Of a stretch of DNA of 64,000 nt, positions 1-64,000 are shown piece by piece. Below the pieces are notes generated by a model that ran no database searches, was not told the origin of the DNA, and worked only from the letters and a program-made list of their open reading frames with translations. Source of the DNA: a virus; the IMG/VR virus record IMGVR_UViG_3300017963_000266, positions 5,993 through 69,992 of that record; one strand, written 5' to 3'. The translations under genes and the position numbers were made by a program. Each line of letters opens with the position of its first letter. The first letter of the stretch is position 1.

Positions 1-168
1 CAAATCAAAAGCATTGCCTGAACTGTTAAAAGATGACATGGGCCAAAAGCCCCGCAACCCAGGCAATGACAAATATTTTCCTATTGCATCAGTTGATAAG
101 GACTCGCCCCGCAAAATAAAGTCAACTGACAGGGCATCAACCAGACTGTCATTTCTTCTGTAGGCCAT
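1..168 (-). CDS. Partial (runs off window) LamG/ConA-like virion protein
   Basis: Manual translation MAYRRNDSLVDALSVDFILRGESLSTDAIGKYLSLPGLRGFWPMSSFNSSGNAFDL; LRGFWPM...GNAFDL resembles the start of phage LamG domains. Confidence 0.5.
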   Translation of the reverse strand, partial: MAYRRNDSLVDALSVDFILRGESLSTDAIGKYLSLPGLRGFWPMSSFNSSGNAFDL

Positions 169-176
169 TTTCTATC

Positions 177-3100
177 CTAATCTATTGCTGCACTACCCAA
201 CCGCTTCTGCAAAGTCTCAAAGAAGGATACTTCCGCACTATTGATAGATAATCCCCAGGGCATAGTATATTTTACATTGTCAATATATGCTGCCCGAACA
301 TCTTTTCGTAACAGGTCATTGGTGAAAGGTGGGCTGCTACCAACCAGCAAGTCTGTGTATAATAGCCATTCCCCAGCCAGCACATCCCAGGGATCAAGTT
401 TCTTGCCATTTTCAGTCAGGCCAGCATTGGACGTTAGTCTTTGTTCATATCTGATTTCTGTGGGGATAGGATCATAAATAAACTGCCGGTCATCATAGAA
501 TCCTGCCCGATAAGTATTATAGCTGGCATCACCTAAAGAAATTAGTTTACTGATCAGGCTTTCAGCAGTTTTGTCTCTGTCCTCTTGAACTCGTTGCTGG
601 GATGTGTTCTCAGTAATCTTTGAATAATCAGTTGAAAATATCCCAGTGTTAGGTTCTGCTGCCAGAATATTTTCAATCTTGGTACTGATATTTTCTGTGC
701 CTGTTCCGGTATTACTATAAATATATGCTTTCAACCAATGCCAGTAGCCAAGGCATTGCAATTTAATTTCTACTGTAGCAGAACCTAAGGTTGATTGTCG
801 CCCCACAGCAGGCCATGCTTTTGATGCCAGATAAGAATCTCTGGCCTGTTCTGCCTCTGTTTCAGTTGCCCCAGATAGACTGACCACCTTTTCAATGATA
901 CCATATCTGGCCTGGCTATCAGTATTACTGGCAAAATCAGTATCAGTCCTGGTACCTAAAATAGGTGGGTCAACAGATGTATCAATAGTTGAGTAGGCAA
1001 CCTTGACTTTGTTGCCCATATCCCCACCAACCAACGGGCCCAGGGTCAGCTGTAGACTGCCAAAAGAAACAGTAATTTGATTGACAAATCCTTCCCATCT
1101 TTTGACCTGGGCCGAGTTATAAACTTCAATGTGCTTGCCCAATCCATTCTGTATCCAGTCATCAATCATTGTTGGGTTTGCCCCTAAGGACATATCAGCA
1201 GCCCAATAACCACCCACAGCCTGAATAGTATGGGAATAAGCAGATAGCTTGCCTGTAATGTCCACTGCTAAGCTACTGCGCCAAAGTGGGTCTGAGGCAT
1301 ATACCACTATCCCCCTGGTCTGTTTCCTGCTGGGGAAAACAATTCTTGAAACAGGGGCAATGGTTGTGGTAGATGTAGAAATTGATGTGCTGGAACTGGA
1401 ACTGGAAGAGCTAGAACTAGAACTGGTACTTGTAACCGTGCTGGTACTAGATGTGCTGCTGCTGGAACTGGAACTACTAGATGTTGTGCTGCTGCTGCTG
1501 GTGGTGCTGCTGGAACTGGAACTTGTAACCGTGCTGGTTGATGATGAGGATGATGTCTGGCTGGAACTGCTGGAACTGGAACAGCTGGAACTGGAAGTTG
1601 ATGTGCTGGTGCTGCTAGAAGTCGATGTGCTAGAAACAGATGTGCTGGTACTGGTACTGCTGCTAGATGTAGAACTGGAACTGGAAGAAGAGGATGATGT
1701 GCTGGAACTGGAACTGGAACTGGCAGCTGATCCGGCTTTGAATGCTATCCAGTAATAATCTGTTCCACTGGCATTAACTTCTGCATCGGTTCCAACCTGA
1801 AATGTGGTTGCCCCGGTTCCTTGCACCCGGTCAGTAGTTAAAGCGGTATTATTAAAATGCCCACTTTCACCAGCAGGCATGTCACTGGTGAAAAGAACTT
1901 TTGCATCAGCATTATCACCAAAGACCCAGACTGAGTCAGGCTGAAAACCAACTGTGATATTCCTGTCATCAACACCATTGCCGGTATAGGTTCCGGTTTC
2001 AACCAGGTTAGTAACATCCTGTATAGCCATATAATCAAAGGTCTTGCCATTGGCATTAATTCTTGAAGATGTGCCTAACTGAAAGCCGTTGACAATCAGG
2101 GCCTGAATTTCATTAGATTGATTTGCAACACTATTAAATCTGGAACTGTCAGAACCATGTTCATTATTCTTAAAACAACCCTGGGCTGAAGATGCATCTT
2201 CAACTTTTATCCATACCCCTGTTGGCGTAAATGAAAGGGGTGTCAGATTCCGGTTGTCATTTCCATCACCAGTATATTGCCCAACCTTGAAATCATTTTC
2301 TGATGGGTCAGCAATACATATGTAATAATATTCAATAGCATTTTCATTGACTCTGGCATCAGTCCCTATCTGGAATCCATCAGCCTCAAAAGCTTGAATA
2401 GCATTGGTAAATGTATCCCCATCTTCAAACTGTAGCGACTCGCCAGCTGACATGGCTGTTGTACTAAAAACAGCATAATCATTGTCATCAGAACAAATTG
2501 CCACAAAGTCTGGCTCAAAGCCTACCCCTGTAATGCTCCTATCATCTGTATTATTGCCGGTATAGGTCCCAACATAAATTTGCAGGTTTGTTCCTGGTAT
2601 TACGCTGGTACTGCTGCTGCTGGAACTGGAACTGGAAGAACTGGAACTGGAACTGGAAGTCTGGGTTGATGTGCTGCTGGTAGAAGAAGAGGATGATGAT
2701 GTGCTGCTGCTAGATGATGATGTGCTGCTGCTGGATGTAGAACTGGAACTGGAAGAACTAGCAGCCTCTGCTTCAATCGCCAAATAAGCCCATTTTCTGG
2801 CTGTTCCATTTGTAGTGTTAAAATTAAGTGTCCAACCATTAGCATCCATACTGACATAAGATGCCGCCCAGCCAGCCCCACCTGATTCCAGCCGCAAAGA
2901 AATATCAGTATTTGCCCAGCTTTGAGTATCAGCAGTGCCTTGCGCGTCCTCATCCTGAAAAGTAGCACTAAGATCAGTTCCATCTTCATCAAAGACCATA
3001 ACCCCATAAGTGCCATTTCCGGTTGTTGTGTTCAATGCGGATGTTGGATTGCCTAGCAGAAAAACAAATTGGGGGGTAAAGCCAGGCCCTGTCTGGCTAT

Positions 3101-3968
3101 CGTTGCCGGTGCTGGTAGGAGTATCCATAAAACCAGTATCATAACCAACAGCCCCATTGAAAGCCATTGCAATATAGGCACTGACCAAATCACTAGAACT
3201 GGAACCAGCCCTTAAGGTTGCTGTGAATCCATCAGTTGCCCCGCTAATAAAATCTGTAATTTCAATAGCGCGACTAATGGCCCCACCTGATGGATTAAGA
3301 TTGACACCTGCATAGGCATCCGATGCATAGGTATTGACTTCGCTAGCAGCTTCTCCGTCATTACTGATGAAAGATACCCCAGAATTAGTATTGCTGACAT
3401 CATCAACAGCAAAGCCCAGGTTGATGGGCATATTGGTCCCAGCTGCATCACTTAAAGTTGTGCCATTTCCGCACAGATTGACTACATCTGGGGTAAAACC
3501 GCAGTCAACATCAACTTCGCCCCCATCCCCCCCAGTAGCTGTAAAAGTACCGACATTAAAAGATAAGTCCGTACCACCCAACAGAATGCATATTACCTCA
3601 TACCCAGAACCAAACCCTGCCCCATAATTCAGCCGGACTCCATCCGTTATCCAAGAATCAAACGCTGCTTCCCCTGTTACATTTGTGTTCCCAGCATTTT
3701 GCAGCATTAAGCATTCATCAGTCATGCCGCGCCGCTGACTATTAGTTGTAGCAACTGAACTTTGACTAGACCCACCAATTACAAATTGATTAGTTCCATC
3801 AGTCGCGCCAATAGAAAATCTGGCATCACTGTAGGCAGTCCCATTTGATGTGCTACCCACAGGAATGAAAATGGCCCCTTTAGGAGTACCAAAATCAGTA
3901 ATTGTAATGTCCTGGGTCCCAGAAGTTGTCCTAGTTATAAATTGGGTTGCGCGTATAATAACGCCCAT
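177..3968 (-). CDS. Large multidomain tail/adhesin protein with two Ser/Thr-rich linkers and a C-terminal minor tail domain
   Basis: 1263 aa; repeated G-x-Y-T-G-x-G..GFxPD modules typical of phage virion proteins; poly-Ser/Thr tracts; located in tail region. Confidence 0.7.
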   Translation of the reverse strand: MGVIIRATQFITRTTSGTQDITITDFGTPKGAIFIPVGSTSNGTAYSDARFSIGATDGTNQFVIGGSSQSSVATTNSQRRGMTDECLMLQNAGNTNVTGEAAFDSWITDGVRLNYGAGFGSGYEVICILLGGTDLSFNVGTFTATGGDGGEVDVDCGFTPDVVNLCGNGTTLSDAAGTNMPINLGFAVDDVSNTNSGVSFISNDGEAASEVNTYASDAYAGVNLNPSGGAISRAIEITDFISGATDGFTATLRAGSSSSDLVSAYIAMAFNGAVGYDTGFMDTPTSTGNDSQTGPGFTPQFVFLLGNPTSALNTTTGNGTYGVMVFDEDGTDLSATFQDEDAQGTADTQSWANTDISLRLESGGAGWAASYVSMDANGWTLNFNTTNGTARKWAYLAIEAEAASSSSSSSTSSSSTSSSSSSTSSSSSSTSSTSTQTSSSSSSSSSSSSSSSSTSVIPGTNLQIYVGTYTGNNTDDRSITGVGFEPDFVAICSDDNDYAVFSTTAMSAGESLQFEDGDTFTNAIQAFEADGFQIGTDARVNENAIEYYYICIADPSENDFKVGQYTGDGNDNRNLTPLSFTPTGVWIKVEDASSAQGCFKNNEHGSDSSRFNSVANQSNEIQALIVNGFQLGTSSRINANGKTFDYMAIQDVTNLVETGTYTGNGVDDRNITVGFQPDSVWVFGDNADAKVLFTSDMPAGESGHFNNTALTTDRVQGTGATTFQVGTDAEVNASGTDYYWIAFKAGSAASSSSSSSTSSSSSSSSSTSSSSTSTSTSVSSTSTSSSTSTSTSSSSCSSSSSSSQTSSSSSTSTVTSSSSSSTTSSSSTTSSSSSSSSSTSSTSTVTSTSSSSSSSSSSSSTSISTSTTTIAPVSRIVFPSRKQTRGIVVYASDPLWRSSLAVDITGKLSAYSHTIQAVGGYWAADMSLGANPTMIDDWIQNGLGKHIEVYNSAQVKRWEGFVNQITVSFGSLQLTLGPLVGGDMGNKVKVAYSTIDTSVDPPILGTRTDTDFASNTDSQARYGIIEKVVSLSGATETEAEQARDSYLASKAWPAVGRQSTLGSATVEIKLQCLGYWHWLKAYIYSNTGTGTENISTKIENILAAEPNTGIFSTDYSKITENTSQQRVQEDRDKTAESLISKLISLGDASYNTYRAGFYDDRQFIYDPIPTEIRYEQRLTSNAGLTENGKKLDPWDVLAGEWLLYTDLLVGSSPPFTNDLLRKDVRAAYIDNVKYTMPWGLSINSAEVSFFETLQKRLGSAAID
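1360..1725 (-). repeat. Low-complexity Ser/Thr tract (AGTTCC/AGCAGC-type codon repeats)
   Basis: About 120 codons almost all Ser/Thr; gaactg repeats on + strand; a second tract at ~2605-2765. Confidence 0.9.
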
Positions 3969-3971
3969 TAT

Positions 3972-4298
3972 CTAAGTCCAGTGGTCAATAATAATGTTCA
4001 GCCTATTGCTGAAATCTGCCTTGGTATTGTACTTTAATCCTGCCTCTGCCAACATCATAATTCCATGCAATTCTGAGGCAAAACCAGCTTTGTTAGCTGC
4101 CCCAATTGCGGTGTCTACTGCTGCCAGCAAAGCATCAAGATCAGCCTGGGCTTCAGTGTCCAGACTCCATGCTGCTACAATTTGATTGCGCGTTGTTTGC
4201 CCAGCAACATAGTCAGCAATGGCAGCCCAGAAATAATGGGCAGGGATATTATCTTCTAGGTCTGATGTAGGAAATAATCTGTCAAATAAGTCAGCCAT
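3972..4298 (-). CDS. Hypothetical protein
   Basis: 108-aa ORF tightly packed in the tail operon. Confidence 0.65.
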   Translation of the reverse strand: MADLFDRLFPTSDLEDNIPAHYFWAAIADYVAGQTTRNQIVAAWSLDTEAQADLDALLAAVDTAIGAANKAGFASELHGIMMLAEAGLKYNTKADFSNRLNIIIDHWT

Positions 4299-4308
4299 AA
4301 TTTTTCTC

Positions 4309-6381
4309 CTATGGGCAACCTAAAGTCACAACTGTTGTAACTGTTATCACTGCCACAACTGTTACAACTTCTGTTGGGGGTGGGGGGTTGTTTGGTGAGG
4401 ATGGTAAAAGTTTCCTGATCCAATCTACATCTAAATTATCAAACCACAGTGTTCCAGATGTGCCAGCATCAATACCGCTAATTGTTCCGATCCTGATTTG
4501 ATCAGCATCAAAATTATGATTGTTTAGCCCTTCAATAGATTCTTCTTCAACACCATTGACATATAAGAAAAGAAACCCATTATTCTTTGACGTATTCTGC
4601 CCAGCATACCACCTTAATTGGACATAAGACCAGCCAGACCCATTAAGGTTATAGTAGCTAGTATAATTTACTGTATTTGAATCATCAATGCACCCAGCCC
4701 TAACCCGATAGTTAGACCCATCATACTGAACATTGACCAGAACAATGTTTGTTGCCCCATCTAATAATGCAAGGCATGTGAATTCATCCCCACTTGCCAT
4801 AGTCAAGCTATCAACATTGATATAAAATCTTGTGTAAAAATGGTGAATATTATCCAGCCCGGTTCTATAAGCATAGTTTCCTGAGGCAATTGGAACCGTT
4901 AATACATTATTAGCAGTCACCCCAACTGAACCGGAAAAGTTGGTTAAGTTTGTAAAAGTAGTTTGAAAGACTCTATGGGTGGTGTAATCATATTCTTTCC
5001 AGCCAATATCAACTTGTCCAGACCCAGCATAGAAATTGTTCCAGTCCCAGACCACTGCTGAGCTATCCCCAGCATTAATGCAAGGTGATCCTGCTGCCAA
5101 TTCATAATCAACTGTGTCTACAAAAGCTGGGTCTGATGTCAACCCATTAGTTTCTTGACCCAAGGTGCCTGATACATAAGCATAATTTCTAGCTGCCCCG
5201 CTATAGTACCAGATATTACTTGCCCCATCAGCATAGCAGTTATTGTCAAACGTGTAATTGTTTTCAGTATCTTCTAACAAAACTGGATATAAAGTTATGG
5301 TGTCAAAAATACAATTTTTAACTACTTTTCCATCCTCATTAGACCCAGACCCAGTAGATGATGTTTGCCCGTATACCCCATAATTGCAATTGTCAATAGT
5401 GCAATTCAGTAAAACGTTATCGCCGCCCCGCATGCGAACTGCCCCAAAATCGCCTGACAGGTCTGTAAAAAGGCATCTTTCAACCGTGGTAAATCTGCCA
5501 GAAAAGTCAGTAGCTTCTGTGTAGCGTCCAAAATATAACCCTGCCCGATTATCCCCCCTGGTTCCAAAGATTCTACAGTTATAGATATGATTATGCTGTC
5601 CTCCAATATTAACAATAAAATGGTCAAAGGCTTCGCCAGCATCCGTCCCAATTCCACTGTAAGAAAAAGAAGAATCGTAAACTGTGATAAATGACATTCC
5701 ATCTTTCCATTCCAAAGCCTCACTATCACAGTAAGATACATCACAGTTCCGAACCGTAATAAAACTGGTGTCATCACTCAACAAATTGTCCCTGCCAAAC
5801 TTGAGTCCCTCACCCCTAATATTGGTAATAGTGCAATCTTCAATGGTGATAAATTTACTTGAATAGAGACATGTTATGGCATTGACTCGCCCAGCTTCCC
5901 CATTTGTAAAACCATGAACGTACAAATCACTTAAAAGAACATGTTCGGTTTCGTGAAACTGAATTGCACCCTGGTTCTGAGCTATATTTGTAGATGTAAT
6001 TTCAAAACCTGCTATTGTAAAATAGCTGGAAGGGCCTGGCGGGTCTGGCGTAGTAAATGTAGATGTGTAGATTATATGTGCTCCATTTCCCAGTACCCCG
6101 GTATTATTTCGCAACACTGGTCTGCCAGTTCCATAACCGTCTTTAGAGCCCAGATAAATATGGTTACCAACTGTCCCATTAGAACCGTATAAATGCAGGA
6201 ACTTGGCCGCGTTGTCAATATCCCAGGTTTCACCACCCTTAAAGTAGATATTGTCACCAGCAGAAAATGTGCCAGCCTGCCATTCAGTATTGACCTTGGA
6301 TGTAGTTTGCCAGGCTGTACCTTCAGCAGTGCCAGCGTTACTGTCATTGCCACCAGTCCAGTCAACGTAGTAATCAGTCAT
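4309..6381 (-). CDS. Right-handed beta-helix (pectin-lyase-like) protein, putative depolymerase/adhesin
   Basis: N-terminal YYVD..GNDSNAGT..TAWQT motif, parallel beta-helix repeats (ITIEDCTI, ITVRNCDV), DPAF..LAAGSPCINAG..DIG motif, C-terminal beta-sandwich. Confidence 0.75.
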   Translation of the reverse strand: MTDYYVDWTGGNDSNAGTAEGTAWQTTSKVNTEWQAGTFSAGDNIYFKGGETWDIDNAAKFLHLYGSNGTVGNHIYLGSKDGYGTGRPVLRNNTGVLGNGAHIIYTSTFTTPDPPGPSSYFTIAGFEITSTNIAQNQGAIQFHETEHVLLSDLYVHGFTNGEAGRVNAITCLYSSKFITIEDCTITNIRGEGLKFGRDNLLSDDTSFITVRNCDVSYCDSEALEWKDGMSFITVYDSSFSYSGIGTDAGEAFDHFIVNIGGQHNHIYNCRIFGTRGDNRAGLYFGRYTEATDFSGRFTTVERCLFTDLSGDFGAVRMRGGDNVLLNCTIDNCNYGVYGQTSSTGSGSNEDGKVVKNCIFDTITLYPVLLEDTENNYTFDNNCYADGASNIWYYSGAARNYAYVSGTLGQETNGLTSDPAFVDTVDYELAAGSPCINAGDSSAVVWDWNNFYAGSGQVDIGWKEYDYTTHRVFQTTFTNLTNFSGSVGVTANNVLTVPIASGNYAYRTGLDNIHHFYTRFYINVDSLTMASGDEFTCLALLDGATNIVLVNVQYDGSNYRVRAGCIDDSNTVNYTSYYNLNGSGWSYVQLRWYAGQNTSKNNGFLFLYVNGVEEESIEGLNNHNFDADQIRIGTISGIDAGTSGTLWFDNLDVDWIRKLLPSSPNNPPPPTEVVTVVAVITVTTVVTLGCP

Positions 6382-8111
6382 CTTTCTATGTCCAGAATAA
6401 AATCACCTGTCCACAAATCACGGTTGCCATTACCCTTTTTAATTATTTTAGGTTCTGGCCCATATTCATCTAAAATAATTGTGTCCCCATGATGGTGCCT
6501 TAATCGCCTTGGTTCTGCCCACTTTAAGAATTCCGTATCATCAGCTTTGCAATGGACAATAATATGATAGGGATGCCAGGCCCCCTGATAAGGTGCATCA
6601 AATCTATCTTGCCTCAATTCATTATGAGTATCTTTAATGCTTAAGATGGTTGTTTCCAAGTCCCCATTATGATGAATATGAATAATCCTGTCATCTTTAG
6701 GTTGACCCCATTGCAACACAGGCTGATGCTTTGCCCAGTTCTGTTGTAACCAAACCACCCTTTTTTCATATACTGACCCATATTGATTTGGCCAGATTCC
6801 TGTTTCTTTGTAAAGTCGATTAAATGACCCAGACCCGCGCCGGTAGGGATGCACCCCGGTACAAGGTTCTCCTAAGTTACAACGACAGGTAACAACATGA
6901 ACTGTTATGCCAGCGTCGCGCCAACGGTATGCCATTTCATCATCATCAGCCCCCCAGCCTGGTTCCGCGAAAGGTCCATCCTCGCTAAATCTTAATCCAT
7001 CCCAGGCCTTGGCCCTTGCTAAACAATAGGCTGTATGACTTAACCTGGTATTTTGATAAGTCCATTTAATATCATAGGCCCACCGCCGCCAGGCCTTTTT
7101 TTCATCCGTTCTAAAATCTGGAATCTCGACTCCAATAACATCAGCTGCTGGAGTCGATTCTAAATAATCCAGCATCTTTTTTGTGCCACCAATTAAGGGG
7201 CGAATCCCTCCATCCAACATTAACACATAATCAAATTTACCTGCCTTATTTAGACCCGCGTTTCGACCTGGCCCAGCCCCCTTGTTTTCTCGATTAATCG
7301 CCGTAAGATCAGATTGTTCTGGTTCTGCCAACCATCCTCGAGTATTATCAACAGACCCGTTATTGACAACAATAATTTCGTCTATTGGCTCATCCCTTAA
7401 TACTGAAATCTGTTGCTTAAGTAAAGGCAAGTTGTCAAGAGTAGTGATAATTGCCTTGATAACCTTTGGCTGGGGTCTGGGTACCTCTATTGTTTCCCAT
7501 TCATAACCATATCTGGTAGACATTTCCAGCAGTCTTATCTGTAGGGGCAAGGAAATAGCATCAAGATTGACTATTGGCCCTGGGCCCTTTATTTTGGTAT
7601 TGAATTCAGTGTCATTAAATAGGTCTTTGTTTGAGCAATCAACATCTAGCCAGTCTAATAATTCTTCCGGTTCATCCTCAATTCTGTGAACATATTGTAC
7701 CTTATCCTGAATCTTCAGGTTCCAGGCCAGCCAGAAATATGCAGCCCGGTCAATTTCATTCCTGTAGTCTGCTAATTCTGGTAAATGGTCATAAGCAAAT
7801 TTAATATAGGGCCTGGTGTTAGGATTAGGGGCTGCTGAAAAGAAACCTATTTTCAGCAAAGATGCTATAACCTTTTGGGGATGTCTGATTATTTGAATCT
7901 TGATAGGGTCTAAAAAGTCGTCTAAGAAGGGGGCTGCCAACCAGCTGGAGTCCGCAATAGTGCCAGTCCAATAATGACGCATAAATTCCTGGCTGTAGCC
8001 ATGGGGGGTAAAGAATAATTCATGCCCACACGTAATACCAGCACTATTCAGTAAATTGGCAATGAAACCTGTTCCACATCGCCCAGAACCAGTCAGGATA
8101 TATTTTAGCAT
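6378..8111 (-). CDS. Sulfotransferase-like domain fused to GT2 glycosyltransferase
   Basis: N-terminal TGSGRCGT loop, HE and RHP motifs; C-terminal IIVVNNGSVD, NKGAGPGRNAGL, LMLDGG, GWGADD. Confidence 0.75.
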   Translation of the reverse strand: MLKYILTGSGRCGTGFIANLLNSAGITCGHELFFTPHGYSQEFMRHYWTGTIADSSWLAAPFLDDFLDPIKIQIIRHPQKVIASLLKIGFFSAAPNPNTRPYIKFAYDHLPELADYRNEIDRAAYFWLAWNLKIQDKVQYVHRIEDEPEELLDWLDVDCSNKDLFNDTEFNTKIKGPGPIVNLDAISLPLQIRLLEMSTRYGYEWETIEVPRPQPKVIKAIITTLDNLPLLKQQISVLRDEPIDEIIVVNNGSVDNTRGWLAEPEQSDLTAINRENKGAGPGRNAGLNKAGKFDYVLMLDGGIRPLIGGTKKMLDYLESTPAADVIGVEIPDFRTDEKKAWRRWAYDIKWTYQNTRLSHTAYCLARAKAWDGLRFSEDGPFAEPGWGADDDEMAYRWRDAGITVHVVTCRCNLGEPCTGVHPYRRGSGSFNRLYKETGIWPNQYGSVYEKRVVWLQQNWAKHQPVLQWGQPKDDRIIHIHHNGDLETTILSIKDTHNELRQDRFDAPYQGAWHPYHIIVHCKADDTEFLKWAEPRRLRHHHGDTIILDEYGPEPKIIKKGNGNRDLWTGDFILDIER

Positions 8112-9292
8112 TTTTCAAGGTATAGCAGCCTTAGAAAGTCTTTCGCCATTGCTTTTGGGGTCCATCGCTGGCGCGCGCGAGCCTGGGCAACCAGGGCCCG
8201 ATTAGAATAAAATTCCTGAACCAATCGCCCAGCTTCATCATTCCAGAATGCCTGTTCGTCAGGGCTATAGGTTCTCACAACTTCATCACTGCCAAAGTCA
8301 AAATAAATACCAGCGTCCCCAAACAATTCGCGCATAACTTGCAGGTCACCATTCAGGCAAACTAACTTGCCCCGCAGAATGGCCTCATGTACTACCAGGC
8401 TGTAGGTTTCAATCATTGACGGATGGACGTAAACAGTAGTCAAGTCCATCAATTCAGTCACTACATATTTTGGCACCCCTTGACTGGCTCTATCATCTAA
8501 CTTTGATGTAAAAGCCACGTCATCAGTTATATCCAATTCTGATATAACCTCTTGTAGTTGCTTAATATACTTCTGAAACCTTTTACCCTGGGATTGCCAA
8601 TCAACAATTAATAACTTGGTTGAATAACCCATCTTTTTAATGCCAGCCAGCAGCCTAATTATTTTTTCAGGCTGTTTTCCTGCGTCCAATCTGGCTGGAA
8701 AGACACATGAGAATTCAGCGTCCAACAGATTAAACTTTTCAATCAGGTCAAGGGTTAAGGGGGAATAATTCCACATCAGCAAAGGGTCAAGGGCATGACT
8801 TGCCCGATTGACAATAATCCTACTTATCTGCTCCTGGGTCTGATAGGCTTTGATCACCCTGGGCTGATTGTAATAATTCGGATAGACAATATATCCTGGG
8901 GGCATGGTATGGGTAGGATTAGGGGCAGAATGAATATAATGCAACCAAAGAATATCAAGATTCAACTCTCTGATTGCCTTATCATAAACAGAATGGGTGG
9001 GCAACAAAACCAAGTCATGAGTAATACAGACATCCATATCTGCCAGCTGGGACACTAATACCTGTTTGAGTATCTCAACTGTTGCATCAGGCAAGTCTGG
9101 CAACACTGGCCTAATATCCAAATTATGGGGTTGCCAGAATTCCCTATCTGACTTAAAATTTTCTTGGACCAGGACTGTTGGCTCTAAGCCAGCATCAATC
9201 AACATTCTTAGTTGATTCTCTGCTACAGTTACTACGCTGAATCCGCTGTCTGCCTCAAAAAATGTGGTTAGAACCGCTACTTTCCTTTTTAT
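8105..9292 (-). CDS. GT4 (GT-B) glycosyltransferase; probable non-canonical ATA start at 9292
   Basis: PARLDAGK and PSMIETYSLVVHEAIL motifs; open frame extends 29 codons upstream of ATG 9205 (IKRKVAVLTTFFEADSGFSVV). Confidence 0.8.
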   Translation of the reverse strand: MKRKVAVLTTFFEADSGFSVVTVAENQLRMLIDAGLEPTVLVQENFKSDREFWQPHNLDIRPVLPDLPDATVEILKQVLVSQLADMDVCITHDLVLLPTHSVYDKAIRELNLDILWLHYIHSAPNPTHTMPPGYIVYPNYYNQPRVIKAYQTQEQISRIIVNRASHALDPLLMWNYSPLTLDLIEKFNLLDAEFSCVFPARLDAGKQPEKIIRLLAGIKKMGYSTKLLIVDWQSQGKRFQKYIKQLQEVISELDITDDVAFTSKLDDRASQGVPKYVVTELMDLTTVYVHPSMIETYSLVVHEAILRGKLVCLNGDLQVMRELFGDAGIYFDFGSDEVVRTYSPDEQAFWNDEAGRLVQEFYSNRALVAQARARQRWTPKAMAKDFLRLLYLEKC

Positions 9293-12200
9293 GACGCACC
9301 TCTCATTTGCAAGAACCTTTCAACTTTGTTAATAACTACAGAATGGGATATTTCTGGGGGGGCAATCCAATTGAAACTGCTGCCCGTTGCTGATGTTTGC
9401 ATTGCAAAAAACCATAATCTTTGCTGGGCATTGGCCTGTAAAATGGCCTCGCTAATTGTCCCTGCCCGATAAGTGGCAGTTACTTCATTACTAATTTGGC
9501 GTACCAGGGCCCGGATTGATTCTTTGGGATAGGTGATGCTATCTATATCCAGTAATCTTGGGATGTCATTATTTCTGCCTACATCGGAGTCATCCTCATT
9601 TGCCTTATCAGTTGCATCAATCAACCATTCATCAGCAGGCATTAAAATAAGATCATATAAATATAGGTCTGGTGCCCCAGCTTCAGCAGAAACTTGAATA
9701 TCAATAGTGGTCTGGTCCCCCAGTTCTGTATTCTTTAGGCTGCCTGCCACAGGTAATAAAATCTGCCCGAAGTCTAGTACCTCAAAAGCAGTTGTTGTCT
9801 GAACTTGTTCCATGTCTGTTGTGAATGATATTCCCCCACTGCCAGATGTAATCTTTAGTTGAATATCAAGATTTGATGCTGCCCCGCCTGTTCTTTGCAC
9901 ACGTAAAAAAGCATGAAATATTCCATAAAAATCTTTGGCAATAACAGGATTAAGTGTAACAGTTGCCCGCGTTGCCATACTTTCTGCCCCAGCCCCTGGG
10001 GTATATGACATTCTTCTGCCACTAGGAGCCAGTACGTCATCTGCAAATGAAGTATTAGTTCCTGCTGTAATATCAATTTCAACAGGATTTTGTTCATCAG
10101 ATAAGTTAATATATGACTGAAATTTGCTGCCCCTGCTGGTTGACCTGAGCCCTACAACAACTCTGTTTTCAAATAGGTCTGGGGCTGATCCGTCCCTTCC
10201 ATCAGCATCAGACAAGTTATAAGCTTTTAACTGCATTAGGGCAGGAATGGACCCTCCAACTTGGTTAGAATCTATTTCAGTAAAAGGCAGAATAAGAGTT
10301 AATAAATCCGTATTTCCTTGCTGTGGTTCATTGAACGCGCCTGTTAATGAAGATAATCTTGCCCGCACCCAATAGCCAGTTACACTGTTAACTGCAACAG
10401 TGACCCAGTCTGAAGGTTGTTCCCAATGAACGGTACCATATCCTGGTTTTGAAAAACTGCCTAACCCATCATCTGTATTATCTTGAACTGTTAAGGGGTC
10501 CCATGCTCCGTTATAATACTCCCATGTGAATGCATATGATGTCACCGCGGCTGCTGGGTCAGTAATATAGAAACCCAGCCCAGAAAAAGGTCCAGTATTA
10601 TCAATTGTGGTGTCTATCCCAAAATAGACTGCATCCCCTGTAGCAGCTACAGCTGGGGTCAACAAAAAGGCTGCTGTGACCGGAAACTGATTAGAGCCAA
10701 AGACGCCCCCATCATCTACAAAGATATGGGTCAGCTGTGCCTTATTTTGCCTATTGGTTACATACAACTTTTCTTCTGTAGTCCAACCAAAATCTTGAAT
10801 TGACGCCAACCGATAGACTAAGCCCCCATCCCCTGATGCAGCCTGGGCACCTCCAATGTAATAATCCCCATCCCCGCTTTCTGTCATGGATGTAGGATCA
10901 AAACCGTTTTCATTAATGGTTTCTTCTTTAGTAAAGGTAAGTCCTCCATCAACGCTTCGATAAAGGTACATAGTGCCATTAGCCAAGATTGCCCAGATAT
11001 GCCCATAACTATCTTCAAACATAGCATATCCTAATCCATCAAGATTAGAATACAGCTGCAACCAAGTTATTCCATCATCCGCTGACCGCCACAAATCCCC
11101 CACAATGGACAATGTATAAAAGTTGCCATTTGAGTCTGCTATCATTGGCTGGGCATCATCATAAAAATAACTGGTCCCTAGATTTTTCACCAGGGACCAA
11201 GTTTCACCCCTATCTGTTGATCTATAGAGTCGTTCCCATACCGCACTAACTACATAAGCAATGACAGTATCAGTAGTGGGGGAAATCATTAGGGCAGCAG
11301 CAGTCACAGCCCCCCCAAAATCACTGATCTTGGTCCAATTTGCTCCCTGGTCAGTTGACCTGTAAATATCATCCCCGTTATATATTGTCAATAGGTGACC
11401 GTTTGCAAATTGGACCAGTGGACCACCCCCCACCGCGGTAGATAGAACTGAGAAACTGCTTCCCTGATCAGTACTTCTTAGAATTCTAAACCCATTATCT
11501 TCATCACTTAACAGAATATTGCTATTAGAAATCTTTAGAATATCCCTAATTGAGACACTACCCCCATCTGTCACTGCTGCCCATGTGCTGCCCTTGTCTG
11601 TAGAAATATAACTATCCCCAGACCCTGCAAACAGATTGCTATGGGCAACTAGAATCCGGTCATTACCAATAGCCATAGCCCGATAAGCCCCGCTAGGGGC
11701 AGGCAAATCAGGAACAGCCCCCAAGCTATCATATACCGTCCAACCTTCAGAATAATCCCATTCCTGGCTATTGGTTGCTGTTACACTTTCTCCGGTACCA
11801 GGGGCAGAAGCCAGCCAATGACCATGCTCGATTATTACTGAAAAGTCAGCCATTGACGCCAGCTGTGACGCGCTGGCAAATGGCTGGGCATAAGGATTAT
11901 TTAAGTCAGGTATTGAAAAGTTTTCAATCAGGGCATATCTTATCCCAGTCTCACAACTGGCCTGGCCTCTGATATAGACTGGGGTATCTTGCCAGTCAGC
12001 CAGCCGATAATTTCTACCCAATAACAACAGTTGTATCAGTCTTTCAATCTTGTCAATTGTTTCATCTTGCCCGCGTCCATCAACAACAAAATTGAAAGCG
12101 TCATTAATATTTTCATACTGGGCATATACTAAACTTTGACCAGCAGACATTGCGCTTTCCTGGTATATGCCCCCACCTTTTAAGGCTGCAACTTCAGGAG

Positions 12201-12405
12201 TCCAGCTGACCAGATGAAATCCTGTTGCCTCTTTGGGTAACAGATTGATAGTTGTGGTTCCATCACTGATTTCTAAAATAGCTGGCATGTTACACAATCC
12301 CTTGAATATAAGGGGTAAATAAATAGGTTCCTGGGCCTGGGCAGAACCAGATAGGAATAAAAACAAAACCAGAACCAACAGCAGTCTGGTTGTCTTTGCA
12401 GGCAT
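9289..12405 (-). CDS. Tail (distal tail/baseplate-like) protein with BNR/Asp-box beta-propeller
   Basis: Directly downstream of tape measure; several S-x-D-x-G-x-[TSN]-[WF] Asp-boxes; alternative start at 12288. Confidence 0.7.
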   Translation of the reverse strand: MPAKTTRLLLVLVLFLFLSGSAQAQEPIYLPLIFKGLCNMPAILEISDGTTTINLLPKEATGFHLVSWTPEVAALKGGGIYQESAMSAGQSLVYAQYENINDAFNFVVDGRGQDETIDKIERLIQLLLLGRNYRLADWQDTPVYIRGQASCETGIRYALIENFSIPDLNNPYAQPFASASQLASMADFSVIIEHGHWLASAPGTGESVTATNSQEWDYSEGWTVYDSLGAVPDLPAPSGAYRAMAIGNDRILVAHSNLFAGSGDSYISTDKGSTWAAVTDGGSVSIRDILKISNSNILLSDEDNGFRILRSTDQGSSFSVLSTAVGGGPLVQFANGHLLTIYNGDDIYRSTDQGANWTKISDFGGAVTAAALMISPTTDTVIAYVVSAVWERLYRSTDRGETWSLVKNLGTSYFYDDAQPMIADSNGNFYTLSIVGDLWRSADDGITWLQLYSNLDGLGYAMFEDSYGHIWAILANGTMYLYRSVDGGLTFTKEETINENGFDPTSMTESGDGDYYIGGAQAASGDGGLVYRLASIQDFGWTTEEKLYVTNRQNKAQLTHIFVDDGGVFGSNQFPVTAAFLLTPAVAATGDAVYFGIDTTIDNTGPFSGLGFYITDPAAAVTSYAFTWEYYNGAWDPLTVQDNTDDGLGSFSKPGYGTVHWEQPSDWVTVAVNSVTGYWVRARLSSLTGAFNEPQQGNTDLLTLILPFTEIDSNQVGGSIPALMQLKAYNLSDADGRDGSAPDLFENRVVVGLRSTSRGSKFQSYINLSDEQNPVEIDITAGTNTSFADDVLAPSGRRMSYTPGAGAESMATRATVTLNPVIAKDFYGIFHAFLRVQRTGGAASNLDIQLKITSGSGGISFTTDMEQVQTTTAFEVLDFGQILLPVAGSLKNTELGDQTTIDIQVSAEAGAPDLYLYDLILMPADEWLIDATDKANEDDSDVGRNNDIPRLLDIDSITYPKESIRALVRQISNEVTATYRAGTISEAILQANAQQRLWFFAMQTSATGSSFNWIAPPEISHSVVINKVERFLQMRGAS

Positions 12406-12423
12406 TGTGAATCCTTTCTTGCA

Positions 12424-15400
12424 TTATATTGCCTCTGCAACTGTGCGCCGAATTACATTCTGTAGCTGGGCTACATCCATGCCGTTATTAATGTTACCCA
12501 CATTAACATTAATTTCAATTTCACCTGTTCCGGTTTGGGCCAATCTGCTCAAGACTACATCATCAATACTGGTGCCCCTGGGGGTAATCAACATCTGTTC
12601 ACCAGATTGCACAAACATAGGGCCAAAAGAGTCGCCCGGGAAACCTGGGGGAATTGTTACCCCCAACCCCAGGCCCATAGGATTGCTGCTGAGTTTACCT
12701 AGCAGACCTGAGGCAAAGCCTATCCCTTGCCGAAATCCTATGCCGGTCTGGGCTTCACTGGTAGTCCCCGCATCTTCACTGGCTGTGGCAGCCTCGCGCG
12801 CTGCTTCTGCCATTTTTTTGAATGCCTCTGTCGCATCATCAACCAGATCAATTAGTTTCTTAATCGGTTCATGGGCATCTTGAAAATTTGTCATTTCTTC
12901 AATGGCTTTTTTGGCTGCTGCTGCAACAGCATTCAAACTTGCTACAATCTGTTGCAGCAATGCAATAGTTTGAACCAGGATAGTATTAACATTTGTAAAA
13001 CCAGTAACCATAGCTGCTGTGGTGGTATTTGATGCCTGCAAGATGCCTGGCAACCAGACTGTCATAATGGCTGTTAATTGTTCAATAACCATACCTAGCC
13101 AGGTATAGACTTGATTAATGGTCAGTAGAAATTGTTCAAGGAAAACAGCCATGCTTTCTGGCAATGTTGTGCCAAAAGAAAGACTGATACTTTCCAGACT
13201 GGTCATCACTGTTTCAAGCTGGGTTGCAGTTGCAGACATGTCTGGCAGCTGGGTTGTTTCCTCGCCCCCACCAAACAGGCCACTAAAGATGTTACCCAGG
13301 GTTTCCGGTATGTTGCCGGCCAGGGACAAGATACCGTCAATCAGACCCTGAATAATGTCAAGTCCAAAGCCAAAGAACAAACTGCTGGGCGATGCAATGC
13401 CCAGAAATTCTTTGAATGAATTGATTGCCCCGTTAATGGTTTCAATCAGGAAACTTTCAAGGTTCTGTTGGGCCTCTTGTATTCCCTGGGTAATTCCATC
13501 AATGATATTTTGACCAATGACCTTGGCAATGATTAAGGCATTCTGGCCAATGCCTTTCAAGACATTCCCTAATTCAGCAAAGGTTGCTGGCTCTAATTCA
13601 ATCCCTAACTTTTCTAAGATGCCTGCCAGAATACCTGCTACAATCTGCCCACCTATAACAATTAGTAGTCCCGCCACAGCTGCCACAGCAGCCCCTATAC
13701 CCAGAACGATCTTGCCCAGAACAGCCCTAAATTGTTCCTGGTTCTCTGCAATGAATGCTATACCATCAACCAGGGCTGCCCCGATAGCAACCCCCAGTTG
13801 GGTCAATTGTTCCCCACCAGGCCCAGTCGCCCAGGCTGCTATACCAGCCAGGACCCCGGCCAGGGCAGGGCCAATGTTATCAATAGCCGTATTGACCCAG
13901 TCCCAGAACCTTTCAGCCCAGACAGACAAGGTTGCCTGTATTTCTGGCCAGCTACTGACCAGCCATTCTGTTATGGCAACCGTGATATTGCCCAAAATAG
14001 TGGGCAAATTGGCTATAATCTCATTAACACTGGTTCTGAAACCTTCAGCATTCAAGGCACTGCCAAACAATTCAGATAAGCCACCCCCTTCGGTCAATAC
14101 AGAAATGAATCTGTCAAGGGCAGGCAATATCTGATTGTCCAAGGCATCAAGAATGGGCCCAGAAAATTTTTCAAGAAATTCAATACCGAAACCAATAAGC
14201 CTGTTTACAAAGGGTAGGAATCGAGTCCCTATTTCATCCCCAAAAGCCCGAAAAGTATTTTTAAGTAATTGGACTTGGGACTCAGTTGTGCCATATCTTA
14301 AATCTGCCTCTTTTTGCAAGGCTGTATTTTCCTCAAAAGCCTTATTGGATAGGTCAATAGATTCCCCTAAAAGGTCCCCAGCATTGGCCAGGGACAAAAA
14401 GCCCCTAACCAGCCGTTGATCAGCCAAGCCCAGGTCATCAAGAACATTGGCTGCATTGTCCCCTTCCCTGCCTAATCCTTCAACAAACAGCTGGAAAGCC
14501 TGACTTGCATCCTCTGACCACAACTCTTTAAAGTCATCAGCAGAAACCCCAGCAACCTGGGCAAACTTGGTTAGCTGCCCCGCGTCAACTGGAGTCCCCT
14601 GGGTTGCCCTTAGTTGGGCAGTTTCCTGTTCTAATTCCCTAAGGGCCATGGCAGTGTCAAAGGCTTTCTGTCGAGTCTTGTCTCCCAACTGTCGCCCAAA
14701 TTGTTCTGCTGACCCACCAGCCTGAATAAAAGCATCATACTGTCCCAGAATTTCAGCTTGCAGCCCCGGGGCTGTTGCTTCTAGCCTAGCTGACTCAGCA
14801 TTCAATTTGGACATCTTTTCAACATTGCCTTCAATGGCCTCAGTGTTGTCAACAAATCCTGTAGCAGCCCCGTTGACCGCATTATTCATATTGATTAAAA
14901 CTTTTTGGATCGCGGTACCACCAGCTTCGGCTTCAACACCAACAGACGACATAGCCGCACCAATGCCTAATACATCAGCCTGGGTCAGCCCTGCAATATT
15001 ACCAGCCCCAGCAATTCTTTCTGCAAAGGCTGTAATGTCCCTTTCGGTTGTAGCAAAATTGTTGCCCAGGGCCACAATAGCTGATCCTACCTGCTGGGTA
15101 TTCTGGCCTGCATCTTCACCTGCAACCTGGTAAATATTCTGAAATCTGGCAATGGCTGTGGCAGCCTCTTCTGTGGTCAGATTTGTAGCAACCCCCAATG
15201 CCCCAATAGTTTCTGTAAAGTCAATTAAGGATTCTTTGCCTATCCCCAGCTGTCCCCCCAATTCCCCGATAGCCGCTAATTCCTCAAAGGCAAGAGGCAC
15301 CTCTTTGGAAAGATTGACAAATTCATCCCTTAATTCTTGACCAGTCTGATTCAGTTTTCCTGTCGAGTCCGTTAATCCGTCTGTTGTTTTTAGGACCCCA

Positions 15401-15684
15401 GCAAAGGCAGATTCAAAACTAACTGCTGTATTAATGGACGCGGCCAGACCACCACCCAAAGCCGCAACACCAGCCCCAGCTGCTGCAACACCAGCCAGGG
15501 CAACCCCACCAGCAACAGTCCCCAGCTTGGAAAGGGTCCCACCAGACTTGGTAAATTGACCCTGGGCTTTGCCTGCCGCGCCCCCAGTACTTTGGATTTT
15601 ATCATCCATTTGCTCCAGGCCACGTATAAATCCACCCAGGCCCTTAATCTGGGCATCAACTCCAATGGGTGTAAAATTAGGCAT
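12424..15684 (-). CDS. Tail tape measure protein (TP901-like)
   Basis: FESAFAGVLKT, GSAIVALGNNFATTE, EAGGTAIQK, GIASPS motifs; long helical Ala/Gly-rich protein. Confidence 0.95.
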   Translation of the reverse strand: MPNFTPIGVDAQIKGLGGFIRGLEQMDDKIQSTGGAAGKAQGQFTKSGGTLSKLGTVAGGVALAGVAAAGAGVAALGGGLAASINTAVSFESAFAGVLKTTDGLTDSTGKLNQTGQELRDEFVNLSKEVPLAFEELAAIGELGGQLGIGKESLIDFTETIGALGVATNLTTEEAATAIARFQNIYQVAGEDAGQNTQQVGSAIVALGNNFATTERDITAFAERIAGAGNIAGLTQADVLGIGAAMSSVGVEAEAGGTAIQKVLINMNNAVNGAATGFVDNTEAIEGNVEKMSKLNAESARLEATAPGLQAEILGQYDAFIQAGGSAEQFGRQLGDKTRQKAFDTAMALRELEQETAQLRATQGTPVDAGQLTKFAQVAGVSADDFKELWSEDASQAFQLFVEGLGREGDNAANVLDDLGLADQRLVRGFLSLANAGDLLGESIDLSNKAFEENTALQKEADLRYGTTESQVQLLKNTFRAFGDEIGTRFLPFVNRLIGFGIEFLEKFSGPILDALDNQILPALDRFISVLTEGGGLSELFGSALNAEGFRTSVNEIIANLPTILGNITVAITEWLVSSWPEIQATLSVWAERFWDWVNTAIDNIGPALAGVLAGIAAWATGPGGEQLTQLGVAIGAALVDGIAFIAENQEQFRAVLGKIVLGIGAAVAAVAGLLIVIGGQIVAGILAGILEKLGIELEPATFAELGNVLKGIGQNALIIAKVIGQNIIDGITQGIQEAQQNLESFLIETINGAINSFKEFLGIASPSSLFFGFGLDIIQGLIDGILSLAGNIPETLGNIFSGLFGGGEETTQLPDMSATATQLETVMTSLESISLSFGTTLPESMAVFLEQFLLTINQVYTWLGMVIEQLTAIMTVWLPGILQASNTTTAAMVTGFTNVNTILVQTIALLQQIVASLNAVAAAAKKAIEEMTNFQDAHEPIKKLIDLVDDATEAFKKMAEAAREAATASEDAGTTSEAQTGIGFRQGIGFASGLLGKLSSNPMGLGLGVTIPPGFPGDSFGPMFVQSGEQMLITPRGTSIDDVVLSRLAQTGTGEIEINVNVGNINNGMDVAQLQNVIRRTVAEAI

Positions 15685-15687
15685 TAT

Positions 15688-15979
15688 TTAACCTTTTTTC
15701 TTGGGGGGTTTGATTGATGCATCTTTAGAATGTTTATCAACTAAAGTATGGGCCCTATGCCAGGCAATTAAGGCTGTCTTGAATCTGTTAGAACTATACC
15801 AGACCCCCTGGGGGTTGCCCCCATCAATCAAGTATAATTCTTGCAGTCCTGCCCCAGCTGCAATGGCTGCTTCCCAGATATGGAATCTCAGGTTTGCTGT
15901 TATCCCTGGTGATGGAAAAGCCTTTTTATTTTTAATTGATGCATCGCCAATTGGGATTCCGTGTCTACTGACCCCGAAA
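15688..15979 (-). CDS. Tail assembly chaperone C-terminal extension, reached by frameshift
   Basis: About 96-codon ATG-less frame (+1 relative to 15965..16501) filling the gap to tape measure; TAA at 15688-15690. Confidence 0.7.
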
Positions 15980-16501
15980 GGAATCAGCCGCGCGTTGCAA
16001 TTCCTCCTGTGTCAATCTGGACATCAGGCCCAATTGGGTGACATCATCCATTGTCAGAAAAGCATATCTAACGAACACAAATTCAACTTCTGTGTCATCA
16101 TTCCAGTCAACCCAGGACAAGTCCATGTGCCCGCGCTTTTCATAGAATTTCAATTTCTTAAGCCAGTCATCTGTTTGGGGTAATCCATCCAACAGATTGA
16201 CCCCAAACAAAGACATAGCTTCAATGGCAGCAATGCCACGCTGTCTTTTGGCCTTTTCAATTGCATCAAGATAATGTGGGTCTGATGGGTTTTCAAACTC
16301 TGTCCCTTCAGCCTCGTTGGTGACAATAGGGACTGGGGGCATGTCAATTCTGCTTTCAGCTTCATCAAGGACCCCAATGGGGACAGGAATCAGTTCAGCC
16401 CGAACCCCCCACCTTTCAACAACAATGTTGCCGTTTTCTGATATTTCATGAGCCATGTCAACAGCTGCTGGCTTGCCAGAACGTTTTGCCAAGTTATACA
16501 C
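15965..16501 (-). CDS. Tail assembly chaperone (gpG-like)
   Basis: Sits between putative major tail gene and tape measure; ends TCC TTT CGG GGT CAG TAG. Confidence 0.7.
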   Translation of the reverse strand: MYNLAKRSGKPAAVDMAHEISENGNIVVERWGVRAELIPVPIGVLDEAESRIDMPPVPIVTNEAEGTEFENPSDPHYLDAIEKAKRQRGIAAIEAMSLFGVNLLDGLPQTDDWLKKLKFYEKRGHMDLSWVDWNDDTEVEFVFVRYAFLTMDDVTQLGLMSRLTQEELQRAADSFRGQ

Positions 16502-16616
16502 CTTTCCTTCATCTTTTAATAAGCCTTAGATAGGCTACACAAGGATTAAAATTGATATAGGTATGGCTAAGGACCTAATTTGCCCAGAATCGCCTTAGAA
16601 TCGATCCTGTGACTTA

Positions 16617-18107
16617 TTAGTCTTGCCCGATGATAGCAATTCCATCTGTTGCATCATCTGCCAGGCCTACAGCAGCAATGAAATTGACATCATTGGGGCA
16701 TAAAGCAATAGCGTTGTAGTCGTCAGCAGCTGGTATGGTCGCGGTCCCCTCAGGGGTGTTGACAAAACTGTATCCCCCATCATAAGACCGATAGATTCTA
16801 CCGTTGCCACTGACCACCACAGAAACAGCCATAACTGAATCATTAGCCATTGCAATATCGCTAATGTCTGTGGGGGTAACAGGCAAAGTCTTTTGAGTCC
16901 AAGTTTCCCCCTGATCAAGAGTGTAATATAGGGCTGTGGCAGTTGATACCCACCATTCCTTTTCATTCTTGACCCAGACAGCTGTAAGATTGTTACCTGA
17001 TGGACTGGTGCTGGCTGCTGACCAGCTGGCCCCATCTTCAGTGAACACTACCGCACCAGACTCGCCAACTGCAACCGCAAATTCATCACTAATGGCATGA
17101 ACCTTGGTTAGATTCTGGGCTGTGGCAGCCCCAGCGTCAAGGACAGTCAGCCCCGCTGTAACATCACTGGTGCCGTAAATATAGCCCCCGTCACCCACTA
17201 CAAAGACATAGTTGCCAACTGCCCATGCATCCTTGGGACTGCCAGCTGCAACAATTCCTGTGGTGATTCCAGTCCAGCCGCCAGCCGTGCCAGCCAGAAC
17301 CGTTGCTTTCAGCTTGTAATTCAGCTGGTCATCAGAATGGCTGACTACAACAACATAGTCACCTAAACAAAAAACAGCATCCCCTGTGCTACTGGCCCCC
17401 AGGGTATCAACGTCATCAGCCGCAAAGGTAACCCCCTTGGTTTTGGACCAGACCAGGTCTGGGGCTGTGCCGGGACTGCCCCCAGTTGACCCTGCAACCG
17501 CAAAGATGTTGTCACAGCCGGTGTCTTCATCATCGCAATCCCCACAGCTGACGTTGGAACAGATGACAACATCTTGCATGGGGTTGACAATAACGTCAGC
17601 CGCGCGCTGGGCATAGCTGATAGGCAAGATTTCAAAAAGGTCCCTGCCTGACACATCAGCCGACTCGTCAACCTTGGCGTTTTCATCACTGGCCAGGGCC
17701 CCTAAATCCTCAGCAGACCAATTAGTCAACTTTCCTTTTTCAATAACAATAGCCTTGGTAAATTGGTTGAACAGCCTGGGGTTTGTGCATCGCCCGAAAT
17801 GGACATGAACATCAACATCACATCTTCGTTTTGCGATGTCTAGCAGAATACTGGCAAGATCACTAGCATATCTGCCAGTCAAGGTCAAGGTGGGTCTTTC
17901 AACTGCCCCTTGAATTTCTGCTTTTTCAATAAAAGCCCCATGCTGGTCTGGGTCTGGGCATTCAACCCTTTCCACGTCCCCAAAATTGTATTCTGGGGCA
18001 CCAGCTTTCAGACAGCTTTGAAAGCTTGGTTCATGGTCTGGTCTGGCGCGCCCATCAATGAGAAACACCCTTGAATATGCACTTACTGCCGGTACAAAAT
18101 CAGCCAT
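16617..18107 (-). CDS. Putative major tail (tube) protein with C-terminal Asp-box propeller
   Basis: Synteny upstream of chaperone/TMP; TxDxGxTW and SYDGGYSF repeats. Confidence 0.6.
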   Translation of the reverse strand: MADFVPAVSAYSRVFLIDGRARPDHEPSFQSCLKAGAPEYNFGDVERVECPDPDQHGAFIEKAEIQGAVERPTLTLTGRYASDLASILLDIAKRRCDVDVHVHFGRCTNPRLFNQFTKAIVIEKGKLTNWSAEDLGALASDENAKVDESADVSGRDLFEILPISYAQRAADVIVNPMQDVVICSNVSCGDCDDEDTGCDNIFAVAGSTGGSPGTAPDLVWSKTKGVTFAADDVDTLGASSTGDAVFCLGDYVVVVSHSDDQLNYKLKATVLAGTAGGWTGITTGIVAAGSPKDAWAVGNYVFVVGDGGYIYGTSDVTAGLTVLDAGAATAQNLTKVHAISDEFAVAVGESGAVVFTEDGASWSAASTSPSGNNLTAVWVKNEKEWWVSTATALYYTLDQGETWTQKTLPVTPTDISDIAMANDSVMAVSVVVSGNGRIYRSYDGGYSFVNTPEGTATIPAADDYNAIALCPNDVNFIAAVGLADDATDGIAIIGQD

Positions 18108-18414
18108 TTTTCACGCTCCTATATCTTGATATAATCTCGCGCGTAATTGGACGCGCCGCTTCTGAAACATTGTGAATAGCAGCAACTTTCTTTACAGCTA
18201 CTGTTACCCCATTTTGTTGGGCCTGAATATCTGCCCAAGTAAAAAGTCCTCTGTCAATTAGTTCATTATGAATATCCCTTTCAAATTCAGGCCCTGGGCC
18301 CAGATCAGACAAATCAGGCAACTGCAAAGGCAATCCCCAGTCTGGGTCATCTGTTGGAAACTTAACCAGACTGGCCTGCTTTTTTCCATTTTCACCAATC
18401 CAAGTCTTAATCAT
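18100..18414 (-). CDS. Hypothetical protein
   Basis: 104-aa ORF overlapping the downstream start. Confidence 0.65.
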   Translation of the reverse strand: MIKTWIGENGKKQASLVKFPTDDPDWGLPLQLPDLSDLGPGPEFERDIHNELIDRGLFTWADIQAQQNGVTVAVKKVAAIHNVSEAARPITREIISRYRSVKNG

Positions 18415-18461
18415 TGACTATACCACTATATACCACTATGTACCACATTGACTATACCACT
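18412..18461. repeat. Tandem TACCAC(T) units bracketed by a 16-bp direct repeat CATTGACTATACCACT
   Basis: Direct repeat copies at 18412-18427 and 18446-18461; ~10-bp units between them. Confidence 0.8.
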
Positions 18462-19801
18462 GCCACTTTTGCTTTTATGGGGGCAAGTTTCTTGACCTTG
18501 TTCCATGCCATAACTTCACCGCGCCTGGTTCCAAAAGGATTGCCCAAAAGGTCGTCATCAATAGTAAATCCTATTTCACCCCCAAACTGGGCAAGGTCAG
18601 TTCTAAGATGTTGGGCCAGGGCTGTGACATTCTGGCAACTGCAAAAAGGTCTTTCGATTCTGGCAACTGCCAGATAAGCAATGATTTGTTTCCACCAATT
18701 ACTTAAAGGGTCACAGATCAGGCCCTGTCTTTTTTGATTGTCCCAGAAACCTGCCTGGTAATAAATTTTGACAAAGTCTGGGTCCCTGCAAACAGTCCAG
18801 CTGCTACTTGACCAGGTTGCATTGCTTTCACTATAGGTTGCTGGTTCTGGCACCACAATACCATTTCTGCTGTCCCTGATGTGCAAACATCCATCCTGGG
18901 TTGTCAAGGTGCAAGCTGTGCAACCAGACCCACCACAACCGCAAAGGGCTGCTGTGTAGGCCAAATGTCTATTTTCCGGTTCCCAGTAAAAGGTTGCAGT
19001 TGTAGCAGTAGTGTCATTGTATTCCCTATAGACATCAACTGTAGTGACTATGTTGCTGGCAACTGTCCAGTCAATAGCTGCAAACCCATCTAAAGTTGTT
19101 AGTGCTTCCCATAGGTCTGGGTCAATCAGCTGCCAGGCCCAAAAGGTTGCCGTAAAATTGCCCCCACTAATAGCTTTGGCCTTGGGGTTTCTTATTTCCC
19201 AGTAGGGGTCACCGCTGTGCCCTGCAAAATAAACTTTGACCTGGCATTCATCAGTCAAGGTTGTGGCAATTGTTACGGTTGCGGTTTCATTATACCCATC
19301 CCCATCTTCATCAGACAGGACCACATTAGGAGTCCCTATGCTGGTCACTGCCCTCTGACCTGGGGCAACAATATAGCCAAAATTGGCATTAACTGACTTA
19401 TGGTACCCTCTGACATCATAACCCCCATAGGTGATAACATCAGGCCTGTAATGTCTGGGATATGGGTGGTTTTCCTGGGCAATCCATCTAGGGGCAGGAT
19501 AATACCCAACAACCCTGGCAATGTCCCTTTCAGCATTGGCAATCTCAACAGACAGATCATATCTACTGACTCTATCAGCTGATTGCCAACTATACTTTGG
19601 CCAAAGGTCATTACAGGCATTGTTGCCAATGGGCATGATGTTAGCTGACGCGCTGCCCCAGAAATGGGCAGGGTTGATGCCCATAATTTTGGCAAAGTCG
19701 TCTAGGCTTAGTAAAGTTGGGATTATCCCATCAGTAGCAAAGGTGCCAATGGCACCTCCACCCCCAATGGGGGTCATAGTTCCACTACCGCTGCTAGGCA
19801 T
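18452..19801 (-). CDS. Putative head-tail connector/adaptor, Cys-rich
   Basis: Position between capsid and tail genes; AERDIARVVGY helix and YYQAG motif reminiscent of adaptors. Confidence 0.5.
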   Translation of the reverse strand: MPSSGSGTMTPIGGGGAIGTFATDGIIPTLLSLDDFAKIMGINPAHFWGSASANIMPIGNNACNDLWPKYSWQSADRVSRYDLSVEIANAERDIARVVGYYPAPRWIAQENHPYPRHYRPDVITYGGYDVRGYHKSVNANFGYIVAPGQRAVTSIGTPNVVLSDEDGDGYNETATVTIATTLTDECQVKVYFAGHSGDPYWEIRNPKAKAISGGNFTATFWAWQLIDPDLWEALTTLDGFAAIDWTVASNIVTTVDVYREYNDTTATTATFYWEPENRHLAYTAALCGCGGSGCTACTLTTQDGCLHIRDSRNGIVVPEPATYSESNATWSSSSWTVCRDPDFVKIYYQAGFWDNQKRQGLICDPLSNWWKQIIAYLAVARIERPFCSCQNVTALAQHLRTDLAQFGGEIGFTIDDDLLGNPFGTRRGEVMAWNKVKKLAPIKAKVAVV

Positions 19802-20346
19802 CAGCTTACAACCTCTGTGTCTGGATTGTCATCGTCTGAATAGCTGCCATACTGTTTCCAGAAATAGTAAGTACCAGAATCAAGCCAGGGTTTGTTATTA
19901 TTAATATCCCTAGCAATTCCCAGGTTATCTGTAGTTCCATTCCAGATAATGTTATTGCCTGCCAGGTCTGTTGTAATCCAAACCTCTACCCCTTCAATTG
20001 GGTTAGTAGTCACAGAATCTGTTACTGTATAAGTAAACTCGATTGCTCCGGGATTCCGTTGCTGAACTACATATTCAAGATTTTGTTGGATTGCCCCAGC
20101 CCCATCAACCTTGACTGCAACAGGCCCAACTGTGTCAGCTTCAGCTGCTGTTGCCAGATAAGTATACCAGCCATTTCCTATTTCTGTATCAGTTCCCCCA
20201 GCAGCCCCAAAAGCCCCACCATTCTTAGAAACTTCAATGGTTAGATTTCCATCCCCAATACCTGCAACCTCTGTGCCAGTATTATCAATCATGACAAAAG
20301 CTATTCTGTTTTGCTGATTCCTAATCCAATAATTCTGAACTGTCAT
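19801..20346 (-). CDS. Virion-associated beta-sandwich protein
   Basis: VSKNGGAF..TEIGNGWY and PIEGVEVWIT..GTTD motifs. Confidence 0.55.
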   Translation of the reverse strand: MTVQNYWIRNQQNRIAFVMIDNTGTEVAGIGDGNLTIEVSKNGGAFGAAGGTDTEIGNGWYTYLATAAEADTVGPVAVKVDGAGAIQQNLEYVVQQRNPGAIEFTYTVTDSVTTNPIEGVEVWITTDLAGNNIIWNGTTDNLGIARDINNNKPWLDSGTYYFWKQYGSYSDDDNPDTEVVS

Positions 20347-20804
20347 GTCAGCAATATAATTCCATTGGCCCCAAATTGGTGGGTATAGTTGCCCCCATTG
20401 GTTACTGTGGTTCCCAATTCAAAATAGCATATCATCAGGTCAGCTGTGGGGGCTGCAATAGTGTCATCATAGATTCCTCCATAGTCTGGTGTTGCGTCAG
20501 CTGGGGTTGTTAATAGCAAACTACTCCATGTTACATTATCTGCATCAAAGACTCCTCTATCATTAGCGTTATCTTGAGTAACATCTTGATTTGCTAGAGT
20601 CTCACCACCAGCCGTGTAATTTACTGCCCCGTCACTAACTTCGTTCCCAGAAAAATCACCCCATGCTGTATCAGTATCAATATCAGGGACAGTAGTATGC
20701 CACATAGCGTCTTTAAGAGTATCCCCACCTGAAGCAAGATTAAAGGCCCCTTCCATAACTTCTTCTTTGAAATTGTTAAAAATGAATCCGTCACCTTCAG
20801 CCAT
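20343..20804 (-). CDS. Virion structural protein
   Basis: NYTAGGETL..VFDADNVTW..GIILLT pattern of phage decoration/fibre-associated proteins. Confidence 0.55.
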   Translation of the reverse strand: MAEGDGFIFNNFKEEVMEGAFNLASGGDTLKDAMWHTTVPDIDTDTAWGDFSGNEVSDGAVNYTAGGETLANQDVTQDNANDRGVFDADNVTWSSLLLTTPADATPDYGGIYDDTIAAPTADLMICYFELGTTVTNGGNYTHQFGANGIILLT

Positions 20805-20807
20805 AAT

Positions 20808-21122
20808 TCACCGTTCCTTTTTTTCTTTTTTCTGTCTAATAATCTCTGAAATGACATCAATCTGGAATTCTAGATTACTACTAATGTAATTTGCACTCTT
20901 TGGAGTCATGTTCAGCATTGCAGGATTATCTAACAGCCTAATAATTAACCTGCCCTTTTTAATTCTTTCCTCAAGATCATTAATTGACTTTGATTTAAGA
21001 AATGTTAACTGGTCATCAGTAAAGACTCGCTTTTTGTGGGGTCTTTGGTTAGTGCTAATATAAGCTGTTGACCTTAGAGTCAATGTTTTCAAACCAACAA
21101 CCTGATCTTTAGGTTTGGTCAT
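20808..21122 (-). CDS. Hypothetical protein
   Basis: 104-aa ORF in operon. Confidence 0.55.
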   Translation of the reverse strand: MTKPKDQVVGLKTLTLRSTAYISTNQRPHKKRVFTDDQLTFLKSKSINDLEERIKKGRLIIRLLDNPAMLNMTPKSANYISSNLEFQIDVISEIIRQKKEKKER

Positions 21123-22657
21123 TGCTTATTCATCCCCTTGAACATTCCCTTAAAAAGAGCTTCCAATAGAGCCCCAGCCGTAACAACATTAATTGACTCC
21201 ATATTACCAGCTAATGTCAATTCATTCAAGGCAACAGATATAGCTCCTGGGACAACTGTCAATGATTCAACGGAACCAGCCAGAGTCAAAGTTGCTAACA
21301 GAATAAGAGTCTCAATGTCGATATTAATTGTCTCAGTACTACCAGCCAAGGTCAATTCATTTAAGGTGACTGCAACAGCCCCAGGAACAACTGTCATGGC
21401 AGGGACAGAACCAACCAAGGTTAAGGTGTTCAATAAGACTTCAACTGAAGTCAAAATGGTTACAGCAGGGGCAGAACCAGCCAGAGTCAGTTCATTTAAC
21501 GAAACTATGACAGCCCCAGGAACTATAGTTATAGTAGGAATAGAACCCGCTAAGGTCAGTTCATTTAGGGCAATAATTGCTGCCCCAGGAACTATAGTTA
21601 TAGTAGAGACACTACTAGCCAGGGTTAACTCACTTAGCAGAATCACAACAGCCCCTGGGACTATAGTTATAGCAGGGACACTACTAGCTAGGGTCAATTC
21701 GTTGAGGGTGATTGCAATGGTCCCAGGGACAACTGTCATACCTGGGACTGACCCTGCCAGGGTTAATTCGTTAAGGCTGATTGCTACTGCCCCAGCACCT
21801 ATTGTTAATGTTTCCGCTGAGCTAGTCAGAGTCAAAGTTGATAACGTGACTGTTACGTCCCCTGCCGTGACCGCCTTGCCCACCGGGAACAACCGCGCCA
21901 CCGGCTCGTATAGCTCCCAGCGGGTGTCAGGGGCGTAGAGGGAATGGACCTCGGCGGCAGATAGGGCGCGGTTGTAAAATCGATGATCTGACATCTGGCC
22001 TGAAAAATATTCTTCACCACTGTTAAATACTTCATGCTGTGCCCATCCGAGCCGCCATGGTTTACTGGTGTCTTCTGGAGCTTCACCGCTACCCGCTTGT
22101 ATTGATCCGCCGGTATCCTCTACCCCATCCCAGAATAAGCGCCATTTGTCGGTTGCGTTATACGTTACAGTCAGATGCGACCATTGATTTGCTGAAGGTG
22201 ATTGCCAGTCATAGGCGTAGGTAATAGTGCCACCATTTCCCCGGTTGTGTAATACGACAATTGTGCTGGCATTCAAGTAAATTTCTATGTCATCTGAGTT
22301 TCCCTCACCTCTGACCCAAATCGGTCTATAATTTATTACTGACTCTGGCCGTATCCAGCCGGCCAGAGTATAAGCGGATGTAAAATCCAATATCTGATTA
22401 TTAGATATTTCAACATAATCACCAGTGCCGTCTAAATCGAGCACATTACCCTGTTCAGGGTAAATGGCCCAGGTAGCATCGTCGTTCAGCGTTCCGTGAT
22501 TACGATAATCCGAAAAATCCCGCAATACTGAGCCATAGCTGCCCAGCGTCGGCCACCAGGCCACCAGCCCTCGCGCCTGCGGAGAGCCTCTGTTTAGCCT
22601 AAATTGCGTGTTGGGCGGGTGACGGAAGGGCCACCCGCCGCGGCGAATAATGCTCAT
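21119..22657 (-). CDS. LamG/ConA-like lectin domain plus ~23-aa repeat stalk
   Basis: LVAWWP..DFS..NHGTL..LDGTGDYV..RFYNRALSAAEV; repeats LNELTLAGSVPxxTVVPGA. Confidence 0.85.
   Translation of the reverse strand: MSIIRRGGWPFRHPPNTQFRLNRGSPQARGLVAWWPTLGSYGSVLRDFSDYRNHGTLNDDATWAIYPEQGNVLDLDGTGDYVEISNNQILDFTSAYTLAGWIRPESVINYRPIWVRGEGNSDDIEIYLNASTIVVLHNRGNGGTITYAYDWQSPSANQWSHLTVTYNATDKWRLFWDGVEDTGGSIQAGSGEAPEDTSKPWRLGWAQHEVFNSGEEYFSGQMSDHRFYNRALSAAEVHSLYAPDTRWELYEPVARLFPVGKAVTAGDVTVTLSTLTLTSSAETLTIGAGAVAISLNELTLAGSVPGMTVVPGTIAITLNELTLASSVPAITIVPGAVVILLSELTLASSVSTITIVPGAAIIALNELTLAGSIPTITIVPGAVIVSLNELTLAGSAPAVTILTSVEVLLNTLTLVGSVPAMTVVPGAVAVTLNELTLAGSTETINIDIETLILLATLTLAGSVESLTVVPGAISVALNELTLAGNMESINVVTAGALLEALFKGMFKGMNKQ
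21200..21850 (-). repeat. Degenerate ~69-bp tandem coding repeats
   Basis: About nine LxELTLAxS units in translation. Confidence 0.8.
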
Positions 22658-23136
22658 TGAACCTCAGTAATAATTGGTGTCACGGTCAAAATCTGATCAG
22701 TTCCGGTTGCCGTTAGTGCCTGTCCTGACTGATTACTAACAACTGGCACCCCATAACGTGCTGGCAAGAAATACAACCAGCTTTGAATCTGTGGGTCTGT
22801 ATCATTGGTGCAAACCAATGACCCAACATAATTCAATCGCTTCATATCATTTTCATCATTGTAGGCTGCATCTGATCCGCTGACTTCACCATCATAGTCA
22901 GTACCGTCCGCAGAACTTGCCCAGTACACGTCAACCACTTCGCCTGCTGTTGGGGCAGCATTGAAATCAAGTTCTAATTGAATTCGCACCAGACCGCTAT
23001 AGGTTGCCCCAAAATCATGTTCATCCCCAGCCCGTCCATTACCATCAGCCAGACTGGTCAGAGTCAATGTTTCATCACCGCCAGCACTGGTCCATGTAAC
23101 AGTGGTGCCTTGTTTGTAAAGAATTTCATTAGCCAT
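22654..23136 (-). CDS. Hypothetical virion protein
   Basis: 160-aa beta-rich ORF with ATGA overlap. Confidence 0.6.
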   Translation of the reverse strand: MANEILYKQGTTVTWTSAGGDETLTLTSLADGNGRAGDEHDFGATYSGLVRIQLELDFNAAPTAGEVVDVYWASSADGTDYDGEVSGSDAAYNDENDMKRLNYVGSLVCTNDTDPQIQSWLYFLPARYGVPVVSNQSGQALTATGTDQILTVTPIITEVQ

Positions 23137-23489
23137 TATGGAACATCCCTATTAAATCCCCAATAAGCCAAAAGGTTTGCATAATAATTTTGTACTTGAC
23201 TGACTCGGCTGCTATATAGAATGTCAATTGCATCTCGATTCTGAGCCAGTGATAACCCCGGATTAGTATTAAACTTTTCTGAATGTTCTACCAATTCACC
23301 ATTATCAAGTTGCGTCTGCTCCCCAGCGTCAATGAATGGAACACTACTGGTTGTGTCCCCCAGCATTTGAACCAAAGCGACTCGATAGTTTACTCCAACA
23401 GCATTGGCTTGATCCGGTATTGGAATATGCATTACTACCGTGTAAGAATTTCCGTACCTGTCACCGGATAAAATGTGATAATCACTCAT
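23136..23489 (-). CDS. Hypothetical protein
   Basis: 117-aa ORF with TAATG overlap. Confidence 0.6.
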   Translation of the reverse strand: MSDYHILSGDRYGNSYTVVMHIPIPDQANAVGVNYRVALVQMLGDTTSSVPFIDAGEQTQLDNGELVEHSEKFNTNPGLSLAQNRDAIDILYSSRVSQVQNYYANLLAYWGFNRDVP

Positions 23490-23499
23490 TGTTTCATCC

Positions 23500-23823
23500 T
23501 TACAGTCGTGCTAATACCACCCCATCAATTACAATTGCCCCAGCTGATACAGCAAGGGGCAAACAAACCAGGACTGCTGTTGTAGGGAAAAAGTAATAAA
23601 GAATGACCAAGCCCAGGGACAACCAGACCGAATTACACCATAAGCATTTCAGGACAGCTGCAAATTCATTGCTGGCATAAGAGTCACCAGTCTGGGCCTG
23701 ATATTGGACCCCAGCCCACAACCGGAATCTAAGAAAGACCTTGTAGGGCCCATCCTCGTGGGTTACCAGACTGGATATGCGCCAGACAGCTAAGATCAGA
23801 ACCAGGAAAGGCACAAGATTCAT
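23500..23823 (-). CDS. DUF1360-like membrane protein
   Basis: WRISSLVTHEDGP and CLWCNSVW motifs with TM helices; likely start MNLVPF (ATGA overlap). Confidence 0.7.
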   Translation of the reverse strand: MNLVPFLVLILAVWRISSLVTHEDGPYKVFLRFRLWAGVQYQAQTGDSYASNEFAAVLKCLWCNSVWLSLGLVILYYFFPTTAVLVCLPLAVSAGAIVIDGVVLARL

Positions 23824-26800
23824 TCTGTCTGCGCCCCCTGTTCCTGGGCCCATTCAAGAATTGTTTGGGCTTTTGTCTGGCCAATGCCTTTAACTGTCAC
23901 TAAGCCAGCAATGCCCAGTTGGTATATATCCTGGGTTGTCTTAACGCCCTTTTCTTCAAGCTGGGCAACAATTTCTGGGGTTACCCCAGGCAATTGGGTC
24001 AAGTCAATTTCTGCCTGTTCTGGTGGGGCAAATCTTTCCTGGGTCTGAGCCATAATTCTTTCTTTTAGGGCTGCTATGTCCCCGCTGAGTAGGGTCTGGC
24101 TCTTCGGTTCTGGCCTGGGTGGGGGCTTAACTACAGTTTCAACAGCCCGATTTTCCCTAACTAGCTTATATCGGCTGTCAACCTGTGTGCCTTGCCTGGT
24201 TTCCATAAAAACATCATCTTTATGCATATAGAAAATGTCACCACATTTCCTTGACCCATAAAATCTCTTCTGGTTCGTTCTGGGGTCAACAGTCTTGCCG
24301 TATACAGGATGACTGGCAGAATTGATCCTGCCCATGGGGTCCCTAAGATACTCAATCAGTACAAAGTCATCAACCTGCTGTGTTGTTGCTGTTTGAGCAT
24401 TCACTTGTTCAACATTTTGGGGAACTGATACGCGCCTATTACCCCCACAACCACTGCAACCCATATTTTCACCATCACCTTTCTGTATGATATATTTTAT
24501 CAAATTCTCATGTTGTTGTAAACCAATGTTTACTCTGTTCCCAGTGTAAGAACGGACAGTCACCAGGGGCTGTGCTATTCTGGTATAACAATGACCAGCC
24601 TTGACCATGCGCCAGGCATAGTCACCATCTTCCCAACTGGACATCTTTTCATCATAACCCCCTATAGCCTGGTGCCAGGCTGTTGGCACCAGACAGGTCA
24701 CCAAACACCACAAATAGGGCACCTTGCCCAGTTCTGGTTGTTTAATGGCCCTTTCGCAATCAAAGTCATATGCTGCAAATTCTGCTATAGCAACCTTTTT
24801 CTTTGGGTCATAATTCCTGATCTTTCTTACCTTTTTTTCTTTTTCAACCGTTGTCCTTTCTACACCAGTTATAATCTTGGTGTAATCAGTGTAGATTATG
24901 CCCTGGGTATCATTCCATGCCCTAAGCATTTCTGACATACAATCTGGTTCCAAGTAGTCATCAGCATCAAGAAACAGCAGGAAAGGTGCCCTGGCACCAG
25001 CAGCCCCAATATTTCTGGCCTTGCCAGGGCCCTGGTTGCCTCTTTCTGTCTGGTGCCACTTAACGTAGGAATATGCTTTGCAGTATCTTTCTTTTAACTT
25101 TTTCTTTGGGGTGTCATCAATTACAATAGCTTCCCATTTTCTATAGGTCTGGGCTTCCAGGCTGTCAAGGGCATCAACCAAGTACTTTTCATGACCTGGG
25201 CCCACTGGGATAATTACTGAAATTACTGGTTCATCATATTGCCTAACTGGGTGACTTAGGTTATTGGCTGGGGGAACTACTGACATAAATGGATGCTGCT
25301 GATCTTTTGTGAATGGATGCCATTGAGTCCAGTCAATCCGCTTTTTGTCTTTTCTACCAGACCAACCTGACAGCCAGGAATAATTGAATAATGGTTCTGG
25401 GGTAATTTCTTCTGCCCTAAAGCCATAAGCCATCTGCCTAAGCCAGAATTCACCATCTTCATACCCTGCCCCATCAGGGGCATATCTTTGCCGATACCCC
25501 CCTAACCTTTCCCAGGCCTTGTAGCGAAAGACACAGCATGTAGGGACCTGGTTCCGTCGATTCATCTGTTTGCTGGCATCAGCTTGACCGGGCCATCTGC
25601 CCACCTTTTGGGTCCCATCTGGTTCATGAGTCATCATACCAGTATAGGCAATCCCCAGGCCTGGGTTATTCCTAAGGGCTGTTACACAGATTCTTAAGTA
25701 GTCCTTTTCCAGCCAGTCATCAGCATCAAGACAGCAGATCAAGTCATTGCCTGCCCTGGCTATACCATTATTTCTGGCATTGGCGACTCCCTGATTTTTC
25801 TGTCTCATTACAATGACCTGGGGATTGATGCCGGTATAACCAGTCAAGTCCCTTTCTAGCTGATCAAGATATTTCTTAGTATCAGGATTTGTTGAACCAT
25901 CATCAACAATAACCAACCTGTCTGGGGGCAAAGTCTGGTCAATTACAGAATAGATTGCCCTTTGAATATCTTTGGGGTCTTTGTTGTAGACAGGAATGAT
26001 AACCCCTACTGTATGGGTTTCTGATCTATTGGCTTTTCCAAAGACCTTGGCTAATTTTTCAACAGCTGAGTCCCATGTCCACAGGGCTGCTAATTCTCTG
26101 CCGGCAGCCCCCCACTCCTGTTGATTCTTCAAGCAAAGGTGCAACCCTCCTACCAGGTCATCAAAATCCCCTGGTCTGGCCAGATAACCATTGACCCCAT
26201 GCTGAATCAGGTCAAGGTTGCCACCCTGAGCCCAACCCAGAACTGGTACTTGACTGGCCATGGCTTCAAGGACCCCTACTCCAAAAGTTTCTTTAGTGGT
26301 AGACAGGTATACCCCAGCCCCCTGAACCAGGGGTTTCATTTCCCCAAAGGGCAGCCTGCCTGTTACCTTGACATTAGGTGGGGGATTATTGGCAAACGTA
26401 GAAAGAAAAAGATGCCTGGGGAATCTTTCTGCCAGGTCAACAACTATACTGGAATCACAGACATCCTTTTTATCCCTGTTCTTGTTCCATAGGATATACT
26501 TACCCTGAGGCGATTGGGGAGTCCAGTCATCAATGTCTATCCCATGGGGGACAATATGGGGACTGACTCTGACATCCCTTTGAATTGATTCTGCAACCCA
26601 GGCTGATGGGACTGTAATCTCTTTAGCTGTCCTGATGCTTTCAACAATCCTGGCATTGGTGCGGAACTCATTCCTGCTGGCTGGGTAATCAGCTGTCCAG
26701 TATAGGCCATGTAGAATGGCCACATCAGCCCGAACAGGACTTGCCCCAGCATGAACAGCCGTGATGTCATATCCCTGGTCTTGCCCTACAAATTCAATAC

Positions 26801-26903
26801 CATACTTTTTGGCATATTTGTGATAATGTAACAAGACCTGGTTGACCCCACTATTAAGGCTGTTCTTTTGAGATTCCAAGGTAGGTAGCATCAAGACGCG
26901 CAT
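23820..26903 (-). CDS. Multidomain glycosyltransferase GT4-GT2-GT2 with C-terminal CxxC region and HhH
   Basis: ETFGVGVLEAMAS (GT4); IIPVYN..VDDGS..LDADD and IIPVG..IDD..LDADD (two GT2); MGCSGCGG; LPGV and VKGIG HhH hairpins. Confidence 0.9.
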   Translation of the reverse strand: MRVLMLPTLESQKNSLNSGVNQVLLHYHKYAKKYGIEFVGQDQGYDITAVHAGASPVRADVAILHGLYWTADYPASRNEFRTNARIVESIRTAKEITVPSAWVAESIQRDVRVSPHIVPHGIDIDDWTPQSPQGKYILWNKNRDKKDVCDSSIVVDLAERFPRHLFLSTFANNPPPNVKVTGRLPFGEMKPLVQGAGVYLSTTKETFGVGVLEAMASQVPVLGWAQGGNLDLIQHGVNGYLARPGDFDDLVGGLHLCLKNQQEWGAAGRELAALWTWDSAVEKLAKVFGKANRSETHTVGVIIPVYNKDPKDIQRAIYSVIDQTLPPDRLVIVDDGSTNPDTKKYLDQLERDLTGYTGINPQVIVMRQKNQGVANARNNGIARAGNDLICCLDADDWLEKDYLRICVTALRNNPGLGIAYTGMMTHEPDGTQKVGRWPGQADASKQMNRRNQVPTCCVFRYKAWERLGGYRQRYAPDGAGYEDGEFWLRQMAYGFRAEEITPEPLFNYSWLSGWSGRKDKKRIDWTQWHPFTKDQQHPFMSVVPPANNLSHPVRQYDEPVISVIIPVGPGHEKYLVDALDSLEAQTYRKWEAIVIDDTPKKKLKERYCKAYSYVKWHQTERGNQGPGKARNIGAAGARAPFLLFLDADDYLEPDCMSEMLRAWNDTQGIIYTDYTKIITGVERTTVEKEKKVRKIRNYDPKKKVAIAEFAAYDFDCERAIKQPELGKVPYLWCLVTCLVPTAWHQAIGGYDEKMSSWEDGDYAWRMVKAGHCYTRIAQPLVTVRSYTGNRVNIGLQQHENLIKYIIQKGDGENMGCSGCGGNRRVSVPQNVEQVNAQTATTQQVDDFVLIEYLRDPMGRINSASHPVYGKTVDPRTNQKRFYGSRKCGDIFYMHKDDVFMETRQGTQVDSRYKLVRENRAVETVVKPPPRPEPKSQTLLSGDIAALKERIMAQTQERFAPPEQAEIDLTQLPGVTPEIVAQLEEKGVKTTQDIYQLGIAGLVTVKGIGQTKAQTILEWAQEQGAQTE

Positions 26904-26908
26904 GGGTA

Positions 26909-27373
26909 TTATTCCTCTGTTATAAATTTTCCATCTTTGTCATACCAGCTGGTTGCATGGTCTGTCCCAGCATATTCTACCAGCTTTGAGTCCATCTTTT
27001 TTGCAACCAAAAGACAGCTATCAATTTCATCTGCTGACTCTGGGTGGGTCTTTCTAAGGTCCCTTAACATCTGACAAATGGTTCTATTAGGGCTGTGGGC
27101 TGTGAGAACAGATTCTAGCTTGCCACTGGCAATGGCCCTGTCTAATTCTGTGTCCAACTGAGCAAACCCGCACTTCTGACATATCTTGCCTGAGGCAATA
27201 GACACAAGAACATGTTCTGAGCCATAACCTTTTACAAATTCACCACCAGGATTGACCACAACCTTCTTGGTATATGGTTGCCATATATGCTGGCAACCCT
27301 GGGTTTCCTGCTTTGCTTCAAGCTGGCTTAGTAATTCAAAGGTATGACCTGCAATCTTAATCTTTTTCATCAT
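26909..27373 (-). CDS. Hypothetical protein (Zn-ribbon-like)
   Basis: CQHIW..CQKCG. Confidence 0.55.
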   Translation of the reverse strand: MMKKIKIAGHTFELLSQLEAKQETQGCQHIWQPYTKKVVVNPGGEFVKGYGSEHVLVSIASGKICQKCGFAQLDTELDRAIASGKLESVLTAHSPNRTICQMLRDLRKTHPESADEIDSCLLVAKKMDSKLVEYAGTDHATSWYDKDGKFITEE

Positions 27374-27431
27374 TTATACCCTATTTCTATATGTTCCTTA
27401 TTTTTCCTTGCAACTAAAAAGGCCCTTGGCA

Positions 27432-28412
27432 TCAGCCAAGGGCCTGTTCAATCAGATCACAGACTTTGTGTATATCCACCTGTCTAAGGTGGGGGGCAAT
27501 GGGTAGACTAAGAATTGTCTTTGACAGCCAATCTACTTCAGGCAAGTGGTACTGGTACCCCAAAGCCCTATGTGGTGGGATAGGATAGTGAACCATAGTT
27601 TCAATACCTTGACCCACTAACCAGCGTTTTAACGAGTCCCTGGTATATTCACTTTTTAGGATAATAGTATACTGGTGCCAGACTGAGTCTGGGCCCCCTG
27701 TTGGCAATTCTATCCCTGCAACGTTTTGTAATCGGTCTGTGTATAGCTGGGCAAACTCTTTTCTTTGCTGGTTCCAGCTGTTCAAATAGGGCAACTTGAC
27801 TCGCAGAAAGGCTGCCTGTAAAGGGTCCATCCTGCTGTTAATTGCCCCGTTGGTGCCATGGTTCCTTAGTGCTACCAGATGGGCAGCCAATTCGGTATCA
27901 TCTGTGGTAATTGCCCCAGCGTCACCATATGCCCCCAGATTCTTTGTTGGGTAGAATGACCAAGCACATGTACCCTTAACCTTCAGGCCATGGCATTGCG
28001 CGCAATCTTGCAGGATATAATCTTTTTCCTGGTCAAGGTTCCGCATGACTGGTGCCCTGTGCCCATATAAATGAACCACTATTTCTGGTATGTTATCAAG
28101 GGCAGACAATTCTGTTGGTATAGGCATTGCCCCTACTGCCTCAACTGCTGACCAGGTTGACGACGCTGTCCAGCCTGGCACCTTAATTGCTGAATGGGAT
28201 ATGCCCCAGGCCCTTAGAACCAGCTGCAAAGCATCAAGACCAGACCCGCAACTGATGCAATATTTTGCCTCGTTGTAGTCAGCCCATTCTTTTTCAAAGG
28301 CAACAACTTCATTGCCCCGCACATAGGTGCCAGATGACATAACCCTATCATAAGCAGAATCAAGCCTTTTTCTTAGTTGTGGTTGTGGTGTTAGGTCATT
28401 AAATTTAAGCAT
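27432..28412 (-). CDS. DegT/DnrJ/EryC1/StrS sugar aminotransferase (WbpE/WlbC-like)
   Basis: VHLYG, DCAQ, SFYPTKNLGAYGDAG (PLP Lys), NSRMDPLQAAFL; start moved to MLKFNDL. Confidence 0.95.
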   Translation of the reverse strand: MLKFNDLTPQPQLRKRLDSAYDRVMSSGTYVRGNEVVAFEKEWADYNEAKYCISCGSGLDALQLVLRAWGISHSAIKVPGWTASSTWSAVEAVGAMPIPTELSALDNIPEIVVHLYGHRAPVMRNLDQEKDYILQDCAQCHGLKVKGTCAWSFYPTKNLGAYGDAGAITTDDTELAAHLVALRNHGTNGAINSRMDPLQAAFLRVKLPYLNSWNQQRKEFAQLYTDRLQNVAGIELPTGGPDSVWHQYTIILKSEYTRDSLKRWLVGQGIETMVHYPIPPHRALGYQYHLPEVDWLSKTILSLPIAPHLRQVDIHKVCDLIEQALG

Positions 28413-28893
28413 TGAAAAAGTCCAGTACATCAAAATAAGATGTTTTAATTGTTCTGGCAGGGTTGCCGGCAACCGCTGTTCTACTGGGCACATCTTTCAA
28501 GACTACAGCCCCCATTCCAACTATTGACCCTGCTCCAATAACCAGCCCTGGTCCTATCCTTGCCCCCATTCCGATTACTGCCCCTTTTTGTATTCTGGTA
28601 CCGCCCCGAAAGGCCCCACCAGTCTGAGGATATAGATCATTTGCAATATATACCCCAGGACCTAACCAGACATTTTCTGAAAGGATGGTGCCAGCCGGAA
28701 TGAAACAACCCCCATGGATTCTGACCCCATCCTTAATAATGACCTTGTCCTCTATCATGCAATTCTGCCCAATGTGGACATTATTGCCAATAACGGTATT
28801 CTCTCGAACCGTGGTTCTATGCCAGATGACAACATTTTCCCCGTATTGCACAGATGAATGTATTAGGGTCCATTCCCCAGCTGTTAGAGTCAT
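28405..28893 (-). CDS. Hexapeptide-repeat N-acetyltransferase (WbpD/WlbB-like)
   Basis: Left-handed beta-helix hexapeptides; GPGV..NDLYP; GAVVLKDVP..GNPAR. Confidence 0.92.
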   Translation of the reverse strand: MTLTAGEWTLIHSSVQYGENVVIWHRTTVRENTVIGNNVHIGQNCMIEDKVIIKDGVRIHGGCFIPAGTILSENVWLGPGVYIANDLYPQTGGAFRGGTRIQKGAVIGMGARIGPGLVIGAGSIVGMGAVVLKDVPSRTAVAGNPARTIKTSYFDVLDFFNA

Positions 28894-29927
28894 CCTTTAC
28901 CCAGTCTTGAGTGTTTGTAATGTGATTGCCCCAGAATAACCCTGCTTTCCATTTTGCTGGAATGGTATATTGCATGGCATATTTCAAGGGCTTTAGCAGC
29001 TTGCCAGATAGGGACTGGTGGGGGCTGTGCCAGATCAATGTCATCATACATGGCCTGGTGCCCATATCCATAAACGTCTGGGGGGTTTTCTTTCTTATCC
29101 CCCCAGTTCTGATCCGGTTCCCAAAAGTCAATTTGGTTACAGGCAAAGCCCCCTATTTTGACTGTCCCATTTTCACCTATTAGGGTAATTGCCCCTTCAA
29201 GGTCCCTGGTCGCCAGGGTTGTTGCCTGCAATGTCCCTATGCAACCAGAATCAAATCCTAAGGTTGCAACGATTCCTGTTTCAACTTCAGTATAATTAGA
29301 ATAGGTAGCAGTTGCTGACACTGTCCTGATGTCCCCCAACAACCACCACAATAGGTCAATGTGATGAATGGCCTGGTTTGCCAGGACCCCACCAGCATCA
29401 AGCCACTGGCCATGCCAATCAGCATAGTATGCTGGGGTCCTTGACCATAAAACACTACAATGGACCAACCTGATCTTGCCTAACTTGTATATGTTGTCCC
29501 TGATTGTCTGGACTGCCACGTTATAACGGTTTTGTTTAACTTCACAAATCCAAGAGCCATATACTTTGGCATTATGTTCCAAGATGCCTATTTCACGTAG
29601 GCTTAGCACCAGGGGCTTTTCAACCAGCATAGGGATTCCCAATGGCATCAAATTATTAATGCTATAGAAATGGTTGCCGGTTGCTATTCCCAGGGTGATA
29701 AGATCACCCTTGCATTTCTGAGCAAAGTCACTAATCTTGGGCCTGTCTTGTCTTTTGGTTGTATCAGCAACCAGATGGGGCACATCAAATCTTGATCCAT
29801 AGTCACGAGCCCTGGGCCCATAGTAATCAACAACCCCCACCAGTTTGGCCTTTTCGCTTTGGCCAGATAAAATCTGGCAGTGTCTTTTTCCTATCCTGCC
29901 ACAACCAACTAAAAGAACATTAATCAT
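28890..29927 (-). CDS. Gfo/Idh/MocA NAD-dependent sugar oxidoreductase (WbpB/WlbA-like)
   Basis: GCGRIG Rossmann motif, EKP, VKQNRYN, GGVLANQAIHHIDL, VYGYGH. Confidence 0.9.
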   Translation of the reverse strand: MINVLLVGCGRIGKRHCQILSGQSEKAKLVGVVDYYGPRARDYGSRFDVPHLVADTTKRQDRPKISDFAQKCKGDLITLGIATGNHFYSINNLMPLGIPMLVEKPLVLSLREIGILEHNAKVYGSWICEVKQNRYNVAVQTIRDNIYKLGKIRLVHCSVLWSRTPAYYADWHGQWLDAGGVLANQAIHHIDLLWWLLGDIRTVSATATYSNYTEVETGIVATLGFDSGCIGTLQATTLATRDLEGAITLIGENGTVKIGGFACNQIDFWEPDQNWGDKKENPPDVYGYGHQAMYDDIDLAQPPPVPIWQAAKALEICHAIYHSSKMESRVILGQSHYKHSRLGKG

Positions 29928-30577
29928 TTATCTCTCTTTTTCTTTAGGTGCCCATACAGATTAAGGTAATTTTTCCAATGCCTGGGCAGCCTAGTGATTT
30001 CAAAATCCATTTTCCAGCGTACATATTCAAAAGATAGCTGATCCCTGCTGCTGGTATCATCTTTGCATAGTTCTGCCCACCATGCCTGTTCAAATTCCTG
30101 CAAAGCTGGGGTGTTGCGCCTCACAACAACAATTAGGGCTGACAAGTCCTGGGCATAAGGGCTATCAAAAAATCCTTCCCCCTGGTATCTTTCCATCTGT
30201 TTTTCAATTCGGTCTGGGTCATCTTTGCCCATTCTGGATAGGACTCGCGCTTCCTGGGCAACTTTTCGTCTGGGGTGAGCAACACAGGCAAGATCAATCC
30301 CTGGGGGCAAATATTTAATTAATTCCTCAGGGTGTATCTTTAAGGTTGCATTGGCACCATGCATGATAGTGTATTCTGTCCCTTCAACCTGGGCTACTAG
30401 ATGGGACTGGCTAAAATAATATCTTGATGCCTTAACATCATCCTGGTGGGGTGGGTCAACCTGTCTAATAGCCCATCCATCTGCCCGAACATCATCTTGA
30501 TCAGTATACAAGATAGCATTGTACTTGGTAGGATGTAAGATGTCATAAGGGCCAAACAAGGCAGAATACACAACCAT
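29924..30577 (-). CDS. DUF616/TOD1-MUCI70-like glycosyltransferase
   Basis: VYSALFGPYDIL, HPRR and RDQLSF motifs. Confidence 0.7.
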   Translation of the reverse strand: MVVYSALFGPYDILHPTKYNAILYTDQDDVRADGWAIRQVDPPHQDDVKASRYYFSQSHLVAQVEGTEYTIMHGANATLKIHPEELIKYLPPGIDLACVAHPRRKVAQEARVLSRMGKDDPDRIEKQMERYQGEGFFDSPYAQDLSALIVVVRRNTPALQEFEQAWWAELCKDDTSSRDQLSFEYVRWKMDFEITRLPRHWKNYLNLYGHLKKKRDK

Positions 30578-31119
30578 TAAAATGTAACCCTTTCATACGC
30601 TACAATGGACCCAGCCCCACCTAACCAGGCCCAGGGAGTTCCTTTCCTTAGTACAAAGTATTCATCAACAGCCCTTTTGACCCCAGCCAGTCTTTCCTGA
30701 TGCTTTTCTGGCTTGTCATCTGTGTAGTAATCATGAACTGCTATGATTCCGTTTTCCGGAATCCATCTACCCCAATTGAATAAGTCATCTTTAACTATAG
30801 GGTAATCATGTCCCCCATCTACAAAGACCAGATGATAGCTAAAATCTTGGGCCCGAAAGGTTGTGCTGTTAGCTTCAAAATATTCAACACCTTTTAGCTT
30901 GTCCTTGCCAAAGATGTCAACCCGAAAGTTTGTATCAATCGCCAGAACTCTGCAACCTGAAGCCGCCAGGGGATGCAAACTGGTGCCCCGATTGACCCCA
31001 ATATTGACAATGGTAGGTTTTTCAAATCTGGCCTTAACTAGCAAGGCAAGTTGATGCAAGTATAGTCTTTCTGCCAGGGGCACATCATTGCCCATGCCCT
31101 TTTCCCAATAGTGAGTCAT
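30577..31119 (-). CDS. Class I SAM methyltransferase (Methyltransf_24-like)
   Basis: NIGVNRGTS, FVDGGHDY, AVHDY, GVKRAVDE. Confidence 0.85.
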   Translation of the reverse strand: MTHYWEKGMGNDVPLAERLYLHQLALLVKARFEKPTIVNIGVNRGTSLHPLAASGCRVLAIDTNFRVDIFGKDKLKGVEYFEANSTTFRAQDFSYHLVFVDGGHDYPIVKDDLFNWGRWIPENGIIAVHDYYTDDKPEKHQERLAGVKRAVDEYFVLRKGTPWAWLGGAGSIVAYERVTF

Positions 31120-31667
31120 TATTTCACCTTAACAAAAGAAGCAATGGAATCTGCTGCCTTCTTCCACTGCCATTCTCTGGCAGATATAAACCAGGTATCA
31201 ACTGCAAATTTTACCCCTTGTAATCTGTTTCTATCCCTTGGCTGGGGTCTGTAGTCATGAAAGATAAGTAACCCCCCAGCTGCAATGTGGGGGGCAAATA
31301 TTTCAATATCTTGTTGGACGCACTCAAATGTATGGCAACCGTCAACAAAAACAAGATGGTATGGTTCAGCCGGATTCTTTTCAAGATAAGTCTGACTTTC
31401 ACTTTCCACAAAGGCAATGTCAATACCATCTAGCTTATCCTTGCCCTGAAAGGGCCTGGTTGATAAATCTGGGTCAATGGCAATAAGGTGGGCTTTTGGT
31501 GCACCAGCTGCCAGGCAATGAACTGATGCACCCCAGCTGACCCCAATATTAACAATAGTGGGTTTTGAAAAAGAATGGGCAACTTGCACAGCAGAATAGA
31601 ACAATAATTCCCTTTCTGCTATGGTCATTTTTTCGCCCTGGGCTTTGCGCCAATGTTGGTCAGTCAT
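31119..31667 (-). CDS. Class I SAM methyltransferase, paralog of neighbour
   Basis: NIGVSWGAS, FVDGCHT, FHDY, GVKFAVD. Confidence 0.85.
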   Translation of the reverse strand: MTDQHWRKAQGEKMTIAERELLFYSAVQVAHSFSKPTIVNIGVSWGASVHCLAAGAPKAHLIAIDPDLSTRPFQGKDKLDGIDIAFVESESQTYLEKNPAEPYHLVFVDGCHTFECVQQDIEIFAPHIAAGGLLIFHDYRPQPRDRNRLQGVKFAVDTWFISAREWQWKKAADSIASFVKVK

Positions 31668-31945
31668 ACCAGTTCCAGCCTTTCTGGGTCCCAGGTATGG
31701 TCTGGGTACCTATGCTTTATGCGATTCCACATGTGGACTGACGCTGCTGGGCCCTGGTTCTGAGCAATGTCCCTAAGATAAGTTGCAGCTGATTCCAGAT
31801 CAGTTGGGTTGTCATGAATAGGGTGAAATTTCTGGTATAGTTGCCTGGTGACAACAGCATTAAAAGATGCCCCACTTTTTTCCATTTCCCTTTCTATGAT
31901 TTGAACCATATAACCAGGCAAGTGGATTGTCTTTTTTATCTTCAT
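31664..31945 (-). CDS. Ribbon-helix-helix-like DNA-binding protein
   Basis: MKIKKTIHLP..SFNAVV pattern; start moved to MKIKK. Confidence 0.5.
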   Translation of the reverse strand: MKIKKTIHLPGYMVQIIEREMEKSGASFNAVVTRQLYQKFHPIHDNPTDLESAATYLRDIAQNQGPAASVHMWNRIKHRYPDHTWDPERLELV

Positions 31946-32279
31946 GTTGCAAATTCCTTGTGTAGGCCTGCTGCTGAATTGGCGAATACAGGACAGGGAC
32001 TCCAGCTTCTTGCAGAACATAACCAGCATATCTGGCCTGCGTTTTCTTGGTAGAAAACATTATCATAGTTCCATCCGTGTTAAGCATATAGCCCCAGGAC
32101 TTGACTCCTTTTTTCTGCAACAGTTTTCTAATTGCCCTACTATCCCAAGTTGTGTTAAATGAAATGCCCCAATGGGCTGCCGGTCCTTCTAAAAAGTCGT
32201 TCAAAAAAGCCCAGGCTGGAGTCAGCCAGTCAAAGCCGCATGCAATATTCAACAAGTCATCAAAAGGATTATCAGACAT
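31860..32279 (-). CDS. Hypothetical protein, paralog of 61554..61946
   Basis: Shared DWxTPA, GVKxWG, MFS..QA..A.Y.L..AGxP, NxLxWL. Confidence 0.75.
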   Translation of the reverse strand: MSDNPFDDLLNIACGFDWLTPAWAFLNDFLEGPAAHWGISFNTTWDSRAIRKLLQKKGVKSWGYMLNTDGTMIMFSTKKTQARYAGYVLQEAGVPVLYSPIQQQAYTRNLQHEDKKDNPLAWLYGSNHRKGNGKKWGIF

Positions 32280-32359
32280 TATCCATACCTGACATCATCA
32301 ATAATCCACAGAACCACCAGGGCCCCTGCAATAATTGCTACAATAGCTAAAAGAGTCAT
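32279..32359 (-). CDS. 26-aa single-TM micropeptide
   Basis: MTLLAIVAIIAGALVVLWIIDDVRYG; ATGA and TAATG overlaps with neighbours. Confidence 0.55.
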   Translation of the reverse strand: MTLLAIVAIIAGALVVLWIIDDVRYG

Positions 32360-32433
32360 TCTATTCTTTCCCCCTTAATAATAACCCACCAGAACAAAAG
32401 AATAAACAGGATCAGCAATGCAATTTCAGTCAT
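32356..32433 (-). CDS. 25-aa single-TM micropeptide
   Basis: MTEIALLILFILLFWWVIIKGERIE; overlaps both neighbours. Confidence 0.55.
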   Translation of the reverse strand: MTEIALLILFILLFWWVIIKGERIE

Positions 32434-32626
32434 ACTTTCCACCCTTGCTAGTTAAGTGATAATCCCAAGATGCAACAATCAAGACTACAATCAGCCAGAA
32501 AAAAGCAGCAAAAAGGAATCGCCATGGGGACACATCCCCCCAAAGAATAGCCAGCCAGACTGACGCGACAAAAGACAGCCATGCTGTCACATTCATTATT
32601 TTCAGTACATAATTCTTTGGGGTCAC
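32426..32626 (-). CDS. Small 2-TM membrane protein
   Basis: 66 aa with two hydrophobic helices. Confidence 0.6.
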   Translation of the reverse strand: MTPKNYVLKIMNVTAWLSFVASVWLAILWGDVSPWRFLFAAFFWLIVVLIVASWDYHLTSKGGKYD

Positions 32627-33318
32627 AATTTTCGCCTCTTGTAAGGTTGTATCTTAGCATTGGTTTCTGGTCTGAATTGCCCCCCAAAAAGACCCCTGGT
32701 ACCAGCTTCTTTGTGCCAGATATATTCCCCAATTGGAAAGTTTGAAACTGTCCAACCATAATCTGGCACCTTTTTCATAATCTCAATTGCTGGGGCACCC
32801 CCTTCGGTATACCTGGCAGGCATTAGAGCCAGTTTGGAAATGTCAACCATACAGGCATAGGGATGAATATACTTAACAGCAGCTTCAGGATAAATTTCAG
32901 GATAAATAGTCTTGTAGGCAATACCAGCCTGGCTAACATATCTTAACCAACCGATTGCAAAAAGGTCCTGGTCTTGTTCAAAGGCTGCTATCATATTTTC
33001 AACCGCGCCCCCCTTCTTGACCCTGGTATCAGAGTCTAGTAAGAAAGCGTAAGTTGCCCCCATTGCCCAACCAAAGCCAATTCCCTGGTTCAAAGCTGGG
33101 CCATGATATATATTCTCGGGATTCTTGACCAGTCCGGCAATCTTGCCCTGATTGCTTAATTCATTCAGGACTTTGATAGAGTCCTGGCAGCCCCCATTAT
33201 CAACAACAATATGGGGAATCTTTGGGTAGTAATTGAACCAAGATTCAACACAGGTCTTAACCAGGTCTGGGGTCCTAAAGTTGACCGTAACACAACAGAC
33301 AGAACCAGTTCTTATCAT
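32623..33318 (-). CDS. GT2 glycosyltransferase
   Basis: VTVNFRT, VVDNGG, NIYHGPALNQG, LLDSD. Confidence 0.85.
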   Translation of the reverse strand: MIRTGSVCCVTVNFRTPDLVKTCVESWFNYYPKIPHIVVDNGGCQDSIKVLNELSNQGKIAGLVKNPENIYHGPALNQGIGFGWAMGATYAFLLDSDTRVKKGGAVENMIAAFEQDQDLFAIGWLRYVSQAGIAYKTIYPEIYPEAAVKYIHPYACMVDISKLALMPARYTEGGAPAIEIMKKVPDYGWTVSNFPIGEYIWHKEAGTRGLFGGQFRPETNAKIQPYKRRKL

Positions 33319-33359
33319 TAATTAATCAACCTTAATCAAGAAATAATAATCAACCATAA

Positions 33360-34148
33360 TCAACCTAAAGAACGAAAATTAAGGGGATAATCAAATCTCA
33401 AGAAAAAGTCCATGTTATACTTTTCAACTGCAAGTATTTCTTCTGGGGTTAAATGGTCTTTATAGTGCCCACTGGTGCCATGCACAACCTGAGGCACAAC
33501 CGACAGATGTCTTTTTTCACTTTCCAAGGGCCTGTTGTATTCTTGCCCTTTCCTGGCGTTGATCTTTTGGGGGGTATAACGGGCTGCTATTTCCTGGGCC
33601 TTTTCCTGGGTCAGATTAATTCTTAGGTGCTTCGCGATTCCCATGGCCTCAGTTGCAAGGTCCTGGGTAAATGTCTCAAACTTGGACCAGTAAGTCAAGG
33701 GCCACAGATTACACCATTTTTCCAGATCACCTAACCACTTGGGGAAATCCTGTGATGCAACCTTGATACCGTCCCATGGTTCAGTTTCCCTTTTGCCCCC
33801 TTGCCTGCTTAGGGTCCTGGTTTTCATACTGGTCAAGATGTCAAAGGGATTGCGTATACTGACCACACCCAGTAACCTGCCTTGCTGGTGATAGACTTTG
33901 CCATAAGATTCTTTTCTTTTTAGATTGTCATGGGTGTCATAATAATAGAGCCAGATGGGAGCAAAGACTTTGCAAACAATGTAGGTTGCATCATAGTTGT
34001 CATATTTCTGCAAAGCCCCTTCAGTATGGTACCCAATGCCCAGACCCAGGCCCGACTCTTCAACAATGTCCCTGGTAATCTGATATTGGGTTGATGATGC
34101 TGTCCTATAGGTACCAGCTACACAAACTAGAACAGGTCTATATGTCAC
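33360..34148 (-). CDS. Sulfotransferase-like protein
   Basis: AGTYRTASSTQY (PAPS loop-like), RNPFDILTS, GTSGHYKDHLT. Confidence 0.7.
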   Translation of the reverse strand: MTYRPVLVCVAGTYRTASSTQYQITRDIVEESGLGLGIGYHTEGALQKYDNYDATYIVCKVFAPIWLYYYDTHDNLKRKESYGKVYHQQGRLLGVVSIRNPFDILTSMKTRTLSRQGGKRETEPWDGIKVASQDFPKWLGDLEKWCNLWPLTYWSKFETFTQDLATEAMGIAKHLRINLTQEKAQEIAARYTPQKINARKGQEYNRPLESEKRHLSVVPQVVHGTSGHYKDHLTPEEILAVEKYNMDFFLRFDYPLNFRSLG

Positions 34149-34825
34149 TATTTCTTACCTGCTTTCTTTGATTTGGCTGCATCAGTCCAGTTTTCTGGGT
34201 CAACATTATCAATAACCCAATTCACCCCCTGGGGTTGCCCCTTATAATAATAATTAGTGTGAGGCATCACCATTTCCTTTGTACTTAAAAAGACCCCTTT
34301 TACGTTGTGTGCAACCCTGCCACTTCCCCATATTTCTGTTTTCCATGGGTCCTCAGATTCCCTTAATAGATTCATCAAGGTTTCACGTTCCCATATGCCA
34401 GGCTGTAAGGAAAGGCAATATCTTTTTCTTTTATCTATTCTGCCAAAGCCTGGTTCTGGATAATCAAATTGGGGTGGGGGCATAGGCCTTAATCTACAAT
34501 GGGCAATTCCCCCATTGGAATCAACGCATAGTTCAGCAGCCCTTTGCACAACTGGGGCATTAACATCTTTCAGCAGGTAATCAGACATCATAAACAAAAG
34601 GTGAGAGTCATCGTAATATTGCCTGAGGAATGTTTTCAATCGCCAGCCAAAGGCAATGTCAGGCCTGTCCCCCAGATAATAGACTGTTCTGTTAACCTGC
34701 AACTTTTTTGAATTGGTAACAAAGATCACTTCCCAGGGGCAGTCAGGCCAGACCTTTTTCAACCTGTCGTCAAAAGCTCTGCAAGTATCAGCGTATAGGT
34801 CACAACTGATAACAACTATTTTCAT
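34148..34825 (-). CDS. GT-A fold glycosyltransferase-like protein
   Basis: VISCDLY..WPDCP, SDYLL, SLQPGIWER..PWKTE. Confidence 0.6.
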   Translation of the reverse strand: MKIVVISCDLYADTCRAFDDRLKKVWPDCPWEVIFVTNSKKLQVNRTVYYLGDRPDIAFGWRLKTFLRQYYDDSHLLFMMSDYLLKDVNAPVVQRAAELCVDSNGGIAHCRLRPMPPPQFDYPEPGFGRIDKRKRYCLSLQPGIWERETLMNLLRESEDPWKTEIWGSGRVAHNVKGVFLSTKEMVMPHTNYYYKGQPQGVNWVIDNVDPENWTDAAKSKKAGKK

Positions 34826-35007
34826 CCTTTTTCCTTTTGTGGTGCAAGGTCCATTTTTTCAACAGTGTCAGAAAACCGTATGGCAGCCCTTAGCATATGT
34901 CCAGCCTGGGCTGCCATACTGCGATTCTGTTCCCTTGCTAATTTAACCAGTCTTTCTTTAGTTGCCTGATCAATTACTATTGTGATTCTTGCTTGTTCTT
35001 TCGTCAA
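34822..35007 (-). CDS. Ribbon-helix-helix (Arc/CopG-like) regulator
   Basis: RITIVID..KERLVKLAREQNRSMA; TTG start after AAGGGG. Confidence 0.75.
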   Translation of the reverse strand: MTKEQARITIVIDQATKERLVKLAREQNRSMAAQAGHMLRAAIRFSDTVEKMDLAPQKEKG

Positions 35008-35032
35008 CTTAATCAGTCTTCCCCTTTACTAG

Positions 35033-35280
35033 CTTACAATCCACATTCCTGTGAACTACCCGTTGCAACACTGTTTTGTCGAGTTGTCTGCCACCTTACA
35101 GTCCACACTCCCGCGAACTACCCGTTGCAACGTCTAATAAAACAAACTGGGGGAATAATCCACTGTCTTTTACAGTCCACATTCCTGTGAACTACCCGTT
35201 GCAACTAGATAACCCTATCCTGCCATACTGTTTCCAAGTCCAATTTACAGTCCACATTCCTGTGAACTACCCGTTGCAAC
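35033..35280 (-). CRISPR. Mini CRISPR array: four 37-bp repeats, three spacers (25, 37, 38 bp)
   Basis: Repeats at 35033-35069, 35095-35131, 35169-35205, 35244-35280; minus-strand consensus GTTGCAACGGGTAGTTCACAGGAATGTGGACTGTAA(A/G); spacers unique. Confidence 0.95.
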
Positions 35281-35500
35281 ACCAATATCCAGGGTAGCAT
35301 TACAGGAATGGTCCACTAGATATTGAGTTGCAACGGGTCTGCACAATTGACCAGTTCCGCAAATCGAATTTTGCCACAAAAGTGGGGTGTATTTGCGAAA
35401 CTGATTGTACTTTGCCGATTCTCACTGATACTGCCGGTAGTGGTGACGGCAGGCCAGGTAAGTTGGCCCCTACACCTACACCAGCGTAAGCTGGTGATGG
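35281..35500 (-). ncRNA. Putative omegaRNA/tracrRNA-like scaffold overlapping the nuclease 3' end
   Basis: Anti-repeats at 35327-35338 (12/12) and 35292-35310; hairpins at ~35341-35410, 35431-35452, 35452-35468, 35479-35496. Confidence 0.7.
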
Positions 35501-36667
35501 TGATACTTTGTTAAGAATATTGAATGCCCCGTTTACATCCGAGTTTACTACAACTCCGCATTGCTGGCAGGTTAGTAGCCCCCTTGGACTACGACGACCC
35601 ACCTGTCCACACAGATGACAACACTTTGATGTGTTACGTTCACTTACTGCTATTGTCTCAATTCCAACCTCCTCTGCTTTGTATTCAAGCTGGCGTCTTA
35701 TTTCAGCAAAGGGCCAATTGTGCAACTTTTGGTTCCCTTTTTTGCCGTGGTTCGCCTGTTCTCTGATGCCCCTCAGGTCACCCAGGACAAGTGTCCTTAT
35801 CTGGCGGACAATACATTCATTAATGATATGTCGAGTCAGATTGTGGACAGCCAGCTTCTGAATATTGCCTGCCTTGCATCGATACCTCTTGAAATTCTCA
35901 GATTGTCTACTTTCGGCTTTGCCCTTTTGCCAATTTTTAGGCTTGCAAGCTTTAGCCTGCTTTTGATGCCATTGATTACTAGCCAATAACCCTTTGCCAG
36001 AATACAGAATGCTTTCACCATTCTGGAAAGCAACAGCAGCCATATTGATAATTCCCAGGTCAACCCCAGCTACACCATTGCCTGATACTTTGTTATTTGC
36101 CTCAAGATTAATAATAGCATCGCCCGAACCATCAGGATGCAACCGAATAAGTTTAATGTCCCGCATTTTGACACCAGGCCTAATCCGCAACCTGACCAGG
36201 GCATGTCTATCTTTGATGTGCCTACCAAGGACAGTCAAATGGTACGTCCAATCACCTTTTGACCTGGCATTGCGCCCAACCTCAAAATAAAGCAACCGCC
36301 CTTCTTTGGTGTAGCGTGGCGGTCTGGCTTTTGGGTTAGTTTTGATATTGCTAAACCAGGACCGCATTGCAATGTCAAAATCTTTGATAGTGTAAGAAGA
36401 ACAGCGGTCACTTAAATCTTTAGCACTCCAATGATCTTTAATAACCTTTTGCATCCCAAAGTTGCCCAAATATTTTATCCCTCGCGCGTGGGGCACATTG
36501 CGCCTGTAAACTTCCCAACTGTCGCCCCGCCTGCGCCGCAATTTTTCATTATAGCCAAACTGGTGCCACCGTAATTGATTCCATAGGTGCCGAGATAATT
36601 CATGGCCTTGCGTTAAAATATCAGCCCCTTCAATGACCTTGTAAGTAATCTTTACGGTCCGTTTCAT
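35300..36667 (-). CDS. tnpB: CRISPR-associated TnpB/Cas12f-like RNA-guided nuclease with rearranged RuvC-II
   Basis: RuvC-I GVDLG; RuvC-II LGDL with alternative Glu in VSERNTS; Zn finger CHLC..CQQC; RuvC-III SDVNGAFNI; likely start MKRTVK (455 aa). Confidence 0.92.
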   Translation of the reverse strand: MKRTVKITYKVIEGADILTQGHELSRHLWNQLRWHQFGYNEKLRRRRGDSWEVYRRNVPHARGIKYLGNFGMQKVIKDHWSAKDLSDRCSSYTIKDFDIAMRSWFSNIKTNPKARPPRYTKEGRLLYFEVGRNARSKGDWTYHLTVLGRHIKDRHALVRLRIRPGVKMRDIKLIRLHPDGSGDAIINLEANNKVSGNGVAGVDLGIINMAAVAFQNGESILYSGKGLLASNQWHQKQAKACKPKNWQKGKAESRQSENFKRYRCKAGNIQKLAVHNLTRHIINECIVRQIRTLVLGDLRGIREQANHGKKGNQKLHNWPFAEIRRQLEYKAEEVGIETIAVSERNTSKCCHLCGQVGRRSPRGLLTCQQCGVVVNSDVNGAFNILNKVSPSPAYAGVGVGANLPGLPSPLPAVSVRIGKVQSVSQIHPTFVAKFDLRNWSIVQTRCNSISSGPFL

Positions 36668-36705
36668 TATTCTTGCCTGTTTAAGATTCTCGTTTCCATG
36701 CGCCC

Positions 36706-36762
36706 AATATACATTAAAATGCATCATTTTGCAACACTTACAATGCAAGTGAACCTTAAAAT
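36706..36762 (-). promoter_or_regulatory. sigma70-like promoter of tnpB with upstream AACCTTAAAAT box
   Basis: TTGCAA-N17-TATATT (36734-36706); box at 36752-36762. Confidence 0.6.
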
Positions 36763-36795
36763 TCCCTAAAAAGGCCCCTAAAAAAGCTCAGAATC

Positions 36796-36840
36796 AAAAG
36801 AACCCCTAACCACCATTAGGGTTAGGGGTCCTTTTTTATT
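36796..36840. terminator. Intrinsic (probably bidirectional) terminator after capsid gene
   Basis: ACCCCTAAC/GTTAGGGGT stem with A-run before and T-run after. Confidence 0.8.
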
Positions 36841-36863
36841 TGACAGCAGCTGTTTAAGTTAGA

Positions 36864-38342
36864 TTAGAGCCAGACAGCGTAGTCTGAACTGGGGGTCCTG
36901 GCCGATACACCACCATTAACCCAGTGGGTATTGTCAGGATCATAATCCCTCAGGTGCTGTAACGGGCTGTACTTGACATGTTCAATCTTGCCAGCCAGCT
37001 GAGGAGTCCGCAGAACAACCCGCTGTTCTGACTTAAGACTAAACTTGTAACACCATTTAGTTTGCTCAACTGCCCAGCTGAAGATACCACGGTCAGTCCA
37101 AAAGTCCTCGCGTCCTTGCATCAGGGCAATGTCAGCCCCAGCTTCGCGGTAGTCCAGATATTCCATATAGGTTGCCGGGAAGTTTCCTGCTACCCGCATA
37201 GGAATAAAATAGATACTGCTGGCGTATTCCCCAGCGTTAAGATTACTGGAGTCATTGGTCGCGTTATGCTCATAGATGCAGGTATCGGTGACAACCGGAT
37301 AAGTACGCCCATTAACATCAATGGTCATGCCGCGCCGCATCCTGTCACGGTCACTGATATTTTCTCGCCCATCAGTCAGGACTCTGGCATCGCCGCCGAT
37401 GCTGGTGCAACGGTTCGTGTTATACTTGCATGGCCAGCAGGCAGTCAATTCATACCACAGCTGGGGACGCATGGCCCAGACCCATTGACCAGGTAGCATG
37501 CCGGTATCATCAGCCAGGGTGTAGATGAAATATTCCAGCATTGACATGTACTCAACAATGTCCTGGGTTGACCCACAAACGTCAGCATACTGGAAATCTT
37601 TCACATCACTATCCAGACTGGCACAGGCAGTGTTGGTGTCAGCATCAACCTGGCCTGTGGCAATCTGGTTGTCTAAGCCAGGAAATTCCTTGTACCCACC
37701 TCCAGGGTTGTTGTTGCTGGGGCTGCCAGTCCAGACATGGCTGCAAAGTTTCCTTTCCATCCGAACCGCCGCACTGACCATTTCAGACATAGTGATAAGG
37801 TTCAAGATTTGGGACTGATTCAGGCCTCTGGGGTACAGATCAGTCATTCCAAGAACCTCGCCCACCAGCCTCAGGTCAGTAAAGTCCCCACGGTTGACCC
37901 GTAACATAACCTTGTCCATTTCAATGGTACGAGTATCACGCGCCACGCGCCCAAACTGGGCCTGCAAATTACAGGCCTTGACAAAGCCGTCTGGGGCATC
38001 ATCACAAGGCTGCAATGGTTCTGCCCCCTGGTCATCACTGTAGCCAGTCAGGGCCCCATACCTGGGGTCTTCATTAACTGATCCCATCTTAGGTAGCATA
38101 GTAGCCAGGCCATGGGGTCTAACATGGGTTGTGATAATCTCACGTTCCAGACCTGGTGTGCTGAAAATGCCGGTACCACCATGCAAGAACGTGTTAGTTG
38201 CGGTACTGGCTGGGGCTTTGGTTGCCAGCCCCTGGTCTTTGGCAACCTGGCCTTGATAATGTTCCATCAAGGAAATCAGTTTTTCCTGGTTTGCCGCAAC
38301 CTGTTTGATAACGTCAATGTCTTGAAAATTGATTTCTGCCAT
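36864..38342 (-). CDS. Major capsid protein (putative)
   Basis: Follows protease/scaffold, strong AGGAG SD, terminator behind it; KEFPGLDNQI motif. Confidence 0.75.
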   Translation of the reverse strand: MAEINFQDIDVIKQVAANQEKLISLMEHYQGQVAKDQGLATKAPASTATNTFLHGGTGIFSTPGLEREIITTHVRPHGLATMLPKMGSVNEDPRYGALTGYSDDQGAEPLQPCDDAPDGFVKACNLQAQFGRVARDTRTIEMDKVMLRVNRGDFTDLRLVGEVLGMTDLYPRGLNQSQILNLITMSEMVSAAVRMERKLCSHVWTGSPSNNNPGGGYKEFPGLDNQIATGQVDADTNTACASLDSDVKDFQYADVCGSTQDIVEYMSMLEYFIYTLADDTGMLPGQWVWAMRPQLWYELTACWPCKYNTNRCTSIGGDARVLTDGRENISDRDRMRRGMTIDVNGRTYPVVTDTCIYEHNATNDSSNLNAGEYASSIYFIPMRVAGNFPATYMEYLDYREAGADIALMQGREDFWTDRGIFSWAVEQTKWCYKFSLKSEQRVVLRTPQLAGKIEHVKYSPLQHLRDYDPDNTHWVNGGVSARTPSSDYAVWL

Positions 38343-38389
38343 GATTCTTTGCTCCTAAAGAATAGTAAGATTGATAGTTGTCAGCAAAC

Positions 38390-40186
38390 CTATTGCTGTA
38401 AGAATTCCTTTTGAGCCTTTTCAATATCCTTGGCCCAGTTGCCGGTCACAATGGATGATACGATCCCATCAACCAGGGACTGTCCAGTAGCAATTACTTG
38501 ATCCGGTTCTGGCTGGGTTTCCCTGGGCCCATCCTTGGCCAAGGACTCGCGCTTATCCTGTCTAGCCTGGGAATGCCCCACTGCCCTTTGGTACAAGTCA
38601 GTTAAGGTTTCAGCCTCTTGCTGAGCCTGGTCAACCGAAAGGGCTTTGACCTGTTCCCCAATGGCTGCTACAGCCTGGGACAGGGTTGCAATCTGTTCCC
38701 CAATGATACTTACAACATCTTGCAATTCCTCGCGCCGGACTCCGGTATCTTCAACCAGGGGTTGCAATTCCTCAGCTGGTTGTTCTTGCTGTTCCTGGGC
38801 CCCGGGCTGCTCCTGCTGCTCCTGCTGCTCCTGGGCTTCAGATTGTTCTGGGTCATCTTTGGACTTAGAATCGAGTCCTTCCTTTTGGGCTGCATCAGCC
38901 TGGGCCTTGTTCGTCTCTTCAACAGCCCCCAGAATACCTGCTGGCAGTCCCCACTTGTCCTGCAATTCTTGTTTCTTGTCAATCATTTTTTCTTCCCTTT
39001 CCGTATCTTTAGATAGGACCAGGAATCCAGTCAAGTCATTGGCTGCCCAAGTTGCTGGCAATGGGCTGATTTCCCTGGTCACATGTTCGACAATGACTCT
39101 GGAATCATTGTCATCATATTTTATAGATGAAACAGGCATTCCATGAGAAACACCTACAGACTCTGGGGGCAAACTCATTAAGAATTTTGCCAAAGGTTCA
39201 AAGCCCTTGTCTACCGTACCCCCCGCTATTGGAAATCCGGTGTTGTTGCCGGTGTCATCATATGCTATCCATTCTGCTGACCCCCATTTCCAGTCTTTGT
39301 TGTGCCACAACCATAGTTCTGGCAAAGATGCCTGCCCACTATCAACCAAGCTGACAAATCTTTTGTGACTGTCTGCTGAAATAATTTCTTGTTCCTTGTC
39401 CAAAAAATTGTTGCTATATCTGGCAATCCACTTATAAGCCCCATCAGCCCCCTTGTAAATCATAAAAGGGCCCACCTGGGTCTTAGACTGCTGGGATTGC
39501 TCTTGCCCCAGGGCAGTCTTGACCTTGTCAACCAGGACATTGAACCAGTTCTGGTCAACATCCTTATTGGCCTTGGCCAGCATGCCCTTGGCTTTTGTGG
39601 TCAGCTTGCTTTTAGTTGCTTCGTCAATCCTGTTAGACTGGGGAATTCTGGCCAAGGCATTTCTAAGGTGAGGCAAGTCCACCTTTCCTGATGCATCTTT
39701 GACCGGAAACATTCTTAGAGTCCTGGGGGTTGTCTTGCCTTCGTTGTCCTTTTCCCCGCCAGGCAAGATATGTAAGAACGAAGAGTCAGGCAACCTGTTG
39801 ACAAAAGCTGTTGACCAGACTGCCTTTTCTGGGTCCTGGTCTATCAAGGCAAGACCAACTGCCTTGTCAATTTCAACTTGCAGGACTTCTTTGACCAGGG
39901 TCCCATATTCTGTCATTAGTTCATTAAGGGCCAATTCCTTATCACTAATGTCAAAGTCTGGCCTATTGGCAATCCTCTGAACCATCTCAGGCAAATGGTA
40001 ATTCAACTTGTCCAATTCCATAGCAGCATCCTTGGCTGCTTCTATCTTTTCCAGTTCAGCAAAGGATATAGGCCCATATGGGCTACCCATTTCCTCGCCA
40101 GGATAGTAATACTTTTCCTGCTGCTGATCACCCTGTTGCTGATCAACCTGTTCAAGATTCTGCTGGGTCTGATTCTTATCAGTCAT
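38390..40186 (-). CDS. Prohead protease/scaffold with DUF6582-like domain
   Basis: NRLPDSSF..FPV..HLRNALAR; DKEQEII..LWH..GVSHG..EISPL protease-like motifs; acidic/Gln-rich C-terminus. Confidence 0.7.
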   Translation of the reverse strand: MTDKNQTQQNLEQVDQQQGDQQQEKYYYPGEEMGSPYGPISFAELEKIEAAKDAAMELDKLNYHLPEMVQRIANRPDFDISDKELALNELMTEYGTLVKEVLQVEIDKAVGLALIDQDPEKAVWSTAFVNRLPDSSFLHILPGGEKDNEGKTTPRTLRMFPVKDASGKVDLPHLRNALARIPQSNRIDEATKSKLTTKAKGMLAKANKDVDQNWFNVLVDKVKTALGQEQSQQSKTQVGPFMIYKGADGAYKWIARYSNNFLDKEQEIISADSHKRFVSLVDSGQASLPELWLWHNKDWKWGSAEWIAYDDTGNNTGFPIAGGTVDKGFEPLAKFLMSLPPESVGVSHGMPVSSIKYDDNDSRVIVEHVTREISPLPATWAANDLTGFLVLSKDTEREEKMIDKKQELQDKWGLPAGILGAVEETNKAQADAAQKEGLDSKSKDDPEQSEAQEQQEQQEQPGAQEQQEQPAEELQPLVEDTGVRREELQDVVSIIGEQIATLSQAVAAIGEQVKALSVDQAQQEAETLTDLYQRAVGHSQARQDKRESLAKDGPRETQPEPDQVIATGQSLVDGIVSSIVTGNWAKDIEKAQKEFLQQ

Positions 40187-40212
40187 TATCCCTTTTCCTT
40201 ATTTGTAAGAAT

Positions 40213-40242
40213 ATTTTATCACTTTAGAAAGTTTGATGTCAA
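40213..40242 (-). promoter_or_regulatory. sigma70 promoter for protease-capsid operon
   Basis: TTGACA-N18-TAAAAT with extended TG. Confidence 0.7.
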
Positions 40243-40249
40243 CCAATGA

Positions 40250-40738
40250 TTAGAAAGCCCCCTTTCCAGCCCTTTGCATTGCCTTAAGCAACCTCCGCCG
40301 AAATGGTTTTTTGCGTCTTTCCTGAACAATCCCAGACCATTCCCTGGCCTTGATTCCTGGCCTAACAATCTTTTTGCTAACTGTTACAAGACGCCCCCTG
40401 CCTCTTCGACTCTTGACTTTCCTGGGAACAGTCTTTGATCTCCAATTAGGTGACATTAAAGCATGTCTAACCCTGGTACCCTCATTCAGCCAATTCCACT
40501 TTTTCACCCCCTGGGTAGGTCCCCCAGGCCCAGTTGCAACCGACGCGTCACTGGCACCTAAACCAATCTCAGATTGAAACTTTGGTTTGTCGCCTTTCCA
40601 AGTTTCAGTTGTCTTGTCCAGTTCATTTCGCTGGTCTTTTCCTTCGCGCCTCAATTCATTAAGCAATTCCAGCCGGATTGCATCAATCTTTAACCGTTTT
40701 GGTTTGATAGCTTTGAAAACAAAGACAACTTCTGCCAT
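40250..40738 (-). CDS. Basic neck/morphogenesis protein (HK97 gp10-like, putative)
   Basis: WLNEGT..RPGIKAR pattern; Lys/Arg-rich. Confidence 0.5.
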   Translation of the reverse strand: MAEVVFVFKAIKPKRLKIDAIRLELLNELRREGKDQRNELDKTTETWKGDKPKFQSEIGLGASDASVATGPGGPTQGVKKWNWLNEGTRVRHALMSPNWRSKTVPRKVKSRRGRGRLVTVSKKIVRPGIKAREWSGIVQERRKKPFRRRLLKAMQRAGKGAF

Positions 40739-40785
40739 ATTTTAAGGTTTACCCCCTTGTTTAATATTGAAAGTTATGATATGAT
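40739..40785 (+). promoter_or_regulatory. Promoter of the lone plus-strand gene with ATTTTAAGGTT box
   Basis: TTGTTT-N17-TATGAT (40757-40785) with extended TG; box at 40739-40749. Confidence 0.55.
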
Positions 40786-40831
40786 AATTAAAATTCAACT
40801 TTTAACTTTTAGTCTTGAAAGGACCTAAAAA

Positions 40832-41587
40832 ATGGTACCCAAAGAAATTGATCAGTTTGTAGTCGAACAGGAACATGGTAAGGACTCCACTGTCTGGGTG
40901 TATGAGTTATCAGCTAATACCTGGGCAGGCCCAAGAGACTGGTTGATATATGTTTCTGACCAATCCCTTAAATCTAATTCTGGTAGGGCCTGGGACGTTA
41001 ATAGGGCCATTGAAAAGCATGCCCAACCCCAGGGCTTTGAATCCACTAGTCCCCAATCCGTTAATGAAGACCTAAGCTGGGGTGATGGTGTTAGCTTTCC
41101 AGACATGGTACAATCTGCTGCTAAGGGCAACTATTGGAACCACATAGCAACCTTTGTTTATTCCCCTGATGCCCACAGCAGGATTACTGCCATACACATT
41201 AAAGATGACATTCAGAACCACCCTGATTATGTTGCAGCCTTTGAAAAAGCAGAACAGCAGGCCCAGGAAATAAAAGATACAACTGGTCGATTGATAGCAA
41301 CTATCAATAAAATGGTCCAGAAACTTGAAAAAGAAACTGACCAGGAATTGACAAGGCTGAACATTGAACTGCTTAAGGTACAAAAGCAACTGGTAGACAA
41401 GATCACTTTTCCAGACCACTTGAGTAAATATGACAGGGACCATCTGACCACCAGGCCTGTCAAAACAATTAAAACTGACGTTCTGGCTGATTTCCGATAT
41501 AAGATTATTCAGCAGCCCTTGGTCAGTCTTGACGACATTGAACAGGCCCTGGCTGCCGTGTATGAGGAATGGATCAATTCTGACTAA
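40832..41587 (+). CDS. Moron-like hypothetical protein (only convincing plus-strand gene)
   Basis: GAAAGGACC SD, own promoter and terminator, coiled-coil C-terminus. Confidence 0.8.
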   Translation: MVPKEIDQFVVEQEHGKDSTVWVYELSANTWAGPRDWLIYVSDQSLKSNSGRAWDVNRAIEKHAQPQGFESTSPQSVNEDLSWGDGVSFPDMVQSAAKGNYWNHIATFVYSPDAHSRITAIHIKDDIQNHPDYVAAFEKAEQQAQEIKDTTGRLIATINKMVQKLEKETDQELTRLNIELLKVQKQLVDKITFPDHLSKYDRDHLTTRPVKTIKTDVLADFRYKIIQQPLVSLDDIEQALAAVYEEWINSD

Positions 41588-41602
41588 CAATCCCTTGCTA
41601 AT

Positions 41603-41646
41603 TAGCCCCCAGGCTGCCCCTGCTGGCCTCTGGGGGCTTTTTTTTA
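41603..41646 (+). terminator. Intrinsic terminator
   Basis: AGCCCCCAG..CTGGGGGCT followed by a T-run. Confidence 0.85.
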
Positions 41647-41761
41647 TTACCTGGTATAGCAAGACCCTTTTTTCTGTAAATAGGCTACCAGGGTCTTGTG
41701 TTGCCTTATGTTGCTTAATCTGCCCATTGTGGGAAACCTACGGTTTCAAGTAGTATAAAGG

Positions 41762-42682
41762 TTATAAAGTTTCAAGGTACAAATCAAAGCCTGCTGATAC
41801 ATCCAAATCATTAGCTGACCCAGCCCCTTGCATCTTAAAGATTCCTGGTCCTGTAAATCGGTTATAGGGATTAAAGAAATGCTGGACAGGATTGCCACCA
41901 GTACTTTGTGTTCCTAAACTATGCTTGACTAAAAAGACTGTTGGATTAATCTGGGGGACAGGATTGAACAATAAGCGCATGTCAACAAAGGCTGTAGCTG
42001 CATTGGCCCTTAGCACACTAAAATAAAAACCGGTCAAATAGGCTGCTTGGGTTGATGGAATTCCATATATTGCCATTTGAGTTTGACCCTCGTTAGGCTG
42101 AATCTGGGCAGTAACAGTTGCATCAACAGCCGCAGTTGCAGTGATAGTGCCCACATTTACAGATGTGCTACTAGCCTGAGGATTGATCTTCATCCTGTGA
42201 ATAATGACAGCAGCATTGGCCATAGCAATTCCAGCATTCAAATTGCCGGTCACTGTTTCCGTTTGCTCTGCTGTGTTCCAGTCTGGCAAGTAAGAAATAG
42301 TGATAGAATTAGTCCCGGTCCCCCCAGTTGTGTCCTGGGCACTGGTTGAGGCAATGGTGTGGATTCTGGCTGCTGTAGGAGCCAGCCATATATCCTGGTC
42401 ATTAGTAGCATTGGCCCTATCCCAGATGTCAGTATCAATCCCAGAATCAACATTAGTGCTTCGACCAAACTTATTGACCTGAGTCCAATTGGGCACCAGG
42501 CCAGCCGGTATAGATATTTCAGGGCCCAGGGTAATCAGCTGCCCATCTTTAATAATCAGGTCTGTTCCGGTTGAGTCCCTTAAAACTGTATAGACAGTCC
42601 CCCCAACAATAAAGTTGCCATAGGGTTGCCCCTTAATAACCCCTTTGTCGTATGCATCATAAAAGATGTCTGGATGTGCCAT
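41762..42682 (-). CDS. Hypothetical beta-rich virion-associated protein
   Basis: NKFGRS..DIWD..GQTQMAIY; Thr/Ala-rich. Confidence 0.6.
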   Translation of the reverse strand: MAHPDIFYDAYDKGVIKGQPYGNFIVGGTVYTVLRDSTGTDLIIKDGQLITLGPEISIPAGLVPNWTQVNKFGRSTNVDSGIDTDIWDRANATNDQDIWLAPTAARIHTIASTSAQDTTGGTGTNSITISYLPDWNTAEQTETVTGNLNAGIAMANAAVIIHRMKINPQASSTSVNVGTITATAAVDATVTAQIQPNEGQTQMAIYGIPSTQAAYLTGFYFSVLRANAATAFVDMRLLFNPVPQINPTVFLVKHSLGTQSTGGNPVQHFFNPYNRFTGPGIFKMQGAGSANDLDVSAGFDLYLETL

Positions 42683-42957
42683 TACAAGGTCCCCGAGATA
42701 AGATAGACAGGAATTGCAGCCCCAGCCGTCTGACCACGCCCAGAAAGGGCAAGAACAGGAATGGGGTCCCCAGCTTGCAGGCCCCGTGTAGCAATGTAGG
42801 CATCATCTACCACGTAAACAGGCTGAATAGACCCCCCATCAATGGCCCTAGTGCCTACATCAGCTGCTGCAATGGCTGCCACAGGAATTGCAGCCCCAGC
42901 TTGTATTTTGTTTGGGCTGCTGACCACTACAACCGGATTGATGCTGCCTTGTATCAT
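42682..42957 (-). CDS. Small protein with internal G-x-x-[IQ]-P-V repeats
   Basis: GSINPV, GAAIPV, GSIQPV, GDPIPV, GAAIPV. Confidence 0.6.
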   Translation of the reverse strand: MIQGSINPVVVVSSPNKIQAGAAIPVAAIAAADVGTRAIDGGSIQPVYVVDDAYIATRGLQAGDPIPVLALSGRGQTAGAAIPVYLISGTL

Positions 42958-42987
42958 CTTAATGACTCCTTGCTTAATACGTTTTGA

Positions 42988-45303
42988 TTATGGCAGGCCT
43001 GGTAATGGGCCCTTTGACAATGGTTTATCTGTGGGCTGTAGCCGACAACCACACCTATACCCTTTGCATTCTAAGTAGCTGGCACCATTAACCTGAGGAT
43101 AGATTCCCTGCTGATCCCAATATGATGCCCTTTTAACCTTGCCAGCTAATTTAAGGCAAGACCCACAGTTGTCATTGGCTGGATCAATAACCCATTCCAG
43201 CTTTTGGTCAGCACAGGCCATACCCCTGCCCCTATCCCTGGCAACCTGATATTGACTTGCCCAGACCTGGGCCCTGTCTAAAAATGGGCCCAGCCTTCCC
43301 CCTTCTGCCTTGCTGCCAGACTCAATGTCATTGGCCAGCCCCAGGACATAGGATAGCTGTCCTGAAATCATACCTTGCAAGGCTGTAATTTCCTGTCCTG
43401 TCAATTCATCTGGCCTGATACCGCACTCTTTTGCACCCTCTTGCCAGGCCTGGGTCAGTCGCCTGGTCAGAACAGAATTCATATTATCAACAAATTGAAA
43501 TTTTGAAAGGTCACCTGCCCAGTAACCTCTGATAGCTGACCTGATACCAGCCAGCATGTCAGCCCTGGTTTTAATTAGGTCAAAAGGGGATAGGGACTTT
43601 TCACCCCCTTCTTCATCCTCTTCTTCTTGTTTAGGTTCGGGCTGTTGTGGTGGTTGCTGATCCTGGGTAACATTTTCTGATTCCTCAGGGGCAACAGTTG
43701 GTTCAATGTCAACCGATTCCCCAGGACTCTTAATCAAGTCCCTTAGCTTGTTTAGAGCAACAATTACCTGCCTGGCCTTTTTCTTTAACTTGCCATTGGC
43801 AGCATTGACCGCTACAGACTCCACTATTCTTAGTTGCTTATCAATCGCCGGTGCCCAGATCATTGGGTCATTAGTTTCAACATCTAAGGGGTCCCCTTGG
43901 GCATCAATAGCCAAGAGCCCTACAAATTGTTCATCCTTGGTATGGAACAGAGTCAGGATGTCCAGACCATCTGGCAGTCTACCAGAATCTAATTCTAATT
44001 CCTCAAATTGAGACTCTGTCAATTCCCCCTTTGTTAGCATATCCTCTCGGGCTGTCCTGATGGATATAACTTCAGAGTCTAGATTCTTTTGCCTTGCCTC
44101 TGCCCTGGCCTTGGCAATTTCAGCCGCCATTCTATCTTGTTCATCATCCTGAAAATCAAAGACCATCTTTAGGGGGGCAGGCAGAAACCTGGGTACATCG
44201 GAAAGGGCACCACCAGTCCCAGTTGCAGGGCCCCCCAGCATTTCAGCTATCATCTTCAGGGTTGCCCCAGGCCCACCAGACAGCCCTGCCACATGCTGGA
44301 ACATTGCGTCTGCCTTGGTTGCCCCGGTCATAGTTGCAGGCCATAACCATCTTGCTGGAACGTTGCCTGCCAGGGCAATAGTGAACATGCCCAGGGTGAC
44401 ATCATCCTCATAATTGAATCCGTCAGGCAAGCTGACCAGATCAATCAAGGAAATATCCCCATCTGGAATATTCCTATCACCTATGAATGGGACCTGGCTA
44501 TAACGTCTTATGCCTCTGCTGTCCATTGTGGCATTGGCCATAGCCATAGCTGATGCTACATCTTCAGGGTCAAGACCCCCCTGGGTGATGCCAATAGCCC
44601 TTTTTTGCCTACTGCCTAATTTTTCCTGTTTGTAGACTGCTACATCAACCATTGATTGGGCCACATTAAGACATCTTGACAGCCAGCAGAATCCCACCCC
44701 ATACATATCAGCCCTGCTGCTGGGTAATTGGGACCTATAGAGAACTCTGGTTCTGTGTAGCCGGTACATGCGCCCATCAGTATCTTCATACAGGACAGGA
44801 TATTCAACAGACCCTGTTCTGGTACATCTGTGACTGTCTAAATGAGCCAAGCCAACTGGCAGCCCCCTAATAGGTCCATCCTTGTTTCCCCCACCAATGA
44901 CTTCAACAAAGAGGCCATTATCACTTGAGTATAAGTCCATCAACAGCTTGGTCAGCAAGGTGCCCCAGCCCTGCCCGAACTCTGATTCAGATTCTAAATT
45001 TAGTTGGTATTCTTCTGCCAACCTTCTATGCCTGGCAATGCTAGGGTCCCTTGGTTCAACGCGATATGGGACAGATGTTAGCCTGCTGGTCAAGGTATAG
45101 AAAGCCCCAGCAATGTGGTCACTGGACTTATAGAATCTGTCCAGTTCTGAGTCCCTACGCTGGGACCACCAGGGGCTTATTAATTCCCCAGCCCTAGCTA
45201 AAATTGCTAGTAGGGGGCTTCTGCCCTGTTCTGGTTGGGTCGCCCTGACTTGAACTGAGTCACTAACTGCCTGGTCTATACTCTTAATAATTTCTGTAGT
45301 CAT
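42988..45303 (-). CDS. Portal protein fused to MuF-like head morphogenesis domain
   Basis: Directly after TerL; C-terminal LEW..CGSC..L.GKV..CxGYRCGC typical of MuF/gp7. Confidence 0.75.
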   Translation of the reverse strand: MTTEIIKSIDQAVSDSVQVRATQPEQGRSPLLAILARAGELISPWWSQRRDSELDRFYKSSDHIAGAFYTLTSRLTSVPYRVEPRDPSIARHRRLAEEYQLNLESESEFGQGWGTLLTKLLMDLYSSDNGLFVEVIGGGNKDGPIRGLPVGLAHLDSHRCTRTGSVEYPVLYEDTDGRMYRLHRTRVLYRSQLPSSRADMYGVGFCWLSRCLNVAQSMVDVAVYKQEKLGSRQKRAIGITQGGLDPEDVASAMAMANATMDSRGIRRYSQVPFIGDRNIPDGDISLIDLVSLPDGFNYEDDVTLGMFTIALAGNVPARWLWPATMTGATKADAMFQHVAGLSGGPGATLKMIAEMLGGPATGTGGALSDVPRFLPAPLKMVFDFQDDEQDRMAAEIAKARAEARQKNLDSEVISIRTAREDMLTKGELTESQFEELELDSGRLPDGLDILTLFHTKDEQFVGLLAIDAQGDPLDVETNDPMIWAPAIDKQLRIVESVAVNAANGKLKKKARQVIVALNKLRDLIKSPGESVDIEPTVAPEESENVTQDQQPPQQPEPKQEEEDEEGGEKSLSPFDLIKTRADMLAGIRSAIRGYWAGDLSKFQFVDNMNSVLTRRLTQAWQEGAKECGIRPDELTGQEITALQGMISGQLSYVLGLANDIESGSKAEGGRLGPFLDRAQVWASQYQVARDRGRGMACADQKLEWVIDPANDNCGSCLKLAGKVKRASYWDQQGIYPQVNGASYLECKGYRCGCRLQPTDKPLSKGPLPGLP

Positions 45304-45307
45304 TAGG

Positions 45308-46615
45308 TCACCAATCTATCATCACAACTTTGGCTTTGGGTATAGGTTTGTCAGCATACATAGCTGCATATCTGGCCATATCCATCCCATCATCTTCAAC
45401 CTTGACAGGCTGTTCCTTATCTTGTCGATTGGCCCAGACATAACCCCCAAATTCATCTTCTGTCTTATGGGGCTTCTTGGCATCAATCAAGGACTGGTCC
45501 TGGTAGATTAGGGAATCGCGTACAATAAACAGCCTGGGCTTTCCATCCCCAGCTGTCTGAAGTCTTTGCTGAACCGTATTGATACCTGGCAATACGTCAT
45601 TGATAGCTGGCACTGCTGGCAGCCCAGCCTGTTGGTAAGATTCAATATACGCTGGCTGATCAGGACCACAGGCAATAGCTTCCAGCCGGTACTTTTTGTG
45701 TAATTCCTGAGCCCTTTCAACCCACCAGTCAATGGTTTGGCCAGTCCGATATACCTGCCTAATTAGGTACATGCGCCCATCAGAATCAACCCCCCATATA
45801 CCTAACACCCCAGGGTGGGTATATCCCCAGTCCTGGCCAGCAATATACCTGGGGAATTCTTTAGGGCACTGATCAGCTGTTATCAAGTGAACAGCCGGAT
45901 TCCAATCCTCAAATATAACCCCTTCAGCCTGGGCAGGTTTACCTTCATATAGCCTAACCCGGCGCATGCCGGTCAGATTCTTGAGTCTGGAAATGGTTAC
46001 TTGGCCTTGCTGGGTCAGCTGTCCTGTTAATGGGTCATATAGGACAGGGTTGTCAGTATGGTGAGAATAAAACAATCTAATCGATTCCCTGGTATACATC
46101 CAATGGCCTGGATATGCTGGATTTGCATCCCCAATGGTCTGGCTGTAGGGCATATTACCAGCCCTGCCAGTAGTTCTGGTGGTCAATGTTTCCCAGTCAT
46201 CTAACATCAATTCTTCAGCCTGGTTCACATAGATAATGTCATGCTCTGCTGACAGAATCTTGCCTGACTTGTCTAAGCCTGCAATCCAGATTCTTGACCC
46301 AGTTGGATATTGAAACCATTCTGGCTTTTGTCCCCCATAGGGCTGAACAGGGTCTGAACTAATGACCTTGTTCTGAAAAGTTTGCAAGACAGTTGAATAA
46401 GTTGATGCCAAAGTCTTTCTGGCAATGACCAGGCTGCAACCAGGATATTTATAGGCACAAAGATGCAAAAAGTTAAGGGCTGATAGGGTCTTGCCTGTTT
46501 CAGCTGGGCCATGTAGAATTGCTTCAGCCCCCTTATACATAGCAAAATCTCTGGCCCCACCATAGAACGTAAAGTCAGCCGTGTTAGCTGGTCCATTAAT
46601 AATACTAAATGTCAT
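45308..46615 (-). CDS. terL: Terminase large subunit
   Basis: Walker A GPAETGKT, Walker B IYVNQAEE, DANP, nuclease DWGYTHP and DDGMDMARYA. Confidence 0.95.
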   Translation of the reverse strand: MTFSIINGPANTADFTFYGGARDFAMYKGAEAILHGPAETGKTLSALNFLHLCAYKYPGCSLVIARKTLASTYSTVLQTFQNKVISSDPVQPYGGQKPEWFQYPTGSRIWIAGLDKSGKILSAEHDIIYVNQAEELMLDDWETLTTRTTGRAGNMPYSQTIGDANPAYPGHWMYTRESIRLFYSHHTDNPVLYDPLTGQLTQQGQVTISRLKNLTGMRRVRLYEGKPAQAEGVIFEDWNPAVHLITADQCPKEFPRYIAGQDWGYTHPGVLGIWGVDSDGRMYLIRQVYRTGQTIDWWVERAQELHKKYRLEAIACGPDQPAYIESYQQAGLPAVPAINDVLPGINTVQQRLQTAGDGKPRLFIVRDSLIYQDQSLIDAKKPHKTEDEFGGYVWANRQDKEQPVKVEDDGMDMARYAAMYADKPIPKAKVVMIDW

Positions 46616-47114
46616 CTAGGTCCAGACCCCCAATGACCTTGACCTTATGTTCAACTTCCCCTGTATGCTCAACCCTATCAGTAAAAAGTGAATGTATCTT
46701 TCCAATGTGAACCAATGCTGATTGAGCATCATAAAATTCAACTTCCAGCTTACCATCTTTGTTGTGCTTGGTCTTTTTGATTAAATGTCCTTTTCCATCT
46801 TCCAGCAGCCTGCCCAAATCAACAGTCCCATCAGGGCTGATGTAATCGCTATACTGGGCCTGGGCCTGTTCTGCCAATCGAGCAATTACTTCATTGGCAG
46901 TCATTGCTTTTTCACTTAATCTGCGTTCAATTTCCTCTGCAATGTTACGCTTTGCAACTAATCCTGACGATCTGGCGCGCGCATTGTCATAATCCCCACC
47001 ATAAACATTAAGATATGCCTGGGCCTGATGCATATTGCATTTGAATAATTCATCAATGAATAGTCGATGTTTTTTGATGGGTACTCTTTCACTTAGCGGT
47101 TTTAATTCATCCAT
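46605..47114 (-). CDS. terS: Terminase small subunit
   Basis: FIDEL..QAYL N-terminal HTH; YDAQSAL..IGK..LFTDRVEHTGEV; overlaps terL. Confidence 0.88.
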   Translation of the reverse strand: MDELKPLSERVPIKKHRLFIDELFKCNMHQAQAYLNVYGGDYDNARARSSGLVAKRNIAEEIERRLSEKAMTANEVIARLAEQAQAQYSDYISPDGTVDLGRLLEDGKGHLIKKTKHNKDGKLEVEFYDAQSALVHIGKIHSLFTDRVEHTGEVEHKVKVIGGLDLDDI

Positions 47115-47127
47115 TTTCTTATCCTTA

Positions 47128-47175
47128 CAACCTTGGCAGCCCTATCCACCTTTGCAACCCTGGCAGCCCTATCCA
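47128..47175. repeat. Two 21-bp direct repeats at 27-bp spacing upstream of terS
   Basis: CAACC(T/C)TGGCAGCCCTATCCA twice. Confidence 0.8.
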
Positions 47176-47426
47176 TTGTACCATTGCCGGTCAACTGTCA
47201 AGCCCCGCGAAACCCGCGGGGCTGCTGCACTACGTTTCGCCCCCTGCGGGGTGACAGTTTCCCTTTGCAATGGTGGGGGCTGCTAACAGCCAGGGGTTGC
47301 TTCCCAAAAGGTTGCCCCTGGAACGCCATAGAATCGCCTCTAAGCCCTTTTCCTAATTTTGGTACTTAGCATACCTTTTTTGCCTATAATCCTTGTCCTG
47401 CCCATCCTGGTAAGTCTCAGGGCCAT

Positions 47427-47609
47427 TCAGGACAGTAGCCAGAAAGTCATAGCAGCAGTAATTGCCCCTGTCAGCCAGCCCACCACAAAGACTTCTGCTT
47501 TTTCCGCTACTTTGGCCAGCCAGCTTTTGGGTGGTACCACTTCCTGGGTCAGCCGGTTCTGATCATCAATGGACCCAATTACTTTGTACTTTTGGATAGT
47601 TTCAGCCAT
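47427..47609 (-). CDS. Small protein with C-terminal TM helix
   Basis: 60 aa. Confidence 0.55.
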   Translation of the reverse strand: MAETIQKYKVIGSIDDQNRLTQEVVPPKSWLAKVAEKAEVFVVGWLTGAITAAMTFWLLS

Positions 47610-47867
47610 TTATTTTGCCTCTTGTTCTATTGCCGTATTAAACCAGTTGCTGTCCTCATGAGCCCTGGCAATCTGCGCCCCCTGAGGATGAGGAATAATC
47701 TCAAAAGCCAGACCAGAATAAGGCACCAGCTTGAACAATTCCCCGGGCTGAATAACAAATCCATCCTTAGAGCAAGTCACCGCAATCTGTAGGCCTGATC
47801 TTGACTGTTCCAGACTGACTCTGGTCACCCCATCCTGGGCAGTTTCTGTGGTCACATTAACTTTCAT
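47610..47867 (-). CDS. Hypothetical protein
   Basis: 85-aa ORF in operon. Confidence 0.55.
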   Translation of the reverse strand: MKVNVTTETAQDGVTRVSLEQSRSGLQIAVTCSKDGFVIQPGELFKLVPYSGLAFEIIPHPQGAQIARAHEDSNWFNTAIEQEAK

Positions 47868-48354
47868 CCTCTAACCCCTGAAATAACTCTTGTTGGACTT
47901 CTTCAGTCAAAAGAGGCAAGATTTCACCAGCAATATCTTGTAGCTGGTCCTGTTCCAGCTTGCCCCAGGCCTTGGTTCTGATGGGCGGGTTCATCTGTTC
48001 AAGGACCTGTACCAGCATCTTATAATCTGAGCGAAAAAATATTTCAATAAGGTTCTGGATCAGGACAGCCCTTGTTCCACTGGCGTCAATAATTGCAGCT
48101 AAAATATCCTTATCTTCAAGACTTGCAGCAGCAATTACCCCTAACCTTTCGCGGCTGCTTTGGTATTGCTGTTGCAGGGACATTGCCGTTTTAATCAGGT
48201 CAGCAAACTTTTCTTCTATCTTTTCCCCAGCCTGGTATTCTGATTGCAGGTCGCGGACTCGATGCCAGAAAGACTTTTCAAAGTCCAGTAGGGCAATATG
48301 GTCCCCCTTAACCTTTTTCTTCAGTTCATCAATAACTGTCCTTGTCTTGGTCAT
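47857..48354 (-). CDS. Hypothetical helical protein
   Basis: 165 aa with AAGGA SD. Confidence 0.65.
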   Translation of the reverse strand: MTKTRTVIDELKKKVKGDHIALLDFEKSFWHRVRDLQSEYQAGEKIEEKFADLIKTAMSLQQQYQSSRERLGVIAAASLEDKDILAAIIDASGTRAVLIQNLIEIFFRSDYKMLVQVLEQMNPPIRTKAWGKLEQDQLQDIAGEILPLLTEEVQQELFQGLEDES

Positions 48355-48356
48355 TT

Positions 48357-48692
48357 TTATTCCTTAGTAAACTTCCATTGCAATAGAACCAGGGCTGCAA
48401 TAACAGCTAGCCCTGAGATTTCAGCAATCGATAAAAAAATGCTGTTAAAAAAAGGCATATGCCAGCTGTCAAAAGAAAGATAAATAAAACCAAAAGCATC
48501 GTTAAGGTACATTATTGCCAAGGCAGTAAAAAAGACAATCAGTCCCAAAGTTGCCCCATTGCCCCCTTTGCGATAATCATTAATGAATCGGTAGGCCCAG
48601 ACCGCAAACCAGACAAAGATAACAAGGTCCTGGGCTGCTATTCTTAACCGAATAGTATCATTCAGTAGATGCAACAATCCTTCTGAAAGCAT
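48357..48692 (-). CDS. Multi-TM membrane protein
   Basis: Three hydrophobic helices. Confidence 0.65.
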   Translation of the reverse strand: MLSEGLLHLLNDTIRLRIAAQDLVIFVWFAVWAYRFINDYRKGGNGATLGLIVFFTALAIMYLNDAFGFIYLSFDSWHMPFFNSIFLSIAEISGLAVIAALVLLQWKFTKE

Positions 48693-48745
48693 GTGTTATC
48701 TCAGCTGATTCCCTTTTTTGCCACTTAAAGATTTTTTTTAGCTGT

Positions 48746-49192
48746 TCAATCAATGTCCCCATCCCTATCCTTTCCCAGGTCACCTTGTATCAGGTCAAGA
48801 ATTCGATTCTGCTTTTGAATAACCTGAACCAGATGTTGATTCAATAAAGTTATTAAGTCATTATTTCTCTGGATTGCCATATGAATTCCCCGAACCTGCT
48901 GTTCAACGTCATTGAATTCAACCCTTGACCAGTCAATGGTTTCTTTTAGGATATTCAAAGCCTGGTTGTCAATCTGAATCTGCCTGAGTCGCATGGCAGC
49001 CTGGTCCTGCAAGCTTGCTTCCAGCTTAACTGTGTCCAGTTCCTGTCTGTGTTCCCTGGTATCATCTGTCACCTTAAATAACTGTATATACCAGGCCCTG
49101 ATATGATTCCTCAGGATGTATAGAACAATCAGAATGGGACTCAGCCAAGTTGGTAGCTGATCCCAGGACCAGGCTGATCTTGGGTCATCCAT
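48746..49192 (-). CDS. TM + coiled-coil protein (lysis-associated, putative)
   Basis: N-terminal TM followed by heptad region. Confidence 0.55.
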   Translation of the reverse strand: MDDPRSAWSWDQLPTWLSPILIVLYILRNHIRAWYIQLFKVTDDTREHRQELDTVKLEASLQDQAAMRLRQIQIDNQALNILKETIDWSRVEFNDVEQQVRGIHMAIQRNNDLITLLNQHLVQVIQKQNRILDLIQGDLGKDRDGDID

Positions 49193-49201
49193 CCTAAAGA
49201 G

Positions 49202-49480
49202 TTACTTGCTGGTCTTACTTAGCTGGTAGACGCCGGATACAACCAGAAAGATGTATACCGAATAGGCAATCGGTTCTGCAATAACCACCCACTGAGGAAA
49301 TTGTTGCAACAGCAGGGCTGCAACATAACCTATTACTGACAACCCACCAGCCAGATATGGGGCATTCTGATCCTGTATAAGACCAGTTCGCTTGGCCAGG
49401 GTAACCAGTCCAATGATTATGGGCACCAGGGCAGTTGTCCCAATGGCCAGGTCTTGAATAACACTAAAATCGAATTCCAT
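49202..49480 (-). CDS. Holin-like protein
   Basis: 92 aa, three TMs, VPIIIGLVTLAK..SGVYQLSK. Confidence 0.65.
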   Translation of the reverse strand: MEFDFSVIQDLAIGTTALVPIIIGLVTLAKRTGLIQDQNAPYLAGGLSVIGYVAALLLQQFPQWVVIAEPIAYSVYIFLVVSGVYQLSKTSK

Positions 49481-49517
49481 TTTCTTTCCCTTTCTACTTT
49501 CTATTGGTTAGATAATT

Positions 49518-49544
49518 AAAAAAAGGCACCTATTTAGGTGCCTT
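49518..49544 (-). terminator. Palindrome/terminator AAGGCACCTA-T-TTAGGTGCCTT
   Basis: Stem followed by a T-run on the minus strand. Confidence 0.7.
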
Positions 49545-49545
49545 A

Positions 49546-49575
49546 ATTGTATCATACCTGGGTTGCAGTTGTCTA
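49546..49575 (-). promoter_or_regulatory. sigma70-like promoter
   Basis: TAGACA-N18-TACAAT with extended TG. Confidence 0.55.
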
Positions 49576-49595
49576 ACACAACCCAGATTGTTTAC

Positions 49596-49952
49596 TTACC
49601 AGCATTGGTACCCTGGGGACTGGACCCCAGCAAAGGTCTGGTGCCCACGCGCCCCGTGGTACCAGATTATGGCTGCTGTTGCCCATTCACTTCCACAATC
49701 AGGATGTATGGCATAAAACGGGTTGCGCCAATCGCTTGGGTCAAACAGGGCCTGGTACACAGCCATCATATAAGCTGTGGTCTTGTTAAGGGGGGTTTGA
49801 CCCACCAGCCTGCCCTGGTCATCTAGTTCCATTTCAGTCTTGAAATGACCTTGCAGATAGATGACAATTTCATCAGCAGTCTTGCCATTCAGCTGCTGGG
49901 GTTTCTGGGCCTCGATCTTTGCCCCTTCTGTGGTGTATCCTTTGAAACTCAT
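49596..49952 (-). CDS. Hypothetical protein
   Basis: GAAAGGACC SD and own promoter. Confidence 0.7.
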   Translation of the reverse strand: MSFKGYTTEGAKIEAQKPQQLNGKTADEIVIYLQGHFKTEMELDDQGRLVGQTPLNKTTAYMMAVYQALFDPSDWRNPFYAIHPDCGSEWATAAIIWYHGARGHQTFAGVQSPGYQCW

Positions 49953-50015
49953 TTTTGGGTCCTTTCTTTCTTGCCCTGGTGGGCAACTAGGTCAGCAGAA
50001 CAAACAACTAAGCCC

Positions 50016-50068
50016 AGTATACTCTATCCTGTTGCAGTTGTCAACCCAATTTTAGAAATTTTAAGGTT
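50016..50068 (-). promoter_or_regulatory. sigma70 promoter + AACCTTAAAAT box
   Basis: TTGACA-N17-TATACT; box at 50058-50068. Confidence 0.8.
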
Positions 50069-50093
50069 TCACCGCCTATTTTATTAGTCTTAG

Positions 50094-51713
50094 TCATTGT
50101 ATCGCCTTAAGGATTCCTTGGTTGATATACTTTCTGAACCTTGACCAGTGTCCATCAGCAATTGCTACTAAGCCATTATCCTTGCCATAATCCTGAGCCC
50201 TGCCCCTACGCGTCCTGCCCAGGCCTTGGACCATCTTATTGGCTGTCCTTTGATTGCCTGCTGCCCCATCAAATCGAAACCTTGCCTTGTCAAATGGATC
50301 AGCAAAATTTACAAAAGGCACCTTGGCCACAATACAGATGTTGTCTTTGCCTGCGTCAATCCCTTCCCAGAAATTCCATGTCACAGCCAGGGCCCCGTTG
50401 TCGGTTATTTCCAACCATTCTTTCATTGCCCTTTCTGTGCCCCATCCATCCTCAGGATTCCAAATAGGTCTACCAGTCAAATCCAGCAGCCTGTCACTAA
50501 GGTCCCAGGCCAATTTTTTGCTGGGGGTGTGAATGATGCCTGTCCAATGGTCTGGGCACCTATTGATAGCATTGGCAATCAACTTTGCATGGCAATCCCA
50601 ATCTTCAGTTGGTGACCGATAACCCAGCTTGGGGGCTTTCAGATCAAGAATAGGTCTTTCTGAGCCTGGCCAGACATTGGGCACTTCAATAAATTCCCAT
50701 TCCCCGGGCTGTATACCTAATTCTCTCGTAAAATTCACAGGGTTGCCGATAGTTGCCGACATTAGGACCAGCTTAGGTGCCTTGTCAAACAGGGCTTTGA
50801 AATGGAATCTGGCTGTTACTGGCTTGGCCACAAAGTGCCTGTCATCAGCATATACGAACCACTTTTCTGGCTCAATGTCCATTGCAGCCAGGGTAATGTC
50901 AATCTGTTCTAATTTTAATTTATGCCATTTGAATAAGGCAGGGTCCCCACCTAGCATAGGGTGAGGTGGGCTACTGGTTTTCATTTCAAAATATAAGTCC
51001 TGTAAAAATGACTGCCCCCTTTGCCGGTTAATGCCAGCAACAGCCTGGTTGTCTGTAGGACCTAGATCAATCCTGTCCCCCCTAATAGCCCCAGCCCACT
51101 TTAATGATGCCCTGCCTAATAATGGATTAAGGTACCTTTTCAGATATTTATGATTCCATCTAAGCACTAAGCCAGCAAAGTCAACCACTGTGTCTGATAT
51201 TTCGTGCGCTTCGTCAAGAAATAAATAGGCTGGGTGAAATTGCTCAACTAAGGGCCTATCCAACAGAAACTTTTTAGTGTTCAAGGTGCCTGCTATACTA
51301 CTTAAAAATTTCTGTCTTGCCTGGGGATATTCACAATTACCCTGACATAGAATCTTTTTAGCAGGACTGCAACTATGTATCTCGCAAAGGTCAGCAGTCT
51401 TTTCTACTTGTGTCCTGGGTACAAATTCCAGAAAGTCAGCCTGGGCCCCAGAATCGTCTTGATCATAACCCAGACAGGGGTAATTACCCTTACCAAACAA
51501 TTCAGCAAAATTGTAGGTCCTAGCATACTGGGTCTGTAGGCTTTTGGTTCTCACCAGGGCCAAGGTTCTTTTTCCCCAGGCTGCTAATTGGGCAGGATGG
51601 AAACTTTTACCAGACCCTGTAGGGGCTTCGATAATTACAAACTTTTTATCACTTTTCTGTATACGTTCCAGGGTTTCCTGCTGGTGGGGTCTTAACTGGG
51701 AATGGATAAACAT
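50094..51713 (-). CDS. DinG/Rad3-like SF2 helicase
   Basis: Q motif, APTGSGKS, GKGNYPC, DEAH, MSAT, WEGID, QGLGR. Confidence 0.9.
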   Translation of the reverse strand: MFIHSQLRPHQQETLERIQKSDKKFVIIEAPTGSGKSFHPAQLAAWGKRTLALVRTKSLQTQYARTYNFAELFGKGNYPCLGYDQDDSGAQADFLEFVPRTQVEKTADLCEIHSCSPAKKILCQGNCEYPQARQKFLSSIAGTLNTKKFLLDRPLVEQFHPAYLFLDEAHEISDTVVDFAGLVLRWNHKYLKRYLNPLLGRASLKWAGAIRGDRIDLGPTDNQAVAGINRQRGQSFLQDLYFEMKTSSPPHPMLGGDPALFKWHKLKLEQIDITLAAMDIEPEKWFVYADDRHFVAKPVTARFHFKALFDKAPKLVLMSATIGNPVNFTRELGIQPGEWEFIEVPNVWPGSERPILDLKAPKLGYRSPTEDWDCHAKLIANAINRCPDHWTGIIHTPSKKLAWDLSDRLLDLTGRPIWNPEDGWGTERAMKEWLEITDNGALAVTWNFWEGIDAGKDNICIVAKVPFVNFADPFDKARFRFDGAAGNQRTANKMVQGLGRTRRGRAQDYGKDNGLVAIADGHWSRFRKYINQGILKAIQ

Positions 51714-51715
51714 TC

Positions 51716-52210
51716 TTAAACAGCCTTTTCTTTAGTAGGCCAGATATAGGGCCACTTGCCCAACTCATTTCTGGTTGCTGGCTCTTCTGTCCATCCCCAC
51801 TGCTGATACCATTGCCAGATTTTATCTTTGCCCTTATCTTTGCTTTCCTGGGCTTTGCCTAGCATTATTGCCCGATGGACAGAACAGAATTCATCAGTTA
51901 TCCAGTCTGGATAATTTGGTATATACAAGTCAAAACCCCATTCATATGCAATCGAAACAATTTGATTGTACACAGTATCGCGCTTGCCCCTGGTGACTGT
52001 CCATTCTTTGCAGATTGTCAAAGAGTAGTCAACTAAACTTGTTTCCCATCCTCGCCACATCTTAACAGCAGGATGATTCTGCCAGCCATAATCTGGGTCA
52101 GTCAGGGCTTTTAGAATCTGTAGACATTCAACTCTTTGTTTGCCTAACCGTTGATTGTCCAGCCAGGCTGCTGTCTGCGCATAATCAGTTGATAACATAA
52201 AGGTTTGCAT
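51716..52210 (-). CDS. Pyrimidine-dimer DNA glycosylase (MSMEG_6728/endonuclease V-like)
   Basis: MQTF..LDNQRLGKQRVE..GWQNHPAVKMWRG..PYIWP. Confidence 0.85.
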   Translation of the reverse strand: MQTFMLSTDYAQTAAWLDNQRLGKQRVECLQILKALTDPDYGWQNHPAVKMWRGWETSLVDYSLTICKEWTVTRGKRDTVYNQIVSIAYEWGFDLYIPNYPDWITDEFCSVHRAIMLGKAQESKDKGKDKIWQWYQQWGWTEEPATRNELGKWPYIWPTKEKAV

Positions 52211-52285
52211 CACTAAGAATCCTTTCACTCGCTTTATTAATTTACTTGCCTTTTTTGTTGTCCCCCTACGCTACTTAGGGGTTGT

Positions 52286-53251
52286 TTAAGGTTGTTTAGG
52301 CACCCATTTCCAGTCAATGTCACTTAATTCCACTGTTACTTGTTTTCTTTCTAAGAAATTAAATGACATCCCATACTTTTCACAGATTGCCTTTGTCAGT
52401 TCTTCAAGCTGGTAAATCGCCCACTGCAATTCATCTTCAGTCCTGGGACTGAAATCAAGATCAATCCTTGCCTGAACCATTTCTTCTAATTGCAGTTGGG
52501 TCTTTGGTGCCCCAGGCTGTTTGCTATCATACCTAATAATCATGCCTCTTTGGTTAATGGTTGCCTTTTCTAATTCCTCAAAAGCTTGCTCAAACAACTT
52601 GACCATTTCATCGACATCTAATTCTTCACCCTGGTCCTGATCCTGATCCTGGTCCTGATCCTGGTCCTTGAGCCCACCAGACCCACCAGACCCACCAGAC
52701 CCTAGCTTTCCTGATAATCGCCTGCCTGCCTCAGGAATGGCATGTTGGGATAGGATTCTGCATTTCTGTTCATCTAACTTTTCAAATCCATCTTCAGGGT
52801 CAATATCCAGATTTGTGGGGTCAATTACAAAGGCAGTCTGGTCACCACCAATTGGAATCCGGCGAATATTTTCTGAACCATATTTTCTGGTCAGTTTCTT
52901 TTCTTGGTCCCTATCTACAATTTGAACCAGGGGCTGTTCTACTCTGTGCAAAATCTTGGTTAAGGTATCAAATTCTTGCTGCTGTTTCCATGCCGCGCAC
53001 CGTGGACAAATGTCAAAATTCTTACATCGCCTGCCAGGATAAGTCACCATGGTTCCAGTCTTGACGTTCCAGACCGTGATAGGTTTGCCACAATCAGCAG
53101 TTTCCTTGATCTTGTTTTCTTGCCTGATTACCTTTTCTTCCTCAGGGTCAATTTCCAGCTGGATTATACTTTCATCTGTCCAGTCAAAATCTGTTAGAAT
53201 GAATCCTTCGGCCAGAATACTTTCACCATCATTGTCAATTATATCAGTCAT
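52286..53251 (-). CDS. Hypothetical Zn-binding protein, possible replication initiator
   Basis: CG..RCKNFDICPRCA; GGS and (DQ)n linkers at ~52630-52700. Confidence 0.5.
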   Translation of the reverse strand: MTDIIDNDGESILAEGFILTDFDWTDESIIQLEIDPEEEKVIRQENKIKETADCGKPITVWNVKTGTMVTYPGRRCKNFDICPRCAAWKQQQEFDTLTKILHRVEQPLVQIVDRDQEKKLTRKYGSENIRRIPIGGDQTAFVIDPTNLDIDPEDGFEKLDEQKCRILSQHAIPEAGRRLSGKLGSGGSGGSGGLKDQDQDQDQDQDQGEELDVDEMVKLFEQAFEELEKATINQRGMIIRYDSKQPGAPKTQLQLEEMVQARIDLDFSPRTEDELQWAIYQLEELTKAICEKYGMSFNFLERKQVTVELSDIDWKWVPKQP

Positions 53252-53280
53252 TGTTAGTCCCTTTCTAAACTAAACAATCT

Positions 53281-53868
53281 TTATTTTTCTAAGCAATCAA
53301 ACATTCTTAATTGTTCTATTGGAGTCTTATCTACGGTTTCAAAGACCATACTGTCTGGCAACCCCAGCTGCCAGGTCACCCAGACTGAGGCAAAGTGTGA
53401 CCCAGCCCCATTCCAACCTTTGTTAGGCATCTTGTAGTCAATCCGCTTGTCCATAAAAATGACTTGTAGTCCAAAATTCTTGGCTGGAATCTGAAAGCCC
53501 TTCGCCCCCAGGGTGTCAACGGGCACCAGCAGGGCGAAGGGCTTTTGGTAAGAAATGCTTTTTTCTAACCAGGCATATTTATGGGACCAGGGTGGGTTTG
53601 TTACTTGAACGTCATATTCCTGGGGCTGCCACTCATAAAAATCACGTCTGGGCCAACCGCCAGCTGCCAGGTCTGACCCAAAGACATCAAATCCAAAATA
53701 TCTCAAAGTGTAGACAATATACCCTTCTCCGCAAGCTGACTCCCAGATAATTGCATCCTGGGGCAAATACTTAACTAAGGGGGGCAAGGCATAAAAAGGG
53801 GTCATACACTGATCATACTTATTGACTTGCTTTTGGTTGCCTGAGCGATTCACCTTTGACTTTTTCAA
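53281..53868 (-). CDS. DNA N6-adenine methyltransferase (phage type)
   Basis: TP..IWESACGEG, TNPPW, RIDY. Confidence 0.85.
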   Translation of the reverse strand: MKKSKVNRSGNQKQVNKYDQCMTPFYALPPLVKYLPQDAIIWESACGEGYIVYTLRYFGFDVFGSDLAAGGWPRRDFYEWQPQEYDVQVTNPPWSHKYAWLEKSISYQKPFALLVPVDTLGAKGFQIPAKNFGLQVIFMDKRIDYKMPNKGWNGAGSHFASVWVTWQLGLPDSMVFETVDKTPIEQLRMFDCLEK

Positions 53869-53966
53869 CTTTTCCCAACTTTCCTAGTTAAGGTCCTTTC
53901 AAACTCTTTTTCTAACTTTTCTTATACCAGTCTGTACCAGTCTATACCACTTTACCTAAGACTCAA

Positions 53967-54095
53967 GAAACCGCCCTGTGGTCTGCCCTTATCCCTTTTC
54001 GGCATCCCAACCGAAACAAAGCAGTAAAGATGGGAAAAGGGCAGGCCGCAAAACGGTTTCTGCCTTACTACTTTGTTTGGATAGTGGGGATGCCG
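53967..54095 (-). ncRNA. Structured leader/antisense-type RNA with alternative pairings
   Basis: Arms 53967-53995 / 54032-54060; loop 54000-54027 complementary to 54065-54095. Confidence 0.6.
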
Positions 54096-54110
54096 TTAAA
54101 TTGTATAGGC

Positions 54111-54157
54111 ATCATACAGCATTATTAAGAAAAAGACAAGGGGAGCAACCTTAAAAT
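54111..54157 (-). promoter_or_regulatory. sigma70-like promoter + AACCTTAAAAT box
   Basis: TTGTCT-N17-TATGAT; box at 54147-54157. Confidence 0.65.
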
Positions 54158-54180
54158 TTCCAAATTGCCCCCCTACAGAA

Positions 54181-54510
54181 TCAAATTACTAAATGGTCAA
54201 GGCTTCCTGGCTTGCCCCCTTTTGGTGGGGGCACATCAAAGGGCCCTGTATCCCTGCCCCTGGGCCCTGGGTCTGGGGGACTGCCCATGTCAACTATTCT
54301 AATGGCATTGGCAGCCTGGGGCATTATTGCCATTGCCCCTAAAGGATTCTTGCTGCCAGTTTTCACCATCAAAACATCCCAACCGCCTCTGTCAAAGGTA
54401 ATCAGAATCTGGGACCCATCAGGACCCTGCAAGTTGATGTACTCGGATTGACCCATCCATTCTTGTGTCCCATCCTCGCCCAACTCTGTCACTTTAATTT
54501 GTTGTGCCAT
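54181..54510 (-). CDS. Hypothetical protein
   Basis: 109 aa with GAAAGGGA SD. Confidence 0.65.
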   Translation of the reverse strand: MAQQIKVTELGEDGTQEWMGQSEYINLQGPDGSQILITFDRGGWDVLMVKTGSKNPLGAMAIMPQAANAIRIVDMGSPPDPGPRGRDTGPFDVPPPKGGKPGSLDHLVI

Positions 54511-54538
54511 TTTTCTTGTCCCTTTCTTTCTTTTCTTT

Positions 54539-55501
54539 TTAAGTTAGTTCTTGCCAGTTGTCCTTGACATAAGCTAATACATCAAGGTATTCATTTTCCT
54601 GGGCCTTGGCATCATCCCATAGGCCTGAGTCAACCAGACCCCAGATAGTGTCCTGAATTAGGTCAACCAGAATGTCAGGGTCCAACGCGTCCAATTCCCA
54701 ACTGCTTCGGGTATCATAGGTAGTTACATAGTCAGCCCATCTGGAATCGGTTATCTTAGCTGGGTTTGGTGGGGGGTCATACTGTTCAACCTGATCCATA
54801 TTCAAGGCAAGCCGTAACAGGGAAAAGTCACTTTCAGCATTTTCTTCAATCTGACCAACCACTGATTCCCCACTGCCAACAAACTGGCTGCCCCGTAATC
54901 CACTATACTTTTCCAGTCTTTCAAGATTGTCCCTGGTCATGTCGATTCCGCTGGGGTCATGGTCCCCCAGATGAATGATAACAGGGTGTTGCCCAAGATT
55001 AGACAGCCGCAACAGTTGATTTGCTTCACGCCAGATTGTACTGGCTGACATATATCCTCTGCAACTGACATAATTAACCTGTACGTTAGCAGCAAGGCAG
55101 GCCCTGCTGACAACCCCAGCCAAGGCTTCTTTTTCAACCCAAACCATTGGGCGAAAAGGCTGATTGACCCATTTATCAATTCTAAACGAGTCATAGGCTG
55201 CCTTAATAATCTGACCTGGGTCTTCCCACAGAGTCAGTCCTTTTCTGTTTCTGGTCCTGTCTACAATGGCCAGCCAATCAATAAGTCCAGCTTCCCTGGC
55301 ATCAGCAATCAGCCTGCCCAGCCGATTGTATGATCTTTCTGTATTAGGTATGATGTCCTTGGCAACCAACTGATAATACAATTGCCTTAGAGTCAATTCA
55401 TATCCCCTGCCCATATAGCTGGTGATAATGTTTTCTGCCTGTTCAATCAAGACCAGGCTGCTACTTTGGAAATTTTTCTCGATATATTTTATCTTTGGCA
55501 T
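54539..55501 (-). CDS. TOPRIM protein of the Topo VIA/Spo11/JetD-like group
   Basis: LTLRQLYYQL, VWVEKEAL, GDHDPSGIDM, WELDAL. Confidence 0.8.
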   Translation of the reverse strand: MPKIKYIEKNFQSSSLVLIEQAENIITSYMGRGYELTLRQLYYQLVAKDIIPNTERSYNRLGRLIADAREAGLIDWLAIVDRTRNRKGLTLWEDPGQIIKAAYDSFRIDKWVNQPFRPMVWVEKEALAGVVSRACLAANVQVNYVSCRGYMSASTIWREANQLLRLSNLGQHPVIIHLGDHDPSGIDMTRDNLERLEKYSGLRGSQFVGSGESVVGQIEENAESDFSLLRLALNMDQVEQYDPPPNPAKITDSRWADYVTTYDTRSSWELDALDPDILVDLIQDTIWGLVDSGLWDDAKAQENEYLDVLAYVKDNWQELT

Positions 55502-55518
55502 CTTTTTTTTTATCCTTT

Positions 55519-56028
55519 CTAAGCCTCTTTCAGGGCCCTGCTGACAGTTGACTTATGCAAACCTACTTCCCTTGCAACTTCATCCATAGTGTAACCTTGG
55601 TCATACAACCTAAAGATTTCTTGGTTCCTGGCAGCCTTTTCTGCCTGTAATCTTTCCTGTCTTTTGGGAACAGGATTATAGCTGCCCAACCGTTGCAGTT
55701 TCTTTGACACTGCCTGTTTACTGATCCCTAGCTGGTTGCCAATTTCAGCCAAAGACAACCCATCAAGGTAAAGATGATATTCCTCAGGAAATGAGTCCCA
55801 CCCTTCAACAAACAGGTCTTTCTGGGTAGGCCTGGCATTGGATGCTGGCTTAATTTCATAACTGGTCTTGTCCTCAAAGTAAATGGTCAAGGTGCCCCGA
55901 TAGAAAGACTTAGGCCCATCCAGATCAATCTTGACCACTTTCTTAAAAGGTCCTGCTGGCCAGGGTGACGCTTTCTTCCCTAACCACCAGGACTCGTAAG
56001 TCTTTTGCAAGGTCTGTTTGTTAGTCAT
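55519..56028 (-). CDS. Double HTH DNA-binding protein
   Basis: SLAEIGNQLGISKQAVS and TMDEVAREVGLHKSTVS. Confidence 0.8.
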   Translation of the reverse strand: MTNKQTLQKTYESWWLGKKASPWPAGPFKKVVKIDLDGPKSFYRGTLTIYFEDKTSYEIKPASNARPTQKDLFVEGWDSFPEEYHLYLDGLSLAEIGNQLGISKQAVSKKLQRLGSYNPVPKRQERLQAEKAARNQEIFRLYDQGYTMDEVAREVGLHKSTVSRALKEA

Positions 56029-56074
56029 TTTTTAGGTCCTTTCGGGTTGCTAAAAGTTTACCTTGATGAGTCTT

Positions 56075-56127
56075 ATTGTATCATTCCCTGTTGCAAGTGT
56101 TAACCACTTTCTAGAAATTTTAAGGTT
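56075..56127 (-). promoter_or_regulatory. sigma70 promoter + AACCTTAAAAT box
   Basis: TTAACA-N17-TACAAT with extended TG; box at 56117-56127. Confidence 0.75.
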
Positions 56128-56129
56128 CC

Positions 56130-56393
56130 TTAGGGCTTTTTTCGGTATTTTGCTAGCAGTCCTTTCCAGTTAATAACTTGGCCTCTTAACTTTTCAATAC
56201 CAGGAACTATTTCAGCTGTGGCAAAAAGGTGCCCATTCTGGCACAGTCTTTTTCTGTGGACAATCCCAGTATCAGCTGTTTTTAGGGCCCTGGTAATTGT
56301 GGTTGCCGAACATTCTGGACACAGGATAACTCCCCATTTTCTTTCAAGATGCCTGCTGCCATTTCTGCTATGTACTATATCCCAGCTGTGCAT
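56130..56393 (-). CDS. NrdR-N-like Zn-ribbon protein
   Basis: CPEC..RKRLCQNGHLFATAE. Confidence 0.65.
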   Translation of the reverse strand: MHSWDIVHSRNGSRHLERKWGVILCPECSATTITRALKTADTGIVHRKRLCQNGHLFATAEIVPGIEKLRGQVINWKGLLAKYRKKP

Positions 56394-56415
56394 TTTCTAA
56401 GGTCCTTTCTTTCAA

Positions 56416-56997
56416 TTATTTGTTTACCCACCCATGATGCCTGTCATCACTATTTAACTTTAGGTAATTCAAGACCAGGACCTGGTCAAGGTCTGACTCA
56501 ACCAGAATTAAAAAGTTGTTGAAATGCTGCCAGCCCTTTTCCAGATATTCAAGATCAATATTTCCATGGTTTAGGAATTCCATTAACAAGGACGCGCTAT
56601 AGAAATTGATCCAATTCAATAGGTGAATGATTTTATCCTGAGGATAACCAAACCAGGCCATGGGAAACCAGGCCATGGGAAAGTCCTCTATTTTCTTGTC
56701 AGCTTGCCACATTAGAATCCTGGCATAATAAGACCAGTCCCCAGCTTCATCAAGGACCCTGGGGGCATATAAATGGTTGTAATGTTCTGGGTCCCTATCA
56801 TTACAAGTCTTGCACTTGTGCCAGTCAAAGCCTGGCTTAAATGTATCTTTGCCCCACAGGTCTAACAATTCACCAGCTTCCCCTGCTAATTTGGCAACAG
56901 GATGCAAGGAGTCTTTGGTCAAGCTGTGTCCTTCTGGGTACCAAGTCCTCAGGGCTGCCCCTATAGGGTCCTTGACTGGGTTGATATGCTTAATCAT
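56416..56997 (-). CDS. MazG-like nucleotide pyrophosphohydrolase
   Basis: LAGEAGELLD..DEAGD..YY; NYLKL. Confidence 0.7.
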   Translation of the reverse strand: MIKHINPVKDPIGAALRTWYPEGHSLTKDSLHPVAKLAGEAGELLDLWGKDTFKPGFDWHKCKTCNDRDPEHYNHLYAPRVLDEAGDWSYYARILMWQADKKIEDFPMAWFPMAWFGYPQDKIIHLLNWINFYSASLLMEFLNHGNIDLEYLEKGWQHFNNFLILVESDLDQVLVLNYLKLNSDDRHHGWVNK

Positions 56998-57012
56998 TTT
57001 TAGGTCCTTTCT

Positions 57013-57378
57013 TTAGAATGGCAATTCATCATTTCCGTTAGTAGTATTTCCGTTAGTAGTACTATTAGCCTGGTCCCATTGCCCCACATTTCTGCCCCAG
57101 CCAGTACCAGGGTTGCAGATAGGGCACAGCTTGGGCCCATTCCTTTTACTCTTTAGGTACTTTTCAAGGTCTTGTCCCCCAGACCATAACCGAACCAGAT
57201 TCCATTTAATATTCCTTTCCTTGGCAACCTGACATAGTCTGGCAGCATCGCTATTGCCTTTTCTGTGACAGGCCAGCCGCTGGGCTAAATTTTTACTATA
57301 CCCAATATAATGCTGGCAGGCATGGTCTGGGGAAATAGGTCTTTCAAAGTGTAGTAAATAAACAACTGACTGACACAT
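57013..57378 (-). CDS. GIY-YIG endonuclease
   Basis: VYLLHF..HYIG..L.QRL..H..E..LK..CPIC. Confidence 0.85.
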   Translation of the reverse strand: MCQSVVYLLHFERPISPDHACQHYIGYSKNLAQRLACHRKGNSDAARLCQVAKERNIKWNLVRLWSGGQDLEKYLKSKRNGPKLCPICNPGTGWGRNVGQWDQANSTTNGNTTNGNDELPF

Positions 57379-57479
57379 CTCTTAAGGTCCTTTCAGAAAA
57401 GTTTCTGGAAAAGTTCTGTAATCGATTCTAAGCCATTTATATGGGCTTAGGGTCTTATTCTACCTGTTGCCCCAGAAAA

Positions 57480-57525
57480 ACCCACCAGCAGCCCCGTAGC
57501 CTGTCACAAGGGCTGCTGGTGGGTA
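57480..57525. terminator. Stem-loop after UvrD gene
   Basis: ACCCACCAGCAGCCC / GGGCTGCTGGTGGGT; T-run on minus strand. Confidence 0.8.
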
Positions 57526-57530
57526 GGTAC

Positions 57531-59162
57531 CTACTTGTCAGGATAGACAAAGACTAGATTGTCTTTGGTCCTGGTAACTGCAACGTAGTGGATATTGGTT
57601 TCCTGGGCTTGGTCCTCGGGTGACTGGGCCAAGGGATGGGGCAGCTGGTGTGGTGCTAACACAAAAATTCTGTCCCATTCCAGACCTTTGGCCTTGTGAA
57701 CCGTGCTAAAAATGACACCCTTTTTCTGGTCTGAAAAAGTTGACTTAATCTTGTCCCTCAGTTCCTTGATGCTGTTGCAGTTGTCACTGATTGCAATAAT
57801 GGTTTCAACCTTATCTTCTAGCATTGCAATGGTGCCCTGCTTATTCAATTTTTCCAGCTTGACTTTTTCATTGCCCAGGTAAATTTTTAATTGAACCAGT
57901 AGTTCTGACAACCCATCCTGGGGACTGATAGCAACTGCGTTATATACGCTGGCCAGCTTTGCCCTTTTGTTGATTAGGCTGATCAGACCCTGTCCAATGT
58001 CGCGCCCCAGAATAGTTGCTTTCTTGCCTTGTCGGATTAAGGCAAAGCAGGGTTTCACCAGGGGGGCATTGGTGCGGCAGATAACCCCATCATCAGAAGT
58101 GACAGTTTCCAGAAATTGACTTTCAGTTGTAGTAGTTTGGCTGCCAGCTTTGGCTGCTGGGCCTGGCTCAAAAGTGATATGCTCAAAATGGTTGTGAACA
58201 TACTCAACTACTGTCATTGGTGCCCGATAGCTGACCGTCAGGGGCAATTCTCTGGCTGCTAATTTTGCTTGCATATATTCCATAATCCCAACAAAAGCCC
58301 CACGAAAAGCATAAATTGACTGGTGTGGGTCCCCTATTAATAACATGCGCCCACCAGCTGCCAGGGACTTTTCAGCAAAGGTGATTTGGGCCCTGTTCAG
58401 ATCTTGACATTCATCTACAAACAGCCAGTCAAATTGTTCAACCGGAACAATCTCCATTGCAGGCCAGTAAATCATATCATCAAAATCAAATTCACTTCGG
58501 TTGATTTCATTATTAGCCCAGATCAGGCTAACTTTTTCTACCACATCTGGGATGTCATCATAATCGACGTGAATACTGCCACTGGTGAAAATAATTTCTC
58601 TGATGTTTTCAGGCAATGGGTCTTTCAAATTAGCTTTCAGCAGCCCGATAATTTTAGCAACCGTGCTTTTGTCATCATAGGACCACTTCTTTGCCTCTTG
58701 GCCAGCTTGAACCTTTTGCTCATACATCCGGTCAATTGTGTCATAAATCTTGTACTGGTTAAATTTGGCTTTGGTTGCGCTTTTGATAGCCTTGTTACCC
58801 AGGCTGTGAAAGGTCCTGGCACAATCAACACCCCTATCCTGCAACTCCTGTGCAATGTGCTTATTGAAAGCCAGGAAAGCAACCTTGGCACTGCTGGGGA
58901 CATAATTAAGGGCCTGAATATTAGTTGTGGTCTTGCCACAACCAGCAACCCCATACACTACGCCATGCCCGTTGCCGGTTGCCACAAAGTCAAAAATGGC
59001 CTGCTGATAAGGACTTGGCTCAAAGCCCTTTTTAGCAAGCTGCTGGGTGACATCTTCATCACCATAAAGAAAATCATTCACTTCTTGCAAGTCTCTGGGG
59101 TCAGTTCCCAGAAAGGCTGCAAACTCTTCCACCCCACCTAAATTCAAGTCATCTGTAATCAT
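57531..59162 (-). CDS. UvrD/Rep SF1 helicase
   Basis: GVAGCGKT, TFHS, VDECQD, GDPHQSIYAFRGA, STVHKAKGLEW, YVAVTR; start moved to the ATG behind GAAAGGAC. Confidence 0.95.
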   Translation of the reverse strand: MITDDLNLGGVEEFAAFLGTDPRDLQEVNDFLYGDEDVTQQLAKKGFEPSPYQQAIFDFVATGNGHGVVYGVAGCGKTTTNIQALNYVPSSAKVAFLAFNKHIAQELQDRGVDCARTFHSLGNKAIKSATKAKFNQYKIYDTIDRMYEQKVQAGQEAKKWSYDDKSTVAKIIGLLKANLKDPLPENIREIIFTSGSIHVDYDDIPDVVEKVSLIWANNEINRSEFDFDDMIYWPAMEIVPVEQFDWLFVDECQDLNRAQITFAEKSLAAGGRMLLIGDPHQSIYAFRGAFVGIMEYMQAKLAARELPLTVSYRAPMTVVEYVHNHFEHITFEPGPAAKAGSQTTTTESQFLETVTSDDGVICRTNAPLVKPCFALIRQGKKATILGRDIGQGLISLINKRAKLASVYNAVAISPQDGLSELLVQLKIYLGNEKVKLEKLNKQGTIAMLEDKVETIIAISDNCNSIKELRDKIKSTFSDQKKGVIFSTVHKAKGLEWDRIFVLAPHQLPHPLAQSPEDQAQETNIHYVAVTRTKDNLVFVYPDK

Positions 59163-59228
59163 TTTTTTAGTCCTTTCAAAAAGTTTCAAAAAGATGGGAC
59201 AGGGCTGATGGGCCCTGCCCCTAAAAAA

Positions 59229-59768
59229 TTACCCGATGTAATCTTCATCCATTCCACTGTCACCGCGCATTAAGGCAACGTTTGCAGCCAACTGGCTCTT
59301 GGGATCAGGCTGATCTTTGGGGGCATCAGCAACTACTGCCCAGCAATGCCCATTGCCTGAGGCATTCCAGACCTTGATCAGCTGGGGGTTGCAATCATTC
59401 CAAAAGATGCTAGACAAGAAAGCATTCATCTTGGTATCAGCGAAAGCCACAACCTTGCCCTGGGCTTTGACGGCAGCCTTGATAACACCCAGGGCCATAT
59501 AGTTGACCGTATGGGCACTGTCATTAGCTGGATGCCAGCCATGCTTTTTACCTGCAACCATTTCTTTGTGGTCAAAGGTGAAAAGGTGGGCTGTGATTTC
59601 CAGCTGGCCATTAGTCTTACCAAAGTCAAGGGTGACCTGATAAGGTTTGCCAGTCCGCTGGCTGACCACTGAAAAAACCCGGTGGGTGTGGTCCCTGCGA
59701 TAAATTTCTTGGGTGGTAGAGGCTGCTGCTACTTCGTTGACCTTGGTCATTCTGTCTTTGATTGCCAT
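59229..59768 (-). CDS. Hypothetical early protein
   Basis: GAAAGGACC SD behind a consensus promoter. Confidence 0.7.
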   Translation of the reverse strand: MAIKDRMTKVNEVAAASTTQEIYRRDHTHRVFSVVSQRTGKPYQVTLDFGKTNGQLEITAHLFTFDHKEMVAGKKHGWHPANDSAHTVNYMALGVIKAAVKAQGKVVAFADTKMNAFLSSIFWNDCNPQLIKVWNASGNGHCWAVVADAPKDQPDPKSQLAANVALMRGDSGMDEDYIG

Positions 59769-59818
59769 TGGTGGGGTCCTTTCGGTTGCTAAAAGTTTGC
59801 CTTGGTCCTACAGGTCTT

Positions 59819-59865
59819 ATTGTATCATTTCCTGTTGCATGTGTCAACCCCTTGAACCTTAAAAT
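59819..59865 (-). promoter_or_regulatory. Near-consensus sigma70 promoter + AACCTTAAAAT box
   Basis: TTGACA-N17-TACAAT with extended TG; box at 59855-59865. Confidence 0.85.
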
Positions 59866-59928
59866 TAATCAAATTTAAAGAAACTTTTTTAATCAAACTT
59901 AAGGAACCAACTTTAGCTAAAAAAGGGG

Positions 59929-59996
59929 CTGTTACGGTTGTTACACCATAACAATCCCTTTTGTTACCCTTATCTGTTACGTAACAACCGTAACAG
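59929..59996. repeat. 16-bp perfect inverted repeat containing six TGTTAC/GTAACA hexamers
   Basis: CTGTTACGGTTGTTAC (59929-59944) and GTAACAACCGTAACAG (59981-59996). Confidence 0.9.
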
Positions 59997-59997
59997 A

Positions 59998-61200
59998 CTA
60001 GATTCCTTGCCTTTCGCGGTATGCAGCCTGTTTGCAGGCCTGGCTACAATATAGTTTTTTGCCAGTCACTGGTTCGTCACAATCTGGGCCTTGGCACATC
60101 CCAATATCAACAGACCTGTCAGCCCAAACAGAATTGGCTTTTGTAGACTGGGGCAGGCCTGATAGCAACCTGGGCTGCCCACTAATAGCAAAGGGCCCAG
60201 GTAAGTCTATTTCAACCCTTGACTTAATGGAATCAAACATCTGCCAGATTGCCTTATTTTCCTTGGTCAGCTTAGGGTCAAGGTACACTTCTGCAAAGTC
60301 CTTTTTGACTGACCCATGTCCAGCAATCCCCAGGTCATTGACATTGGCCCCATGGCTTGCCAGGACTAGCCTGATATTAGTTTTCCTGGTGCCTCTTGAC
60401 AACCTTTTTAAGATGTCCCCAGCCCCAGGGACTTCGTCAATCAGTTCTGGCCACTCGTCCAAAGCCAGAACTATTCTGGTATAATCCACTTGGGTCAAGT
60501 CATTTCTGCGTCTTTCGTACAAATCGAAAATGCCTGCCAAAGCAATTGCTATATCTTCTGATAATTGCACAGCCAGGGCCCTGGGATGGATATTATTAGC
60601 TTTTAGGTCCAAAGCCGTATGGGTTGACAACCAGACCAGTCTTGCTGCTGGGTCTTGCCTAAGATGCCAGTCTACAGCCTGATTCATAGCAGTTGTTTTG
60701 CCAGACCCAGTTCCCCCCACCAGCATTAGATGGGGATAAGTTTCCAGCAGCCCAAACAGGGTTGACAGGGTTGTTGGCTTTTCTGGACTTATTTCTGCTG
60801 GCAGTAGCTGTTGTTTTTCAATAACCTTGGGACGATTCCATGCGTCCCAGGACCTTCTTTCATCTGAAGTAGGTTCTTCAAAAGTATCTTTGCTGTTCCG
60901 ATAATACCTTGGGTCAAGGTGGGCTGCATTCCACCAACCATGTCCGCTGTCACTAATGAAAACCTGCCCATTGGGTGTAGTAATTGACATGACCTGGGAT
61001 TCCCTTTGGGCTTTCTTTCTTTCAGCCTGTAGTATTAGCATCTTTTCCAGGGCAATCCAACCGATGCCCACTACACTAAAAACAGCCAGGCCAGCAGTAG
61101 ACCAGAAAATTATTTTAATAGCTAAGATCATTTCAGTCCTGGCAAATATCAGGCCTATCACCACCAGGATTAGAATTATTACAACCAGGATTCTTTTCAT
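59998..61200 (-). CDS. Membrane-anchored FtsK/HerA-superfamily (TraB-like) ATPase with C-terminal Cys motif
   Basis: Two N-terminal TMs, GGTGSGKT, LALDEWP, RGTRKTNIRLVLASH, C..PDC..YCSQACKQAAYR; start MKRILV. Confidence 0.75.
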   Translation of the reverse strand: MKRILVVIILILVVIGLIFARTEMILAIKIIFWSTAGLAVFSVVGIGWIALEKMLILQAERKKAQRESQVMSITTPNGQVFISDSGHGWWNAAHLDPRYYRNSKDTFEEPTSDERRSWDAWNRPKVIEKQQLLPAEISPEKPTTLSTLFGLLETYPHLMLVGGTGSGKTTAMNQAVDWHLRQDPAARLVWLSTHTALDLKANNIHPRALAVQLSEDIAIALAGIFDLYERRRNDLTQVDYTRIVLALDEWPELIDEVPGAGDILKRLSRGTRKTNIRLVLASHGANVNDLGIAGHGSVKKDFAEVYLDPKLTKENKAIWQMFDSIKSRVEIDLPGPFAISGQPRLLSGLPQSTKANSVWADRSVDIGMCQGPDCDEPVTGKKLYCSQACKQAAYRERQGI

Positions 61201-61216
61201 ACGCTTGCCCCTTTTC

Positions 61217-61552
61217 CTACTCTTGCAGCCCCGAGTTTTGCAGCCCATCCAAGATTTCTTTTTTGGCAGCATCAATTGCCCTCAGGACTTCTGACCGTAC
61301 CCCAGCAATCAAGCTATCTGTCCCCCTTTTACTTAACAGCCTTGATTCAGCAATAAAGCTGGGATTGATTGTCATCTTTAGCAACCCGACAACCAGGCTG
61401 TCAACGGTTCCGTAATAGCCCAATATTTCCCATTTTGGATCAGACATCTGGCCTTGATACTTGCCTTTTTCAATTAATCGGCCAGGCTGCCATATTTCCA
61501 GAACCAGATTTCTTTTGTCTTGCCTGCGGATTCGATATTTCTTTTCAGTCAT
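61217..61552 (-). CDS. Hypothetical protein
   Basis: WEILGYYG; start moved to MTEKK behind AAAGGAC. Confidence 0.6.
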   Translation of the reverse strand: MTEKKYRIRRQDKRNLVLEIWQPGRLIEKGKYQGQMSDPKWEILGYYGTVDSLVVGLLKMTINPSFIAESRLLSKRGTDSLIAGVRSEVLRAIDAAKKEILDGLQNSGLQE

Positions 61553-61553
61553 C

Positions 61554-61946
61554 TTAGAAAGTCCTTTTGCTAAACAACCACTTAAGTAAATTATTGCCTT
61601 CTTTGGGATTACTTTCTTTAATTTCCTCAAATCTTGGTGGGTAGCTTTTGTTTTTTAATGGGATTCCTGCCTTTGTCAACTGATAGACTGCCCAGTTTGC
61701 CTGCTCTGTTCTAACTGAGAACATGAACTCATTGCCGGTCATTTGCATGCCCCAGGTCTTGACCCCCACCTTTTTCATTAACTCCAAAACCTGCCAGGCA
61801 TTGTAACCAGCCCTAAGGCAGTCATCATATTTAATAAAAAAGGTCCAAGTGTGCAGCTGTCCTGGGTCATTAATGAATTTCTCAACTATACCTACAGCTG
61901 GGGTTATCCAATCAAGAACTGATAATACTTGAAATAATCGCAACAT
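61554..61946 (-). CDS. Hypothetical protein, paralog of 31860..32279
   Basis: Shared motifs DWITPA, GVKTWG, MFS, AGIP. Confidence 0.75.
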   Translation of the reverse strand: MLRLFQVLSVLDWITPAVGIVEKFINDPGQLHTWTFFIKYDDCLRAGYNAWQVLELMKKVGVKTWGMQMTGNEFMFSVRTEQANWAVYQLTKAGIPLKNKSYPPRFEEIKESNPKEGNNLLKWLFSKRTF

Positions 61947-62215
61947 CAGCCAAACAGGGCCCAGGCCAGGGTATTAAAAATAACTTGCCCTAACCGGAAA
62001 CTATGTACCCCCACCATAACTATTTCAGTCATTACCAGGATCAGGTCACTTAGGAAATAGATTGCAGCCTGAAACTTGTCAAAAAACATAATGAACAGGG
62101 TGACAAGGTTAATGACCTGAAACAGAATAAATCTAATTCGCCTTAGGTGATAATCTGATGGGGTGTCAATCATTACTTGAAATTGTAGGTAAGTTGTTGC
62201 CTGTAGGGTATTCAT
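61946..62215 (-). CDS. Membrane protein
   Basis: Hydrophobic helices, TGATG overlap. Confidence 0.55.
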   Translation of the reverse strand: MNTLQATTYLQFQVMIDTPSDYHLRRIRFILFQVINLVTLFIMFFDKFQAAIYFLSDLILVMTEIVMVGVHSFRLGQVIFNTLAWALFG

Positions 62216-62244
62216 CTTTTTCAGCCCCTTTTAGTCTTTGTTTG

Positions 62245-62994
62245 CTATTGTCCTCTGTCCAGCAGTCCAGCTGACACTGGGGGCAGAACTTTGGCCGCTT
62301 CATACAACCCAGGGTTGCTTCCTAGCTTTAAGAATTTCTGGGCCTGCCTTAAATTGGCCTGCGCCTGCAATAGTGGGGCTGCTGTTCCGGTCAATTCCAG
62401 CTTGGCAGCCTCAGCTGTAATAAGGGCCTTGGATTTTGAAACTTCTGTCAATAAGTTTTCACTAAAAGCCCTATATCCTCTTTGCCACTGAGCCAGAGTC
62501 CCAACCTGGGTTGCAACAACCTTGGCAACCTGATGCCAATAATTAAGGTCCTTGGCACTGCAAAGCATTAAGGTTCTGACATGTTCATCCTTAACCGAAC
62601 CAGCTGCTTTGGCGATTCCTATAGGGTCTTGACAGTCGATTGCTTCAAGACAATCTTGCAGGCTTTCTATTTCCCTGGCCATAGACTCAGCTTTCAGAAC
62701 AATGGCCTGAATTAGATTGACCAGATTTTGAGTATAGGTCCTGGCATCAGTCAAGTGAATGCTGGCCTGCCTTTCATCCTCTTGTGCCTTTTTCAAGGTT
62801 CGATTAAGCAACCTTATATTTTGAATAATCGGTTCTGCCTCTTTTTGTTCTACCCCTTCCGGTTCTGCCTCTTTTCGTTTCTGGTGCCTCTTGTATAGCT
62901 GCCAGCCAACAAAAATGCAGACTGCCAGAAATAGTCCCCCAATAAGCAAAGACAATATCTGATCAATTACCATTAAAGATGTCCCCTGATTCAT
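62245..62994 (-). CDS. TM-anchored coiled-coil protein
   Basis: N-terminal TM and long helical region. Confidence 0.7.
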   Translation of the reverse strand: MNQGTSLMVIDQILSLLIGGLFLAVCIFVGWQLYKRHQKRKEAEPEGVEQKEAEPIIQNIRLLNRTLKKAQEDERQASIHLTDARTYTQNLVNLIQAIVLKAESMAREIESLQDCLEAIDCQDPIGIAKAAGSVKDEHVRTLMLCSAKDLNYWHQVAKVVATQVGTLAQWQRGYRAFSENLLTEVSKSKALITAEAAKLELTGTAAPLLQAQANLRQAQKFLKLGSNPGLYEAAKVLPPVSAGLLDRGQ

Positions 62995-62997
62995 ATG

Positions 62998-63111
62998 TTA
63001 CCCCCTTGTCATTGTATTAAATCTGTAAATTAGCCAAGCTAATAGAGCATAGAATAAAATTGATCCCACCAGCAGCAGCAATATGCTGGGCCTGTCATAA
63101 TCATTATTCAT
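62998..63111 (-). CDS. 37-aa single-TM peptide
   Basis: Manual translation MNNDYDRPSILLLLVGSILFYALLAWLIYRFNTMTRG. Confidence 0.5.
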   Translation of the reverse strand: MNNDYDRPSILLLLVGSILFYALLAWLIYRFNTMTRG

Positions 63112-63493
63112 CCATCAGCCCCGCGCCCAGTCTAACCTGCTGCTGCTGTTCCTTTGTTTCATCTTCTGCAACCAGCGTAAAATTCTGCAACCCAGCTGCC
63201 TTCATAGTTTCAATGGTTTGGGCAATTTCCTGAACCAGGCTGACCAATTCTGTGTCATCAGTGCTTAGTTTATCAGGGTCCCAGTTGGGGTCATTCTGCT
63301 GGATTGACATGGCCCTATCCCGATGCAACACAAACCTTAGTAGCTGGGTGTGACCGTCTAACCAACCCAGTTGTTTCTGTAGGGCTTTCCAGTAGTCAAT
63401 CAAGTCCTGGTCACCCTGATCCTGTACTCCATTCCGGTCAGCCTTTTTTAAGTAGACTTGTATCTTAAAATACTTGCTATAATCTTTAGGCAT
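63104..63493 (-). CDS. Putative ParR-like partition adaptor
   Basis: Overlaps the ParM-like stop; N-terminal strand+helices, acidic tail. Confidence 0.45.
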   Translation of the reverse strand: MPKDYSKYFKIQVYLKKADRNGVQDQGDQDLIDYWKALQKQLGWLDGHTQLLRFVLHRDRAMSIQQNDPNWDPDKLSTDDTELVSLVQEIAQTIETMKAAGLQNFTLVAEDETKEQQQQVRLGAGLMDE

Positions 63494-64000
63494 ACTTCCC
63501 CCCTGTCAACCTATCTTGCAACTTTCTGGCCTTGGCATATCCAGCAGCTGTGTCCCATTGTGGGTCATTACTCAACCAGATATTTTGGTGCCAGCTGGAA
63601 AGGTCAACCAGATGAGCCCCCCCACCAGTCGCCACTATACTGAACAATCGCCCCTTTTCCGTGTCCTTGTAAACATTGGACAGGGTATCAATAATCATTT
63701 CCTGAAATTTGGCTTTGATGGGACCAAGGTCAATTTCCTGAATATTGCCATACCGCCAGGCAAGACCTGTTTCCAGAATTTCCAGCAATTCAAAGTCATC
63801 AAAATGTTGACCTGGGTATTGTTCTGCTAGCAAATCACGTAACAGGGGCAGCATGGTGAATGTTCCAATTGCCCTGCTGTCAGTACCTATCTTGACCATA
63901 TCCAGCCCTGGGCAATTGGGGTCCGACAGGTCAACATCAATGGTAGCAATTTCAACCGTGTTAGACCCAATGTTGCAACAGCCGATTCTGATGTTATCAA
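63486..64000 (-). CDS. ParM/StbA-like actin-family ATPase (5' end outside window)
   Basis: Frame open to the edge: IGCCNIGSNTVEI (phosphate-2-like), VATGGGAHL (adenosine motif), DPQWDTAAGY. Confidence 0.7.
   Translation of the reverse strand, partial: DNIRIGCCNIGSNTVEIATIDVDLSDPNCPGLDMVKIGTDSRAIGTFTMLPLLRDLLAEQYPGQHFDDFELLEILETGLAWRYGNIQEIDLGPIKAKFQEMIIDTLSNVYKDTEKGRLFSIVATGGGAHLVDLSSWHQNIWLSNDPQWDTAAGYAKARKLQDRLTGGKYA

What the first reader, a model, noticed from the sequence alone, without database searches (positions are those of the whole stretch)
23820..34825. Large glycan synthesis and decoration cluster inside the structural region
Seen: GT4-GT2-GT2 fusion, GT2, two GT-like proteins, two methyltransferases, a sulfotransferase-like gene and an oxidoreductase/acetyltransferase/aminotransferase triad between capsid and neck genes, plus GT4 and sulfotransferase-GT2 among tail genes (6378-9292). 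Known: some actinophages glycosylate capsid and tail-tube proteins using GTs placed among structural genes. Inference: an unusually complex methylated/sulfated virion glycan, or host-surface conversion.
Basis: partly seen in the sequence, partly recalled or inferred. Interest (0 to 1): 0.7.

Follow-up and report, generated by a model that had tools for sequence, protein, structure and literature searches.

The report
Phage sugar-coating gene island beside capsid
An uncultured 70-kb tailed phage carries, right behind its capsid gene, about a dozen genes for making, linking, methylating and probably sulfating sugars, and most sampled relatives keep such an island at the same spot, so these phages probably sugar-coat their own particles, which has been shown by experiment only for mycobacteriophages.

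Summary
Window 23820-34825 (minus strand) encodes a 1027-aa GT4-GT2-GT2-HhH fusion, a GT2, two GT-like proteins, two Methyltransf_24 methyltransferases, a sulfotransferase-like protein and a WlbA/DegT/QdtC-like triad that makes a 3-acetamido-3-deoxy sugar. A GT4 gene and a sulfotransferase-like/GT2 fusion lie among the tail genes.

The island sits between an HK97-fold capsid gene (36864-38342) and a probable head-tail adaptor gene (18452-19801). In 42 of 54 non-duplicate relatives with at least 8 kb downstream of the capsid gene, a homologue of the triple GT lies downstream. The sugar-tailoring genes between them differ from phage to phage.

The genome shows no integrase, flippase, initiating transferase, TET/JBP dioxygenase or thymidylate-synthase-like gene. 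The experimentally studied cluster O mycobacteriophage system has the same logic: a Methyltransf_24-type O-methyltransferase, then three GT genes, inside the head module. No sequence similarity to it was significant.

Best reading (about 0.55): cytoplasmic glycosylation of virion proteins with a variable, methylated, possibly sulfated glycan. The acceptor is not shown. Host-envelope and DNA targets remain possible. This scan has reported the same kind of island before on other genomes. Verdict: a new variant of a known kind.

The parts
36864..38342 (-). Major capsid protein (492 aa), upstream flank of the island
   Evidence: No Pfam, PHROG or PDB-sequence hit. The AF2 model (pLDDT 70, pTM 0.67) matches HK97-fold capsids of SU10, PhiTE, SPO1, Mic1 and HK97 (Foldseek probability 1.00, E down to 9e-10). 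The family has 1474 homologues at E<=0.001.
34822..35007 (-). 61-aa ORF whose stop overlaps the start of the first island gene; ribbon-helix-helix-like by eye only
   Evidence: ORF list and sequence. Not scanned against families. Its function is inferred.
34148..34825 (-). 225-aa member of a phage-specific family, GT-A-like (lead only)
   Evidence: No Pfam or PDB-sequence hit. In the Atlas the nearest named cluster is GT2 (0.91), and structure rows reach TM 0.85-0.87 to unnamed or GT2-named clusters. Homologues lie in the same island in many relatives (HMM A5).
33360..34148 (-). Sulfotransferase-like protein (262 aa)
   Evidence: Pfam Sulfotransfer_1, E 7.2e-6, 26 bits against a cut-off of 22. 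Stronger Sulfotransfer_1 genes occur in relatives' islands.
32623..33318 (-). GT2 glycosyltransferase (231 aa)
   Evidence: Pfam Glycos_transf_2, 3.3e-11.
32279..32626 (-). Three abutting small hydrophobic ORFs (66, 28 and 26 aa), function unknown
   Evidence: ORF list with translations. Hydrophobic stretches were seen by eye. No homologues were found in the relatives compared.
31664..32279 (-). Two overlapping ORFs of unknown function (139 aa; 121 aa, or 93 aa from an internal start)
   Evidence: No Pfam, PHROG or NCBIfam hit.
31119..31667 (-). Methyltransf_24 SAM methyltransferase (182 aa), probable sugar O-methyltransferase
   Evidence: Pfam, 6.6e-16. The same family occurs in 18 of 37 relatives' islands (my count) and in Corndog gp35.
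30577..31119 (-). Second Methyltransf_24 methyltransferase (180 aa)
   Evidence: Pfam, 2.2e-9. It is 40% identical to its neighbour in alignment A7.
29924..30577 (-). TOD1/MUCI70 glycosyltransferase-like protein (217 aa)
   Evidence: Pfam PF04765, 1.2e-11.
28890..29927 (-). GFO/IDH/MocA oxidoreductase, probable nucleotide-sugar 3-dehydrogenase
   Evidence: Pfam. The closest solved chains are 3q2i and 3q2k (E 4e-41 and 3e-40; I recall these as WlbA, the depositors' names say only dehydrogenase/oxidoreductase) and WbpB 3o9z (3e-7).
28405..28893 (-). Left-handed beta-helix N-acetyltransferase
   Evidence: Pfam Hexapep, 1.7e-21. The closest solved chains are QdtC (2e-30), a WxcM-like protein (4e-21) and 3mqg (4.5e-14).
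27432..28493 (-). DegT-family sugar aminotransferase; the real start is probably Met28 (about 28412)
   Evidence: Pfam, 1.4e-57. The closest solved chains are 2oga (4e-60), QdtB (4e-50) and WbpE (3e-38), whose alignments begin at query residue 28-41.
27420..27445 (-). Terminator-like hairpin (11 bp, 8 G-C, T-run) right after the aminotransferase gene
   Evidence: Consensus scan. This is a pattern match only.
26909..27373 (-). 154-aa ORF of unknown function
   Evidence: No family hit.
23820..26903 (-). Triple glycosyltransferase (GT4 + GT2 + GT2), a conserved non-catalytic domain, a Pro-rich linker and a C-terminal HhH domain (1027 aa); the conserved core of the island
   Evidence: Pfam. The EX7E-type and both DxD motifs are invariant in 8 homologues of 31-46% identity. 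1492 homologues at E<=1e-50. A homologue lies downstream of the capsid gene in 42 of 54 relatives. No predicted membrane segment.
23500..23853 (-). DUF1360 small membrane protein (117 aa, 3-4 hydrophobic segments), usual downstream partner of the triple GT
   Evidence: Pfam, 1.4e-9. Hydropathy scan. A homologue follows the GT in 25 of 32 relatives, within 200 nt in 18.
18452..19801 (-). 449-aa probable head-tail adaptor with an inserted beta domain; downstream flank of the island in relatives
   Evidence: AF2 pLDDT 58. No Foldseek match. In the VIA-align wide search, 12 of the top 15 rows are phage neck/connector proteins, Z 5.1-6.7. The GT gene precedes this gene in 29 of 29 relatives where both are seen.
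8105..9205 (-). GT4-type glycosyltransferase among the tail genes
   Evidence: Pfam Glycos_transf_1, 5.3e-8.
6378..8111 (-). Sulfotransferase-like N-terminal domain fused to a GT2 domain (577 aa), among the tail genes
   Evidence: GT2 at residues 222-348, 3.8e-10. The N-terminus has no Pfam hit but is sulfotransferase-like in the Atlas (features 0.97; TM 0.74-0.78 to Sulfotransfer_3 clusters). No relative was found in viral contigs.

Best explanation
The island is a phage-encoded, cytoplasmic glycosylation system expressed with the head genes. It decorates one or more virion proteins, with the major capsid protein the first candidate and tail or neck proteins also possible.

Inferred steps:
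1. The WlbA-like dehydrogenase, the DegT aminotransferase and the QdtC/WlbB-like acetyltransferase convert a host nucleotide sugar into a 3-acetamido-3-deoxy sugar.
2. The triple GT (one GT-B and two GT-A domains), with the separate GT2, the TOD1-like protein and the GT-A-like protein, builds an oligosaccharide on the acceptor.
3. The two Methyltransf_24 enzymes O-methylate it, and the sulfotransferase-like protein may sulfate it using host PAPS.
4. The GT4 gene and the sulfotransferase-like/GT2 gene among the tail genes would do the same for a tail component.

The triple GT is found downstream of the capsid gene in most sampled relatives, while the tailoring genes vary from phage to phage. 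I infer from this that the glycan is an exposed and diversifying surface feature of the particle.

Shown here: the gene content, the folds, the synteny and the missing functions. Inferred: the acceptor, the sugar identity and every chemical step.
For: 1. Position. The island lies between an HK97-fold capsid gene and a probable adaptor gene. It is on the same strand as the terminase, portal and tape-measure genes.

2. Synteny. Of 78 non-duplicate capsid relatives, 54 have at least 8 kb downstream, and 42 of these carry a triple-GT homologue there (median 4 kb from the capsid gene, range 11 nt to 9.5 kb). The GT precedes the adaptor gene in 29 of 29. Capsid identity falls to about 31% across this set. 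The GT family (1492 at E<=1e-50) is about as large as the capsid family (1474).

3. Variable content. In 37 further relatives (195 ORFs), 34 hold at least one sugar-tailoring family: Methyltransf_24 in 18, DegT in 8, Sulfotransfer_1 in 5. Others hold dehydratases/epimerases, formyltransferase, PIG-L, GHMP kinase or GT10-like genes (my count).

4. Soluble machinery. No island enzyme has a predicted membrane segment. The genome has no GtrA, Bac_transf or Wzx family match. None of the 76 ORFs scanned hits such families.

5. No integrase or resolvase.

6. Known parallel. [quoted passage not shown] In Corndog these are gp35 (TylF + Methyltransf_24) and gp36-38, lying between the portal gene and the protease/capsid genes.

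7. Catalytic motifs of all three GT domains are invariant in 8 homologues.
Against: - No result here shows a glycan on any protein.
- The usual partner of the triple GT is a small membrane protein, DUF1360 (25 of 32 loci). A purely cytoplasmic protein-glycosylation model does not need it.
- The GT carries an HhH domain, normally a DNA binder. Pfam finds it in 4 of the 8 aligned homologues and in about 76 of the 120 listed homologues (my count).
- DNA methylase genes sit in the same interval in 7 of 37 relatives.
- No sequence similarity to mycobacteriophage enzymes was significant. None of 39 matching GenBank phage records is a Mycobacterium phage. BLASTP of the methyltransferases gives E 3.1. 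hhalign probability is only 25%.
- A conserved Ser/Thr in the disordered capsid C-tail did not co-vary with GT presence (Fisher p 0.67-0.71).
- 12 of 54 relatives show no GT within the DNA held, although several of these islands run off the 10-kb flank.
- An actin-like partition gene at the genome end leaves a plasmid-prophage lifestyle open.
Confidence: 0.55

Rival explanations
1. Host-envelope modification. The enzymes build or alter a glycan on a lipid carrier or on a host surface polymer (LPS, capsule or S-layer glycan). DUF1360 would act as a membrane anchor or small flippase. The effect would be to mask receptors during infection or in a carrier state, giving superinfection exclusion or less loss of progeny to cell debris.
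For: - DUF1360 is a 3-4-segment membrane protein of GtrA-like size and is tightly linked to the triple GT.
- GT2 domains give weak PHROG hits to GtrB-like O-antigen conversion proteins (2.5e-7 and 4.6e-5).
- Automatic names of homologues say 'involved in cell wall biosynthesis'.
- An actin-like partition gene hints at a possible plasmid-like state.
- The virion carries glycan-directed domains (BNR propellers, beta-helix, LamG), so host glycans matter to this phage.
Against: - The 70-kb genome has no GtrA, initiating phosphoglycosyl transferase, Wzx, integrase or resolvase.
- None of the 195 ORFs in relatives' islands hits such families.
- The GTs have no membrane segments, unlike GtrB.
- Conversion genes of temperate phages are usually sporadic morons. 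This GT is found beside the capsid gene, inside the head-tail operon, in 42 of 54 sampled relatives.
- All listed contigs holding homologues are at most 113 kb, so none is visibly chromosomal.
Confidence: 0.2
2. DNA hypermodification. The HhH-bearing triple GT and its helpers attach a complex glycan to bases of the phage genome to evade restriction.
For: - An HhH domain sits at the C-terminus of the GT.
- Two homologues carry a weak TAGT (TET-associated GT) hit: 9e-5, below the cut-off, and PF20691 listed for two homologues.
- DNA methylases lie in the interval of 7 of 37 relatives, one of them a C5 methylase in L025.
- Pyle et al. (bioRxiv 10.1101/2023.12.21.572611; abstract and section 9 read) report phage GT clusters that put mono- to tri-saccharides on 5hmC. 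Some of these lie near structural genes.
Against: - The complete genome has no Tet_JBP, thymidylate-synthase-like or C5 DNA methylase gene. No known route to a glycosylatable base was therefore found.
- Pyle et al. state that GT contigs without 5mYOX or ThyS are less likely to act on DNA.
- Pfam finds no HhH in L006, L010, L011 and L019. One homologue carries an E3_binding domain instead.
- The island lies in the late structural block, not with the replication genes.
- I know of no report of amino-sugar synthesis, O-methylation and sulfation on DNA glycans (recalled, not searched for specifically).
Confidence: 0.07
3. Another acceptor. The glycan is made on a non-virion phage protein, released as a free or secreted oligosaccharide, or attached to a small molecule. 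Examples would be a decoy or a factor that modifies the matrix.
For: - Methyltransf_24/TylF, DegT and QdtC-like enzymes also occur in natural-product sugar pathways.
- Several island ORFs have no assigned function.
- No acceptor was identified here.
Against: - No polyketide, NRPS or other scaffold genes were found in the 76 ORFs scanned.
- The strict placement between the capsid and adaptor genes in 29 of 29 relatives is hard to explain for a product unrelated to the particle.
Confidence: 0.12

Closest known systems
Mycobacteriophage virion glycosylation (cluster O Corndog-type: O-methyltransferase plus three tandem GT genes; Che8-type in cluster F). Source: Freeman et al. 2023, Cell Host Microbe, not held here. 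Known to me only through passages in PMC11600133, PMC12619734 and PMC11256854.
   Same: - Phage-encoded GTs lie inside the head-morphogenesis block.
- A Methyltransf_24/TylF-type methyltransferase comes directly before three GT units (Corndog gp35-38 between portal and protease/capsid genes).
- All enzymes are soluble.
- The reported targets are the capsid and tail-tube subunits.
   Different: - No sequence similarity is significant. hhalign probability is 25%.
- Here the three GT units are fused into one 1027-aa protein with an extra domain and an HhH tail.
- The island lies after the capsid gene, not before it.
- It adds nucleotide-sugar synthesis, a sulfotransferase-like gene and further GTs.
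- Its content varies widely among relatives.
- The hosts are unknown and the genome is 45% G+C. Sequencing runs holding this DNA are labelled sediment and seawater metagenomes.
- Attachment to virion proteins is untested.
Chlorovirus PBCV-1 capsid-glycan machinery (multidomain A111/114R with three GT functions; A064R). Source: PMC7826918, title and abstract from a search listing.
   Same: A virus-encoded, host-independent multidomain enzyme with three GT functions builds the glycans of the major capsid protein.
   Different: It is a eukaryotic giant virus making atypical N-glycans. No homology was tested here, and there is no syntenic island beside the capsid gene as far as I know (recalled).
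Megavirinae clade-specific glycan gene clusters for capsid fibrils. Source: PMC10117803, abstract from search listings.
   Same: Virus-encoded pathways make rare bacterial-type amino sugars. Their content differs by clade and they decorate the particle surface.
   Different: These are giant viruses of amoebae and the acceptors are fibril proteins. The gene families and genome context are different, and nothing was compared by sequence here.
WbpB/WbpE/WbpD (WlbA/WlbC/WlbB) pathway to UDP-2,3-diacetamido-2,3-dideoxy sugars, and the related QdtB/QdtC 3-amino-sugar route
   Same: The three island enzymes match solved members of each step: 3q2i/3q2k and WbpB; WbpE and QdtB; QdtC and 3mqg.
   Different: The phage has no 6-dehydrogenase (WbpA) or 2-epimerase (WbpI) equivalent. 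All NCBIfam scores lie far below the equivalog cut-offs. The substrate and the nucleotide carrier are unknown.
Phage DNA sugar-hypermodification clusters (Pyle et al., bioRxiv 10.1101/2023.12.21.572611)
   Same: Phage GT-A and GT-B enzymes occur with accessory sugar enzymes, sometimes near structural genes.
   Different: Those clusters depend on 5mYOX/TET or ThyS-like enzymes, which are absent from this genome.

Membership tests
Mycobacteriophage-type virion glycosylation system | Phage-encoded GT genes inside the virion structural gene block | tested here: met
   The island lies between an HK97-fold capsid gene and a probable adaptor gene. The Corndog genes lie between portal and protease/capsid.
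Mycobacteriophage-type virion glycosylation system | O-methyltransferase gene followed by three GT units (cluster O form) | tested here: met
   Two Methyltransf_24 genes lie upstream of a GT4-GT2-GT2 fusion. The minimal relatives hold a GT-A-like gene, a Methyltransf_24 gene and the triple GT. Corndog gp35 is TylF + Methyltransf_24.
Mycobacteriophage-type virion glycosylation system | Sequence homology to the mycobacteriophage enzymes | tested here: not met
   tblastn of the triple GT gave 39 GenBank phage records, none from Mycobacterium phages. The methyltransferase matched only Synechococcus phage records, partially. BLASTP against Corndog gp35 gave E 3.1. hhalign probability was 24.9%.
Mycobacteriophage-type virion glycosylation system | Glycans covalently attached to capsid and tail-tube subunits | not testable with these tools
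   This needs mass spectrometry or glycoprotein staining of particles.
WbpB/E/D (WlbA/C/B) 2,3-diacetamido-sugar pathway | GFO-family 3-dehydrogenase, C3 aminotransferase and LbH 3-N-acetyltransferase encoded together | tested here: met
   Three adjacent genes. Their best solved matches are 3q2i (4e-41), 2oga/QdtB/WbpE (4e-60 to 3e-38) and QdtC/3mqg (2e-30 and 4.5e-14).
WbpB/E/D (WlbA/C/B) 2,3-diacetamido-sugar pathway | UDP-GlcNAc 6-dehydrogenase (WbpA) and 2-epimerase (WbpI) completing the pathway | tested here: not met
   No such family appears among the 76 ORFs scanned. The host may supply them, or the product may not be a uronic acid.
Gtr-type O-antigen conversion (GtrA/GtrB/GtrC) of temperate phages | GtrA flippase, membrane-anchored GtrB, GT-C type GtrC, and an integrase-bearing temperate phage | tested here: not met
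   No GtrA family match. The GT2 domains have no membrane segments. No large membrane protein lies in the island. No integrase or resolvase.
Phage DNA sugar hypermodification cluster (5mYOX/ThyS-dependent) | TET/JBP dioxygenase or thymidylate-synthase-like hydroxymethylase (with or without a C5 methylase) in the genome | tested here: not met
   Tet_JBP, Thymidylat_synt and DNA_methylase each gave 0 matches at E<=0.1 in the 69,992-bp record.
PAPS-dependent sulfotransferase | Match to a sulfotransferase family above the curated cut-off | tested here: met
   33360-34148 scores 26 bits against a cut-off of 22, E 7.2e-6, which is weak. The N-terminal domain of 6378-8111 is supported only by Atlas leads and has no Pfam hit.
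PAPS-dependent sulfotransferase | Sulfate transfer from PAPS to a glycan | not testable with these tools
   The phage has no APS kinase, so PAPS would have to come from the host.

The most novel reading that the evidence does not exclude
A large clade of uncultured tailed phages treats its particle surface the way bacteria treat O-antigen. The clade has well over a thousand capsid and triple-GT homologues in public data. A morphogenetic triple glycosyltransferase, found downstream of the capsid gene in most sampled relatives, coats the capsid (and in this phage also a tail part). The glycan's sugars, methyl groups and sulfate groups are swapped from phage to phage through a hypervariable tailoring island. 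This would give a virion 'serotype' under diversifying selection. A sulfated phage-particle glycan would be a first.
Probability: 0.35. Interest if true: 0.8.

Novelty: new variant of a known kind. Interest (0 to 1): 0.6.

Why it matters
In the papers I could search, phage particle glycosylation is documented by experiment only for actinobacteriophages. Searches turned up no example outside them.

If this island does the same job, self-glycosylation is a widespread trait of an environmental phage clade rather than an oddity. Its chemistry would also be far richer: amino sugars, O-methylation and perhaps sulfation.

That would bear on several questions: how phage particles resist proteases, grazing or non-productive adsorption; how hosts or other agents recognise particles; and how glycan genes are read in viromes, where such genes are often booked as 'auxiliary metabolic genes' or host-conversion genes.

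The triple GT, found beside the capsid gene in most sampled relatives, gives a concrete and testable handle: co-express it with the capsid protein and weigh the product.

Tried and rejected
1. Capsid C-tail site. The disordered capsid C-terminal tail (pLDDT below 50 for residues 462-492) holds a conserved GG-x-S/T motif, with S480 invariant in 20 of 20 sequences. I tested whether the S/T co-occurs with the triple GT in 54 relatives and found no association. The counts were GT+/ST+ 30-34, GT+/ST- 8-12, GT-/ST+ 10-11 and GT-/ST- 1-2, with Fisher p 0.67-0.71. Many 'GT-absent' loci probably just run off the 10-kb flank, so the test is uninformative. My earlier impression that L020 lacks the GT was wrong: a GT fragment sits at the end of that locus.

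2. Complex prediction of the capsid protein with residues 800-1027 of the GT gave 'no answer' (score 0.00, mark 0.32). It counts neither for nor against binding.

3. Host identification failed.
- The 30-nt repeat pattern of the mini-array found nothing in genome contigs or viral contigs.
- Capsid relatives in MAGs carry inconsistent labels: Anaerolineales, Starkeya, Saccharibacteria, Uhrbacteria, Gammaproteobacteria, Tepidiformaceae and Nitrosotalea.
- Two GT homologues are labelled Planctomycetes MAGs.

4. Expression could not be assessed: no RNA holder was listed. I did not lay reads.

5. The 449-aa protein gave only weak PDB-sequence hits (FlgE, E 0.06-0.1) and no Foldseek match. Only the wide structural search gave a consistent but modest answer.

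6. The PDB profile search for the 225-aa family found nothing.

7. No relatives of the tail-region sulfotransferase-like/GT2 gene were found in viral contigs. A single-sequence scan with the triple GT also found none; the alignment query did.

8. The Freeman et al. paper could not be read. Its supplements may hold GT family assignments and glycan masses that bear on the comparison.

9. Loci L017, L018 and L021 (short MAG contigs) and L005-L012 (fetched through the GT itself) were left out of the synteny count.

Full report
**What the window is.** The window is bases 5993-69992 of a 69,992-bp IMG/VR virus record that CheckV rates as complete. G+C is about 45%. Almost all long ORFs lie on the minus strand.

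Landmarks:
- Small terminase at 46605-47114 (Pfam).
- Large terminase at 45308-46615 (NCBIfam).
- Portal at 42988-45303, assigned by homology to a Phage_portal ORF in relative L003.
- Tape measure at 12424-15684.
- Tail fibre and tail spike-like genes below 6400.

**The observation.**
- The largest gene, 23820-26903, encodes 1027 aa with one GT-B (GT4-type) domain, two GT-A (GT2) domains and a C-terminal helix-hairpin-helix domain.
- Upstream lie a 154-aa unknown, a DegT aminotransferase, a hexapeptide acetyltransferase and a GFO/IDH/MocA oxidoreductase.
- Further upstream lie a TOD1/MUCI70 GT-like protein, two Methyltransf_24 methyltransferases and two ORFs of unknown function.
- Then come three tiny hydrophobic ORFs, a GT2, and a sulfotransferase-like protein that sits only 4 bits above the Pfam cut-off.
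- The first island gene encodes a 225-aa protein without a Pfam hit. The ESM Atlas places it near GT-A proteins, as a lead only.
- Among the tail genes lie a GT4-type gene and a 577-aa protein. Its middle is a GT2 domain. Its N-terminal 215 residues are sulfotransferase-like by the Atlas but not by Pfam.
- Carbohydrate families hit 9 of the 14 ORFs submitted from the island, against 2 of the 62 other ORFs scanned in this genome.

**The flanks.** The 492-aa product of 36864-38342 has no family or PDB-sequence match. Its AF2 model (pLDDT 70) matches HK97-fold capsid proteins with Foldseek probability 1.00, so it is the major capsid protein.

The 449-aa product of 18452-19801 folds poorly (pLDDT 58) and has no Foldseek match. 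In the wide structural search, 12 of the top 15 rows are phage neck or head-tail connector proteins (Z 5.1-6.7). The N- and C-terminal helices align, and a beta domain is inserted between them. I read it as a probable adaptor, with modest confidence.

Two further points on this stretch:
- In this phage six unassigned ORFs (23489-19801) lie between the island and the adaptor gene. Relatives lack them.
- A TnpB/Cas12f-like gene with a four-repeat array has inserted between the capsid gene and the island. Relatives lack this as well.

**The sugar triad.** The best solved matches are these:
- Oxidoreductase: 3q2i and 3q2k (E 4e-41 and 3e-40), which I recall as WlbA. WbpB also matches.
- Aminotransferase: 2oga, QdtB and WbpE.
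- Acetyltransferase: QdtC, a WxcM-like protein and 3mqg.

To my knowledge all of these act at C3 of a nucleotide sugar. The three genes therefore most likely oxidise, aminate and N-acetylate C3, giving a 3-acetamido-3-deoxy sugar. All NCBIfam scores are far below the equivalog cut-offs, so the exact sugar is open.

**Relatives.** I fetched DNA around capsid homologues from viral contigs and MAG records. I then scored it with HMMs built from session alignments.
- Of 83 loci with a capsid hit, 78 are non-duplicate.
- Of the 54 with at least 8 kb downstream, 42 hold a triple-GT homologue downstream on the same strand. The median distance is 4 kb and the range is 11 nt to 9.5 kb.
- Of the 24 shorter loci, 4 hold one.
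- Where both the GT and the adaptor gene are seen, the GT comes first in 29 of 29.
- Several 'absent' loci still show island genes at the end of the flank, so 42 of 54 is a lower bound.
- A DUF1360 membrane-protein gene follows the GT in 25 of 32 loci, within 200 nt in 18.
- The GT family has 1492 members at E<=1e-50 and the capsid family has 1474 at E<=0.001.
- No listed contig exceeds 113 kb.
- No GenBank phage record covers 80% of the GT (0 of 50,697). None matches the capsid protein.

**The interval between capsid gene and GT is hypervariable.** Pfam scans cover 11 loci and a further 37 loci with 195 ORFs. My count for the 37 loci:
- At least one sugar-tailoring family in 34.
- Methyltransf_24 in 18, DegT in 8, Sulfotransfer_1 in 5.
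- Many 4,6-dehydratase, epimerase or reductase genes.
- Formyltransferase with PIG-L in 2.
- GHMP kinases, a cytidylyltransferase, a radical SAM enzyme, a 2OG oxygenase and GT10-like genes.

The smallest islands (about 1.5 kb; L047, L048, L064, L073) hold only the GT-A-like family and one Methyltransf_24 before the triple GT.

The interval is also an insertion hot spot. It holds homing endonucleases and inteins, with the GT itself split by an HNH gene in L008. It holds DNA methylases in 7 of 37 loci, and the TnpB element in this window. No ORF in any island hit a flippase, polymerase, ABC exporter or polyprenyl-phosphate transferase family.

**What the genome lacks.** Family searches of the whole record found none of the following:
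- Integrase or resolvase.
- GtrA, Bac_transf or Wzx.
- Tet_JBP, thymidylate-synthase-like or C5 DNA methylase.
- APS kinase.

A hydropathy scan found no membrane segment in any island enzyme. Only DUF1360 and the tiny ORFs are hydrophobic.

**Comparison with the known system.** Passages in three papers state the following about mycobacteriophages:
- They carry glycans on capsid and tail-tube subunits, at their C-termini (PMC12619734).
- Cluster O phages have three tandem GT genes downstream of an O-methyltransferase gene that modify these proteins (PMC11600133).
- Cluster F1 phages have related GTs (PMC11256854).

In Corndog these genes are gp35-38 and lie between the portal gene and the protease and capsid genes. 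gp35 is a TylF/Methyltransf_24 protein, the same Pfam family as the methyltransferases here.

The logic is therefore shared: methyltransferase, then three GT units, inside the head module. Sequence similarity is not significant. hhalign gives only 25% probability over 124 columns. The primary paper was not available.

**Weighing.** The triple GT is kept beside the capsid gene in relatives whose capsid identity falls to about 31%. It is soluble, and all three catalytic centres are invariant in the 8 homologues aligned. It has no partner genes for lipid-linked export or for making a glycosylatable base. This fits a morphogenetic enzyme that modifies particle proteins in the cytoplasm. The phage-to-phage turnover of tailoring genes fits an exposed product.

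Against this stand the tightly linked membrane protein, the HhH tail and the neighbouring DNA methylases in some relatives. On the HhH tail: Pfam finds it in 4 of the 8 aligned homologues and in about 76 of the 120 listed ones, and one homologue carries an E3_binding domain instead.

I put virion-protein glycosylation at about 0.55, host-envelope modification at 0.2, DNA at 0.07 and another acceptor at 0.12.

**Earlier notes of this scan.** These describe the same kind of island on other genomes. One shares sequence words with this GT and at least six were found by keywords. They agree with my reading but are not independent evidence.

**Literature.** My searches found no paper describing such an island, or a sulfated particle glycan, in phages outside the actinobacteriophages. 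I judged this from listings and abstracts only. Subscription journals are largely outside the library.

Noticed in passing
window 35034-36748 (minus strand): A 482-aa TnpB/Cas12f-like gene (OrfB_IS605 + Cas12f1-like TNB; 35300-36748) is followed by four direct copies of a 36-38-nt repeat (84-97% identity to the reference copy). The unique spacers are 24, 36 and 37 nt long. This looks like a mini CRISPR-like array inside a phage, inserted between the capsid gene and the island, and relatives lack it. There was no Rfam match. The repeat found no exact match in genome or viral collections. The spacers found no hit in any locus held.
   Followed up: partly
window 21119-22657 (minus strand): A 512-aa protein has an N-terminal ConA-like/LamG domain. 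It is followed by about ten tandem copies of a roughly 20-residue hydrophobic repeat of the type 'LNELTLAGS-P-TVVPGA'. It may be a fibre or decoration protein. It lies in a six-gene block that relatives lack.
   Followed up: no
L013:2-520 (start of the virus record, outside the window): An actin-like protein N-terminal domain (ALP_N, 5.4e-15) sits at the end of the record. With no integrase found, this may hint at plasmid-like maintenance or a phage cytoskeletal function.
   Followed up: no
L008:9995-13617; L020:18132-20192; L080:12138-14228: Selfish elements sit inside island genes of relatives. The triple GT of L008 is split into a GT4 part, a GT2-GT2 part and an HhH ORF by an HNH endonuclease gene. 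Polysacc_synt_2 dehydratase genes in L020 and L080 carry an intein with a LAGLIDADG endonuclease.
   Followed up: partly
L025:12125-13360; L036, L043, L046, L062, L085, L095 (capsid-to-GT interval): DNA methylase genes (one C5 type, six N6/N4 type) lie between the capsid gene and the triple GT in 7 of 37 relatives. They are often preceded by an RNase H-like or exonuclease gene. They are probably morons, but they keep the DNA-target rival alive.
   Followed up: partly
window 16617-18107 and 9289-12405 (minus strand): Two large tail-region proteins carry BNR/Asp-box beta-propeller domains. One resembles Ycf48 photosystem II assembly factors (profile E 5.6e-11 to PDB chain 8am5_S). The 496-aa one lies just upstream of the tape-measure region and may be a decorated tail-tube protein.
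   Followed up: partly
window 27420-27445 (minus strand): A strong terminator-like hairpin (11 bp, 8 G-C pairs, then a T-run) lies directly after the aminotransferase gene. It may divide the island into a tailoring unit and a GT unit.
   Followed up: no
window 34822-35007 and 31664-31945 (minus strand): Two small ORFs look like ribbon-helix-helix proteins by eye. The first is translationally coupled to the first island gene. Neither was scanned against families.
   Followed up: no
window 51716-52228 (minus strand): A pyrimidine-dimer DNA glycosylase gene (Pyr_excise, 6.2e-20) lies in the replication/repair region.
   Followed up: no

What the first reader, a model, noticed from the sequence alone, without database searches (positions are those of the whole stretch)
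35244..35500. Scaffold RNA with two anti-repeats fused in cis to the first repeat (omegaRNA/tracrRNA intermediate)
Seen on the minus strand: ACCCGTTGCAAC-T-CAATATCTAG...CTGGATATTG-GT-GTTGCAACGGGT. A 12-nt anti-repeat (35327-35338) plus a further ~10-bp stem closes on the 5' end of the first repeat. Inside that loop, CATTCCTGT-AATG-CTACCC (35292-35310) is complementary to the repeat's GGGTAG..ACAGGAATG, giving a pseudoknot or alternative pairing. Four more hairpins lie at 35341-35496, within the ~70-codon tail after DVNGAFNIL. Known: TnpB omegaRNAs overlap the gene's 3' end. Inference: scaffold + repeat 1 + spacer is a natural single guide, and distal repeats could pair in trans as with a tracrRNA.
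Basis: partly seen in the sequence, partly recalled or inferred. Interest (0 to 1): 0.88.

Follow-up and report, generated by a model that had tools for sequence, protein, structure and literature searches.

The report
Phage mini-CRISPR with gene-embedded guide scaffold
A phage carries a very small TnpB-like CRISPR nuclease whose guide-RNA scaffold is written inside the end of its own gene and runs straight into a four-repeat array; this is a good example of an already described transposon-to-CRISPR intermediate, not a new principle.

Summary
On the minus strand, a TnpB-family ORF (35300-36748) is followed by four 37-nt repeats. The last ~70 codons of the ORF encode a structured RNA. In 13 related loci, 91% of cells pair, against 35-41% when partners are slid, and no shuffle reached the observed covariation score. 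The 12-nt anti-repeat (35327-35338) pairs with the 5' end of the repeat and shows compensatory changes in close relatives.

Two details are wrong or local:
- The conserved second contact is a pseudoknot, CUUAC (35458-35462) with the repeat's 3' GUAAG.
- The 10-bp extension stem is specific to this window.

Relatives range from an unsplit omegaRNA-like locus, through single-repeat loci, to arrays of 2-5 repeats. The nuclease has Gly in place of the RuvC-II Glu and an invariant Glu 47 residues later. The distal tail is predicted to be folded, so it may not be dispensable.

The concept is already published (TranC, Cas12n, V-U* groups). I read this as a new member of a known kind. No RNA data and no spacer targets were found.

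The parts
35300..36748 (-). Effector ORF (P0001, 482 aa as listed). The likely real start is Met28 at 36667, because relatives align from about residue 28. It belongs to the TnpB family. D230, E370 and D404 are invariant. G323 sits where the RuvC-II Glu normally is.
36706..36734 (-). Promoter-like site (TTGCAA-17-TATATT) just upstream of the ORF. This is only a consensus match. No promoter-like site was found inside the gene ahead of the scaffold.
35473..35502 (-). Scaffold helix P0 (35499-35502 with 35473-35476) enclosing hairpin P0b (35490-35496 with 35479-35485).
   Evidence: helix 93.3% paired, 4 of 11 pairs with changes on both sides
35451..35469 (-). Scaffold hairpin P1. Its loop carries the pseudoknot strand CUUAC at 35458-35462.
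   Evidence: 97.4% paired, 5 of 6 pairs compensatory
35414..35450 (-). Scaffold helix P2 (35447-35450 with 35414-35417, and 35440-35443 with 35421-35425).
   Evidence: 100% and 97.9% paired, 7 of 8 pairs compensatory
35358..35397 (-). Scaffold helix P3, CGCAAAU (35391-35397) with AUUUGCG (35358-35364). It is nearly invariant. The same bases encode the conserved peptide ..PTFVAKFDLRN..
   Evidence: (97.8% paired, no compensatory change)
35327..35338 (-). Anti-repeat 1, ACCCGUUGCAAC. It pairs with repeat nt 1-12.
   Evidence: 76.9% paired, 4 pairs compensatory; stronger than shuffles in 7 of 13 loci
35281..35326 (-). Connector hairpin between anti-repeat 1 and repeat 1.
35244..35280 (-). Repeat 1 (37 nt). 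Its 5' 12 nt pair with anti-repeat 1. It has an internal hairpin (35262-35268 with 35249-35255). Its 3' GUAAA (35244-35248) is the pseudoknot strand.
35033..35243 (-). Rest of the mini-array: spacer 1 (35206-35243, 38 nt), repeat 2 (35169-35205), spacer 2 (35132-35168, 37 nt), repeat 3 (35095-35131), spacer 3 (35070-35094, 25 nt), repeat 4 (35033-35069).

Best explanation
This is a stand-alone, phage-borne, TnpB-derived type V-like CRISPR module, made up of:
- a nuclease of about 455 aa;
- a guide scaffold of about 175 nt (35327-35502) written inside the last ~70 codons of that nuclease's own ORF;
- a variable connector hairpin;
- a four-repeat array.

Likely mechanism, inferred unless marked shown:
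1. The gene, scaffold and array are transcribed together from the promoter upstream of the gene.
2. The scaffold folds into P0/P0b, P1, P2 and P3 (shown by covariation).
3. It holds a repeat at two sites (pairing shown by covariation with repeat 1). Anti-repeat 1 pairs with the repeat's first 12 nt. The P1 loop CUUAC forms a pseudoknot with the repeat's last bases, GUAAG, next to the guide.
4. For repeat 1 this happens in cis, giving an omegaRNA-like natural single guide that carries spacer 1.
5. For repeats 2-4, a scaffold released from another transcript, or by cleavage in the connector, would pair in trans like a tracrRNA.
6. The nuclease presumably cuts DNA with a rearranged RuvC site (D230, relocated E370, D404).

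The tail is dual-coded. Residues 425-450 are a disordered linker whose sequence is set by RNA helices P1 and P2. Residues 451-474 are a conserved folded beta-hairpin that shares its bases with P3 and anti-repeat 1.
For: Identity of the protein:
- NF040570 guided_TnpB, 155.2 bits against a cutoff of 100.
- Pfam OrfB_IS605 plus Cas12f1-like TNB.
- The nearest folds are AsCas12f (Foldseek E 1e-20) and ISDra2 TnpB.

Phage setting:
- The record is an IMG/VR virus that CheckV rates 100% complete.
- The record has no Cas1, Cas2 or Y1 TnpA.

A conserved module:
- Of 16 homologous loci read downstream, 12 have 2-5 repeats of 37 nt starting 234-276 nt after the RuvC-III motif. Two have one repeat, one has none, and one contig ends too early.
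- The downstream genes differ from locus to locus.

RNA structure (13 loci, 49 pairs):
- 91.3% of cells pair, against 34.6-41.3% when partners are slid.
- The covariation score is 0.410 against 0.060-0.087, and 0 of 500 shuffles reach it.
- The pseudoknot is 98.5% paired. The middle pair is AU in 8 loci, UA in 4 and GC in 1, tracking repeat ends GUAAG, GAAAG and GCAAG.

Dual coding:
- Pairwise differences at codon positions 1/2/3 are .406/.313/.649 in the core and .358/.389/.475 in the tail. Periodicity is lost over P1-P2 and returns over PTFVAKFDLRNWSIV.
- AF2 gives pLDDT below 50 for residues 425-450 and 82-87 for 451-474.
- L092 keeps the whole scaffold although its ORF is frameshifted.

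Other points:
- G323 aligns with the Glu of AsCas12f 'MEDL'. Glu replaced by Gly with a compensating Glu is described for TnpB group RIIr-5 (PMC10691335, passages).
- There is only one scaffold copy in the 64-kb window.
- TnpB processing its own mRNA into omegaRNA is taken only from the title and start of the abstract of PMC10278001 in a search listing.
Against: - No RNA data: no RNA-labelled run holds the locus, so transcription, RNA ends and processing are all inferred.
- No protospacer was found for any spacer, so targeting and the PAM/TAM are unknown.
- Anti-repeat 1 beats shuffles in only 7 of 13 loci. In the alignment, 4-7 of 13 cells are unpaired at six of its 12 positions, mainly in the distant members L095, L097, L101, L102 and L006.
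- The five invariant core pairs of anti-repeat 1 lie in the palindrome GTTGCAAC and carry no information.
- P3 never shows a compensatory change.
- Covariation was measured only against repeat 1, so cis and trans use cannot be told apart.
- The promoter call is a weak consensus match: 5 sites found against 3.8 expected.
- Nuclease activity with E370 is inferred from invariance and from the literature, not from geometry.
Confidence: 0.78

Rival explanations
1. This is an ordinary dual-RNA type V system. The cis link to repeat 1 is only a processing substrate. The duplex or the connector is always cleaved, so every guide, including spacer 1, works as a separate tracrRNA plus crRNA, and no natural single guide exists.
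For: The connector varies in length (37-69 nt) and in sequence, and carries no conserved element, as expected of a disposable linker. Trans pairing is about as stable as cis pairing: -46.6 against -47.5 kcal/mol. Most relatives have several repeats that must be served in trans.
Against: Relatives with one repeat (L097, L094), and L092 with a short closed stem-loop in place of anti-repeat/repeat, can only work in cis. There is one scaffold per four repeats and no second scaffold copy in the window.
Confidence: 0.3
2. One reading: the connector segment 35292-35310 is a functional second anti-repeat that forms a pseudoknot or an alternative pairing with the middle of the repeat.
For: The complementarity exceeds chance in this window: duplex z = -4.14 with 0 of 200 shuffles, and an inverted partial repeat copy with 0 of 200. 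Some relatives also carry repeat-derived pieces in the connector: L093 5 of 200, L006 3 of 200, L095 1 of 200, and L087 a direct degenerate repeat copy with 0 of 200.
Against: Those pieces match different parts of the repeat and differ in orientation, so nothing is conserved in position. In the duplex test only 3 of 13 loci reach 3 of 200 or fewer. The pairing overlaps the target of anti-repeat 1 (repeat nt 9-12) and the covarying repeat hairpin. It is 21.8 kcal/mol worse than the minimum-free-energy fold.
Confidence: 0.1
3. The protein binds DNA but does not cut it. It would act as an RNA-guided repressor, like Cas12m, Cas12k or TldR, because the canonical RuvC-II Glu is lost.
For: G323 is invariant at the canonical Glu position. 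Two spacers have weak partial matches to neighbouring phage genes (pair I10, 14 nt at 93%; pair I5, 19 nt at 79%).
Against: D230, D404 and the alternative E370 are invariant in all 30 aligned sequences. This is the pattern described as a rearranged but probably active site (PMC10691335). Spacer 1 has no match in the window with up to 3 mismatches other than itself.
Confidence: 0.12
4. The conservation and the folding only reflect protein coding or an mRNA 3' structure, and there is no guide scaffold.
For: The ORF stays open through the scaffold in all 13 loci used for the codon test, and 29 of 30 aligned proteins carry the distal tail motif.
Against: Compensatory changes occur in 23 of 49 pairs. 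There is no codon periodicity over P1-P2. The scaffold is kept after a frameshift in L092. The pseudoknot covaries with the end of the repeat, which lies outside the ORF.
Confidence: 0.02

Closest known systems
TranC, transposon-CRISPR intermediates (Jin et al., Cell 2025). The paper is not held; it was seen only through citing papers.
   Same: A TnpB-sized effector with a short CRISPR array downstream and no adaptation genes. [quoted passage not shown] Some members are in phages; one phage member has 38-bp repeats (bioRxiv 10.64898/2026.03.27.714800).
   Different: Clade membership could not be checked because no sequences or supplements were available. LaTranC is only a weak match: phmmer E 0.0018 and Foldseek rank 39. 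Here the scaffold lies inside the ORF and the RuvC-II site is rearranged.
Cas12n (type V-N, formerly V-U4)
   Same: The tracrRNA is encoded inside the effector mRNA, in the region coding for the C-terminal tail (PMC11641405; bioRxiv section 6). The guide has three or four stem-loops followed by an anti-repeat:repeat stem.
   Different: The Cas12n tail is reported as unstructured and dispensable. Here only residues 425-450 look disordered, and 451-474 are predicted to be folded. No chain named Cas12n is among the 22 PDB sequence matches at E up to 1.
Cas12f (type V-F), especially AsCas12f
   Same: These are the closest solved structures: phmmer E 2e-16 over residues 223-411, and Foldseek E 1e-20 with query-normalised TM-score 0.49-0.53. 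Cas12f is a miniature effector with a tracrRNA that contacts the repeat at two places; that last point is recalled, not taken from a call.
   Different: About 20% identity. Cas12f keeps the canonical Glu in 'MEDL' where this protein has Gly. The Cas12f tracrRNA is sought between the gene and the array, not inside the ORF. The NCBIfam Cas12f2 model scores 84.3 against a cutoff of 450.
TnpB with omegaRNA (IS200/IS605, e.g. ISDra2)
   Same: The guide scaffold overlaps the 3' end of the gene and is followed directly by the guide. A pseudoknot is a conserved feature of the ISDra2 omegaRNA (PMC13639567). The fold is similar: 8h1j, target-normalised TM-score 0.61.
   Different: There is no TnpA in the phage. 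The guide-proximal part is repeated as an array. No Rfam family matches 33000-38000 apart from one chance miRNA hit.
RuvC-II-rearranged TnpB/Cas12 branches (RIIr groups; V-U* groups) of Altae-Tran et al. 2023, PMC10691335
   Same: The catalytic Glu is replaced by Gly with an alternative Glu. Some rearranged branches are virus-specific. There are 40 V-U* groups with arrays downstream of the gene.

Membership tests
TnpB family (NCBIfam NF040570, RNA-guided endonuclease TnpB) | Score above the curated cutoff over the full-length model | tested here: met
   155.2 bits against a cutoff of 100, model positions 12-389 of 389
TnpB family | RuvC catalytic triad D-E-D | tested here: inconclusive
   D230 and D404 are invariant. 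The canonical Glu position holds an invariant Gly323. Invariant E370 is a candidate replacement. Geometry was not examined.
IS200/IS605 or IS607 transposon | An associated TnpA (Y1 or serine recombinase) and the curated element-specific TnpB models | tested here: not met
   No Y1_Tnp in the phage record. No recombinase among 7 neighbouring ORFs. IS607_TnpB scores 61.4 against 350 and IS200_TnpB 38.9 against 425. A serine recombinase was not searched genome-wide.
Type V CRISPR-Cas (Cas12-like effector) | A RuvC/TnpB-like effector linked to a CRISPR array in evolutionarily separate relatives | tested here: met
   12 of 16 homologous loci have 2-5 repeats of 37 nt directly downstream, at 42-61% protein identity to the window
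Type V CRISPR-Cas | Spacers that match foreign DNA, or an adaptation module | tested here: not met
   No Cas1 or Cas2. No protospacer in GenBank phages, in PLSDB, or as exact 22-mers in IMG/VR.
Cas12f2 (NCBIfam NF049972) | Score above the curated cutoff | tested here: not met
   84.3 bits against a cutoff of 450
Cas12n (V-N) | tracrRNA encoded within the coding region of the effector's C-terminal tail | tested here: met
   The scaffold at 35327-35502 lies inside ORF codons 416-474
Cas12n (V-N) | Sequence relationship to Cas12n, and an unstructured dispensable tail | tested here: not met
   No Cas12n chain among the PDB matches at E up to 1. Residues 451-474 are predicted to be folded. Dispensability cannot be tested with these tools.
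TranC | The effector works with both a CRISPR RNA and a transposon-type single RNA | not testable with these tools
   Only the locus layout fits: a cis-linked first unit, plus relatives with no repeat or one repeat
TranC | Placement in one of the published clades | not tested
   The paper is not held and supplements are closed

The most novel reading that the evidence does not exclude
This phage-borne clade may belong to none of the described TranC or V-U* groups. It may preserve, in living relatives, each step from an unsplit omegaRNA (L092), through a cis-linked single repeat (L097, L094), to arrays. In it, the first unit would work unprocessed as a natural single guide while the same scaffold serves later repeats in trans. 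In addition, a folded C-terminal beta-hairpin of the protein and RNA elements P3 and anti-repeat 1 are written in the same bases, so the protein and its guide cannot evolve independently.
Probability: 0.25. Interest if true: 0.7.

Novelty: new member of a known kind. Interest (0 to 1): 0.5.

Why it matters
- The locus is a compact, self-contained RNA-guided nuclease module: about 1.7 kb including guide scaffold and array.
- Its guide architecture can be read directly from covariation. That gives a ready design for a single guide: scaffold, anti-repeat, loop, repeat, spacer.
- The clade shows no-repeat, one-repeat and multi-repeat states side by side. It therefore offers a natural test bed for the published idea that type V CRISPR arose by splitting the omegaRNA.
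- The overlap of a folded peptide with RNA helices is a clean case of dual coding.
- For phage biology, it adds a stand-alone guided nuclease with no adaptation genes whose targets are still unknown.

Tried and rejected
Searches that found nothing useful:
- Rfam scan of 33000-38000 at E up to 1: only a chance miRNA hit.
- Protein-pattern scans: the viral scan with the single protein found none, and the genome-contig scan found none.
- DNA pattern GCAARRTTNGATTTGCGNAA in viral contigs (4 hits) and genome contigs (101 hits): none of the 105 loci encodes a relative by tblastn at E 1e-5.
- GenBank phages: the best protein match is 26% identical, so there is no close named relative.

Spacer targets:
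- No match in the window for spacer 1 with up to 3 mismatches.
- GenBank phages gave only E = 1 chance hits.
- PLSDB gave none.
- Exact 22-mers of spacers 1 and 2 in IMG/VR gave none.
- Spacer 3 and the sequence after repeat 4 were covered only by the blastn queries.

RNA evidence:
- No RNA holder was listed.
- Laying the two DNA runs' contigs showed presence only, with contigs breaking at the repeats and no array variants.

Other dead ends:
- Mobility idea: L094 and L095 share both flanks. L094 simply lacks 674 nt (three spacer-repeat units plus a 144-aa ORF), so this is a deletion or insertion in one context, not a moved module.
- No accessory gene is conserved downstream. The PHROGs scan of 7 window neighbours found none. 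In the scan of 10 flank ORFs of relatives, 3 had hits, to phage replication or recombination genes.
- The outer extension of P3 (alignment columns 117-122 with 163-168) is not conserved.
Jin et al. 2025 is not held.

Full report
**What is there**

The window is part of an IMG/VR virus record of 69,992 bp that CheckV rates 100% complete.

On the minus strand, an ORF at 35300-36748 (P0001) is followed by four direct repeats. In the register shared with relatives they are 37 nt long, at 35244-35280, 35169-35205, 35095-35131 and 35033-35069. The spacers are 38, 37 and 25 nt.

The protein belongs to the TnpB family:
- NF040570 scores 155.2 bits against a cutoff of 100.
- Pfam finds OrfB_IS605 plus Cas12f1-like TNB.
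- The closest solved chains are AsCas12f (phmmer E 2e-16; Foldseek E 1e-20, query-normalised TM-score 0.49-0.53) and ISDra2 TnpB (8h1j, target-normalised TM-score 0.61).
- The models for Cas12f2, IS607 TnpB and IS200 TnpB all fall far below their cutoffs.

The phage record has no Cas1, Cas2 or Y1 TnpA.

**Check of the observation**

- The piece 35244-35340 folds into the anti-repeat/extension stem plus a repeat hairpin at -47.5 kcal/mol, z = -7.13, with 0 of 200 shuffles as good.
- The upstream 35339-35505 folds at -63.5 kcal/mol, z = -4.97, 0 of 200.

So the structure is well beyond chance in this one sequence.

**The family**

A search of 5.8 billion proteins gave 129 hits, of which 120 were listed. 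P0002-P0108 have E of 1e-66 or better at 36-70% identity. The E-value then drops sharply to 2e-38. This is a discrete clade, nearly all from metagenomes.

I aligned 30 of the 120 listed proteins, picked by hand down the ranking. In that alignment:
- D230, E370 and D404 are invariant.
- The position of the RuvC-II Glu holds an invariant Gly323.
- In the phmmer alignment, G323 faces the Glu of AsCas12f 'MEDL' and E370 faces a Pro.

Replacement of this Glu by Gly, with a compensating Glu elsewhere, is described for the TnpB group RIIr-5 (PMC10691335, passages read).

DNA was obtained for 21 homologous loci: L006 from IMG/VR and L086-L105 from metagenomes. Sixteen could be read downstream of the RuvC-III motif:
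- Twelve have 2-5 repeats of 37 nt with a period of 72-76. These start 234-276 nt after the motif, begin GTTGCA and end TGTAAG, TGAAAG, TGCAAG or TGAAGG. L102 and L103 are the same sequence.
- L094 and L097 have one repeat.
- L092 has none.
- The L091 contig ends too early.

The genes downstream differ from locus to locus. The gene, scaffold and array therefore form a conserved stand-alone module.

**The RNA**

I aligned the region from just after DVNGAFNIL to the end of repeat 1 in 13 distinct loci (A2). RNAalifold predicted 37 pairs, 17 of them compensatory.

I then counted a structure that I named, including a pseudoknot (49 pairs):
- 91.3% of cells pair, against 34.6-41.3% with partners slid by 1-3 columns.
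- The covariation score is 0.410 against 0.060-0.087.
- 0 of 500 shuffles reach any of the five measures.

Helix by helix:

| Helix | Cells paired | Compensatory pairs |
|---|---|---|
| P1 | 97.4% | 5 of 6 |
| P2 | 100% and 97.9% | 7 of 8 |
| P3 | 97.8% | none (nearly invariant) |
| Repeat hairpin | 86.8% | 4 of 7 |
| Anti-repeat 1 : repeat | 76.9% | 4 of 12 |

Adding P0b gives 93.3% for the P0 helix.

The new point is the pseudoknot. The P1 loop CUUAC (35458-35462) pairs with the last five bases of the repeat. It is 98.5% paired, and its middle pair is AU in 8 loci, UA in 4 and GC in 1. Loop CUUAC goes with GUAAG, CUUUC with GAAAG, and CUUGC with GCAAG. In this window, repeats 1 and 2 end in GUAAA, so there the fifth pair is a mismatch.

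A pseudoknot is a conserved feature of the ISDra2 omegaRNA (PMC13639567, passage).

**What does not hold**

- The 10-bp extension stem is specific to this window. The connector is 37-69 nt long and folds differently in each locus.
It beats shuffles here, but in the duplex test only 3 of 13 loci reach 3 of 200 or fewer.
- The repeat-derived pieces seen in other connectors match other parts of the repeat or lie in the direct orientation.
- Anti-repeat 1 itself is weaker than it looks. It beats shuffles in 7 of 13 loci, and its invariant core lies in the palindrome GTTGCAAC.

**The tail of the protein**

Across the 13 loci, pairwise differences at codon positions 1/2/3 are .406/.313/.649 in 373 core columns and .358/.389/.475 in 58 tail columns. 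Periodicity is absent over VGANLPGL..RIGKVSQI, which covers P1 and P2. It returns over HPTFVAKFDLRNWSIV.

AlphaFold2 with the 30-sequence alignment gives a mean pLDDT of 79.8. It is below 50 at residues 425-450 and 475-482, and 82-87 at 451-474, with two strands.

The frame stays open through the scaffold in all 13 loci. It is also kept across in-frame insertions in P0011-P0014 and P0020. L092, however, is frameshifted yet keeps the scaffold.

I read this as dual coding: an RNA-constrained disordered linker followed by a real peptide element. That makes 'dispensable tail' doubtful.

**How it probably works**

This part is inferred. A promoter-like site lies at 36706-36734, and no such site lies inside the gene (weak evidence). 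There is one scaffold copy in the window.

The transcript would carry the gene, the scaffold and the array. TnpB is reported to process its own mRNA into omegaRNA (PMC10278001; title and start of abstract in a search listing only).

Repeat 1 is held in cis by anti-repeat 1 and the pseudoknot. Repeats 2-4 carry the same two sites and could be held in trans (-46.6 kcal/mol).

In L092, a short closed stem-loop stands where anti-repeat and repeat pair in the others, followed by a hairpin and GUAAG. That is the unsplit form.

**Comparison with what is known**

- The split of the transposon RNA into tracrRNA and crRNA, and the name TranC, come from Jin et al. 2025. That paper is not held and was seen only via citing texts.
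- A tracrRNA inside the tail-coding region is reported for Cas12n.
- Forty V-U* groups with downstream arrays, and virus-specific rearranged branches, are in PMC10691335 (sections read).
- Searches for a cis-fused natural single guide in type V systems found only the Cas9 tracr-L work.

**What is missing**

- No RNA-labelled sequencing run holds the locus.
- No spacer target was found.
- No PAM/TAM is known.
- No activity has been shown.

**Verdict**

This is a real and well-supported guide scaffold in a phage mini-CRISPR. It is a new member of a known kind, and the identity of the second anti-repeat is corrected.

Noticed in passing
L092:2128-2400: In this relative (protein P0032) a frameshift just after KVS truncates the tail, yet the whole scaffold is kept. 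The anti-repeat/repeat pair is replaced by a short closed stem-loop followed by a hairpin and GUAAG. This is an unsplit omegaRNA-like form with no array. An assembly error cannot be excluded.
   Followed up: partly
L094:3984 compared with L095:1949-2621: The two loci are 99.8% identical over the gene, scaffold and repeat 1. L094 lacks 674 nt that hold three spacer-repeat units and a 144-aa ORF. The downstream gene, a DnaC-like helicase loader, is shared at 97% identity.
   Followed up: yes
L086:3823-3922: A second, partial match to the scaffold HMM lies about 2.2 kb downstream of the first module on the same contig. It may be a second module cut off by the end of the locus.
   Followed up: no
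alignment A1, proteins P0011, P0012, P0014: These three relatives have lost all four zinc-finger cysteines that are nearly invariant elsewhere (C377, C380, C394, C397). They also carry a short in-frame insertion before the tail.
   Followed up: no
alignment A1, P0020; L091:3679-4006: An in-frame insertion of about 50 residues, predicted to be helical and charged, lies between the RuvC-III motif and the start of the tail/scaffold. The frame is restored before KVSP.
   Followed up: no
window 35095-35131 (repeat 3): Repeat 3 differs from the others by three A-to-G changes. Two lie in the 5' arm of the hairpin and keep it paired through G-U wobbles, and one lies in the loop.
   Followed up: partly
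window 35220-35233 with 34873-34886; 35148-35166 with 34496-34514: Spacers 1 and 2 have partial matches to the two genes just downstream (14 nt at 93%, and 19 nt at 79%). These are probably chance. No match with up to 3 mismatches exists for spacer 1.
   Followed up: partly
window 34822-35007 (-), 33360-34148 (-), 32623-33318 (-): Directly after the array lies a 61-aa ORF with weak ribbon-helix-helix matches, below the Pfam cutoffs. A sulfotransferase-domain gene and a family 2 glycosyltransferase gene follow. These are unusual cargo for a phage.
   Followed up: partly
window 36802-36829: A bidirectional terminator-like hairpin separates the upstream 492-aa ORF from the promoter-like site of the nuclease gene.
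   Followed up: no
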